From positions 23,994,001-24,058,000 of the forward strand of contig JANJGN010000026.1 of the NCBI GenBank assembly GCA_026770705.1: a DNA stretch of 64,000 nt, written 5' to 3'. The notes beneath the pieces were generated by a model. That model did not search any database. It was not told the origin of the DNA and saw only the letters and a program-made list of their open reading frames with translations. The DNA is from Isurus oxyrinchus (lineage: Eukaryota). Made by a program: the position numbers and the translations under genes. Shown one piece after another: positions 1-64,000 of the stretch. Position 1 is the stretch's first letter; each line of letters starts with the position of its first letter.

Positions 1-305
1 CAGTCACAAGGGGGCGTAAGTTCAAGGTGAGGGGCAGGAGTTTTAGGGGGGAATGTAAGGAAAAACATTTTTACCCAGAGGGTGGTGATGGTCTGGAATG
101 CGCTGCCTGGGAGGGTGATGGAGGCGGGTTGCCTCACATCCTTTAAAAAGTACCTGGATGAGCACTTAGCACGTCATAACATTCAAGGCTATGGGCCAAG
201 TGCTGGTAAGCGGGATTAGGTAGGTAGTCAGGTGTTTCTCACATGTCGGTGCAGACTTGATGGGCCGAAGGGCCTCTTCTGCACTGTGATTCTGTGATTC
301 TATGA
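1..305 (+). mobile_element. CR1-type LINE 3' end
   Basis: Encodes the CR1 ORF2 C-terminus (FTQRVVMVWNALPGRVMEA...SFKKYLDEHL) followed by a short repeat tail (ctgtgattctgtgattctatga). Closely matches the copy at 37552-37840. Confidence 0.85.
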
Positions 306-805
306 AGTAGAGATTTGGACAGCTGCAGCAATAAACAAGATAGTGCCAATTGTACTTTTAACAGTGACGTTCGCCTGTACAACAATAGCTAAAGCAAAGT
401 GTAATCTAGCGTTTACAGTTACAAATAAGGGCATGAAATAAATTGAACAGGGAATGCATGGGAATTATTAAAACAGGGCCTTGATTGACATGAACCGAGG
501 CAGAGTCTAGTGCAATGCAGGGCCTGGATTATTATAGGTTGAGGCAGGGCCTGGTGCAGTGATTAATGATACAGGGTTTTGATTGATGTAAACTGAGACA
601 GGGTCTAGTGAAGTGATTAGTGTTGCAGGGCCTGATTTATTACCAACTGAGACAGGGACTAGTGCAGTAATTACTGATACAGAGTTTCGATTGATATAAA
701 CTGAGACAGGGTCTAGTGAAGTGATTACTTTTACAGGGCCGAGTTTAATGTCAATGGAGGCAGGGTCCAATGTAATAATTACTGATACAGGGTCTCGGTT
801 GATAT

Positions 806-2143
806 AAAAACAGAAAATGCTGGAAAAATGCCATTCCATTCTCTCAGTTTGTTCGCCTCCTTCACATCTGTTCTGATGATGCCACTATCCAAAACGATGC
901 TTCTGGCATGCCTTCCTACTTCCTTAACCAAGGTTTCCCATCCACTGTGGTTGACAGGGCCCTCAACCGTGTCTGACCCATCTCCCGTGCCTCTGCTTTC
1001 ACACATTCCTCTCTCTCCCAGAATCATGATAGGGTCCCCCCTTTCCTCACATTTCACACCAGCATCCGGACATTCAAAGGATCATCCTCCACCATTTCTG
1101 CTAACTCCAACATGATGCCACCACCAAATACACCTTCCCCTTACCACTCCAACCCCATCCCCCACCCCTGTCAGCATTCCGTAGGGACCGTTCCCTCCAG
1201 GACAGCCTGGTCCACTCCTCCATCACCCGCAACTCCTCATCCCCTTCCCAGTGGACCTTCCCAAGCAATCAGAAAAGTTTCAACACCTGTCCCTTTACCT
1301 CCTCCCTTCTCACCGTCCAAGGGTCTAAACACTCCTTTCGGGTGAAGCACCGTTTCATTGCACCTGCTTCAATTTGATCTACTGCATTCAATGCTACCAA
1401 AGCAGCCTTCTCCAGATTGGGGACACCAAACACAGACTGGCAGACTGCTTTGTGGAACACCTTCGTTCTGCCTGCAACTTTGACGTAGACCTTCCAATTT
1501 CATTGTCGCTTGCAATTTCAACACAACAACCTGCTCTAATACCCACATGACCCTCTTTGACCTGCTGCATTGTCGCAATGAAACCCAACGCAAACAGGAG
1601 GAACAGAACCTCATCTTCTGATTATGCACTTTACAGCCTTATTCATTTATTCATTGTTTTATCCTCTTTTTTATCCCCTTTTTATTCCTTTTTATACCGT
1701 TTTTCCCCAATCACCGCCCCCTCCCCCTACCACACCCCCAAAAGGGTCATCAGTTACTTGTCCCATGCTGTTCTTTCACAGTGTGCTGATTCTGGCTCTG
1801 CTGTTAACACATTCTTCTTTCTTATCTTTATGACTCTATTAGCACCTACTTTAGCCTTACCACTACCATTCACACTCCCTTTTTCTTTTTGCCTATGATA
1901 CGTTTGTCAGTGTCACCTTACCCCTACCTATTACTTGCCTTCTATCCAACCTGACCTCTCCACCCCGCTTAAACAGCAAATATCATCACATTTTGAGTTC
2001 TCTTCAGCTCTGAGAAAGGGTCATGCGGCCTCAGAAAGTTAGCTCTGCTTCTCTCACCACAGGTGCTGTCAGACATGCTGTGATGTCCCAGCATTTTATG
2101 CTTTTATTTCAGATTTCCAGCAGCCACAGTGTTTTGCTTTTAT
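806..2143 (+). mobile_element. Penelope-like retroelement 3' fragment (decayed GIY-YIG endonuclease region plus tail), copy 1
   Basis: Homologous to 56897-57857. Disrupted LIYCIQC...QIGDTKHRL...EHLRS frame. The start (AAAACAGAAAATGCTGG) is an inverted partial copy of the tail. Confidence 0.85.
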
Positions 2144-5100
2144 CCAGATTGATATAAACTGTGTCAGTGCCGAGTGCAGTGCTTACTGATGGGGGGTCTA
2201 GATTATCATAAACTGAGACAGGGTCAAGTGCAGTGTTTACTGTTACAGGGCCTCAATCAATATAAATTCAGACAATGTCCAGTGCAGTGATTACTGATAC
2301 GGGGTCTAGGTTGATATACACTGAGGCAGGCCATAGTGCAGTGATTACTCATACAGAGCTGAGATAAAAATAAACTGGGACAGGGGCTAGTGCAATGATT
2401 ACTGATACAGAGTGTAGATCACTATAAACAGAGAGAGTGTCAACTGCATTGATTCTGTTATAGGGTCTAGATCAATATAAAATGAGAGTTTCCAGTGCAG
2501 TGATTACTGATACAGGGTCTGGATTAATAAACCTTGAGACCGGGCCAAGATTACTGACATCAGGTTTAGATTGATATAAACTGATGTAGGGGTTAATGCA
2601 ACAATTACTCATAAAGGATCTCGATTGATATGTACTGAGACAGGGCCAAGTGCAATGATTACTGATACGTGGTCTAGATGGATATAAGCTGAGGCATGGC
2701 ATAGTACAGTGATAACTGATTGACGCTCTTGACTAATATAAACTGATACAGGGTCTAGTGCATTGATTACTGACACATTGTCTACATCAATATAAACTGA
2801 GGCAGTGTCCAGTCGAATGATACAGGGTCTTGATTAAGATGAACTGAGACAGCGTATAGTGCTGTGATTACTGTTACAGTGTCTGGACTAAAATAAACTG
2901 AGACATTCTCTAGTTCTGCCATTACTAATATAGAGTCTGGACTAATATAAACTGAGATAAGGTCTAGTGCAGTGATTACTGATATAGGATATGGATTCAT
3001 ATAAACTGAGGCATGGTAGAGTGCAGTGATTATTGATACAGGGCCAAAATTGTTATAAAGTGAGACAGTGTCCATTGCGCTGATTCTGATAAAGGGTCTA
3101 GATTAATAGAACATGAGACAAGATGAAATGCAGTGATTACTGCCATAGAGTTTAGATTGATATAAACTGATGCTGGGTCTAGTGCAGTGATTACTGACAC
3201 AGAGTCTAGATCAATATAAACAGAGACAGGGGCTAGTGCAGTGATTACTGATACAGGGTCTTGATTCATGTAAATTGAGGCATTCTCTAGCTCTGTCATG
3301 ATTGATACAGAGTGTGGATTAATATAAACTGAGACAGGGTCTAGCGAAGTGATTCCTGATACAGGATCTGGATTGATATAAACTGAGGCATGGCATAGTG
3401 CAGTGATTACTGATGCAGGGCCTAGATAATAAAAACAAGAACAGCAGCTAGTGCAGTGATTACTGTTATGGGGGTCTAGATCACTATAAAGTGAGGGTGT
3501 CTATTGCACTGTTTATTATACAGGCTGGATTTATATAAAATGAGACACGCTCAAGTGCATTGATTACTGATACAGGGTCTGGATCAACAGAAACTGAGAC
3601 AGAGTCCAGTGCAGCGATTCATGATACAGGGTCTAGATGATAAAAACTGAGGCAGGGCATAGTGCAGGAATTACTGATGCAGGGTCTGGATTAATGTAAA
3701 CTGAGACAGAGCCAAGTGCAGTGATTACTGATACTGAGACGAAGTAAATATAAAGTAGGACAGAAGCTAGTGCAGTGATTAATGATACAGGATCAGAATC
3801 AATATACACTGAAGCAGTGTCCACTGAAGTGATTACTGGCACATGGCCTGAATTAATATGAACTGAGGCAGGGCCTCGTGCAGCAGGGTCTAGTGCAGTG
3901 ATTATTGATTTAGGGTCTAGATTAATATAAGCTTGGGCATGGCATAATGCAGTGATTACTGATACAGGGTCTAGATCAATATAAACAGAGACAGGGCCTA
4001 GTGCAGTGATTACTGATACAGGGACTAGATTAATATAACCTAGGACAGGGGCTAGTGCAGTGATTAATGATACTGGATCAGGATCAATATCAACTGAGAC
4101 AGTGTCCATTGAAGTGATTAAAGTTACAGGGTGTACATCAATATAAACTGAGATAGGATTGAGTGCAGTGATTAATGATACAGGGTCTGGATTAATATAA
4201 CGTGAGACAGTGTCTGGTGCAGTGATTACTGATCCGAGGTCTTGCTAACTATGAAACTGAGATAGTGTCTACTGCAGTGATTACTGATACATCATCTAGA
4301 TTATATGAACTGAGTCATGGCCTAGTGCAGTGATTACTGATACAGGGTCTCGGCTAATAGAAACTGAGTGAGGGCCAAGTGCAGTGATTATAGATTCAGG
4401 GTGCAGATTATTATAACCATAACAGGGGTGAGTGCAGTGATTACTGAAACAGGGCTTGATTAATCTAAGCATAGACAGGCTCTTGCACAGAAATTGCTTA
4501 GACACAGCCTGAACTAACATAACCTGAGACAGGGCCTGGTGCAGTGTTCACTGACGCAGGGCCAAGATAAATATAACTGGGACAGGGGCTCGGGCAGTGA
4601 TTACTGCTGCAAGATCTAAATTAATATAAACTGAAACAGGGCCTAGATAAATATAAACTAGGACAAAGGCTAGTGCAGTGATTAATGATACAGGATCAAG
4701 ATCAATATAAACTGAGGCAGTGTCCTTTGCAATGATTATTGATACAAGATCTAAATCAATATAAACTGAGGCAGGGTCTCATGCAGTGATTACTGATACA
4801 GGATCTAGATAAATATAAAATGAGACAGGCTCTAGTGTAGAAATAACTGATGCAAAGTCTAGATCAATATAAACTGACGCAGGGTCTAATGCAGTGACGA
4901 TTGATACAGGGTGTAGATAAATATAAACTGAGATAGGGTCTAGCACAGTGATTACAGATACAGGGTCTAGATTAATATAAACGGAAGCATGACAGAGTTC
5001 AGTGATTAAAGAAACAGCCTCTTGGTTAATATTAAATGAGACAGGGCCGAGTGCAGCGTTTAATGATGCAGGATTCTAGATTGATATAAACTGAGGCAGA

Positions 5101-5842
5101 GCATCGTGCAGAGATTACTGATACAGGGTCGAGATTAATCTAAACTGAGACATGGTCTAATGCAGTGATTACTGATATGGGCCTAGTAGAATATAAACTG
5201 AGGCAGGGCCGAGTGCAGTGATTACTGATACATGGTCTCAATCAATATTAACTCAGACAATGTCCAGTGCAGTGATTACTGACATACAGCCTAAATTAAT
5301 ATAAACTGAGGCGGGGTCTAATGCAGTGATAGGTGATATAGGGTCAGGATTAATATAAACAGGGAGAGGGCCAAATCCAGTGATTACTGATATAGGGTCT
5401 AAATTGATATAAACTGAGGCAGGGCATATTGCAGTGATTGCTGATACAGGGTATCGATCAATATGAACTGAGATATGTCCTAGTGCAGCGATTACTGATA
5501 AAGGGTCTAGATTAATATAAATTGAGGCAGGGTCTAGTGCAGAGATTACTGATAAAGAGTCTAGATTAATATAGGCTGAGACAGGGCCTGGTGCAGTGAT
5601 TAATGATACAGGGTTTTGATTGCTGTAAACTGAGACAGGGTCTAGTGAAGTGATTAGTGATGCAGGGCCTGATTTATTACCAACTGAGACAGAGCCTAGT
5701 GCAGTAATTACTGATACAGGGTTTCAATTGATAAAAACTGAGACAGGGTCTCGTGAAGTGATTACTTTTACAGGGCCGAGTTTAAAGTCAACGGAGGCAG
5801 GGTCCAATGTAATAATTACTGATACAGGGTCTCAGTTGATAT

Positions 5843-7237
5843 AAAAACAGAAAATGCTGGAAAAATGCCATCCCATTCTCTCAGTTTGGTCGCCTTCTTC
5901 TGTTCCGATGATGTCACTATCCAAAATGATGCTTCTGGCATGCCATCCTCCTTCCTTAACCAAGGTTTCCCACCCACTGTGGTTGACAGGGCCCTCAACC
6001 GTGTCCGACCCATCTCCTGTGCCTCTGCTTTCACACATTCCTCTCTCTCCCAGAATCATGATAGGGTCCCCCCTTTCCTTACATTTCACCCCACCATCCC
6101 CGCATTCAAAGGATCATCCTCCACCATTTCCGCCAACTCCAACATGATGCCACCACCAAATACACGTTCCCCTTACCACTCCAATCCCATCCCCCACCCC
6201 TGTCAGCATTCCGTAGGGACTGTTCCCTCCAGGACACCCTGGTCCACTCCTCCATCAACCGCAACTCCTCATCCCCCATCCCGTGGGACCTTCCCAAGCA
6301 ATCAGAAAAGTTGCAACACCTGTCCCTTTACCTCCTCCCTCCTCACCGTCCAAGGGCCCAAATATTCCTTTCAGGTGAAGCACCGCTTCATTGCACCTGC
6401 TTCAATTTGGTCTACTGCATTCAATGCTTCCTAAGCAGCCTTCTCCAGATTGGGGACACCAAACACAGAGATAAAAACAAAAAAGAACTGCGGATGCTGG
6501 AAATCCAAAACAAAAACAGCATTACACCAAACACAGACTGGCAGACAGCTTTGTGGAACACCTTCGTTCTGCCTGCAACCTTGACCTAGACATTCCTGTC
6601 GCTTGCAATTTCAACACAACAACCTGCTCTAATACCCACATGACCCTCTTTGACCTGCTGCATTGTCACAGTGAAGCGCAAAGCAAACAGGAGGAACAGA
6701 ACCTCATCTTCCGATTATGCGCTTTACAGCCTTATTCATTTATTCATTGTTTTATCCTCTTTTTATCCCCTTTTTTTTTTCCTTTTTATACTGTTTTTTC
6801 CCCAACCATCACCCCCTCCCCCTACCACATCTCCAAAAGGGTCATCAGTTACTTGTCCCATGCTGTTCTTTCACAGTGTGCTGATTCTGGCTCTGCTGTT
6901 AACACATTCTTCTTTCTTATCTTATGACTCTATTAGCACCTACTTTAGCCTTACCACTACCATTCACACTCCCTTTTTCTTTTTGCCTATGATACGTTTG
7001 TCAGTGTCACCATGCCCATACCTATTGCTTGTCTTCTATCCAACCTGACCTCTCCACCCCGCTTAAACAGCAATATCATCACATTTTGAGTTCTCTTCAG
7101 CTCTGAGGAAGGATCACGCCCTCTCAGAAAGTTAGCTCTGCTTCACTCATCACAGGTGCTGTCAGACATGCTGTGATGTCCCAGCATTTCATGCTTTTCT
7201 TTTAAGATTTCCAGCAGCCACAGTGTTTTGCTTTTAT
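5843..7237 (+). mobile_element. Penelope-like fragment, copy 2 (with an extra 54 bp insertion)
   Basis: Paralogous to copy 1 in the same satellite context. ORF pieces CFNLVYCIQC...IGDTKHR and EHLRSACNLD...EEQNLIFRL. Confidence 0.85.
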
Positions 7238-10200
7238 CCGGATTGATATAAACTGAGACAGTGCCGAGTGCAGTGCTTACTGACGGAGGGTCTAGATTAT
7301 CATAAACTGAGACAGGGTCTAGTGCAGTGTTTACTGTTACAGGGCCTCGATCAATATAAATTCAGACAATGTCCAGTGCAGTGAGTACTGATACGGGGTC
7401 TAGGTTGATATACACTGAGGCAGGCCATAGTGCAGTGATTACTCATACAGGGCTGAGATAAAAATAAACTAGGACAGGGGCTAGTGCAATGATTACTGAT
7501 ACAGGGTGTAGATCAATATAAACAGAGAGAGTGTCCACTGCACTGATTGTGATATAGGGTCTAGATCAATATAAACTGAGAGTGTCCAGTGCAGTGATTA
7601 CTGATACAGGGTCTGGATTAATAAAACTTGAAACAGGGCCAGGGCAATGATTACTGATATCGGGTTTAGGTTGATATCAACTGATACAGGGGCTAGTGCA
7701 ACGATACTCATAAAGGATCTCGATTGATATGAACTGAGGCAGGGCCAAGTGCAATGATTACTGATACAGGGTCTAGCTGGATATAAGCTGAAGCATGGCA
7801 TAGTGCAGTGATAACTGATTGACGCTCTTGACTAATATAAACTGATACAGAGTCTAGTGCAGTGATTACTGACACAGGGTCTAGATCAATATCAACTGAG
7901 GCAGGGGCTAGTGCAGTGATTGCTGATACAGGGTCTATATAAATATATACTGGGATGGGGATCAGTGCAGTGATTACTCATACAGGGTCTTGACTCATAT
8001 AAATTGAGGCATTCTCTAGCTCTGTCATGATTGATACAGGATGTGCATTAATATAAACTGAGACAGGGTCTAGCGAAGTCATTCCTGATACAGGATCTGG
8101 ATTGATATAAGCTGAGGCATGGCATAGTGCAGTGATTACTGATGCAGGGCCTAGATAAATAAAAAGGAGGACAGCAGCTAGTGCAGTGATAATGATATGG
8201 GGGTCTAGATTACTGTAAAGTGAGGGTGTGCATTGCACTGATTATTATACAGGATTGGAGTTCTTTAAAATGAGACATGCTCTAATGCAATGATTACTGA
8301 TACAGGGTCTGGATCAACATAAACTGAGACAGCGTCCAGTGCAGTGATTCCTGAGACAGGGTCTAGATGATAAAAACAGAGACAGGGCATAGTGCAGAGA
8401 TTACTGATGCAGGGTCTGGATTAATGTAAACTGAGACAGAGCCTAGTGCAGTGATTACTGATACTGAGCCGAGGTAAATATAAAGTAGGACAGAAGCTAG
8501 TGCAGTGATTAATGATACAGGATCAGGATCAATATAAACTGATGCAGTGTCCATTGAAGTGATTACTGACACATGGCCTGAATTAATATGAACTGAGGCA
8601 TGGCCTAGTGCAGCGATTACTGATTTAGGGTCTAGATCAATATAAACAGCGACAGGGCCTAGTGTAGTGATTACTGATAGACGGCCTAGGTTGATATGAA
8701 GTATCTCTGTGTTTGATATGAAGTGAAGCAGGGCCTAGTGCAAGATTACTGATACAGGGACTAGATTAATATAAACTAGAACAGGGGCTAGTGCAGTGAT
8801 TAATGATACAGGATCAGGATCAATATCAACTGAGACAGTGTCCATTGAAGTGATTAAAGTTACAGGGTGTACATCAATATAAACTGAGATAGGATTGAGT
8901 GCAGTGATTAATGATACAGGGTCTGGATTAATATAACGTGAGACAGTGTCTGGTGCAGTGATTACTGATCCGAGGTCTTGCTAACTATGAAACTGAGATA
9001 GTGTCCGGTGCAGTGATTACTGATACATCATCTAGATTAATATGAACTGAGTCATGGCCTCGTGCAGCGATTACTGATTTCGGGTCTAGATTGATATAAA
9101 CTAAGACAGGGCAAATTGCAGTGATTACTGATACAGGGCCTCGGCTAATAGAAACTGAGTGAGGGCCAAGTGCAGTGATTATAGATTCAGGGTGCAGATT
9201 ATTATAACCAGAACAGGGACGAATGCAGTGATTACTGAAACAGGGGCTTGATTAATCTAAGCATAGACAGGCTCTTGTACAGTAATTGCATAGACACAGC
9301 CTGCACTAACGTAGCCTGAGACAGGGCCTGGTGCAGTGTTCACTGACACAGGGCCTAGATAAATATAACCGGGACGGGGGCTTGGGCAGTGATTACTGCT
9401 GCAGGGGCTAAATTAATATAAATTGAAACAGGGCCTAGATAAATATAAACTAAGACAGAGGCTAGTGCAATGATTAATGATACAGGATCAGGATCAATAT
9501 AAACTGAGGCAGTGTCCTTTGCAGTGATTGTTGATACAAGATCTAGATCAATATAAACTGAGGCAGGGTCTCATGCAGTGATTACTGATACAGGGTCGAG
9601 ATTAATAGAAACTGTGTCAGGGCTGAAATAAATATAAACTAGGGCAATGTCTAGTGCAGTGATTAATGATACAGGATCAGGATCAATATAAACTGAGGCA
9701 GCGTCCTTTGCAGTGTTTACTGATACAAGATCTAAATCAATATCAACTGAGATAGGGCCTAGTGCAGTGATTACTGATACGGAGTCTGGATTAATATTAA
9801 CTGAAACAGGGCCTAGTGCAGAGATTACTGATACAGGGTCTTGATTAATATAAACTGAGGCAGGGCATTGTGCAGTGATGACTGACACAGGCTCTGTGTT
9901 AGCATAAACTGAGACAGGGTCTCGTGCAGGGATTACTGATACAGGGTCTATTTGATATAAATTGAGTCAGGGCATATTGCAGTGATACAGGGCCTAGATC
10001 AAGATATATGGAGACAGTGTTTGTTGCACTGATTACTGATGCACGGTCCTGATTATTAAAAACGGAGACACTGTGAAGTGCAGTGAATGCAGATACAGGG
10101 CCTTGGTTGATATGAACTGAAGCAGGGCATAGTCAGTGATTACTGATACTATGTCTAGATAAATATAAACTGAGACAGGCTCCAGTGTAGTAATAACTGA

Positions 10201-11192
10201 TGCAAAGTCTAGATCAATATAAACTGACGCAGGGTCTAATGCAGTGATCATTGATACACGGTGTGGATAAATATAAACTGAGACAGCGTCTAGCACAGTG
10301 ATTACAGATACAGGGTCTAGATTAATATAAATGGAAACAGGACAGAGTTCAGTGATTAAAGAAACAGTCTTTTGGTTAATATTAAATGAGACAGGGCCGA
10401 GTGCAGTGTTTAATGATGCAGGATTCTAGATTGATATAAACTGAGGCAGAGCATTGTGCAGAGATTACTGATACAGAGTCGAGATTAATCTAAATTGAGA
10501 CATGGTCTAATGCAGTGATTACTGATATGGGCCTAGTAGAATATAAACTGAGACAGGACCGAGTGCAGTGTTTACTGATACATGGTCTCAATCAATATTA
10601 ACTCAGACAATGTCCAGTGCGGTAATTACTGACATAGAGCCTAAATTAATATAAACTGAGGCAGGGTCTAATGCAGTGATAAGTGATACAGGGTCAAGAT
10701 TAATATAAATAGGGAGAGGGCCAAGTGCAGTGATTACTGATATAGGGTCTAAATTGATATAAACTGAGGCAGGGCATATTGCAGTGATTGCTGATACAGG
10801 GTATCGATCAATATGAACTGAGATATGTCCTAGTGCAGCAATTACTGATAGAGGGTCTAGATTAATATAAACTGAGACAGGGTCTAGTGCAGAGATTACT
10901 GATAAAGGGTCTAGATTAATATAGGCTGAGACAGGGCCTGGTGCAGTAATTAATGATACAGGGTTTTGATTGATGTAAACTGAGACAGGGTCTAGTGAAG
11001 TGATTAGTGATGCAGGGCCTGATTTATTATCAACTGTGACAGAGCCTAGTGCAGTAATTAATGATACAGGGTTTAGATTGATATAAACTGAGACAAGGTC
11101 TAGTGAAGTGATTACTTTTACAGGGCCGAGTTTAATGTCAACGGAGGCAGGGTCCAATGTAGTAATTACTGATACAGGGTCTCGGTTGATAT

Positions 11193-12520
11193 AAAAACAG
11201 AAAATGCTGGAAAAATGCCATCCCATTCTCTCAGTTTGTTGACCTCCTTCACATCTGTTCCGATGATGCCACTATCCAAAATGATGCTTCTGGCATGCCT
11301 TCCCTCTTCCTTAACCAAGGTTACCCACCCACTGTGGTTGGCAGGGCCCTCAACCGTGTCCGACCCATCTCCTGTGCCTCTGCTTTCACACATTCCTCTC
11401 TCTCCCAGAATCATGATAGGGTCCCCACTTTCCTTACATTTCACCCCACCACCCCCACATTCAAAGGATCATCCTCCACCATTTCTGCTAGCTCCAACAT
11501 GATGCCACCACCAAATACACCTTCCCCTTACCACTCCAACCCCACCCTCCACCCCTGTCAGCATTCCGTAGGGACCGTTCACTCCAGGACACCCTGGTCC
11601 ACTCCTCCATCACCTGCAACTCCTCATCCCCTTCGCAGCGGACCTTCCCAAGCAATCAGAAAAGTTGCAACACCTGTCCCTTTACCTCCTCCCTCCTCAC
11701 CGTCCAAGGGTCCAAACACTCCTTTCAGGTGAAGCACCGCTTCATTGCACCTGCTTCAATTTGGTCTACTGCATTCAATGCTACCAATGCAGCTGTCTCC
11801 AGATTGGGGACAGCAAACACAGACTGGCAGACCGCTTTGTGGAACACCTTCGTTCTGCCTGCAACCTTGACCTAGAGCTTACTGTCACTTGCAATTTCAA
11901 CACACCAACCTGCTCTAATACCCACATGTCCCTCTTTGACCTGCTGCCTTGTCGAAGTGAAGAACAACGCAAACAGGAGGAACAGAACCTCATTTTCTGA
12001 CTATGCACTCTACAGCCTTATTCATTTATTCATTGTTTATATCCTCTTTTTATCCCCTTTTTATTCCTTTTTATACCGTTTTTCCACAACCGCCCCCCAC
12101 TCCTCCTACCACACCCCCAAAAGGGCCATCAGTTACTTGTCCCATGTTGTTCTTTCACAGTGTGCTGATTCTGGCTCTGCTGTTAACACATTCTTCTTTC
12201 TTATCTTAATGGCTGTATTAGCACCTACTTTAGCCTTACCACTACCATTAACAAACCCTTTTTCTTTTTGCCTATGATACGTTTGTCAGTGTCACCTTAC
12301 CCCAGCCTATTGCTTGTCTTCTATCCAACCTGACCTCTCCACCCTGCTTAAACAACAAATATCATCACATTTTGAGTTCTCTTCAGCTCCAAGGAAGGGT
12401 CATGCGGTCTCAGAAAGTTAGCTCTGCTTCTCTCATCAGAGGTGCTGCCAGACATGCTATGATGTCCCAGCATTTTATGCTTTTATTTCAGATTTCCAGC
12501 AGCCAGTGTTTTGCTTTTAT
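11193..12520 (+). mobile_element. Penelope-like fragment, copy 3
   Basis: ORF 11665-12000 reads NLVYCIQCYQCSCLQIGDSKHRLADRFVEHLRS (GIY-YIG-like). Same flanks as copies 1 and 2. Confidence 0.85.
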
Positions 12521-15500
12521 CCGGATTGATATAAGCTGTGTCAGTGCCGAGTGCAGTGCTTACTGATGGAGGGTCTAGATTATCATAAACTGAGACAGGG
12601 TCTAGTGCAGTGTTTACTGTTACAGGACCTCAATCAATATAAATTCAGACAATGTCCAATGCAGTGAGTACTGATACGGGGTCTAGGTTGATATACACTG
12701 AGGCAGGCCATAGTGCAGTGATTACTCATGCAGAGCTGAGATAAAAATAAACTAGGACAGGGTCTAGTGCAATGATTACTGATACAGGGTGTAGATCAAT
12801 ATAAACAGAGAGAGTATCCACTGCACTGATTATGTTATAGAGTCTAGATCAATATAAACTGAGAGTGTCCAGTGGAGTGATTACTGATACAGGGTCTGGA
12901 TTAATAAAACTTGAAACGGGGCCAAGTGCAATGATTACTGATATCGGGTTTAGGTTGATGTAAACTCATGCAGGGGCTAGTGCAACAATTACTCATAAAG
13001 GATCTCGATTGATACGAACTGAGGCAGGGCCAAGTGCAATGATTACTGATACAGGGTCTAGCTGGATATAAGATAAGGCATGGCATTGTGCAGTGATAAC
13101 AGATTGAGGCTCTTGACTAATATAAACTGATACAGGGTCTAGTGCAGTGATTACTGACACATTGTCTACATCAATATAAACTGAGGCAGTGTCCAGTCGA
13201 GTGATACAGGGTCTTGATTAAGATGAACTGAGACAGCGTATAGTGCTGTGATTACTGTTACAGTGTCTGGACTAAAATAAACTGAGACATTCTCTAGTTC
13301 TGTCATTACTAACATAGGTTCTGGACTAATATAAACTGAGATAAGGTCTAGTGCAGCGATTACTGATACAGGATATGGATTCATATAAACTGAGGCATGG
13401 TAGGGTGCGGTGATTACTGATACAGGGCAGAAATTATTATAAAGTGAGACAGTGTCCATTGCGCTGGTTATGATACAGGGTCTAGATAAATAGAACATGA
13501 GACAGGATGAAATGCAGTGATTACTGCCATAGGGTTTAGATTGATATAAACTGATGCTGGGTCTAGTGCAGTGATTACTGACACAGGGTCTTGATCAATA
13601 TCAACAGAGACAGGGGCTAGTGCAGTGATTACTGATACAGGGTCTATATAAATATATACTGGGATGGGGATCAGTGCAGTGATTACTGATACAGGGTCTG
13701 GACTCATATAAACTGAGGAATTCTCTAGCTCTGTCATGATTGATACAGGGTGTGGATTAATATAAACTGAGACAGGGTCTAGCGAAGTGATTCCTGATAC
13801 AGGATCTGGATTGATATAAGCTGAGGCATGGCATAGTGCAGTGATTACTGATGCAGGGCCTAGATAATAAAAACAAGAACAGCAGCTAGTGCAGTGATTA
13901 CTGATATGGGGGTCTAGATCACTATAAAGTGAGGGTGTCCATTGCACTGATTATTATACAGGTCTGGATTTATATAAAATGAGACAGGCTCTAATGCAAT
14001 GATTATTGATACAGGGTCTGGATCAATATAAACTGAGACAGGTTCCAGTGCAGCGATTCATGAAACAGTGTCTAGATGATAAAAACTGAGGCAGGGCATA
14101 GTGCAGAGATTATTGAGGCAGGGTCTGGATTAATGTAAACTGAGACAGAGCCAAGTGCAGTGATCACTGATACTGAGCCGAAGTAAATATAAAGTAGGAC
14201 AGAAGCTAGTGCAGTGATTAATGATACAGGATCAGAATCAATATAAACTGAAGCAGTATCCATTGAAGTGATTACTGACACATGGCCTGAATTAATATGA
14301 ACTGAGGCAGGGCCTAGTGCAGCGATTACTGATTTAGGGTCTAGATTAATATAAACTGGGGCAGGGCATAGTGCAGTGATTAGTGATACATGGTCTTGAT
14401 CAATATAAACAGCGACAGGGCCTGGTGCAGTGATTACTGATAGACGGCCTAGGTTGATATGAAGTATCTCTGTGTTTGATATGAAGTGAAGCAGGGACTA
14501 GTGGAAGATTACTGATACAGGGACTAGATTAATATAAACTAGGACAGGGGCTAGTGCAGTGATTAATGATACAGGATCAGGATCAATATCAACTGAGACA
14601 GTGTCCATTGAAGTGATTAAAGTTACAGGGTGTACATCAATATAAACTGAGATAGGATCGAGTGCAGTGATTAATGATACAGTGTCTGGATTAATATAAC
14701 GTAAGACAGTGTCTGGTGCAGTGATTACTGATCCAAGGTCTTGCTAACTATGAAACTGAGATAGTGTCTACTGCAGTGATTACTGATACATCATCTAGAT
14801 TAATATGAACTGAGTCATAGCCTAGTGCAGTGATTACTGATTTCGGGTCTAGATTGATATAAACTAAGACAGGGCAAATTGCAATGATTACTGATACAGG
14901 GTCTCGGCTAATAGAAACTGAGGGCCAAGTGCAGTGATTATAGATTCAGGGTGCAGATTATTATAACCAGAACAGGGGCGAGTGCAGTGATGACTGAAAC
15001 AGGGGCTTGATTAATCTAAGCTGAGACAGGCTCTTGTACAGTAATTGCCCATACACAGCCTGAACTAACATAACATGAGACAGGGCCTGGTGCAGTGTTC
15101 ACTGACACAGGGCCTAGATTAATATAACTGGGACAGGGGCTCAGGCAGTGATTTCTGCTGCAAGGTCTAAATTAATATAAACTGAAACAGGGCCTAGATA
15201 AATATAAACTAGGACAAATGCTAGTGCAGTGATTAATGATACAGGATCAATATAAACTGAGGCAGTGTCCTTTGCAGTGATTATTGATACAAGATCTAGA
15301 TCAATATAAACTGAGGCAGGGTCTCGTGCAGTGATTACTGATACATAGTCTAGATTAAGAGAAACTGAGTCAGGGCTGAAATAAATATTAATTAGGACAA
15401 AGTCTAGTGCAGTGATTAATGATACAGGATCAGGATCAATATAAACTGAGGCAGCGTCTTTTGCAGTGATTACTGATACAAGATCTAGATCATTATCAAC

Positions 15501-16409
15501 TGAGATAGGGCCTAGTGCAGTGATTACTGATATGGAGTCTGGATTAATATTAACTGAAACAGGGCCTAGTGCAGAGATTACTGATACAGGGTTTTGATTA
15601 ATATAAACTGAGGCAGGGCATTGTGCAGTGATGACTGATGCAGGCTCTATGTTAATATAAACTGAGGCAGGGTCTCGTGCAGTGATTACTGATACAGGGT
15701 CTATTTGATATAAACTGAGTCAGGGCATATTGCAGTGATACAGGGCCGAGATCAATGCATATGGAGACAGTGTTTGTTGCAGTGATTACTGATGCACGGT
15801 CCTGATTATTAAAAACTGAGGCACTGTGAAGTGCAGTGAATGCAGATACAGGACCCAGGTTGATATTAACTGAGGCAGGGCATAGTCAGTGATTACTGAT
15901 ACTATGTCTAGATAAATATAAACTGAGACAGGCTCCAGTGTAGATATAACTGATGCAAAATCTAGATCAATATAAACTGACACAGGGTCTAATGCAGTGA
16001 TGATTGATACAGAATCTAGATTAACATAAACTGAGACAGGGTCTAGTGCAGAGATGACTGATAAAGGGTCCAGATTAATATAAACTGAGGCAGGGTCCAG
16101 TGCAGAGATTACTGATAAAGGGTCTAGATTAATATAAACTGAGACAGTGTGTAGTGCAGTCATTCCTGATATATGATCTGGACTAATATAAAATGAGAGA
16201 GGGCCAAGTGCAAGAATTACTTCATTATTGACAACCATATCCCAAGAACAAATTAAAATGCTGGAAGTCACTGCGGATTCTGGAAATCTAAAGCAGGGCA
16301 AAAGGTAACCACTCAGCAGGCCAGTGGGCATCAGTAGAGAGAGAAACAGATCAAACTTTCAGGTCGATGACAGGTGCAAAATCTCCCTTGGTACCATTCT
16401 ATAGAGCAG

Positions 16410-16640
16410 GACTGTTTTTCCCAGTATCCTACACCAATATTCATTCTTCAACTAAAATCACATATTATCTAGTCATCTTTCACAGATTCATTCATGGGAG
16501 CTTGCTGTGCACAAATCACCGCTTGGATTTCCAACATCACAGCAGTGACTAAACTTCAACAAAACTACATCAACAAGCTTTAAGGATTTTAGGATTTCAT
16601 GGGGTCTTGAGCAACCTTCTATAAATGCAAATTCTTTCTA
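16410..16640 (+). mobile_element. Old SINE fragment (Deu-domain SINE-like 3' part)
   Basis: GGGAGCTTGCTGTGCACAAAT...ACAGCAGTGACT...CTATAAATGCAAATTCTTTC resembles the AmnSINE1/SacSINE1-type tail. Recognised from memory, not searched. Confidence 0.5.
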
Positions 16641-17474
16641 AATGTTAACATTTTAAAATGCTAGTTGTGATATGTTGAAAACTCTGAGATTAATAAGATT
16701 ACATGTCGCTCCTCTGGCTGCTGTTTTAAATTGTCCGGTTTAAATGGGCTAACTCTTCCAACAAATTAACATTCAGTGGAATCCCAGCCTGTTCAAAGAT
16801 TCTTCATTAATTGAGATAGTCGAACATTCAGAACTGAATTATTAATTTAAATGTATTTGTAATTGTTTGAAATAAATAACATCTATTCTAATGAATGTTG
16901 ACAACGTTTCTATTAATTTTACACCAACTATCAATATTCTTAAAATAAACCCTTGTTTTGAGTTGAAACCAATCAATAAGTGTCTGTGTTTACCTGGTTT
17001 TGCTGCCATGAACACTTCATTGAAATCAGTGAGGCGTTTATGTAAATAAACACAGAAATAGAAGTCCCAAATTACATTCTGGAGACACAAAAACACAACA
17101 AATATTTCCCCATCAACACAGCACAGAAATAGAGTCAAGCATGCAAATACATCAACTGATTTCAGTAACAATTGTTTTTTGGGCACTTTTAAAATCAGTT
17201 ATATGAGAATTATGTCACGATGATAACTAATTTCAGAAATAAGTAAGATTCCCAATTAACATGATATATAAGGACACAACAAATATGTTTGTAGAGATGT
17301 CCTGTATCCTCTCTCTCTCTGTCTCTTTCTCCTCTCTGGCTCTTTGTCTTGTCTCTCCAACATGGGTCATTGTCTTCACTCCACAACATGAAGTCAATGT
17401 CTCGCCAATGTATTCTCTCAGCCCGATTCATACACTTCAAACTAAATGGATCTAGTGAAATGGATTGGAATCTT

Positions 17475-18475
17475 TGGAGGGAACTTTACTCTAAATCTGT
17501 TTTGAGCGTTCAATGACCTGGGAGTGCTTGATGGGAAACTGCAAATTAAAATTTACTCTGCACCTAACCTGTGTTGTAGCCAGTAGCGAGGATTTGATGT
17601 GGCCGTGCCGAAGGATCTTTCCCTGTATCTAACACGTGCTGTCCCTGCCTTTGTCCGATGGGGCAGTGAGAAGGGGGCTTTACTTTGCACCTAACCAGCA
17701 CTGTACCTGTCCTAGGAGTGTTCGATACAACTGTGTAGAGGGAGATTTACTTTGTATCTAAACTGTGCTGTACCTGGCCTGGGAGTAATTGATAGGGCAA
17801 TTTCGAGGGAGCTTTACTCCGCATCTAAACCATGCTGTATTTGACATGGCTGTGTTTGATGAGACAGTGTAGAGGGTAATTTGCCCCATATCTAAGCCCT
17901 GGGAATGCCTGATGTGATGGTGCAGAAGCATTTTTCCTCTTTACCTGCCCCCAGTGTCGAGCTGCCTGGAAAATGTCTGATGGAAGAGTGCAGAGGAAAC
18001 TTTACACTGCTTAGTACCCTTACCCTACACACCTTGACTGTGGTTGAGCAGACAATGTAGAGGAAATTTTACTCTGTATCTAAACTGTGCTGTACCTGTC
18101 CTAGGAATGTTTGATGGCGACAGTGTGGAGGGAGTTTCACTCTGAATCTAACGCGTGCTATACCTGCCTTGGGAGTTTTTCATGTGACAACATAGAGGGA
18201 GCTTTATATCATTAATGTAGCCCCATGCTGCACCTGCGGCTGTTTGATGGAACCGTGGGCCACGGCATTACACTAGGCCATGTCTCACCGTATCTAACCT
18301 GTCCTGTACCTGCCCTGGGAGTGTTTCATGGTGACAGTGTCGAGGAAGTTTCACTCACTTTGACCCGTATTGTACCTTCCCTGGGAGTGTTCAGTATGGC
18401 AATGTAGAGGGAGCTTTAAATTTTGTGCCTGGCCCCTTGCTGCGCCTATCCTGGGAGTGCTTGATGGGACAGTGG
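17475..18475 (+). repeat. Degenerate ~67 bp tandem repeat
   Basis: Recurrent GGGAGTGTTTGATGGGACAGTGTAGAGGGAGCTTTACTCTGTATCTAAC...GTGCTGTACCTGCCCT. The ATCTAA motif recurs at ~67 bp spacing. Confidence 0.85.
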
Positions 18476-18680
18476 ACCCGGTCTCGATATTGCATTCGAC
18501 CGTGGCCCTGTCCATGTTTATATTACACAGGCCGGACTCTGTCTCTGTTTATGTTACACTAGAACCTGTCTCTGTTTGTGTTACATTAGGCCCTGTCCCT
18601 GTTTATATTACACTCAACATGTCTCTGTTTACATTGTACTCGACATGTCTCTGTTATTTTTGCACTCGATGCTGTCTTAC
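18476..18680 (-). repeat. Inverted ~26-27 bp monomer array related to the large satellite
   Basis: Repeated CTGTCTCTGTTTATATTACACT is the reverse complement of the satellite-like ATATAAACAGAGACAG. Plus-oriented relics occur at ~19350-19610 and ~20330-20470. Confidence 0.7.
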
Positions 18681-18689
18681 TTTCCTGGT

Positions 18690-18945
18690 CGAATGTAGCT
18701 GCAGCAACACTCAAGAACCTCCACACCAACCAAGGGAAATCAACTCCTTAATAGGCACCTCATCCCGGATTTAAACATTCACTCCCTTCACCACCGACAC
18801 ACAGTGGCTGCAATGTCTACAATCCACAAGATGCACTGCAGTAACTCGCCAAGGCCTCTTCAACAGCACCTTCCATACCTGTGACCTCCACCTCCCAGAA
18901 TAACAAGGGCAACAAGCACAGGGGAACACAATGCCCTGCTTCCTC
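18690..18945 (+). mobile_element. LINE 3'-region fragment
   Basis: TTAAACATTCACTCCCT...AAGATGCACTGCAG...CAGCACCTTCCA. The same family occurs inverted at ~27510-28100. Confidence 0.6.
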
Positions 18946-19199
18946 CTGCACATAGCACTGAAGAGTTGAGAAACTGGTCTTGGACACTGGCAATGGAGAA
19001 GCGATATCTGAAATCTAATTCTGCTGACTGCGCTGAAGGTGAATACCAAGTGCTGCATAGCATATACGGCCGATCCATTACCGCCCCTTTCAGGCTACTG
19101 CGATATACCGATTTCTAGCCTAACATCTTTATTTATAATATTATCTCTCACCTCACAAAAACATGGAGTAACACAGCCATAATTGAAACAGACGCATAG

Positions 19200-19334
19200 A
19201 TTAAAGCAAAACACTGCGGATGCTAGAAATCTGAAATAAAAACAGAAAATGCGGACAAACTCAGCAGGCCTGACAGCATCTGTGGAGAGAGAAACAGAGT
19301 TAATGTTTCGAGTCCGTATGATTCTTCTTCAGAG
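19200..19334 (-). mobile_element. Penelope-like tail fragment with a minimal hammerhead-like motif
   Basis: Minus strand reads CTGAAGA-A-GAATC-ATACG-GACTC-GAAAC-ATTA-ACTCTG...GATGCTGTCAGGCCTGCTGAG, homologous to the tail at 57756-57857. Confidence 0.7.
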
Positions 19335-19621
19335 ACATAGTCTAGCGCCGTAGTTAAAATGATCAGGTTTGGGAAATATAGTCATGGTCAAGATCTAATA
19401 TAATATGAAAAGAGACAGGACCTCGTTTAATATAAACAGAGACAGGGTTTAATGTCATATAATTGGAGACAGGGTCCAGTGCAATGCAAACTGAGATGGC
19501 TTCTAGTGGAACATTAACGAGATGGGGTCTATATTAATACAAACAGAGGCCTGATCCAGCACAATAGAAATAAAGCAATTCCCAGGAAATTATTAACACA
19601 ACCAGGATCCTGTATAACATG

Positions 19622-20210
19622 GGAGGGGCGATCGTGCAGTGGGAACGTCACTGGATTAGTAACACAGAGATCCAGGCCTTTTCCCTCGGGATAGGGGTTT
19701 GAATCCCATTATGGCAGCATGTGGAATGCAAATTCAATAAATATATATGGAATTGAAAGCTCGTCTCAATAATGGTGACCATGAAAGTATATTCGATTTT
19801 ATTAAGCATCCACCTGGTTCACTCGTGCCCTTTAGGAAAGACAATCTGCTGTCCTTACCCAGTCTGGACTATATTTATTTTCTTCACTCATGGGAATGCG
19901 GCACTGGCTAGGCCAGCATTTATTGTCCTTCCCTAATTGCCCTTGAGAACAGTGTGGCTTGTTAGGCTATTCAAGAGTCAATTACATTGTTGTGGGTCTG
20001 GAGTCACATGCAGTCCAGACCAGGTGGCATTAGTGTGAACCAGATTGGTTTTTACGACAACATTTTCATGATCATCATCAGATATTTGAATTCAAATTTC
20101 ATCATTTGCCCTGGTGGGACTCAAACACAGATCCCAAGCAAATTACTGGCCCAGTGAGAATACAACTACACCACTGCTTCCCATACATATAACTCCAGAC
20201 CCACAATTTT
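19622..20210. mobile_element. tRNA-derived SINE (+) with a same-family SINE nested in the opposite orientation (~19875-20180)
   Basis: Box B-like GGTTTGAATCCC. The body breaks after CCAGTCTGGACT and resumes at ACTCCAGACCCAC after an inverted copy (TGTGGGTCTGGAGTCACATG). Confidence 0.65.
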
Positions 20211-22279
20211 GTGGAGCCCCATTCTCCAGTTATTTGTTTAGTTGCCCACTACCATTAACGACTGGATGTGACAGGACTGCAGAGGTAAATCTGATCCTTT
20301 GGATGTGGGTTCTCCGAGACTATGTGATATGAATATTGGTATTGACTGGTGCAGAATTAATTGAAACAGGGTGCAGTGAAATATAAACAGAGACAGTATT
20401 TGGTCTAACATAAAAACTGATGGAGTCCAAGTTAAAAAGACAGAGGCAGGGTTCAGTGCAGTGTTAATTGAATGGATCCTTCAAGATTTCAAATGCATCT
20501 GCTGGCCAAACTTTGCAATTGCAGCTCCTGTGAAAATGTCGCTGTCAGGTTTGATCCTCTCTCTGAGTCCTCTCTGATAGTCTGTCTGTAATTCTTTCTA
20601 TCCATCCATCCATCCATCACAATATTATGATGTGTTGGAGAGATCCTCCAATGAGTTATTGATGCTAACAGGGTGTCAGAAAAGCTGGATAACTTTTCTT
20701 TCCTGAGAGATTGGAACAGTTCACATAGGTTCACAACTTAAAGGATAAAATGGACTCCAGTGTTGTTGCTGGGTAGATTTGTTATAAATAGGCCTTGTTG
20801 ACAATGTTAAGGGTTTGGAGTTGGCTTGCAGCCAAGCGGTCAGTACTGAGGAAACAGATTTTTGATTAACTGCACAAAGCCCCAGATGCTTCCTGTAAAC
20901 AATATTGGACGTTCGAGCGTCCCTGACTGCAGCCGGCTGGCCTGCTGCCAAATACTGTATGGGGCAGATTGACCTGGATAGGAATGAACAAAATGGGATT
21001 CAGCCATTCAACAATATTGCTTTCAGTCGCGCACGAAAGAGACATTATGGATGGTTTTCATCTAAGAAAATATTTTAATGAATGCCGTATTCACTGAGAT
21101 TAAACTGGAAATATTAAATTGACCATATATTATTTAATTTATATTATTTCTAAGTAAAGGGCATTCCAGTTATTAAAGCCGGTTTATTAAGAACTTCATG
21201 AAGTGCGAGAGAGCGATGTTGATGGTCCCAATTCCCCAGTCTAATGAATTGAGTAGAATGGCAAAAAATTAAAATAAATTAAATTAAAAGAAAATCATAG
21301 AATTGTCTTGAACCCGCAGGAATTCCTTGAATATTGTCCGAGTTGTACACAACATTTAACCTGAGGAGCACCGTGAACTGTGCAGTTTAATTTGTGCTGA
21401 TTTCGATTATTTAACTGTCCCTCTCATAGCTGCCAATGAGTAGAGAAATAACCAGTTCATGACCCGTTTCAGTGGAAGATAAAGCATTTATTCTTATGAT
21501 ATAGGGTAATATGCCGCAAAGTCCTGATACCCTGTGTTCCCATTACAAGTGAATACTAAACAGCCAGTAGCCAATCAAATTGGCTGCAATGATTTGGATG
21601 CTGAAGGATAACTTTGCTGATCTCCGTGTCCGTTCTGATTCATTAACTTCTCTGACAAAAGTTGTAAATTTTACATTTCTCTGTAAATTTACTGCTTAAT
21701 TATCAGGCAGGCGGGCTTCTTATACCGTTAATTTTCACAGGGCTGTCTTAGAGTCAGGGGCAGTTCGAGAAATGCAAGGAGAGCCATTATATAATGTGAG
21801 AAGTTTCTTTTTACCTCGGCACCCAAACTGTACAGCGATAGCCACCCACACTGTAAATAGAATCACTTTGTTCATCCCCCATATTTAGTTGCATAAATCA
21901 ATAATACTTCCGATGACTGATGATACTTTATTGCTGTAATGAGATAGAGACCCGGAGTTGCAGCAACACAGACTGAGAGTCCCTTAATTCCCTGATAATG
22001 TAATTTATTTTTTTAGATTCAACCCCTTGTGAGATAGTATAGAAATAAATGGACTTAATTTACAATGGAATTAGGTTTTTATTAACAGATGCTCAACTGT
22101 AATTTCACAATTAGAACCAATGGAGACATTACAATGAATCCATTCAGCCAAATATCCCGATACAGATAAAATGTCCACTTTTAACAATAACCTATTGTAA
22201 ATATCTAAGTCCATTCTGTTGGGGGTGTGGAAGGTGGGTCGTGGATCCAGTCGCCGCCTCCACCAGGGAATCAATAGGC

Positions 22280-22320
22280 GGCACCTGGAAATCCGCCCCC
22301 CTCTGCCGGGTATTTAAATG
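22280..22320 (+). promoter_or_regulatory. Putative VH promoter (E-box, GC box, TATA-like; no octamer)
   Basis: CACCTG at 22282-22287, CCGCCCCC at 22293-22300 and TATTTAAAT at 22311-22319, about 80-90 bp before the leader ATG. Absence of a proximal octamer is typical of shark VH promoters. Confidence 0.55.
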
Positions 22321-22397
22321 CCGCTCACTGGGACCGGAATCCAACAGTCCGGGACCTGGTTTGTTCATTGAGTTCTGGACAGAACCATTTTCCCCAA

Positions 22398-22455
22398 ATG
22401 ACCAGAAGAATGAGGTCTGCGATTTCTCTCAGTTTGTTGCTGACTTTCTTATCTC
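22398..22455 (+). CDS. IGHV: IgM VH leader exon: (MTRR)MRSAISLSLLLTFLS
   Basis: In-frame ATGs at 22398 and 22410, hydrophobic signal peptide, phase-1 donor C|gtgagt at 22456. Confidence 0.9.
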
Positions 22456-22583
22456 GTGAGTAATTTTTATTTTCCAAGTCTCTCACTGTTGCTGTCTCAG
22501 TGTTAATCTCTCTCTGGAATGTTACAGAGTCAGGAATCATTTCACCAGGATTAATCCTCGGGGTTTTTGATATATTTTTACAG

Positions 22584-22888
22584 GTGTCCAGTCGGATATT
22601 TCATCCTATCAGCCAGGGACAGAGACCGGGCGTCCCGGAGGCTCCCTGAGACTGACCTGTAAAACCAGCGGCTTCGATCTTGGTAGTGCTTTCATGCACT
22701 GGTTCCGACAGGTTCCCGGACAGGGACTGGAATGGTTGGTTTATTACTATAGTTCATCCAGCAACAGCTACGCCCCAGCAATTAAGAATCGATTTACTGC
22801 ATCCAAAGACACTTCAAGGAACATCTTCTCCTTGGACATGAAAAACCTGAAGATTGAAGACACCGCCATCTATTACTGTGCAAGAGGC
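22584..22888 (+). CDS. IGHV: VH exon (leader end plus V domain), germline and unrearranged
   Basis: Acceptor tttttacag. Translation [76 protein letters not shown]...[11 protein letters not shown] has the canonical Cys, Trp and YYC. Confidence 0.97.
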
Positions 22889-22927
22889 CACAGTGAGAGG
22901 AACCAGGGCTGGACCCGAACAAGAACA
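22889..22927 (+). other. VH 3' recombination signal sequence, 23 bp spacer
   Basis: CACAGTG (22889-22895), 23 bp, ACAAGAACA (22919-22927). Confidence 0.92.
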
Positions 22928-23286
22928 GATCGAGAGGGACTCAACAACTTCCATCATAACCTGACGGTCAGCACTTGTTTTAAATGTAATATTAACTGTA
23001 ATGATCAGAACCAGACAACAAGCCGCTTCTGACAAAAGTAAATCAGCAAATTTAACAGAAAAACCTAACAAACCAATCGATATCATGGGCTGAGCTTTTG
23101 GCTGTGTTTATATTTACTGCTAACAGTTTCCGCAATTACAGACCTGGACATAATGTTCAATTTGATTTGGTTGATACTTGGCGGAGGTCACTGATCGTTG
23201 AGGTTTGTAAATTGCTGCTTGAATTCTAAACTAGATCCGAAGTAAACGTCAATTTGAAGTGAATATTGAGAGACAGCACTGGGTGC

Positions 23287-23369
23287 GGTTTCTGTGCGGG
23301 TGTATTTCACTGTGATACTACAGCAGTGAGTCACAGTGCAGTGCACAGCGACATCCTCATACAGAAACT
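23287..23369 (+). other. D1 segment (ATACTACAGCAGTGAGT, 23315-23331) with 5' 12 bp RSS and 3' 22 bp RSS
   Basis: GGTTTCTGT-12-CACTGTG | D | CACAGTG-22-ACAGAAACT. The 12/22-23 flanking is characteristic of shark D1. Frames read YYSSE, TTAVS and one with a stop. Confidence 0.93.
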
Positions 23370-23677
23370 CAGAAGGAGTTTGTTTAAATTGGTGATCTCT
23401 AACACAGCAGGAACGTCAAAAGAAATTGGATTTAAGTAAAATAATGAACAGAGGTAATATTGGTTTGTAAAAAGATGCACAATCCTTCCACTTTGTTCAT
23501 GCTGATGGGCATGCTAAATCTGCAAAGAGGTTTTAAAAGAATTCCATCACATTTATGAATATAATGCCCAGTACAAGCTGAAATATCTCACTGATTTACT
23601 CTTAGACGAGTCGGAATCAGGTTTTTGGAAAGCGCTGTGAGATTACATCTCTATATTTACAGTAAACAATCTGCCGC

Positions 23678-23746
23678 AGTATTTGACATGGTGTGTCTCA
23701 CTGTGATAAACTGGATGGCACAGCAGTTACTGTCAATACAAAAACC
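23678..23746 (+). other. D2 segment (ATAAACTGGATGG, 23706-23718) with 12/12 RSS
   Basis: AGTATTTGA-12-CACTGTG | D | CACAGCA-12-ACAAAAACC. Confidence 0.9.
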
Positions 23747-24066
23747 CCTCAGCACTAATTGAGTCTGCCTGGGTCAGTGCTCTCTTTTACAATCCTGTTA
23801 TATTTACAGTGAAGTATTATTTTTGTCCAGCACTGCCCAAAAAACATGGTTTAAGATAGAAAAGCTGTGATAATTATGCATTCATCAGTTGGTGATTTCA
23901 ATAACAAGTTAATTTGTTACTCTGTGAAATATAAAACATGAGGGTCATTGATGAATAGCTAAATATATTTACAAACACAAATATAATTTCATAAAGATTC
24001 ATCATGACCTTACTTTGCCCCTGACTTATGAATATTTAAAATAACTTTTTTTTTTTGCGTAGGGAC

Positions 24067-24105
24067 AGTTTTCGTATGGCACAGCCCAGAGAATTTAACA
24101 CTGTG
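24067..24105 (+). other. JH 5' RSS, 23 bp spacer
   Basis: AGTTTTCGT (24067-24075), 23 bp, CACTGTG (24099-24105). Confidence 0.9.
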
Positions 24106-24153
24106 ACGCTATGAGCTATTGGGGACAAGAGACCATGGTGACGGTGGCTGCAG
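24106..24153 (+). CDS. IGHJ: JH segment: AMSYWGQETMVTVAA
   Basis: Follows the RSS. WGQx-TMVTV pattern. Phase-1 donor G|gtaaga matches the Cmu1 acceptor phase. Confidence 0.93.
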
Positions 24154-27100
24154 GTAAGAGCCATGCACTGATTTGATAATTGTTTTATTTGAGCCTTTGT
24201 TTTTTTATTTTTGTCTATTTTAATAATTCATTCGTTCACTGAAACGTGGGTTTGGTGGATTCTGTGTGCAGATTTTTTTTACAATGTTTCATGCGATTCT
24301 GCTGAAATTGAGTTACATAATTCCGCTGTGTCTTGTCAAAAAGTGCTGCTGAGGGATTCGATCCTTGGTTGTTGTGATTTGGTGTTTATCTGCTGAGGAT
24401 AATGTGTGCCCGGAATACTTGAAATACCCAACGTCTGTTAAAACAGTTTGACGTTTCTGAAATGATTAATCTCGGTGACATCTAATGGCTGCGGGTTTTG
24501 CCATCTCCTGCACAAGTGTTTAAATATGTTTGAAATCAAACCCAATATTAACAAAATATGCTTAAGTTTCAACATTAATTTATTGAACATGTTCCGCACA
24601 CTCACAATGCTGTTGCCATTATTCCATATTTCTGTCTAGTTTAATTATTCATTCATTTGGTGACGATCTGGTTTGTCTGGACTCGATATTGAGATTTTCT
24701 TGCAATGTTACATTGGATTCTGTTGAAATTGTTTGTAGAATTGAGCTGCTTCTCCATGGAACGGGTTTCAGCCCCTCAGTGATGTGATTGGGTATTTTTC
24801 TCCTGAGGAGAGTGTGTGCCTGGGTGACTTTGGATAAGTAGAATTTGTGAAACGGTTTGGCGGTTCTGCATTGTTCCTGCATTGTTTAAACTCGGTGACA
24901 TTGAGCGGTTATACGTTTTGAGGTTGATTGGAAACAGTCTAGGCGTTTGTATCTGCTTGAAGCGCGATTGTAGGCAGAGAACAGACAGACTTCAGAAATG
25001 GGGAAAAGCGTTTAAAGATGTGTGGAACATTTTGTTTTGATTTTAAGTGATAATTGCAGATTAAACTAAACCATGGATTATGGCGCTCATTCAGAACATA
25101 ATTCATTACTGCAGTCAGAAACTACATAATTAACACGTTTTCAAATTGTAGAGTAAGATTAATATAATTCAAACAATTATAATGTGGTAACATTTTTCCA
25201 AATTTACTGAACGGCTTTCATATGAACATAATTGATCATTAATCGCCTTTCACAATTCTGCTGCACATTGCGCACAATTAACACGATCGGGAAAGTTTTT
25301 AGGCTGGAAGCATTTTGTGATTATGCATGAAAAAATTCATTAAAATACATTGATTCTACAGAATTGTTCAGTTTCACAAGATATTTTGAATTATTTCTTA
25401 TATCCCTGATTACGTTGCATTGACTTAAAGAGGAGTTTGACATTGCAGTTTGGCAATATGTCGATCCGGTTATTACATTCTTTCTGTGCAGCCGTAACCA
25501 TATTATTCTTTCAATGTCATTGGGATTTGGATACTGAGATACTTGTCACTAACCTCTTCTTAAATAGTTTTCTAAAGGTGGAAGTCGCTGGTAGTAATGG
25601 AATAGATCTTATATATTTTTTTTAACTGCAGGAAGGTGCAGACTGCACATGAATAGAGATTGACAAATAAAAGCTTGAAATTCGAACAGATTAATTTAAT
25701 TTCAAACATTAATATTAGTTTTGAACTTAATAAAAACATCCTGTCTTCCGTAGCTGTGCTGTACACAGGATGAAAGTATAGGCGAAGAACAGATTATAAC
25801 TAATCTTCATGCTTAATTCTTATTAAATATTAAATTGAACAACAAAATCTCCTATCAATTTGCTTATTATATTTCAGTGTCGCAGATGACATGAATGAAC
25901 TCTTCTCATCAAGTTTTATACTGATCAATTTGGATCTTCTTTCAACAAATAACATATTTAATAATTAAATTATAGAGATTGGGTGAAGCGCAGGAGTAAA
26001 ATATTTTTAAATACCTGAGTTATTACATCTAGGAAGCACTTTTATTGATAAAAAGTAACTGCCAGGAACAATCTTTTTAACATAATTTCGAGTTAAGACA
26101 ATTTATAAACTCGAGAGACTCGTTTTAGCAAACAGATGATGTTACAGCTCTTCGACAGTTAATGCGATGTGACCCCGGCAGATTTGAAAATATTTCAAAT
26201 ATTCCACTCATAAGCTCGTCGTATGAATTACTCGATGGAACTTATGATTTCTCAATGCGTTCAGAAACACGCATAGTTTACAATTTTGTTGGCTAAAACA
26301 GAGCAGCAGAAGTAAAAGTTAAAAAGTAAACAGTGATTCGGTTTAAGTAAAAGTGACATACTTGCCTGAATGTTTCCAACTAGTAATTTGAAGTTTATTA
26401 TTGAACATTGTTTCAGTGTAAGGTTGATTTAAATAAGCCCCAATTATTTCACAAAGTAGCAGGAAGAAACGAGCTTTCAATTATTGAAAAATCATTTTTA
26501 ATATTATAGAGTAGAAATCAGCTAACAAGTAAATGGATTGACAATAACAAGATAAATAACTTACAATATTGATAATTAATTCAAATAAATGAACTCCAAC
26601 AATTGAATAGTCATTGTAGTGAATGCGAAATCTCAAAGTGTGGGGAGCATATTTAATTGTATCCAAAATGAATTGAGAAAAGAACACTTTTCTTACTCAG
26701 CTGTGCTCAGCTCGATAAGCTGATAATTTTATTTGTTATATTTATATCTAAAATCAAATCCAATCAGTGGGTTAATCGGTTTTCAATGTGAGTATTTCCT
26801 GATTTGTTTAATTCATACCCTGTCATTGAGTCTCTGTTGCGGATACCAAATTATCCTGAATATGTCATATTTGCTGTGCTCATTTTCAGGGTAACTTAAA
26901 TCTTACGTTGTTTGGAGATTTGAGGCAAACAGGGAGAATTAGATGGACTTCAAAGGGAGTTTTGAAATGAAAATCAGATTAATTTCAGAGAATTTATAGA
27001 ATAATTGTAATAAATTGACCATTGATCAATTAGAACCAAACAGCTTGAATGAAAGGGACAGATTGAACAGATCTATCTGCTGGAACTCACTTATAGCACC

Positions 27101-27509
27101 ATTTGTGTCTGTTCTGTTTCTGTGCGCGTGGTCACTTCTGGGACCAGGAATCTTCCTGGCTGGCTGTTAACCTTCTGGTTCACTCTCCTATATTTCAGTA
27201 AGTGCAATTTGATTTATTTCTTCAAAAAACTTGTATCTGTGAAAAATGTGAAGGTCTGATTTCATGTTTGGCTCGGCGCCTCAGAAATGATGTACCTAAC
27301 GCAGCTTGTGACAGTCTGAAAAAACAATTGAGAAACAACAGACAGTCTGTCAAATGAGATTATGTTGATTTTAAACCAGCAATGTATCTGTCATGGGAGT
27401 GTTCAGTTAGGCAATGCAGAGAGTGTTTTATTCTATTTTAATCCGTGCTGTAGTAATCCTTGACCTATTTAATGGGACAGGGTGGAGGAAGAAATTAATC
27501 TGTACCTTA

Positions 27510-28100
27510 TTTTTAATCCTATCATAGGATGTTGGGGTCACTGGCAAGGCTGGTATTTTTGCCTATACCTAATTGCCCCTTGAGGAAGTGTTGATATGCC
27601 ACCTCCTTGAAAAGCTGCAGATACTTTTAGGAAGCGAGTTCCAGACGTGACAGTTGAAGGGACGGCGATATAGTTCCAAGTCTGGATGATGGGTGTCTTG
27701 GAGGGGAACGTACAGGTGGCAGTGTTCCCAAGTACCTGCTCGCCTTGTCTTTCTAGTTAGGAGAGGTCGTAGGTTTTGAAGATGCTGTCGAAGGAGCCTT
27801 GACGAGTTGCTACAGTGTGTCTTATATGTGCTACACACTGCTACCACTGTGCGTCAATGCGGGAGGGAGTGAATGTTTAAGGTGGATGAGGTGCCAATTT
27901 TGCAGGTTACGTTGCCCTGGATGGTATTGAATTCCTTGGGGTTCTTTGAAGTTTCACTCGTTGAGATAAGTGGAAACTATTGAATCCCAGTCCTGACATG
28001 TTCCTTGTAGATGGTGAGTTGCCTTTGGGTGATAGGAGTTGAATTACTTGCCACAGAATTCCCAGCCTCTGACCGGCTCTTGCAGCCACAGCATTTATAC
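27510..28100 (-). mobile_element. LINE 3' fragment splitting a relic of the 67 bp repeat
   Basis: Reverse-complement similarity to 18690-18945. Remnants of the 67 bp repeat flank it at ~27395-27510 and ~28110-28330. Confidence 0.6.
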
Positions 28101-28344
28101 CAAAACTGGACTGAACCCTCCCCTGGGCATATTTGATGGAACAATGTAGAGGGAGTTTTATTTTATATCAAACTGGTGCTGTACCTGACCCGTAGTGTTT
28201 GACAGCTCAGTGGAGAGATGGCTTCCTGTTGAATTCCACCCTTGCAGCTGATGACAGGAGTGTCTTGGAGGAGGAGTGGGAGCTTTAATCCATATCTTGA
28301 TGTGTCCTGTTCCTGACCTGTGAGTCTTCTCCCCACAGAGGTCA

Positions 28345-29375
28345 AACAAACTGAATCAGCATCGAACTAACTGGCTGTGAGTTCTCGAGCCAGATCTGTG
28401 AAAATAAATTGCTTCATTGCTCAGTTGAAATTCTTCTTATCATGTCTATGGACGGTCTGTACATGGCCCAACCAGAACTGGACAAAGTTTTGTGCCTTGC
28501 TGTTGAATTTGGCAAGATCTGCAACAGTGCAGGGTTCCTCTAGTGATAGGCGTTGCAGGAGATGTTGCATAGTCTGTGGCTCAGTTCACCATTCACAAGT
28601 TGTAGGGCTGGTTCTATATCCCCATTTGCTTAGTAACATCTTTGAACGGTCTACACCAGTCCTAAGTCTGTTAAGGCACTTCCAGGTTGCCCAGTTGCAA
28701 TTAGCTCCTGGGGGAAGGCTTTCATCCGGTAGAATTTCCATCGCTGGGGGTTGTTCGAGACTGGTGAGCCGGTCTTTCCACAAGGTGATGCGGGCTTCAG
28801 ATGGAGTTGATTGTAATGGAACAACACAGTTCATGAAGCTCTTCCTTGACTTTAGGTGGCTGGGTGTAGGTGTATGACCATGTAGAGGGTGCCTCTCATC
28901 TGATGTTTGACGGAGTCGCTCTTTCTTGCTGGTTACCATTCTTCTTATATCGGGGGAGCGATACTTGCCAGAATATATAGGCTGTTGGTGTTTGTTGGTT
29001 TTAAACAACCTGTGATAAGTCGGCAGCTTGCATTCAGAACGGCATCCAATCCTTAGCATGAGTAGATCTTTCCCATGCAGGGCAGGCGTATTTAGCAGTG
29101 GAATAGCAAACAGCAAGTGCACTGATTCGCAATGTTTTCGAGCTTGCTTCCCATTTTGTGTTAGTGAGCTTATTCAGGATGCTATTTCCTGCGCTCACTT
29201 TTGCCTTTGTCTTTTCGATGTGGTTCTTGAAGGTGAGGCATCTGTCAAGGGTGACTCCTAAGTAGACAGGGTGCTCGCAATGCGTCAGTGTTCCTCCACA
29301 CCAGGTTACTTTAAGCTGGCGTTTGGCTTCATGGTTTCTGAGGTGGAATGCACGGACTTACATCATTTCGGTTGA
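28345..29375 (-). mobile_element. 5'-truncated Ingi/Vingi-like LINE, frameshifted
   Basis: Minus-strand translation: AFHLRNHEAKRQLKVTW...HPVYLGVTLDRCLTFKNH...LITGCLKPT...APPDIRR...HPLHGH...LKSRKSF...LPPGANCNWATWKCLNRLRTG...KWGY. Confidence 0.75.
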
Positions 29376-29789
29376 ACTGACACATGTTAATTGATTTAAA
29401 CAATATTCCTGGAGAGAACATGTATAAATGTTTATAAAGTAATTATGTTTCAGCATTTTAAGTATCAGAAAATCATTGAATATGAATGACCAGAACTTGA
29501 GCACAATTTCAGAGCAAACAATATCAGGAAGTGTCAGTTAGGCTCCAGAGAGTAGCGCCTGCTCTGATCCGATCAGAGGCTGTGAGTTATTTAAATGACT
29601 GAAATGGACAATGACCAGACTCCCGCTCCAAGTAGCTGGGGATTTGGGGAAAAGGAGCCTCCATCAAAAACTGAGTCATTGGATTGCCGCCTGCAGGGGG
29701 AGGATTGAATGGCAGAAATGAGAGCACATGGAGGACATTCGGCCCTTCGAGCCTGTCCTCCATCCAATAAAATCATGACTGATCAACCT

Positions 29790-30635
29790 CGACACACTCA
29801 GTCTCTCTCCCACACACCCTCACTCGCTCACTCTTTGACACATACTTCTCTCATACACACCCACACTCACACTCTCTCTCACACACACACTCTTTCTCAC
29901 ACACTCGCTCTCTCCCTCACACATACACACTCACACCCTTTCACACACTCACGGTCTGTCTCTCACATACAAATTCTTCTTAACATGCACTCACTCTGTG
30001 TCCCTCACCCATTGCCTCTCTCTTTCACACACACTCTCACACACAGAGACTAGCATTCTCTCATACACATATACTCTCACATACACACACTCTCACACAC
30101 ATATGCACGCTCTCACACACACGTGCACACTATCTCTCATATACAGAGACACCCTTTCTTTCTGACACATGTATTCTCACACATACACATGCACTCACAC
30201 ACTCATTCTCTCTCTCTCACACACACACCCTCTCTCTTATGCACACACTCTTACACACATGTACTCTCTCTCCCACATACACACACACACTCACACTCTG
30301 ACACACACAGCCTCATTCTCTCTCTCTCTCATGCAGATACTCCCTCTCTCTCTGGCACGTGCACACACACACACACACACTCACACACACATAACCATTC
30401 TCTCCCTAAAACACTCTTTCTCTTTTACACATATGTTCTCCCTCTCACACACATATGCTCCCTATCACACACACGCATACAGACACACTCTCTCTCTCTC
30501 ACACACACACACACTTTCTCTCCCACTTACACACACATTCTCTATCTCACACACTCTCTCTCCCACACTTATGTTCCCTATCACACACACACTCTCCCTC
30601 TCTCAAACACACACACACACACATTCTCACACACA
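29790..30635. repeat. Compound (CA)n/(CT)n low-complexity tract
   Basis: Directly visible in the sequence. Confidence 0.95.
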
Positions 30636-31043
30636 GAAGTGGGCTGAAAATACCAATTGCAGAATGAAAATCCATGAAGCTGCATGCATGTTCATTATTC
30701 CATTTCTGATGTCTTTTGGTGTAACATGAAAGTAAACAGGTGACATCACCATGTATGGACAGAATTTCCATGTGCTGAACTGGACACAAAGAAACAAGGA
30801 AAGGGGAGGGATGTGGCGGAGACCACAGCCGGCTGGATCCCCAATACTGGTGCACACTTGGTGCAAGATGCCTGCACGGCCCATCCTGGATTTGCTGTAC
30901 CCTTCCCCTCCAGCCCCCTCAGTCTGCCTATTCACGCACTGACACGGGTTTCTCAAAGAAAGGCATCGGCATTAAAGCAGCTGGCCAGCAATCTACACTG
31001 CTGCCTGACTTTACACAGCCAGTGTTACTGAAAGCTGATCAAT

Positions 31044-31217
31044 ATGGAGAATCAGAACAAGATTGATGGAGAGGAAGAGGAGGAGGTGGGCGTGGTGGAG
31101 CCAAATGGAGGAACGCCCAGCTCGGCTGTGGATAACAGGCAACGGAAAACTGAGCTGGAGCAGAAAATCATCTGGAGAAACATTGCCTTGATGAGCCTTC
31201 AGCACCTGGGCACCCTC
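31044..31217 (+). pseudogene. SCD5: Stearoyl-CoA desaturase (SCD5-like) N-terminal fragment
   Basis: MENQNKIDGEEEEE...ELEQKIIWRNIALMSLQHLGTL matches the SCD motif (I/V)WRN..LMSLLHLGA. Trp at residue 44 with no intervening intron fits SCD5 better than SCD1. Truncated into a microsatellite. Confidence 0.75.
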
Positions 31218-32470
31218 ACTACCCACAATCACTCACCCTCACTCACCCTCACCCACCCTCACTCATTCACCCTCACCACCGACCCTCACTAATTCACCCT
31301 CACTCACTCACCCTCACACATCTACCCTCACTCAATCACCCTCACTCATCCACCCTCACTCATTCACCCTCACTCATTGTCACTCACTCACTCACTCTCA
31401 CACACACTCTCACACACTCACTCACTCTCACTCACCCACCCTCACTCACTCACCCAGCCTCACTCACTCACCCAACCTCACTCACTCAACCACACTCACT
31501 CACCCAGCCTCATTCATCCTCACTCACTCAACCACACTCACCTACCCTAACTCACTAACCCTCACTCACCCTTAGTTACCCACCCAGCCTCACTCACCCT
31601 CACACACTCACTCTCACACACTCACTTTCACACACTCACTCACTCACCCATCCTCACTCACTCACCCATCCTCACTCACTCACCCACCCTCACTCACTCA
31701 CCCACCCTCACTCACTCACCCACCCTCACCCACTCAACCACACTCACTCAACCACACTCACTCAACCACAGTCACTCAACCACAGTCACTCAACCACACT
31801 CATCCTCACTCACTCAACCACACTCACCTACCCTAACTCACTAGGCCTCACTCACTTACTCTCATCCAACTTCACTCATTCACTCACCCTCATCCACTCA
31901 GCATCAATTACTCACTCATTCTCACTCACTCACTCACCCTCATCACACTCACTCAGCCTCACTCACTCATTCAGCCACACTCACCTACCCTCACTCATTC
32001 ACCCTCACTGATTCACCCTCTGTCACCCACCCACCCTCACTCACCCACCTTCACTCACCCACTCACCCTCATTCACTCACGATCACTTACCATCACTTAC
32101 TCATCCTCACTCACGTTCATTCACTCACCCTCAATCACTCACCCACCCTTACTCACCTATCTTCACTCGCACTCAATCACTCATCCACTCTTGCCCACCC
32201 ACCCTCATTCACCCACTCACACACTCACCCACCCTCACACAACCACCAACCCTCACTCACCCACTCATCTAACCTCATTCAATCATCCACCCTCACTCAC
32301 TCATCCACTCTCACTCACTCACTCACATTCAGATATGCACCCACGCTTACTCACCACCCACCTTCCCTCACCCCTTCACTCACTCACCCTCACTCAACCA
32401 CCCACCCTCACTCTGTCCCTCAGCCGCACTCACACGGTCACTCAGGCACACGCTTACACACTCAATCACT
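31218..32470. repeat. (CACT/CACCCT)n C/A-rich simple repeat
   Basis: Directly visible. Almost no G on the + strand. Confidence 0.95.
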
Positions 32471-32479
32471 TTTCCTAAA

Positions 32480-33700
32480 TCGGTGGGTGGGAGGATGAGA
32501 GGGCAGGAGCTGCGGGGAAGGGAGACCTGGAAGTGAGGCCTGAGGCCTTGCAGTGCCCGCAAGTGGAGCAGGGCTGCAGGGAATGATGAGCATTGGTGGA
32601 AAGCGTGGAGCACCGGGGGGAAAGGACAGTGAGCTGGCAGAAAAGGGCAGACAGCCGGGGCGGTCGGTGGTGGGAAACTCAAAAAGCCGGGGGAAGGGGC
32701 TGACGGCCAGGGGAAAAGGCAAAGTGCCCGGCTGGGTGGGGTGGGAGCGAAGTCAGGGAACAAGAGGAGAGGGCAGAGGGCCGGGGTAAAGGGCAGAGGG
32801 CCTGGGGAAAGGACTGAGAGCCCATGGGAAAGGACCGAGAGCCTGGGGGAAAGGTCCGAGGGCTGGGGGGAAAGGGCCGAGAGGAAATGACCGAGGGCCG
32901 GTGGGGGGGAGGACCGAGGGCCGGGAGGGAATGGCCGAGGGCCAGGAGGGGAGGACCGAGGGCCGGGAGGGGAGGGCCGAGGGCCGGGGGGGAAGGGCCG
33001 AGGGCTGAGAGGGGGGAAGGGCCGAGGGCTGGGGGGAAGGGCCGAGGGCCGTGGGGAAAGGGCTGAGGGCCGGGGGGAAGGGCTGAGGGCCGGGGGGAGA
33101 AGGGCCGTGGGTTGAGGGGGGAAAGGGCCGAGAGAAGTGTGAAAGCACAGAGAGGTTGGGGGAAGGCACCAAGAGCCTGGTGAAAGTGCAGAGAGCCAGG
33201 GGAAAGGGAAGAGAGCTGGGGAAAAGGGGAAGAGAGGTGGTGGAAAGAGTAGAGAGAAGGAGGAAAGGGAAGAGAGCTGGGGGAAAGGGAAGAGAGCTGG
33301 GTGGAAAGGGAAAAAAGGCAGTGGAAAGAGCAGAGAGAAGGGGGAAAGCGCAAAGAACCAGGAAAAAGGGCCGCGAGTTGGGGGGTGCGGGGAAGGGCTG
33401 AGAGGCAGCGGGATGGGCCGAGAGGTGTGAGGAAGTGCTGGGAACTGGAGGAAAACACCAGGAGGTGGGGAAAGGGCCTTGAGGTGGGGGGAAGGGCGGA
33501 GAGAAGGCTGAAAGCACAGAGAGCTGGGGGAAAGATAAGAAAACCAGGGGAAGAGGCAGACAGCCGGGGAGGAAAGGGCATAGAGCCGGGATGGGAGTAT
33601 GGGGGGAAGCTCAGGGAGTCGGGGGAAAGAGCAAATACCCGAGGGAAAGGGCAGAGAGCCAGGTGATAGCGGGGATAGCCTGGGGAAAGCAATTGCGAGT
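32480..33700 (+). repeat. G/purine-rich tract with GGGCCGA and GAGCTGGG repeats
   Basis: Many runs of 3 or more G. (GAGGGCC)n core at ~32780-33130. GAGCTGGG at ~33213, 33274, 33294 and 33521. Confidence 0.9.
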
Positions 33701-34069
33701 CGAGGCCCCAGGCACCCTGTGCCCCACTTTCTCTCTCTCTCTCTCCCTTATTATCTCTCATCCTCCTGAAATTCTTTCCATTCCTGGGGAAAGGCGATGT
33801 GTGGCTGGGATGGAAGGGAGACAATGTATTTGTGCGCTTCCTAATGGGTCTCTGTGCCTCTCCCTGGCCGATATTCACTGCCCCTCCAATCACAATCTGT
33901 TTCTCTCCCATGTTTCCTGCTGAGTGAGCCTATCCGCAATTAATGGGATAGAAGACCAGCCTGTGATTCAAGGAGAAGCTCCTTACATCTATCTTTAACT
34001 CCACTTAACTGCCTTACAGACATTTTGAACAATGGCTCCTGAGGCCACAACCCAACCACATGCCACAGA

Positions 34070-37000
34070 TTGGACAAGGCTGTAACAATCGAAAATAAGG
34101 AAATGGGCAGAGAAGTTGGACAAATATTTTGGCTTTAAAGAAGTGGCTGCTAAAATAGCAGAGGCATTGCTTTTAATTTTCCAAACTTCCCTCGATTCAA
34201 GAAAGATCCAGTCAGATTGTAAAATAGTGAATGAGGCTCATATATCAAATAAAGGAGGGAAAGAGAAATCAAGAAATGACAGGCCAGTTATCTTAACATC
34301 TGCCAAGGGAAAATGCTGGAATCTAGCACTAAGGAGTTTATCAAGAGTAATTTAGAAAATCCAAATGAAATTATGTAGATCCAACATGGTTTTGTGAAAA
34401 GGAAATCATGTTTGGCTGATTTATTTGAGGCCTTTGAGGAAGTAACAAGGAATGTGAATAATGGAGAACCTGGGGATGTACTGTATTTGGGTTTCCAGAA
34501 AGCATTTGAAAAAGTGCCACATCAAAGGTTACTATTCAAAATAAGAACTCATGGTATCAGGGGTAACATATCAGCATGTTATTCATATCACCAGAAGTTT
34601 AGTTAATTAATAGGAAACAGAGAATAGGGATAAATTAGTTATTTTAGATTGGCAAGATGCAACAAGTGGAGTGCCACAAGGATCAGTGCTGGAACCTCAA
34701 CTATTTACAATTTATATAAATGACTTCAATGAAGGGACCAAATTAATGCTTGATAAATTTGCTGATGACACAAAGGTTTAATTTAAAGGATAAATCATGG
34801 CAGGAGAGCTCAAAACCGTGGTGTGCTCCTCGTGCTCCATGTGGGAAGCCGGGAACATTTCCAGTGCCCGGGATACAGAATATTAGCAGAAAAGGGACAC
34901 ATAATAATACAGTAAAACAATCAAGTGAAAGGGAGTACAGCTGCATTAAGTTTCAATGGAGTAAGGAAAAGCTGGATGGCCTCTATTTTAATGCCAGGAG
35001 TGTTAATAGGTGAACGGATGAGTTAAGAATGAGGATTGGCAAGTGGAATTGTGATATTGTAGCCATCACGTGATTGAGCGAGGGGTGGGATTGGCAGCTC
35101 AACTTTCCAGGGTATAGAATCTTCAGCTGAGACAGGGGAGGGGTAAAAGAGGAGGAAGCATTGCAGTATTAGATAAGGAGACAGTTACTCCAGTAAGGAG
35201 ATGATATCTTGGAGGGGGCATCGAATGAAGCTTTGTGGGTAGAGCTTAGGAATAGAAAAGGGGCAACCACATTCTTAGGTGCTGATTATAATAAATAATA
35301 AGATAGTAAATGGGAAATAGAGGAGCAAATATGTGCACAATTTGCTGAGGTGTGTAAAACAATAGCAATCGGGTAATTATATTAGGTGATTTCAACTTTC
35401 CCAGCATTAATTGGGATGGACATAGTGTTAAAGGTTTGGATGGAGTGGACTTCTTGAAATGTGTACAGGAGAACTTTTTAGGTCAATGTGTAGAGAGTCC
35501 AACAAGGGACGGCACAAAGCCAGCCTGAATTCCAGGGAATGAAGGCAGACAGCTGGCTGAGGTGGTGGTGGTGGGGGGGCGGGGGGGGAGCATTTTAGTG
35601 AAAGCGACCATAACATGGTACAATTTAAGTTTGTTATGGACAAAGAAAGAGACAAGTTGCAAAAAAATGTTTTGGAGTGGGGGAGAGCGAATTTTAGTAA
35701 AATAAGGCAGGATCTGGGAGCAGCTACTTGTGGCTAAATCTACAGAGGAGCAGTAGGGGGCGTTCAAAAAGGAAATGGGAAAGGGTACAGGCTCAACATG
35801 TTCCCTTTTGGGTGATAGGAAGGAGTAACAAGCCCAGAGAACCATGGATGACCAGGGATATTCAGGTTATGATGAGAAGGAAAAGAGAGGCTTTTGGCAG
35901 GTACAAGGGAAGCAAATCAACGGAGGAATTAGTAGAATACAGAAAGTGCAGGATGGAGCTTAAGAAAGCAATTAGGAGAGCAAAGAGGGGATATGAGAAA
36001 GCTCTGGCTGGTAAAGGTAGGGAAATCCCAAGATATTCTATAAGCATATCAATGGGAAGAGGATAAGCAGGGAATGAGTAATGCCCATTAGAGACCACGG
36101 GAGGAATCTATGGGTGGAGCCAGAGGACATCAGTGAAGTGTTGAATGAATACTTCACATCTGTCTTCACCCTGGAGAATGAGGATGAAGGTATGGAACTC
36201 GGGGAGAGAGACTGCGAGGTTCTTAAGCAAATTAATATAGGGAGTGACAAGGTATTGGAGGTGTTGGCAGGCTTAAAAGTGGACAAATCTCCAGGTCTGG
36301 ATGATTTGTGTCCCAGGCTGCTGAGGGAGGCAAGGGAGGAGATCTCAGGGGCTCCGACCCAAATTTTTAATTCCTCTCTGGCAACGGGGGAAGTGCCAGA
36401 CGACTGGAGAGCAGCTAAGGTGGTTTAGTTATTTAAGAAGGGTTGAAGAGATAAGCCAGGGAACTACAGGCCAGTGAGTCTCCCGTCTGTGGTAAGGAAA
36501 CCATTGGAGAAAATTCTGAAGGAATCTATGTCCACTTGGAGAGGCAAAGTTTGATCAGGGATAGTCAGCATGGCTTTGTCAGAGGGAGGTCATGCCTTAC
36601 AAATTTGACTGAATTTTTTGAGAAGGTGACCAGGTATGTAGATGAGGGTAGTGCAGTTTATGTAGTTTATATGGATTTCAGCAAAGCCTTTGCCAAGGTC
36701 CCAGATGGGAGACTTATAAAGAAGGCAAATGCACATGGAATACAGAGTAATTTGATAAGGTGGATTCAAAATTGGCTTAGTTGTAGGAGACAGAGGGTGA
36801 TGACAGAAGGATGCTTTATTGACTGAAAGCAAGTGTCCAGTGGCGTAACACAGGGATCTGTGCTGGATCCCCTATTATTTGTCATTTATATAAACGACAT
36901 TGATGGTTATGCAGGGGATAGGATAAGTACGTTTTTGGATGACACAAAGATTGGCTGGGTGGTTAACAGTGAGGTTGAGTGTCTTGGGCTACAGGAAGAT

Positions 37001-38730
37001 ATAGACAGGATGGTCAAATGGGCCAATAAGTGGCAGATGGAATTTAACCCTGAAAAGTGTGAGGTGATGCACTTTGGAAGAAGTAATTTGACAAGGAAGT
37101 ATTCAATGAACGACATGACACTAGGTAGTTCTGAGGAACAAAGGGATCTTGTCGTGTGTGCCCATAGATCTCTGAAGGCGGTGGGGCATGTTAGTGGGGT
37201 GGTGAAAGTGGCATATGGGACACTTGCCTTTATCAATCGAGGCATAGATTATAAAAGTAGGGAGGTCATGTTGGAATTGTATAGAACCTTTGAGAAGCCA
37301 TAGCTGGAGTACTGTGTACAGTTCTGGTCGCCACATTATAGGAAGGATGTGATTGCACTGGAGGGGGTGCAGAGGAGATTCACCAGGATGTTGCCTGTGA
37401 TGAAACATTTAAGTTTTGAAGAGAGTTTGGATAGACTTGAGTTGTTATTGTTGGAGCAGAGAAGACTGAGGGGCGGCCTGATCGTGGTGTACATGATTTT
37501 GAGGGACATGGACAGGGTGCATAGGGAGCAGCCGTTCCCTTAGTTGAAAGGTCAGTCACGAGGAGGCATAAGTTCAAGGTGAGGGGCAGGAAGTTTAGGG
37601 GGATGTGAGGAAAAACTTTTGTTACCCAAAAGGTGGTGACGGTCTGGAATGCACTGCCTGGGAGGGTGGTGGAGGCGGATTGTCTCACATCCTTTAAAAA
37701 GTACCTGGATGAGCACTTGGCACGTCAAAACATTCAAGGCTATGGGCCAAGTGCTGGTAAATGGGATTTGGTAGGTAGGTCATGTGTTTCTCACGTGTCA
37801 GTGGGCCTCTTCTGCACTGTGTGATACTGTGATTCCGTGAAAGATAGGTAAGAAAGTAACTTGTGAAGAGGAGATAAAGGGTCAGCAAAGGGATTTCGAT
37901 GGATTAAGTGAGTGGGAAAAAATATGGCAGATGCAGTATAACGTGGGAAAATATAAATTTATCCACCTTGGCAGGAAGAATACAAAAACAGCATATTATT
38001 GAAAGGGGGAGGGATTGCAGAACACTGAAGCACAGAGGGACCTGGATCCCTTGGTGCATGAATTACAAAAAGTTACAATACAGGAACAGCAAAGGGAATG
38101 TTGTCATTTATTACAAGGGAATAGAATATAAAAGCAAGGATGTTTTGCTAAAGTTTAACAAGGCGTTGGTGAGACCTCGTCTGAATTACTGTATGCGGTT
38201 TTGGTCTCCTTTACGATAAGATATAAAAGCATTAGAAGCTGTTCAGAGAATGTTCATTCAACTGATGCTGAGAGGTGTTGTCGGTTATCTTATGAGGAAA
38301 GTTTGGATAGGCTGGGCCTGTATCCATTGGAGTTTAGTAGAATGAGAGCTGATTTTATTGAAACATATAAGATCCTGAGGGGAATTGACAGGGTGGATGC
38401 TGAAAGGATGTTTCCCCTTGTGGGAGAGACTAGAAACAGGGAACACAATTTATAAGTTAGAGGTCTCCCATTTCAGACAGAAATGAAGGGGTTTTATTTC
38501 CCTCTCAAAGGGTCGTGAAACTTTGGAACTCACTTCCCCGAAGAGAGATGGAGTCATTAATATTTCAAGGCAGAGGTAGAGAGATTCTTCATTGACACGG
38601 GAGTCAAAGATGAGCGGAGAGTAGGCGGGAATGTGGAGTTAACGTCACAATCAGATCAGCTATGATCGTATTGAATGATGGAGGAGGCTCGAAAGGCCGA
38701 ATGGCCTACTCCTGCTCCTGATTCGCATGT
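34070..38730 (+). mobile_element. Old CR1-type LINE (34070-34775 plus 37841-38730), split by a nested CR1
   Basis: RT motifs [21 protein letters not shown] and KFADDTK break at 34775 and resume as IGKKVTCEE at ~37844. Confidence 0.85.
34776..37840 (+). mobile_element. Nested CR1-type LINE (endonuclease plus RT, disrupted)
   Basis: YFNARS, GDFNFP, HGFVRGRSCLTNL, YMDFSKAF, QGSVL and FLDDTK motifs with stops and frameshifts. Same 3' tail as 1-305. Confidence 0.9.
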
Positions 38731-39271
38731 TCATATGTATATACGACTGGAAAATGTCGTACTTACTGTAACTGGTATTCAGTTTAGAGTTCTATGGTCA
38801 TTATATAGGTACCACCACAAAGGTACTTTCGAAGGGTCGTTGCTATTCTTAGTTTAGCAGGGACGTGGAGAGGGGAGGAGGCATCAGTCAATTTGAACAG
38901 AGCCAATTTCCAAAACTGCAATGATTTAAATGATACAAAGTGCTGCTGTTTGAGATATAAACTGTGGCCGGAATAATGGGGAAAATCCTCTGTTCTTCTA
39001 CTTTAATCTAATGAAAGGTACATTATTCAGATGGTATCAAATTGTTTTAATAATGTGATAGAGGTGGAGAAAGAGGTGTGGGTTTCTGAAGAGGGAATCG
39101 ACAGGTGAGGATGACCAAATGATGGAAATAATAGAAGTTCAAATGTCGATGTAGGTTTTAGCTGGAGTATATTAGGATATCCTTATAGTTATAGTCAAAA
39201 TTTTAGTTGTTTGGTTGCTTAATGACCACAACTCACAGAGTCTCACTTGTTCAATCGCCATTCTTTCCCAG

Positions 39272-39571
39272 CGACACCATCTTCGCCCACTCTCTACAGC
39301 CTGGTCTCCCCCTGTCAGCAACACAACACAGACGGTGCCGTCACCTACGGCTGTTTGGCGATGGACTACTCCCCAGAAATCACCAGCCTGACCTGGAAGA
39401 AAGATGGGCAGCCGATCACCACTGGATTTAAGACTTACCCGTCAGTGAGAAACCAGAAGGGAACCTACACCCTGAGCAGCCAGTTAACCATTACCGAGTT
39501 AGAGGGGGAATGCGGCAAAATCAAGTGTGAGGTTCGACAATTCGTCTCAGGCAAGAGCATTGGAATGCCAT
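39272..39571 (+). CDS. IGHM: IgM Cmu1 exon
   Basis: ttctttcccag|(A)[15 protein letters not shown]...[10 protein letters not shown]...LTWKK...YTLSSQL...CEVR...GMP T|gtaagt. Open frame. Confidence 0.96.
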
Positions 39572-39782
39572 GTAAGTGTTGGGGAACCTGTGAGAAACAG
39601 AAAGGTTGTGATTAACCTGTATAGGGCCTTGGTTATAACGCATCTATAGTGCTCTGCATAGTTCTAATCCCTGGGAAATCCAGGTTAGTTTCAATTTACC
39701 GCAAAGAGCCTGTTACAACGTTACTGATTGTATCAATTATCAATTTCTTCTGCAAGAAATGTCTAACCTATGTATCTTGAAG

Positions 39783-40103
39783 GTTCTCCAATTGAGATAT
39801 TCCCTCCAATTGTTCTCCTCACCGTGAGCTCCCGGGAAGAAATCAGAATCAACAAATTTGCAACCGTCGTCTGTTCAATCATCGATTTCCGTCCAAAGTC
39901 AATCGCCATGAAGTGGCTGAAGAATGGACAACCCATGGATTCAGGAATTGTCAACTCTCCCGCCTTTGAAGTGAACGGGAACGGGAACTTCTCGGCGACC
40001 AGTCGGCTGAAAGTCTCCGCTGGGGAATGGTTCACCGACGCGGTCTATACCTGTCAGGTCACTCATCAAGGGGTCACCCAAAGTCGAAACACCACCGGGC
40101 CTG
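39783..40103 (+). CDS. IGHM: IgM Cmu2 exon
   Basis: ttgaag|(C)[12 protein letters not shown]...[19 protein letters not shown]...NFSATSRL...YTCQVTH...NTTGP G|gtaaga. Confidence 0.96.
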
Positions 40104-40459
40104 GTAAGAGATACAACCCCATTTCCGTAACTGTTACCGCTTTGGAATAGTGTCGGAAAGTGCATCCACTCTATTCATAAAACGGCGTTCAGTACAGCAT
40201 TCCAGGGCCCAAGAATGCTATATTTGTATTGGGACTGGGGCAACGCACATTCATTAGAATGTTTCCGGGGCTGAACGACTTAAATTATGAGAACAATTTA
40301 CACAGACTAAGGTGGCTTTGCATTGTGTAAAGATTAAAGACAATAGTTAAAGGTTGATATGTCCAAGGTGATTTATTCTCCTTTGGAGAGTGAAGGCTGA
40401 ATACTGCTGTCCTGGTTTTGAAGGTGAAGCTTTGGTTGATTTTCATTTCTGTCTCACAG

Positions 40460-40768
40460 ATGATTCCCACTGCCTCAACGATCCCACAATTACTGTACTG
40501 CCACCGTCAATAGAACAGGTCTTACTGGAGGCGACGGTGACCTTGACCTGCATCGTTTCTAATGCTCCTTATGGAGCTCTCGTGTCCTGGACCCAAGAAA
40601 AGAAGCCTTTGAAATCAGAGATTGCCGTCCAACCGGGAGAGGATCCCAACAGCGTGGTCAGCAACGTAAACATCTCAACACAAGCCTGGCTGAGTGGGGC
40701 TGAGTTCTACTGCGTGGTGAGCCATCAGGATCTGCCGACTCCTTTGAGAAGTTCCTTCCACAAGAGAG
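40460..40768 (+). CDS. IGHM: IgM Cmu3 exon
   Basis: ctcacag|(D)[30 protein letters not shown]...VSW...[15 protein letters not shown]...HKR G|gtgagc. Confidence 0.96.
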
Positions 40769-40990
40769 GTGAGCGGTGAGATTGAAGCAATAAATGAGTC
40801 ATTGTGTCTATTTCCAAGGTAAGTGCTAGGGTCAATATTTCGTATCCTGTGTACTACTCTGATTGGCAATTTTACTAATTAAACGCTCTGGGCCTGTAGA
40901 CTTTAAGGGGCAAATTGATAAGTAAATGAATGAACAATGAATTGAAGGCTGTGCTATTGAGTTTAGATGAAGTAAGGTGGGAGGAGCCTG

Positions 40991-41451
40991 GTTGGCAGCT
41001 GCCTTCCCCAAAACGGCCAAGGAGGAGGAGGAAGGTGAGATCAATTTACTTTGTGCCAACCATTTGTCCGCCGCCTGGGACCAGTAAACACCCGCACAGA
41101 CTAGCTGGGCCGAATGGCCTTTTTCTGTGCTGTAAAGTTTAAGCAACTTTCTAATGCAACTTCTTCAGTTCTCAGATAAAAGGATTGTATCTGTAAGATG
41201 TTGGATTCGGGGGCCAAAATGCCTAAAAGGACAGTCGGCTGGTCATCAGAAAATTTAAAATTTTAAAAAAGTTTATTAAGAAACAACAGTTTAGTCATGA
41301 TGCAGGAATTCATTAGACCGGAAACGTATACGACGGGTGACAGCTGACAGCAGTTTACTGGTCCCCTGTGGCGGACAAACGGTTGGCACAAAGTGAATTG
41401 ATCTCACCTTCCTCCTCCTCCTTGGCCGTTTTGGGGAAGGCAGCTGCCAAC
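40991..41451. repeat. 99 bp inverted repeat (40991-41089 / 41353-41451) with a 263 nt loop
   Basis: The arms are reverse complements with 5 mismatches by manual comparison. Confidence 0.92.
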
Positions 41452-42067
41452 GGGCATTGCAACCTCACCACGGCACCTCACCAGCATATGGCCCCACCAG
41501 GACCTAGGCCCTGTGCTTGAGCACTTGTTAATATAACCTTTATCTGAGGGCTGCAAACTTTTCTGACCAATGGTTACAGGACATGTACCCAAAGTGTCAG
41601 GGTGGTTACCACATCCCCAACTTCCTGTTCGTCCCCCTGCTCGAGGTCAGATTTTAAGTTTACATCATGCTGATGCTCACACCCTGGTCCTTTCTAAACA
41701 TTTGCATAGACGATGGGGTGTACAAGACTCCAGCCGACCAGCTCAGAAATGTCAACATTCCCAAGCAGCCTGAACTGAGATTGTTTCGAGGTCAAAGTGT
41801 TTAGAAACCCTGTTTACAGAAAGAGGATCTATACTATTTAGCAAATCCTTTAAAGGTACATTATTATCCAGAAAATAGCAAGTTTTGAAGACCCCAATTT
41901 CTTAGACATCCAACTCTGCTCCGAGCTGGAAAACCAGACAGATCTCAAAGTGGAAAATGGAAGCCTTTAAGATTCAGTACAAAGCCCATTTCTCTCACAT
42001 CAAAGCAGCGTTTTTTTTTGGCTCTGAAATTGTCCAGTTTATTAACAGTTATTGTAATTTTATGCAG

Positions 42068-42459
42068 GTTATAATCTGCGGGAACCGTTCGTGTCTGTCC
42101 TCCTGCCGTCGGCAGAAGATGTCTCCGCTCAGAGATTCGTCTCCCTCAGCTGCTTAGTGAGAGGTTTCTCCCCGCGAGAGATCTTCGTCAAGTGGACAGT
42201 CAATGACAAGCCGGTGAATCCCGGGAACTACAAGAACACCGAGGTAGTGGCGGAGAACGGCAATCGCTCCTTCTTCATGTACAGCCTGTTATCCATTGCA
42301 GCGGAGGAGTGGGCCAGCGGCGCTTCTTACTCCTGTGTAGTGGGACATGAAGAGATCCCCTTGAAGATCATCAACAGAACGGTTGATAAATCCAGCGGTA
42401 AACCGAGTTTTGTGAACATTTCCCTTGCACTGATGGATACCGTTAATTCATGTCAATGA
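42068..42459 (+). CDS. IGHM: IgM Cmu4 exon plus secretory tailpiece
   Basis: tatgcag|(G)[42 protein letters not shown]...YSCVVGHE...[23 protein letters not shown]. Tailpiece has an N-glycan sequon and penultimate Cys. Internal membrane-form donor G|gtaaac after 42397. Confidence 0.97.
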
Positions 42460-42486
42460 GAATCTCTCGTTTATATTTCAAACTTC

Positions 42487-42502
42487 AATAAAAAAAAATA
42501 AA
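42487..42502 (+). terminator. Secretory-form polyadenylation signals
   Basis: AATAAA at 42487 and 42497, about 30-40 nt after the stop, followed by T-rich sequence. Confidence 0.8.
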
Positions 42503-43449
42503 GTCCTTTTCCGCAATCGTGATTTAACTTCACAATCGCTTATTTAATGTTGTTTCCCGCTTTTGCTAATGTTAGACCTGTTTAGTTAAAATCGGATATT
42601 TACAGGGCCCAGACCAAAGTCTTGCACACCCAGTGCTCCCAGCTCAGATACACCCTGGGTTAGAGACAGAGTAAAGCTCATTCATTGCGGGATTGCGCAA
42701 AATAGCTTCACTAACTCTCCTCCCACTGCGGAGAAATCTGACAATTTCCCATTTCCGACAATCACAGCATATTTAGATCTGGGTGTTCCTGCTTCTCTTA
42801 TTGTCCATCCCTTTAGAATGGATGTCTGCTTTAAGCTGCTGCATCACACCCGCTGGGAACTGAAGTGAGGGTCATACAGGAACATTTATCAACATTCCCT
42901 CATCGGGGAAAGGGAGAAGGGAAATTGTTGACCCACTTCCCCAACAGAGAGAAGGGAAAGTGAAATTGTTAACCCACTGTATCTCCACTTTCCCAACAGA
43001 AGGTGAAGTAAACCCACTGTCCCTCGACTTCTCAGGCAAAGAGGGAGGGAGGGGGATAAATTATCCACTATCGCTCCAATTCCCCAGTAAGAGAAGGGGG
43101 AAAGGTTATTAGTTAACTCAGTTTACCTCCAACTCCTTAGCAGAGAAAACCGAAAGTAAATTGCTTCGCCGACAAGAGAGAGGGAGACTACTAACTCACT
43201 ATACTCCTATTCCCCGAGCATTGAATCGGGAAGGGAATGGATCTCTACTGCAAGGACTCAGTTGCCAACAGTACAAGTCAGTTTACTGGCCAAAAAGTTT
43301 TAGCACCATTGTTCCTGTTAATCTTATGCTAGCATTGAATTCACATAATCCAAATCTAAACTGGTGATTGAATCCTCTATGGGTTTTCAATGTTCTCTTA
43401 CTGAGTTTTATGGAACTTGGACCTATTCTAAAAATACATACAACTGATA

Positions 43450-44600
43450 AAACTACACACATCTGACACAGACACAAACTTACAGATACACACGTGTACN
43501 NNNNNNNNNNNNNNNNNNNNNNNNNNNNNNNNNNNNNNNNNNNNNNNNNNNNNNNNNNNNNNNNNNNNNNNNNNNNNNNNNNNNNNNNNNNNNNNNNNNN
43601 NNNNNNNNNNNNNNNNNNNNNNNNNNNNNNNNNNNNNNNNNNNNNNNNNNNNNNNNNNNNNNNNNNNNNNNNNNNNCGCACAAATACACACACAGACGTA
43701 CAAATGTACACACATACACATAGAGACATAGACACACACACACACATACACACAAATACACATCCACAAACACACATACTTACACACATACACGTACACA
43801 TGAATTCACACGCAGACAAATACACACACACACACAAATGCACACACACATGCACAGGCAAACACACACTCAAAGACATATGCAAGTACAGAGATCCACA
43901 CAAGTACACGCACATGCAAGCACACAGGCAAATATACACAGGCACACATAATCAAACAGTTGCAAAGACAAACATATAAAATCAGGCAATCAGACTTACA
44001 AAAGTACACGAAGCACAATTGTAACCATTAACATATGCATTAGCACACGTTCACGATGACAGAAATTTAGACGTAAAGGCACACATTAACACACATACAT
44101 TGACATACATTAACAGACTACACACTGGCACACAAACAAATAGATGAAAAGACATGTCGACACAAAATTTGCATACTCATATATACGGGAACATATGGAG
44201 GCATAAAGGCACATCAATACCTTCTTACAGAAATCAACCAACACATAATGCATATTTTCACACACACACACACACGCACGGACACTCATGGAGACACACA
44301 CTTGGAAAACAAATAGACAAATTAACACAAACATTAGCAGGCATGAACACATAAACACACACTAACACAGGCATTCATAAATAAATATAGACTTCAACAC
44401 ATAAACACACACAATAACACATTCATTCTACACGTTGACAGAAACACAAAATATACGCAGTCACACAAATGCACAAATCAACGCTGGCACATGAACACAC
44501 ACATTAACTCTCGTATACAAATATGGAAAAAAAAACAAAGAGTAATGTAACGCACGAGATACTCATGCACAGATACACAAACGCTAAAGCATAACAAAAA
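43450..44600. repeat. (CA)-rich tract spanning an assembly gap
   Basis: Directly visible in the sequence. Confidence 0.9.
43500..43676. other. Assembly gap (177 N)
   Basis: Run of N. Confidence 1.
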
Positions 44601-45151
44601 CGCCAGCCTAATGATGAGAACATTGTTCAAACGTACTTTTTAAAGGACATATCCACCGACAGTTGTCCCTATTACACAATGACCCGACAAATGCATTGAA
44701 GCACTGTTCTTGCTGAGAAATTATTTAAGTTATTGACGTGCCAAATATTTCCATTACAAATAAATAAACATAATGGCAACTCACATCCGACCTTTTAAAC
44801 AGCAATGTTCACAGTTTCCAAAAAAAGTAGCTCATGAACCACTCCCGATATCCATCATAATATTCTCCAATAATAGGTCGTACGAAATTGTTCGAAAATG
44901 AACTGATATTGAAAAAAAATTGTCATACTTTTGACATGGACTACATGATGAATGTTAAGAAATAACAGCTGTGGCGATAGTTATAGGGATAGGTTGCTGA
45001 GTGTCACGAACTTAACAATAGATATACATTGAACATTAAACTAGAGAATAGTTTAATAGCTTAAGAAAGAGAAAGAAGGATATAAAACAACAGTAAGAAA
45101 TCCAGGATTAATAAACAATCTAATTATATTTCCTGCGTTATATCCCCATAG

Positions 45152-45279
45152 ATTCAACCGACCACACCTGGATTGAAGACTCTGAGGATGATAATGGCAA
45201 CATCTGGACAACCGCTTCCACATTCATCATCCTGTTCTTCCTGAGCATATCCTACAGCGCTGCCGTCACTCTGGTGAAG
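45152..45279 (+). CDS. IGHM: IgM transmembrane exon TM1
   Basis: tatccccatag|(D)STDHTWIEDSEDDNGNIWTTASTFIILFFLSISYSAAVTLVK|gtgaga. Acidic spacer plus the conserved antigen-receptor TM motif. Phase matches the Cmu4 donor. Confidence 0.95.
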
Positions 45280-46309
45280 GTGAGAAGATTCAATCCTCTC
45301 ACACCTCAAACTGACAGGAGCAGTTTGAAAAATCTCTCAATGTTTCATTGATTAAAACTTTAACATAAATACCCCAGATCATAGACATCTGCTTCATTAT
45401 TTACCCTCTTTTACAAATCAATTGATCGGTTGAATTTTGGACACCATAGTTTTTTTAGCGCTTTATTAAGTTCTCTGTATCCCGAATTAAAAATATGTCC
45501 TCTTGATGACTCTAAATGTGAAATACATTTAGTTTGTGATTCCGATTCTTTAACTGAGACAATCATGAGGGCATTTCTGATTTCCTGTTTGAAATGTGCG
45601 ATGTAATTGTGGCTGTATTGTAATGGTAGCTTATAATTTCCCTATAGTTTGAATTCCCTGTGTAAATAAGTAACTTTTCACTTTCCACATTCACAATTGT
45701 TCCCTTTACGTTGAGCTCCTGTTTTCTCCTTCTGGTGTCTCTTACAGTTGTACATGCAGCTGGCAGCTCAGAGCGAACGTGTTCTGTTCTCAATGTGACT
45801 CTCAGTCATTATATTCACTTCAGTTAATTTTAAAATAAACTTTTCTGAAAATGTTCCCTGAAATTGTTATGTGAATGTGAAACGAACTATGACTTTGCTG
45901 AACTCCTTTCTCCCAAGCCGATAGACACTGCTCCACTTTTCCTGTTACACGGTTCTCCCCCTTTTTCCCAGACAGGTATTTTTCATCAGTCCTGCCTGGG
46001 ATGTGTTTGAACCCAAGGCCCTTCGGTAAAAGAGTCACTGCGCCACCGAACGGCCAATCCGTGTAAAGGGACCTGGATCTCTGCCTTTTAATGGCAAACT
46101 CTAGAGGCAGAATGATTGCGCCGCGAGGAGAACCTCGGTGATTTCAGTCATATTCTGGTCTGTCACAGTCACATAGAAGGGAATTGTAAACTGCAGGGCT
46201 CCGCTTCATCAAAGGGCGGTATATGGAGGAAAAAAATTTCCTTTACACCGTCCCATCAAACACTCCCAGGGTCGGTGCAGCAGGTATTCGATACAGAGTA
46301 AAGCTTTCT

Positions 46310-46650
46310 TTTTCTCGTTATTCTTTCACGGGATGAGGTGTCGCTAGCAAGGCCAGCATTTGTTTCTCATCTTAATTGCCCTTGAGCTGTTTGGCTTCCT
46401 AGGACATTTCAGAAGGCAATTAAGAATCAACCACATTACTGTGAGTCCGGAGTAACATATAGGCCAGGCTGGGTAAAGATGACTGATTTCCTTCCCAAAG
46501 GAAATTAGAGGGGAAGATGGGTTTTAATGACAATTAATGATAGTTGTCATAGTCACCATTACTGAGTGAAGATTTCAATTCAAAACTTTATTAATTGATT
46601 TCACATTCCAACAGCTGCCATGTTGGGATTTGAACCCAAGTTCCCAGTGA
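46310..46650 (-). mobile_element. tRNA-derived SINE (same family as 19622-20210)
   Basis: GGCCAGCATTT...TAATTGCCCTTGAG...GGGATTTGAACCC (box B on the minus strand). Confidence 0.7.
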
Positions 46651-48659
46651 AGGATTGCTTACCCGTCTGAAGGGCTCGGAATGATATTTAATAATGGGTG
46701 GAGTTCGTGTTTAATCTCTTTCCCTGTTCCAGTCTCCCTCCCATTCTCTACCCCTCGACTATTCAGGGCATCTCTCCCCTCTTAGTTACATTTATTTTAA
46801 CCACCCCCGCTGTGCTTCCCAGTTTCTCGGTCCTTTCCTCAGTCTCGGACAGTATCAGTGGGCGCACGGCCCCTTTATAATGCCAAGGACTCGCTCCCTC
46901 GGTGTCACAGTCCTGAGTCAGTCTCACAGGCGGCACAAACTTCACCGCTCAGGAGAGAATGGAGACAGCCCATGATCTTCCGCCCCTGAATCAATGCGGT
47001 TAATAAACAATCTCGGTGCAGTGACGTGCGGAAAGCATTGTGGGGTCATCCACTGCAGGGCCAATTGGCGTCAGCCATGTTTGTGTGACTTCACACCCTG
47101 CTCATATCTGCCATTAATTGAAGAGAAAATTGACGTTAGATCTCATCAGAACCATCAGTCAACCTGATCTCTCATTGGACCATGAAATGCAATGATTCCG
47201 AGAGCCCACTATCTTAAACTTCTGTTCTATAACAGCGTCAGTTTATGACGCTGCTTCTAAATGTCATGACAGTGTCATGACAGAGTAAAGTTTTCTATAA
47301 ACCCCAGCTGACATGTCCCAGCAGATGATGTATGCCAGGCGGACCAAATCCACAAGGGAAACGTGGCCACGCTATCACAACGGTTTTGCAATTTGTATTT
47401 GTTACGAGAAGATTTGTGCACTGAATTCAGAAGTAATGAGTCCACTAGCACCATTAGAGATTTTAAAAACTAAATTAAAACATTTATTAACAAAAGAAGA
47501 GATTTCAAGCACATTCGTAAGATTACAGTTACTTAATACTATAACAAATCCCAAAATGCATAATTAACCTCGTTCCCAACGATACAACCTCAATAAGACA
47601 GCTGTCCAAAATAAATTTTAAATTTAAATAGCAGGCAAGAAAGTTTACTGCAGCACCTAACAGCGGAATTCCAAAGGCTATCCTCCACATTTGGTTACTG
47701 GACCCAGCAGACATCTGCTGAAGTGGCTGGAGGCTTCCAATGTTCCACGGTCCAGCTAGATCTTACATGGCCCCCCAACATAGCCTTCCATTCCTCTTCA
47801 AGTGTGATTCTCTTTAATCTGTAAATTCCATTGTTCTTTAAGTCTTTCGAAATTTACTTTTCTCATGATATAAAAAAAATGTTTATGTTGCGAATATGGT
47901 CAGTGCCTTTGGGAAAATAAACACACTGCTTGACCGTGCTTATCTTCCTCCACTTATCTAAAAATGCGAATTTCCTTCACGCCCTACATGCTAAGGCCTC
48001 ATCCATGTTTACTCATTAGCATTTAAAATACCTTTTACTCCTAAGTTATTTTGATAATTTCAGGCTTGCATTCTATCTGACTCTAATTCAATTAAATCAC
48101 AGACAGAACCATCTACATTCACACCCATAAACCTGTTTTACAATAGATCACAATAATATAATGAAAATATTTGTTAGTTTCATGACACAGCTCTGACCTG
48201 TGACACTGCTGAACTGTCTGCTCTGTAAGTTTGGTCAAAGATGCCTTGAGAGATGCCAGATTGAAATCTGCCTGTGAAATATAGATTCTAAATGAAAATA
48301 TTCGCGAATATTGCTGGATTGTCTTTATGGCAGATTAATATGTTTTTATTGAGTTGATTTCATTATTTTGCAACTGTTGCCCTTTTGCACCGTTTGTGTT
48401 ATATTGATGCCGAGATTATCTGACTCAGTTTTCTTGCATTCCCTAGTCACAAATACAATACATGTCCAGTTGCATAAAATAGATGGACTTCACTTTAAGT
48501 AGTCCAAAATTGGTCATGTTTGGTTGTTAATTTCATCAGAAAGAAGTCTTGCCATCTCCCTAAACATCAAATGAAGGCATCAATCAAAATTGGCTAAATC
48601 TATGAACCTATGGTGATTTATGTTTTGTAATGGATGGTTAATCGGCATTTTGGATCAAA

Positions 48660-48718
48660 AGGTTGTGTGTGTCTGTGTGTGTGTCTGTGTCAGCTTGTCT
48701 GCCTGTGGGCGCCTGTCT

Positions 48719-48760
<42 letters not shown>

Positions 48761-48980
48761 GTGTGTGTGTCTGTGCCTTTGTGTGTGTGCCTGTCTGTGC
48801 ATGTGTGCCTGAGCCTTTGTATTTTTGTGTTGTCTCTCTGTTTGTGCATATGTGTCTGTGTGTGCGCGCGCGTTTGTGAATGTGTGTGTGTGTGTTTTTG
48901 TGTGTGAGTGTGCGTGTGTTGGCCTGCCTGTTTGTTTGTAGGTTGTGTGTGTATGTGTGTGTGTTTGTCTGTTTGTGGAC
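48660..48980. repeat. (TG)n-rich tract
   Basis: Directly visible in the sequence. Confidence 0.95.
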
Positions 48981-49699
48981 AGATATACTCGGGGATTATG
49001 ACAACTTGGGTACCTTCGCGAATCGTTTTATATGAAAAGACTAAGCTATTTGATTCAGGTAAAATATCATTCAAACGGTGTAACGTGTTCATTAATGTTT
49101 TTTCTTAATACCAATTGTGTAACAGCAACAAATTAAATGGAGCTTCACTCGGTACAATGGTGTGTTCCAGTTATATAAATACATTCAGAGAAGTAATTTA
49201 TATTCGCTGCTTTGAATCTTACATTTCTCATGAATTGAATGTACGTACGCTGTCGAATTGTTTTTATTCTCATTTTATTTGAAACTAATATTTATAAGAT
49301 TGTTTGTGTGGGAACATACTGGATAACAGCAGGGCTGGCAAAGTTTGAGGGTTATTTTAATCAGATCTAAGTGCACAACCCGGAACTGTGTTGGCAATAG
49401 AAGTAGAAAGGGAGGAGGGTGAGGAAGAGACTTTGGTCGTTGTTGGGTGATGTCAAACCACCAACTTTTCAGTTAATATTGGGACGCACTGACTACTTAT
49501 GCCACAAAGGCGAGGTACAGCAAAGGAATCAAGGGCTATCGGGATCGGCTGGGAAATTGGTTTTGAGGCCCAGGATCCGCCATAATCTTATGAAGTAGCT
49601 AAGCAGGCTCGAGGGGTCTTTGTAGCAGACTCCTGGTCTGGTTTCTTATGTTCCCATTCAGTGCCGATACCAGCCAAGATGGCGATCGGTTCCCTGGGC

Positions 49700-49782
49700 G
49701 GTAGTGCGGCCGAGCGGTCTAAGGTGCTGTGCTTAAATGCTAGCCTTTATACAGGGCATGGATTCAAATCCCACCACAGCCA
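49700..49782 (+). pseudogene. tRNA-Leu-like pseudogene (anticodon position reads TAA)
   Basis: GGTAGTG-CG-GCCGAGCGGTCTAAGG...long variable arm...TTCAAATCCCAC-CACAGCCA aligns with eukaryotic tRNA-Leu. It has U8 to C and mismatches in the acceptor, anticodon and T stems. Confidence 0.75.
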
Positions 49783-51054
49783 GATGATCGCTTTGGGGAC
49801 TTCGTGCGTATGGCTTCCGGCGCTGTGAAAATTTATAGCACGAAAGTAAGCGATGTTTCCGAGTGGTCGAAATTCCGAGGAGAGGAAATGTGAATATAAA
49901 TTACAGGACGACTGGGGGAAGGCAGGCATAGTGAGACTAGTTGAGTTGCTCTTCCAAGAGCCAGCATGAAAATGATGGGCCGAATGATCTCCTTTTCTTT
50001 AACCATTTTATATGAATCCTATTGGTGGGCGCGCAGTGTCGGCAGGCGGATTCTCCGCACCCAGGGTCACATCCTGCCGACTACACTTCTCATTCCTGAT
50101 TTTGGCCCAGTGTCTATAGATAATATAGAATTATCTGTTCAATGGAATAAAAAACACAATCAAACACGAAATTTGCTGTCGGATTTGTGAAAAAAAAACT
50201 TGCTGCCGGGTTTGTGAAAAAAAGCTGAGCCAATTTGGTGATTTCTTTGTTTTCTGAGAGTTTGTCTGTCCTTGGGTCTCTGTCACTCTCTGTCTATATG
50301 TCTGTGTGTGTTCCTCTGTGTGTGTCGATGCGTTTCAGTTCCCTATTCTTACCAATCAAAACTTTATTCACATTAGGTGTGTAGCTTCATATTAAAAACG
50401 TACAAACAAAAACGAGCAGGTTTAAAACATGCAAGAGGGGAATTCCTGCTCTAATTGTTTTTGAGCCCAAGTACCCGTATGTTACAAAGTGGGGGATGTC
50501 TGACATTTACACTGTGCAACATTAAAACAGACAGAAACCGAGTCCTTGTAGTCGAGGAGTTAAGGCAATGGACGCACCGAGAGAATGAATTTGTAAATAC
50601 AAATAGTCCAAACTGAAATCCCTCAGACCTTAGGAACTGTTTCTACTGCGGTCATACCTGCCAAATCACAAATGTTACAGGTTATAATCACCTGGAAAGG
50701 CTGAACAGTCTGAAGTTCTTTTCTGTAGAAAAAGGAAGGCTGAGCGCTGACCTTATAGAAATGGAATGCTTTGTCCCTGTATTGTCGAGGCTTCCACCTG
50801 CTGAACCTGATCAAACAAACAATGAAACGTTTAGAAACATAGAAAGAAATGTTTACATTAAGGTGTAGTTCTTAAGATCATATTTGGCATTTGCTGGACC
50901 AGCATTTTTGTCGAACTGCCTCTCTGTGTCATTAAATTGCATAACTAACTACATTCAGAAGTACTCCATCAGCTCTACAGTGCCTTCGTTGTCCTGAGGT
51001 TCTGTTTAAATGCAAGTTTTTTCTTTCACTTCTTTTTCGCCTTTCAGTTAACAA

Positions 51055-53670
51055 TCACAGAACCATAGAAAAGTTACAGCACAGAAGGAGGCCATCCGGC
51101 CCATCTTGTCCATGCCAGCCCAAGGACACCCAGGTGCCCTTTCTAATCCCACCTTCCTGCACCCGGCCCATAGCCCCACATCTTTCAGCACTTAAAGTGC
51201 AGATCCAGGTAATTTTTAAAAGAGGTTAGAGTTTCTGCCTCTACCACCAACTTGGGCAGCAAATTCCAGACACCCACTACCCTCTGCATAAAGAAGTTCT
51301 TCCTCGTGTCCCCCTTGCACCTTCTGCCACTTATTTTGAATCTATGTCCTCTGGTTCTAGAATTGCACACCAAGGGAAACAATTTTATCCTGCCACTCTA
51401 TTTATTCCCCTCATAATTTTGTGCACCTCAATCAAGTCACCTCTCAGCCTTCTTTGTTCTAAGGAAAATAACCCCAAACTATCCAATTTCTCCACATAGT
51501 TACACTTTCCTAACCCTGGCAACATTCTTGTAAACCTCCTTTGCACTCTTTCTAGAGCTATGACATCCTTCCTGAAATGTGGTGACCAGAACTGCACACA
51601 ATACGCCAGTTGTGGCCTCACCAGTGTTTTATACAATTCCAGCATTATACCCTTACTTTTATATTCTATACCTCTGCCAGTGAAGGAGAGCATTCCATAT
51701 GCCTTCTTTACAACCTTGTCTACATGAACTGCTGCCTTCAGGGACCTGTGTAATTGTATGCCAAGATCTCTCACTTCATCTACCCCTCTTAGTATATTCC
51801 CATTTATTGTGTAATCCTTGTAACTGTTTGACCTCCCTAAATGTATGACCTCACACTTCGCTACATTAAAATCCATCTGCCACTTTACTGCCCACTCCAC
51901 CAACCTATCTATATCGTTTTGGAGATTATGACTATCCTCTACATTATCCACTACTCGACCAATCTTTGTGTCATCTGCAAATTTCCCAAACCTGCCCCCA
52001 AGTTCACGTCCAAATCGTTAATATATAACACAAACAGCAAGGGTCCCAACACCAAGCCCTGTGGAACACCACTTGAGACAATTTTCCATTTGCAAGGACA
52101 TCCATCGACCATTACCCTCTGTTTCCTGTTACAAAGCCAACATTTTATCCGGTTTGCCACATTACCCTGAATCCCATTGGCTTTTACTTTCCTGACCAAT
52201 CTGTCATGTGGGACCTTGTCAAATGCCTTGCTAAAATCCATGTACATAACATCCACTGCACTACCTTCATCAACCCTTCTTGTCACTTCCTCAAAGAATT
52301 CAATCAAATTTTTCAGGCAAGGCCTTCCTTTAACATATCCATGCTGACCATCCCTGACTAATCCATGCCTTTCCACATGACAGTTAATCTTATCTCTCAG
52401 GATTGATTCTACTAACTTGCTCACCACCGATGTAAGACTAACTGGCCTATAATTGTTAGACATTTCCTTTGATCCCTTTTTAAACGATGGAACTATGTTT
52501 GCATTTCTCCAGTCCTCCGGTACCTCCCCTGTATCTAGTGAAGATTGGAAATTCGTCCTCAGAGCATCTGTTATCTCCTCCCTGACTTCCTTCAGCAGCC
52601 TCAGAAACAATTCATCTGGCCCTGGTGTCTTCTCAACTTTCAAGGATTTCAAACCTTCCAGTACTTCCTCTCTCTTTATGACTATCCCGTCCAATATCTC
52701 GCAGTGTTCCTCCAGGACTACTATATCCACATCCTCCTTTTTCTGTGTAAATACAGAGACAAAATATTCATTCAAAACTCTTCCCACAGCCTCTGCATCT
52801 ACATACAAGTTTCAATCTTCATCTCTGATAGGTCCCACTTTTTCCTTAACTAACCTTTTTGCATTAATGTATTGGTAAAACATCTTTGGGTTATCTTTAA
52901 CTTTACTTGCTAATCTTTTTTCATGCCCTCTCTTTGATTTCCTTATTTCCTTTTTTTACTTCATCCCTGCACTTCCTATATTCGCCTAGGCTATCTGCAG
53001 TGTTTAGTTCTTTGTGCCTATTGTACGCTTTCTTTTTCTGTTTGACCTTCCCCGTATTCCTCTAGATAACCACGGGGGGTCTAGATTTGGGGGTCTTATT
53101 TTTGCAGGTGACATGTCTACTTTATGCAATTATGATGTCGCTTTTTAGTCCTTCCCACTGTTTTATCCTCCAGCAGTGCTGTTCAGTCCACCTCGGCCAA
53201 GTCCCTTCTCATTTCTGCAAAATTTGCCTTCCCCCAGTTCAAGGCTTTTACTCCTTCCTTATCTCTGTCCTTTTACATTGTAATGTTAAATCTAACTGAA
53301 TTGTGAATTGTGATCACTGTCCCCAACTGTCACTTCACCCACTTGCCCTTCTTCGTTCCCCAAGACTAGGCCTAGAATTGCATCTCCTCTCGTTGGGTTT
53401 GTCACTAATTGGTTGAAAAAATTTTCCTGGACACACTGCATGAATTTTATCCCCTCAGTGCCCCTTATATTGTTTAAATCCCAGTTGATATTAGGATAGT
53501 TGAAGTATCTTACTATTATTGCCCTCTTGTTCTTACAAGCAGAAATTTGCCTACATATTTGTTCTTCTATCTTCCTTTCACTATTTAGGAGTCTATAGTA
53601 TACTCCCAGTAGTATGACTGCCCCTTTTATTATTTCTAAGCTCAATCCATAAAGCCTCGTTTGTTGACCA
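51055..53670 (-). mobile_element. CR1-type LINE, 5'-truncated, ORF2 broken
   Basis: ORFs 51951-52808 (NYRPVSLTS, YMDFSKAFDKVPH, GVPQG), 51385-51951, 51185-51382 and 53292-53645 (endonuclease part). Confidence 0.92.
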
Positions 53671-53899
53671 TATTGAATGGTGAAGTGTATCTGATTCTTT
53701 CAGTGTCTACTCCACTCTGTATCCCTCTTTGTCTCTGTATATCTGCCTCGATTTCTTTCACCCACACAATCTCTCTGTCCCTTGTCTCAATCTTTTACTC
53801 TTTGCAAAGTCTGAAATTCTGAGATAGTTTGAGTGTGTTCATGCTGAGAGACTGTTTTCCCCCTGGCTGGAGCGTCTAGAACTGGGCTCTCTTTCTTGC

Positions 53900-54262
53900 A
53901 TAAATTACTTTCCCTCCATCGTGAAGTTGGAACTGGGGATACTCGCTGATTGCCGTACAATGTTCAGTACCATTTGTGACTCTTCAGATACTGAAACACT
54001 CTGTGTCAGTTTGCCACAAGACCTAGGTAATATCCAGGATTGGACTGATAATAGCAAATAGCATTCGTACCACACAAGTTCCAGGTAATGGCCATCTCCA
54101 ACAAAAGAGAAGATAACCATCCCCTCATGACATTCAATTGCATGCCATTGTTAAATGCCCCGCTATCAACATCCTGGGTGTTAACATTGACCAGAAACCG
54201 AACTACACCAGTCATAAAAATGATGTGGCTACATGAGTAGGTCAGCGGCTGGGAATTCAAGG
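53900..54262 (+). mobile_element. LINE RT fragment
   Basis: Decayed ...LADCRTMFSTI...FVPHKFQVMAISNKRE...INILGVNIDQKPN frame. Confidence 0.55.
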
Positions 54263-54339
54263 TGAGATGATTCCAAGAACCAAGGGGTTTGACCTCAACC
54301 TCGAAATTTCAAAGATTTGATACATGATTAGCACATCCA

Positions 54340-56205
54340 TATTGGACAGCAAGAGATTCTACAGGCCTTTAAAAGGGAAAAGGGTAAGTAAAGTGAGCGT
54401 TGATCTTCTGGAGAGTGAAAATGGGCAGTTAATAGTATATAATAAGGAAATGGTGGATGAAATTAACAATATTTTGCTTCTGTCTTCACTGTAGAGGATG
54501 CAAAAACATTCCAGTAATAGCTGTAAATCAAAGGATGGAAGGGAGAGGGGAACTTGATGAAATTACAATCACTAGGAAAGTAGTATTGAGCACATTGATG
54601 GAGCTGGGGACTCCCAAGTCTCTGGGCCCTGGTGGCCTTCATCCTAGGGTCTGAAAAGAGGTGGCTAATAAGGTAGCAGGCGCATTGGCGTTAATTTTCC
54701 AAAATTCCCTTGATTCTGGAAAGGTTCCATCAGGCTGGAAAGCAGCAAATATATCCCCTCTATTCAAGAAGGGAGGGAGGCATAAAACAGGTAACAATTG
54801 GCCAGTTAGCTTGACGTCTGTCATGGGGAATGTGTTTGAATCAATCATTAACGAGGTTATATCTGGGCACTCAGAGAAACTTGAATAAGCAGAAAAAGTC
54901 AGCATGGTTTTGTGTAAGGGAAATCATGTTTACCCAATTTATTGGAGTTCCTTGAAGGAGTAACATGCACCGTGGATAAAAGGGAACCTGTGGACGTGCT
55001 GTAGTTTGGTTTCCAGAAGGCATTTGGTAAGGTACCACATCAAAGGTTACTGCAGAAAATAAAAGCTTACGGTGTAGCGTGTAACATGTTAGCACGGATA
55101 GAAGATTGACTGGCTAGATGAAAACAGAAAGTATGCATAAATGAGTATTTTTCTGATTGGCAGGATGTGATGAGCGGAGTCCCACAAGGGCCTGTGCTGA
55201 GGCCTCAGCATTTTACAATTTACATCAATGACTTAGATGAGGGGAGTGAAGATATGGTAGCTAAATTTGCATATGATACAATGATAGGTAGGAAAGTATG
55301 CTGCAAAGAAGACATAAGGAGTTTGCAGTTGGATACAGATGGGTTGAGTAGGTGAGCAAAAATCTGCCAAATGGAGTAAAACGTGGGAAAATGTGAAGTT
55401 GTTCACTTTGGCAAGAAGAATAAAAACCAGAGTATTACTTAAATGGAGAAAGAATGAAGAATTGAGAGGTGCAAAGAGATCTGGTGTATGAGTCACAAAA
55501 AGGTAGTATGCAGGAACAGCAAGCAAATAAATCGATTGATGGAATGCTATCCTTTATTATGAGAGGAATTGAACATAAAAGTAAGGATGTTATACTTCAA
55601 TTATACAGGGCATTGATGACGACACATTTCAAGTATTGTATTCAGGTTTGATCTCCTTATTTGAGGGGAAAATGGAAATTCGTTGGAGTTAGTTCAGTGG
55701 AAGTTTACTGGATTTATACCTTGAATGAACGGGTTGTCTTATGAGGGAAAGTTAGACAGACTGGTCTTGTTTGCACCGGAGTTTAGAAGACCGAGGCGTG
55801 AGTTGGTTGAAGTATTTAAGATCCTGAACGGTATTGACAAGGTGGACCTGGAAAGGGTGCTTCCTCTTGTGGTTGAGTCCAGGACATGAGACGCTGTTTC
55901 AAAATTAGTGGTTGCCCTTTTAGGACAGAGATGAGGAGAATTTTTTCTTTCCTCTCAGAGGGTTATGTGACTTTGGAACTCGCTGCCTCAGAAGATGTTG
56001 GAGGCGGGGTCATTGAATATTTTTAAGGAAGACCTAGATGCATTCTTGTTTGGCAGGTGAATGAAAGGTTATCGGCGGTAGATATCAATGTGGAATTCGA
56101 AACAAAAACAAATTAGCCATGATCTTATCGAATGGTGGAGCAGGCTTGAGGGGCCAAATGACCCATTTCTGCTCCTATTTCATATGTTCAAAAGTTCATA
56201 TGTTC
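54340..56205 (+). mobile_element. Degraded CR1-type LINE
   Basis: LALIFQNSLDSGKVP, PVSLTSV, GVPQG and KFAYDT pieces plus a 3' tail. Confidence 0.85.
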
Positions 56206-56519
56206 TGTGATGCACTTGTTCTTCTCACCTGCAGGGACACCAGTGAGCTCACTGGATTCTGCTGTCATTGTTGCTGTTTTGGGGACTCTGGATTTTCCAG
56301 CAGTCCCCACTCCCCTTCTTCCTGCTGGATAATCGAAGGTCCATGAGATGGTTTTCAGTATTTGTCATAATTCTATTATTTGACCTCTGGGCTCAGTCTC
56401 CAGTCCGTAACAAAAAATTAAATCAGGGTCGAAAATTTGAACAATAATTAATAACAACAAAAACAATAATTGAAACAATTTCAATGGAGGGGCTTTTATT
56501 CAGAGTTCCGAAAGGTGCA

Positions 56520-56896
56520 GACTGTCCCCTATCCACGTAACAGGATGTTAATGCGCAGGCGCAGTGTCGGACAATGGATAGCGCGTGCGTGGAATGGGCA
56601 ATGGCGGTGGAGAGAAGCTTCTTTATCGGATCCGCAAATGGTAAGAATAAGGCGGGGAAGAGTGGTCGTTGGATCTGGCAGGTAGACGTACGAGCTTTTT
56701 AAGCATGTTTTGTAAGTCACAAACCCCGAAAAATAACTTTTCGGCCCCGCGTTTGCACCGAGCGGGACTTCAACTCCCAATGCCAGTCCGGGTTAATGGC
56801 CGTCATATTTATTGGGGGCAATGTACAGCAGAACGCATGCGCTGCCGCCATCTTTGTATGGGGCAATGTTTTGAATGACCGGGAGGAGCTTGTTAC
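56520..56896. promoter_or_regulatory. CpG-rich promoter-like region, probably of the zinc-finger gene
   Basis: High CpG density, NRF1-like TGCGCAGGCGCA (56552-56563) and CGCATGCGC, YY1-like GCCGCCATCTTT (56844-56855), candidate donor ATG|gtaaga at 56641. Confidence 0.55.
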
Positions 56897-57857
56897 ACCC
56901 TGGTCCATTCCTCCATCACCCCCTACTCCTCAACCCCCTCCTATGGCACCACCCCATGCCCACGCAAAAGATGTAACACCTGCCCCTTCACTTCCTCTCT
57001 CCTCACCGTCCAAGGGCCCAAACATTCCTTTCAAGTGAAGCAGCATTTCACTTGCATTTCCCCCAACTTAGTCTACTGCATTCGTTGCTCCCAATGTGGT
57101 CTCCTCTACATTGGAGAGACCAAACGTAAACTGGGCGACCGCTTTGCAGAACACCTGCGGTCTGTCCGCAAGAATGATCCAAACCTCCCTGTCGCTTGCC
57201 ATTTTAACACTCCACCCTGCTCTCTTGCCCACATGTCTGTCCTTGGCTTGCTGCATTGTTCCAGTGAAGCCCAAAGCAAACTGGAGGAACAACACCTCAT
57301 CTTCCGACTAGGCACCTTACAGCCTTCCGGTCTGAATATTGAGTTCAACAACTTTAGGTCGTGAGCTCCCTCCCCCATCCCCACCCCCTTTCTGTTTCCC
57401 CCTTTTTCCCCCTTTTTTTCCCTATAAATTATATAGATTTTTCTTTTCCCACCTATTTCCATTATTTTTAAATATTTTAAAATCTTTTATGCTCTCCCCA
57501 CCCCCACTAGAGCTGTACCTTGAGTGCCCTACCATCCATTCTTAATTAGCACATTCGTTTAGATAATATCACCAACTTTAACTTTAACACCTATGTGTTC
57601 TTTTGTACCATTGTCGCTGACATCTTTTGATGATCTGCTTCTATCACTGCTTGTTTGTCTACACAACCACCTCTCTCTCTCCCTATCTCTCCGCCCCCCC
57701 CACACACACACCTTAAACCAGCTTATATTTCAACTCTTTCTTGGACTCGAAATCAAGTTCTGTCGAAGGGTCATGAGGACTCGAAACGTCAACTCTTTTC
57801 TTCTCCGCCGATGCTGCCAGACCTGCTGAGTTTTTCCAGGTAATTCTGTTTTTGTTT
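56897..57857 (+). mobile_element. Young Penelope-like element 3' fragment with an intact GIY-YIG endonuclease frame
   Basis: ORF 57035-57364 reads NLVYCIRCSQCGLLYIGETKRKLGDRFAEHLRS...EEQHLIFRLGTLQPSGLN. Perfect 13 bp TSD AGGAGCTTGTTAC at 56884-56896 and 57858-57870. Confidence 0.92.
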
Positions 57858-58399
57858 AGGAGCTTGTTACTCATTGTTCAGAATGATGACAACTTGTCCA
57901 TCAAGCTGCATTAACCTTTGAGTCCCAATGTCTTATTAATGAGGCGGAACGGCGGCAGAGAAGGAAGCAAGTCATGCTCTCCTGATCCAACTACCTCATG
58001 GATGTCCTGCTCCATGCACCCAAAGATCTGCAGCTCTGTTCAGTTGTATGAAGACCCACAGCAGAAACTCGCGATCCTAAGTAAGCATCATCCTTGAATC
58101 GAGGGACTGCTGATGACGGTGAGGGGCAATGCATGCGCGGTCATCCTGGGCCAGAAATGAGGAGCAGAGATTGTTGTGAATTTCTATCCTGGACAGACAG
58201 GTATGGATTTTGGAAACTCCTTTTACAGAGTGAGTTAGAAGGGAGACTGGACGGACAGTGATAGCTTTTGTAAACTTCTTATACAGGGTATTAGAAGAGG
58301 ATTTGTAGTTAGGAAACTCAAATGAAACATCACATCAAAATCTGATAGAATCACTCAATTCATCAGGACCTAAATATTATTGGTCTTTGTGTATAAGCA

Positions 58400-58720
58400 T
58401 TGAGTTCCAGGTCATTATCACTCACTGTGTAAAAATTATTCCTCACATCTCTCTGTAGATTTTGCCCCAACTCTTAAATCTGTACCTATACTTTTACAAT
58501 CAGCTAATTGGAAAAGCTTTACTTTACCTCCCTTATCTAAATCTATCATGGAGTTCTACACCTCAATCAAACCTCCCCTCAACTTCCTTTGCTCCAAGGA
58601 GAACAATCCCAGTTCCTCTAACCTATCATTGCGACTAAAGCCCCTCATCCCTGGAACCATTCTGGCAAATCTCTGCACCCTCTCAAGGACCCTCACATCC
58701 TTCATAATGTGTGGTGATCA
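58400..58720 (-). mobile_element. CR1-type LINE fragment
   Basis: Minus strand reads SPHIMKDVRVLERVQRFARMVPGMRG...LGLFSLEQRKLRG. Confidence 0.75.
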
Positions 58721-59649
58721 CTGGTTTGCACAGATCCAGATGTTCTGTGTTCATGTCTGTGATGTCATCACGCACCAACAATTGCGCGGTGACATCACCC
58801 CGCTCCCCGGGTGTTTCCTCAACTGCGAGATTTTTCTCTGACTCCAGTGCTTCTGATATCTTTCTAGCTGCAGGCTCCAGCAGGAGATCTTAAAATTGAA
58901 AACAGGGAAATAGTTTCAGAGGTGACTATTTTGACCATTCATCTACCATTTAGAGCTCTGTTATCTGTGAGAGGTTCTATGTCTCTGGGACTGGTGTGAC
59001 TCCTTTACTGTGGATCTGAATCCATGTCCATCCATTGTTCTATTTCACCTCTTCCCTCTCTGATCACCTCTCTGTCATTGTCTAACTTTCTCTGCCTCGA
59101 ATAATGGGTGTAGTTTAGTTATGTTTAGTAGTTTAATGCCACTTCTGCTGAACATGTCAAAATGAGATTCCCACCCCTGCCCATCCCCTTCCATGTGCTG
59201 CTGGCTTTCCAGTTTTATCTTCCCACAGTATCTTTCATAGTCAGGAATTGCTGTATTTCTCTTCCACTTCTGAACTTATATTGACGATCAAATTCTGCAC
59301 CATTTTTATTCCCCGTAATTCTTTCTGCAACCCTGAAGCATTAACTCTGTTTCTTCCTCCATAGATACTGCCTGACCTGTCACTGACACTGTCCATACAC
59401 TGTAAAAGTGGAACTAGTATTTCTGCAGGTTGCTTTAATCTATCTTACATGCTTTTAAAATTTATTCTGGGGATTTAGGCATCACTAACAAGAACAGCAG
59501 CAGATATTGCCAAACCCAGTTGCCTGAGGAGAAGATGATGTTTGACCTTCTTGAACCGCTGTGGTCCTTGTGATCCCACAATGCTGTCAGATAAGGAGTT
59601 ACAGGTTACTCACCCAGTGATGATGAAGGAACGGTGATATATCTCCAAG

Positions 59650-60328
59650 TCAACAACAACAATTTGTATTTATTTAGCACGTTTAACATGATAAAACTTT
59701 CCAAGACATTTCAACACCAAGCTACATAAGGAGATATTAGAACAGTTGGTCAAAAAGCTTGGTTTTAAGGAGTGCCTTAAAGGACGAAAGTGAGGTAGAG
59801 AGGCAGAGAAGTTTAGGGAGGAAATTCCACAGCATATGGCCTTGGAACTGATGGCACAACCACCAAAGCTGGAACAGTTAAAAATGGGTCCTGAGACAGG
59901 AGGAGATTCTAGAGACATGATGGGGCCATGGAGGAATTTGAAAATAAGGATGAGGATTTTAACTTTTAGTTGTTTCTTAACCAGGAGCATTTGTCACTCA
60001 GCAAGCACAGGGGTGATGGGTGAATAAGATTTGGTGCAAGTAAGCACACAAGCAGCAGAGATTTGGATGACCTCAAGATTACAGGGAGGTTGAATGTGGG
60101 AGGCCAGCCAGGAGTGTTAGGATGTTGAGTCTAGAGGTAACAAAGGAATGGATGAGAGTTTCAGCAACAGATGAGCTGAGAGTAGGGTGGAGTCGGCAAT
60201 GTTACTGAGGTGGAAATGGCCAGTATTGGTGATGATGCAGATATCTGGTTGGAAGCTCAACTTGGGGCCAAATTGACAGTTGGCAGGGACAGGGATGGAA
60301 TCGGTGGCTAGAAAGCGGAGTTTGTACT
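59650..60328 (-). mobile_element. Old L2-like LINE fragment
   Basis: Minus-strand ...VKILILIFKFLHG...LWNFLPKLLCLSTSLSSFKALLK-like remnants with a short repeat tail. Confidence 0.5.
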
Positions 60329-60329
60329 A

Positions 60330-61562
60330 TAAGACCATAAGACATAGGAGCAGAAATTAGGCCATTCGGCCCATCAAGTCTGCTCCGCCATTCAATCATG
60401 GCTGATAAGTTTCTCAACCCCATTCTCCCGTCTCCTCCCTGTAACCTTTGATCCTCTTACCAGTCAAGAACCTATCTATCTCAGTCTTAATTACACTCAA
60501 TGACCTGGCCTCCACAGCCTTCTGTGGCAATGAATTCCATAGATTCACCACTCTCTGGCTAAAGAAGTTTCTCCTCATCTCTGTTCTAAAAGGTCTTTCC
60601 TTTACTCTGAGGCTGTACCCTCAGGTCCTAGTCTCTCCTATTAATGGAAACATCTTCCCCATGTCCTCTCTATCCAGGCCTTTCAGTATTCTGTAAGTTT
60701 CAATCAGATTCCCCTTCATCCTTCTAAAATCCGAGTATAGACCCAAAGTCCTCAAATGTTCCTCATATGTTAAGCCTTTCATTCCTGGGATCGTTCTGGT
60801 GAACCTCCTCCGGACCCTCTTCAGGGCCAGCACATCCTTCCTGAGATACGGGGCCCAAAATTGCTCACAATATTCTAAATGTAGTCTGACCAGAGCCTTA
60901 TAAAGCCTGAACAGCACATCCCTGCTTTTATATTCTAGTCCTCTCGAAATAAATGCCAACATTGCATTTACCTTCCTAACTACCGACTCAACCTGCAAGT
61001 TAACCTTAAGAGAATCCTGGACTAGGACTCCCAAGTCCCTTTGCACTCCAGATTTCTGAATTCTCTCCCCATTTAGAAAATAGTCTATGCCTCTATTCTT
61101 CCCACCAAACTGCATGACCTCACACTTCCCCACGTTGTATTCCATCTGCCACTTCTTTGCCCATTCTCTTAACCTGTCTAAACCCTTCTGCAGCCTCCCC
61201 GCCTCCTCAATACTACCTGTCCCTCCACCTATCTTTGTGTCATCTGCAAACTTAGCCAGAATGCCCTCAGTTCCTTCATTTAGATCATTAATGTATAAAG
61301 TGAAAAGTTGTGATCCCAACACTGACCCTTGTAGAACTCCACCAGTCACCGGCCGCCATCCTGAGAAGGGCCCCTTATCCCACTCTCTGCCTCCTGGCAG
61401 ACAGCCAATCTTCTATCCATGCCAGTACCTTGCCTCTAACACCATGGGCTCTTATCTTACTGAGCAGCCTCCTGTGCGGCACCTTGTCAAAGGCCTTCTG
61501 GAAGTCCAAGTAGATAACATCCATTGGCTCATCTTTGTCTAACCTGCTCGTTACCTCCACAA
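60330..61562 (-). mobile_element. CR1-type LINE 3' portion
   Basis: ORFs 61375-61560 (YLDFQKAFDKVPH) and 60621-61349 (QGSVLG, KFADDTK). ATAAGAC repeat tail. Confidence 0.92.
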
Positions 61563-61806
61563 AGAATGCAGACTGAAGACAATGACTTCAACCTTCCCAC
61601 TGTTTAATAGGAGGAAATTTCTGCTCATCCAGTACTGGATGCCAGACAAGTCAGGATGTTGTGTGACTTGGAGATGATGTTGTTCACACACACCTGTTAC
61701 CCTGGTCCTTCTGAGTGTTGGAGGCTCCGGGTTTGGGAGATTCTGTCAAAGTTCTGGTCGAGTTGTGGATTTATAAAATGTCTGCCCTTTGCCCTGCCTC
61801 TCCCAA

Positions 61807-61807
<1 letters not shown>

Positions 61808-61862
<55 letters not shown>

Positions 61863-61885
61863 CCTCTCTCCTTCTCTCTCTCTTT
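61808..61885. repeat. (CT)n microsatellite
   Basis: Directly visible in the sequence. Confidence 0.95.
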
Positions 61886-62243
61886 CCATCTCTTCCCCTC
61901 CATCCATGGAAGGCCAAGCCTTGTGTAGGTCCAGACTGGGTGGCAGGTTCCCTTCTCTGAAGGACATTAGTGAACTAGTTAGGTTTTTATGACAATCCAG
62001 CAGTTTTCATGGTCACTTTTTCCTTGTGCCGGCTGCGCAAATTACCAAATTCATTCAGCTCAATTTCACAACCTGTCTATGTTTTTGTGGGTTCTCTCTC
62101 ACTCCTTTTTTTCTGTTTTAAATCAATTTCACAGGGGATTAGAAGGCGAGGATTTGCAGTCAGGAAGCTCGAACCCAAAATCACATCAGGATCTGACAAA
62201 GTCGCCCAATTTGTTGTAAACTGAAAATCATCGGATTTTGAAC

Positions 62244-63374
62244 ATGGAAGGAAAAAGCACCGTTCACAGTGCAGAGAAACCGTATACGTGTTCTGTGTGT
62301 GGACAAGGGTTCAGCCGATCACCTGGCCTGTCAGAACATAGATGCAGTCACAATAAGGAGAAACCATGGAAATGTGGGGATTGTGGCAAGGGATTCATTT
62401 CCCCATCCAAGCTGGAAACTCATTGTCGCAGTCACACTGGGGAGAGGCCGTTCAGTTGTTCTGAGTGTGGGGAGGGATTCACTTGTTCATCCAACCTGCT
62501 GAAACACCAACGAGTTCACACCAGGGCGAGGCAATTCTCCTGCTCTGAGTGTGGGAAGGGTTTCACCCAGTTATCCAGCCTGCTGAAGCACCGACAAGTT
62601 CACACTGGAGCGAGTCTGTTCACCTGCTCTGATTGTGGGAAGGGATTCACTTTCTCATCCCATCTGCTGACACACCAGCGGGTTCACACTGGGGAAAGGC
62701 CATTCACCTGCTTCAAGTGTGGGAAGGGATTCACTCGCTCGTCCAACCTGCTGAAACACCAGCGAGTTCACACTGATGAGAGACCTTATAAATGCTCAGA
62801 TTGTGGGAAGTGCTATAAAAGTTCCTGGGAACTGATGTCCCATCAACGTGTTCACTCTGATGAGAGACCGTTCAGGTGTTCTCACTGTGGCACTGGATTC
62901 AGGCAATCATCTCATCTTACTGTACACCAGAGAATTCACACTGGGGAGAGGCCGTTTACCTGCTCTGAGTGTGGGAAGGGATTTACTCAGTCATCCAGTC
63001 TGCTGAAACACCAGAGGGTTCACACTGGGAAAAGACCTTTTAAGTGTCTGCACTGTAGAAAGTGCTTTAAAAGTTCCTGGGAACTGATGTACCATCAACG
63101 TGTTCACACTGGGGAGAGACCTTTTAAATGTCTGCATTGTGGAAAATGCTTTAAAAGTTCTTGGGAACTGGTGTCCCATCTACGTGTTCACACTGACATG
63201 AGACCATTCAGTTGCTCTTACTGTGGGGTTGGGTTCAGGCAATCATCGCACCTGATTGCGCACCAGCGCATTCACACTGGGGAAAGGCCGTTCACCTGCT
63301 CTGAGTGTGGGAAGAAATTCACTCGGCTATCCACACTGCAGAGTCACCAGCGGGTTCACATGGAACTACGGTGA
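62244..63374 (+). CDS. Tandem C2H2 (Kruppel-type) zinc-finger protein, 13 fingers, no effector domain visible
   Basis: Open frame from ATG 62244 with 13 C-x2-C-x12-H-x3-H units and TGERPF-type linkers. Splice acceptor tttcacag ends at 62134. Confidence 0.93.
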
Positions 63375-64000
63375 TTGGGTTTTGCTGTCAATCACATCCA
63401 GGACTGAACCATGTTCATTGGGGTCTGTTTCTGCTGATGTTAATAAACTCCAACCCAGTTATAGGGGAAAATATTCTGGATAAAAGTCAAATAAATCAGC
63501 TTTGTGTTAAACACACAATGTGTTGTGCCTTTTTAATATCTCCAACATGTCAATTCCTTCTGAAGAGCTCTCTTTCTCCCCCATCCACACCCCAACAACG
63601 AGGGTGAGGAGCTCACGGAGCTTCTTAGTCACTAAAATTGAGACAAGCTGATCAGCTGCCTCTGCTGCTGCCGTCCCTTCCACTAGCTCAACGGGACAAA
63701 CTGTTTCTAAATTTCCTCCTCGCCTGACCTTGCATTTTGCCTCAGTCTGTCCAATCTTCTTTCTCTCTTTCAGTGCTCATGTTATCTGAGGCCCACCTCT
63801 GCTCCCTTTACTCTGCTCATCTTATCCGTGAGGCCCAACTCTGCTCCTTTTACTCTATTCTCACAAAACTGTTGGCCACCCAACTTCCCCATGTTAGCTG
63901 ATATTGTTACTGGTTCTCTACTGTCCCTCTCACCTTCAAATCCACAGTCGTTATCTGTCCTAATAAAAAACCCTGACCCCCACAGTCATTGCAAACTCCT

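Follow-up and report, generated by a model that had tools for sequence, protein, structure and literature searches.

Sharks exchange constant (C) regions between immunoglobulin clusters without known switch regions, according to the available parts of PMC4279169, PMC4588147, PMC8201067 and PMC5192425. The intron between J and Cmu1 of the IgM cluster studied here contains a G-rich tract which a first-pass annotation had proposed as a possible proto-switch or AID-recruiting element. By way of the J-C intron it could serve the inter-cluster isotype switching described in the accessible parts of PMC4279169, PMC4588147 and PMC8201067. The question is therefore whether it is a switch element. Probably it is not. 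With a probability of roughly two in three we consider it a minisatellite which expanded in an inserted block and was spread passively with cluster duplication, and which is predicted to form R-loops and does not constitute a switch region.

The window, i.e., the whole stretch of 64,000 nucleotides analysed (G000:C26:23.99-24.06 Mb of a 4.98-Gb genome), contains one complete cartilaginous-fish IgM cluster on the plus strand. The features of the cluster and of its J-Cmu1 intron are the following.

22577..22885, plus strand: IgM VH exon, open, followed by an RSS (tblastn with shark IgM proteins, 68-72% identity; open reading frame)
23300..23765 (approximate span), plus strand: two D segments with flanking RSS-like heptamers (direct sequence reading, against the RSS consensus)
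24106..24153, plus strand: JH segment, followed by a splice donor
28432..29367, minus strand: 947-bp insertion of a high-copy repeat, missing from the compared paralogs (depth; joint 28420-29368)
29790..30635, plus strand: low-complexity array of CA/TC, close to the left boundary of the lineage-specific block
30851..31216, plus strand: broken scd5 copy with 5' UTR and first ~55 codons (366 bp; 85% and 80% identity to G000:C1:37.784 Mb)
31211..32470, plus strand: (TCAC)/(CACCCTCACT)n array, C-rich on the sense and G-rich on the antisense strand
32480..33700 (1,221 bp), plus strand: G-rich, purine-rich minisatellite tract (composition, TRF, paralogs, second species)
32766-33132: inner 21/42-bp array of the tract (TRF)
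33172-33348: inner 20/61-bp array of the tract (TRF)
33700..34090, plus strand: 3' flank, 70-78% identical to paralogs, the fastest-diverging segment measured
34090..38750, plus strand: LINE-like fragments, presumably of CR1 type (RT-like translations)
39271..39573 (start ~39271), plus strand: Cmu1 exon, open
39803-40102, plus strand: Cmu2, open
40477-40767, plus strand: Cmu3, open
42073-42456, plus strand: Cmu4 with secretory tail, open
45151..45285, plus strand: IgM transmembrane exon

Cmu4 is 94% identical to that of a shark IgM. In the JH segment WGQE replaces the usual WGQG, which may impair the cluster, although every exon is open. Elsewhere in the window a 27/54-bp satellite (540-16212) is broken three times at ~5.2-kb spacing by C-rich inserts of 1.3 kb which resemble one another and have retroelement-like translations, and an open frame of 384 codons at 62220-63374 encodes tandem C2H2 zinc fingers.

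The tract consists of 615 G, 340 A, 171 C, and 95 T (50% G, 28% A). Because the whole cluster lies on the plus strand, the G-rich strand is the non-template strand, and the annotated G-rich non-template tract of about 1.2 kb is thus confirmed. Its mean G4Hunter score of 1.10 makes it the highest-scoring kilobase of the window. Eight of the nine canonical plus-strand quadruplex motifs of the window fall into it, together with 96 runs of at least three G (79±4 in 500 dinucleotide shuffles), in agreement with the quadruplex competence ascribed to it. The repeated motifs reported earlier were found again, GAGGGCC occurring 11 times (1.0±1.0 in the shuffles) and GAGCTGGG four times (0.5±0.7); both counts exceed all 500 shuffles, as expected for a tandem repeat. 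The scarcity of AGCT, which had been given as a caveat, turned out to be more serious than stated, since neither AGCT (7 versus 4.6±1.9, p=0.16) nor WGCW (19 versus 15.7±3.2) nor GGGGT (3 versus 5.8) is above chance in the tract as judged by the shuffles. The density of WGCW is 15.6/kb here and 18.4/kb in the rest of the window. The tract begins ~8 kb past the end of J at 24153. Its annotated distance of 5.6 kb to Cmu1 is correct, and is inflated by a 3.07-kb insertion (~34775-37840, within the LINE-like fragments) which only this copy carries; in the paralogs the distance is 0.9-2.6 kb. The core of the tract folds no better than shuffled sequence (z 0.69) in a fold model that does not include quadruplexes, and its CpG observed/expected ratio of 0.53 is the level of an ordinary intron, with no CpG island. 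As contigs of run X1, possibly the assembly's own sample, span the tract with two differences, the tract is no assembly artefact.

It had been held against a functional reading if the tract were unique to this copy. This is not so. A homologous tract was found in 33 of the 36 IgM clusters examined on C26, always G-rich on the sense strand and always between J and Cmu1, which answers the call to check presence, orientation, and position in other clusters. The paralogous tracts on C26 measure 411-3,476 bp, with 48-54% G and 1-13 AGCT each. When the best 40 of 112 Cmu1 candidates were taken, 38 had the tract; 16 of these clusters lie on small scaffolds and some of them resemble second copies of C26 loci, and C26 was therefore counted alone. 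The C26 count takes in the Cmu1 matches, another 11 clusters, and one neighbour; J-bearing units lacking a C domain, three in number, were excluded. IgM-type V-D-J units with no constant domain within the next ~18 kb are found at G000:C26:32.31, 34.57, and 37.55 Mb, and two of them, when compared, were 98.7% identical over 12.8 kb. The counts cover IgM; IgW and IgNAR clusters were not located.

Among the three tract-less clusters of C26, the one at 28.16 Mb is nested within the subfamily and has lost 7.6 kb of intron with its exons still open, while those at 24.43 and 27.17 Mb form a sister pair in which 2-3 kb of other sequence replaces the block. A search with a J motif gave 78 matches, of which ~42 on other contigs represent a second IgM family. 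No G-rich tract and no scd5 piece was seen in any of the 20 clusters of this family examined, i.e., 19 complete J-Cmu1 introns (5.4-8 kb) and one more cluster. Its exons are open (V in 8/8 fetched, Cmu1/Cmu2 in 19/19). The family is located on G000:C20, C38, C42, C49, C100, C146, and small scaffolds; its introns are short and plain, its V is 47-50% identical to the reference shark VH, and its Cmu1 ~79% to that of the window. In the tree it is set apart at 100/100. The tract-bearing branch is weak (87/77) and midpoint-rooted, and for this reason gain rather than loss is what we infer: a single gain of the block, drawn mainly from the foreign scd5 piece in it. The block has the same order in nearly all members of the subfamily. 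Some tract (at least 300 bp) is retained in 27 of 28 members compared, other intron segments away from J in 19-26 of 28 (scd piece 25/28, 3' flank 20/28); this favours retention, but is confounded by the length of the tract, since long elements are less easily lost completely.

The tract shares one block with the broken 5' piece of scd5, with arrays of CA and of TCAC, and with LINE pieces. On the left, homology with the tract-less sister cluster ends at 29624; on the right, homology with tract-less clusters restarts at ~38750. The desaturase piece, which we take with the first-pass annotation to be scd5 rather than scd1, is cut within its exon after the HLG motif, leaving out the native upstream region. 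It shares a motif with PDB 4zyo (E=2.2); protein searches with the 61-amino acid fragment gave no match, and a search with Pfam PF00487 led to three other desaturase-family loci, not scd. The native gene was located by motif search at C1:37.784 Mb. Over the 40 kb of this locus compared, only 30851-31216 of the window matches, dispersed repeats aside, and there is no TCAC array, no G-rich tract, and no 500-bp bin above 35% G. The alignment score between the piece and the native upstream region is 24, with shuffles reaching 31. The tract is hence not a copy of the present scd5 intron, as the native locus lacks it and the edges align like shuffles. The idea that it belongs to the SCD5 segment holds insofar as both sit in the same lineage-specific block, and fails insofar as native scd5 has no such tract. 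Directly 5' of the tract, the array at 31211-32470 has the opposite skew and contains four minus-strand quadruplex motifs, which had not been mentioned before.

Some further origins were considered. An origin as a copy of scd5 intron 1 is ruled out by the comparison just given. A fold-back joining the TCAC array and the tract was discarded since no minus-strand match is better than E=0.66. A dispersed satellite or transposon was also rejected: a 19-bp boundary motif gave 29 matches, of which 27 belong to the IgM region of C26 or to its scaffolds, and the other two to an unrelated satellite on C437 (31-bp unit, G000:C437:1500-6000), a chance match. Likewise, for the 3' flank 40 of 257 candidates were scored and every one of these 40 comes from the same region or its scaffolds; a distant source may lie among the others. 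As side observations, the broken scd5 5' piece has multiplied along with the IgM clusters (window and ~40 paralogs), and the divergence among its copies (0.084) is that of neutral intron. For a capture product it is unusual to consist of a 5' end alone, cut inside exon 1. At native scd5 (G000:C1:37.784-37.786 Mb) a 1.3-kb tandem repeat ends ~100 bp before the captured 5' UTR.

The repeat units of the tract are degenerate and 20-24 bp long. GAGGGCC, found 11 times here, occurs 0-2 times in 26 paralogs and is private to this copy; the paralogs have GGCAGAGAG instead, which occurs once here and 1-60 times in them. The motifs named by the first-pass annotation are not conserved between paralogs. 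The 22-bp form of the paralog unit has 135 exact matches. The 100 of them listed are confined to the IgM region of C26 and its scaffolds, from which it is drawn that the unit grew in place. G-rich, quadruplex-competent intronic minisatellites are a known class of variable number tandem repeats (VNTR). The tract has what defines a VNTR, a tandem unit within 10-60 bp, variable copy number, and unit turnover, and resembles this class in its degenerate unit, strand skew, and variable length. It differs from the class in that duplication of IgM clusters has multiplied it to 33 or more copies on a single chromosome, in an intron of genes which AID mutates. No tract of comparable strength was seen in 20 arbitrary 10-kb tiles, and it is therefore not commonplace DNA. 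Unrelated multi-kb G/C-skewed arrays outside Ig loci occur at C1:262.87, C16:22.07, and C16:73.56 Mb and on C3986. That at G000:C16:22.070-22.078 Mb, a 7-kb array with ~70% G on the minus strand directly after a broken LINE endonuclease-like fragment, is a parallel outside Ig loci, since there too a skewed array comes after a truncated piece.

Motif counts were compared with shuffled expectation over 27 tracts totalling 49,487 bp. AGCT remained at background (157 versus 130 expected; 3.2/kb, with 2.8/kb in tract-less introns and 1.0-5.9/kb in the 20 arbitrary 10-kb tiles), and GGGGT gave 192 versus 218 expected. The suggested count of WGCW against background yielded no enrichment; with 664 versus 1,087 expected, WGCW is depleted (tract-less introns 19/kb). 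GAGCT is found at about twice the shuffle (126 versus 62). Sense-strand RGYW reaches 52/kb compared to 24/kb in tract-less introns, a rise due to composition (2,584 observed versus 2,473 expected), and WRCY, representing the hot spots on a strand displaced by an R-loop, is at 9.5/kb versus 27/kb.

A part of the features of known switch regions is found in the tract. In 33 clusters it occupies the intron that precedes the first C exon, it is tandemly repeated with a length (1.2 kb here, 0.4-3.5 kb in paralogs) in or near the 1-10 kb range of switch regions, and its non-template strand is G-rich with G clusters as in the mammalian type. It thereby resembles mammalian S-mu, S-gamma, and S-alpha as portrayed in the available parts of PMC2442634 and PMC4245955, in its position between J and Cmu1, length of 1-3 kb, tandem structure, and non-template G clusters. 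The strong AGCT/WGCW enrichment which provides overlapping AID hot spots is lacking. Upstream of the 20 second-family and the three C26 clusters the tract is absent, and these may or may not take part in switching. A synthetic switch region with 46% G and four AGCT per 80 bp supports R-loops and class switch recombination (CSR) in mouse cells, and greater distance from the promoter lowered CSR, according to the sections of PMC4245955 consulted. The tract surpasses this region in G density (48-54%), and its AGCT density is ~15-fold lower (3.2/kb versus ~50/kb). Further differences from mammalian S regions are the depletion of WGCW, the unit (GGCAGAGAG or GAGGGCC instead of GAGCT/GGGGT), the fact that no I promoter was found, and the lack of the tract in other IgM clusters of this genome. 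The S-mu of Xenopus, which is AT-rich, works through AGCT with no G-richness or R-loops (excerpts of PMC2442634). In the axolotl, S regions were recognised by enrichment of AGCT or of RGYW plus WGCW, S-upsilon being called on the latter (excerpts of PMC9911811). With these amphibian S regions the tract shares the intronic location upstream of C exons and a raised RGYW as in axolotl S-upsilon. In contrast to it they are enriched in AGCT/WGCW, and Xenopus S-mu is rich in AT (same excerpts of PMC2442634 and PMC9911811). Taken together, the tract has the accessory feature of mammalian switch regions without the conserved one. No description of such a tract in shark IgM introns was found in a literature search to which the four primary nurse shark papers were external, which is a weak sign of novelty; the parts of PMC12227049 and PMC2435157 at hand contain nothing further on the intron.

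The tract is also found in a second species. Sixteen runs of this species contain 20-23% of sampled words, and an orthologous tract is present in contigs of five of them (X5, X9, X10, X13, and X14). The X13 contig differs from 32268-32989 of the window by 27 substitutions and 37 gap letters and from 33066-33267 by 6 and 26, so that over 924 bp of tract the substitutions add up to 33 and the gap letters to 63; the values are 37 and 15 for the stretch 33272-34120, and 4/352, 9/378, and 15/465 for flanking pieces. Judged by these alignments the tract predates the split from the second species and is no better conserved than its flanks. As proxies from the germline bear on germline events, and joints of contigs are not somatic junctions, the following results refer to the germline only. 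Distance matrices of up to 27 paralogs correlate at 0.41-0.55 for segments on either side of the tract; for other adjacent segments the range is 0.19-0.69. A germline exchange hot spot at the tract was rejected, with no special break there and clusters mosaic throughout. The IgM clusters at C26:24-40 Mb are mosaic, with a Cmu1-Cmu2 correlation of 0.19 and a V-Cmu2 correlation of -0.03, and such weak segment correlations point to frequent germline exchange between C26 clusters. A germline fragile site was dismissed as well: an apparent excess of deletions ending in the tract failed a tile map, in which several deletions start in unique flank and ~4 of ~14 events were left at the tract. An AID-like germline spectrum was not seen, WRC sites beside the tract varying no more than elsewhere, and variation at the neighbouring CpG sites is as fast as in the rest of the intron. 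One possible RNA run gave short repeat matches only.

How the tract arose and what it does can be pictured as follows. The ancestor of the subfamily would have received the block by one insertion, the array would then have expanded locally through slippage or unequal exchange, and duplication of whole clusters would have spread the tract passively. Upon transcription of the rearranged gene the G-rich RNA is predicted to re-anneal, and from its G density the tract is predicted to form R-loops and quadruplexes. Since the displaced strand would offer few AID hot spots and few paired ones, double-strand breaks would be expected to be inefficient.

Of the other readings, the likeliest is that the tract, a passenger by origin, has become a convergent aid to switching specific to this lineage, the R-loop or quadruplex stalling polymerase and binding AID, with breaks joining VDJ to the C region of another cluster. 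RGYW at 52/kb, although composition explains it, the doubled GAGCT, and the retention in 27/28 members speak against a mere passenger. The right intron and strand, the length, and the G density in 33 clusters and the persistence in a second species argue for a switch aid. So do the finding that G density alone raises R-loops and CSR (PMC4245955, in part), the ability of AID to bind and synapse R-loop substrates apart from deamination (accessible text of PMC13494559), and the C exchange between shark clusters cited at the outset (PMC4279169, PMC4588147, PMC8201067). However, AGCT is far below the synthetic S region and WGCW is depleted, the tract is remote from J, behind a C-rich array and with no captured native promoter, germline exchange shows no peak and germline variation nearby no WRC bias, and deletions in unique flank mostly do not abut the tract. 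We consider a switch aid unlikely on balance. The bolder proposal, that a convergent mammalian-style R-loop/quadruplex substrate, gained with an insertion and kept by over 30 clusters and by two species or more, focuses AID-dependent C exchange without AGCT repeats, is more doubtful still. The proto-switch or AID-recruiting idea thus fares unevenly: the tract is neither unique nor native scd5, and its G content exceeds 46%, but its AGCT is at background and its WGCW below it.

A transcriptional or RNA-processing element, i.e., a pause site or an array for a G-rich-motif factor tuning expression of the IgM subfamily and unrelated to AID, would fit the same retention and the strong switch of skew from TCAC array to tract. 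It is quite improbable, as the sequence is unconserved between paralogs or species, the CpG ratio and the variation of neighbouring CpG sites are those of the rest of the intron, and one cluster with open exons deleted the tract. Least credible of all is descent from an ancestral proto-switch region, which would make the tract a homologue of tetrapod S-mu. In its position and its G-rich non-template strand it does resemble mammalian S-mu (PMC2442634, available part), yet the tract is limited to one IgM subfamily, 20/20 second-family clusters lacking it, and has as its neighbour a piece of an unrelated gene which retains ~80% identity with the source. Because it is in the same lineage-specific block as this piece, an ancestral proto-switch is unsupported. 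In addition the S regions of amphibians, which stand between sharks and mammals, are defined by AGCT (PMC2442634 and PMC9911811, available parts); as they are so defined, and Xenopus S-mu is AT-rich and free of R-loops, G-richness looks like a mammalian addition.

One genome with two large IgM families, one with and one without the tract, and in addition with short, long, and deleted tracts, is a natural experiment. It bears on whether AID-dependent recombination is drawn by G-rich structure alone when AGCT is lacking. An inert tract would be an ordinary repeat, and a warning not to name switch regions on the strength of G-richness; a tract in use would represent an independent origin of a mammalian-type switch substrate.
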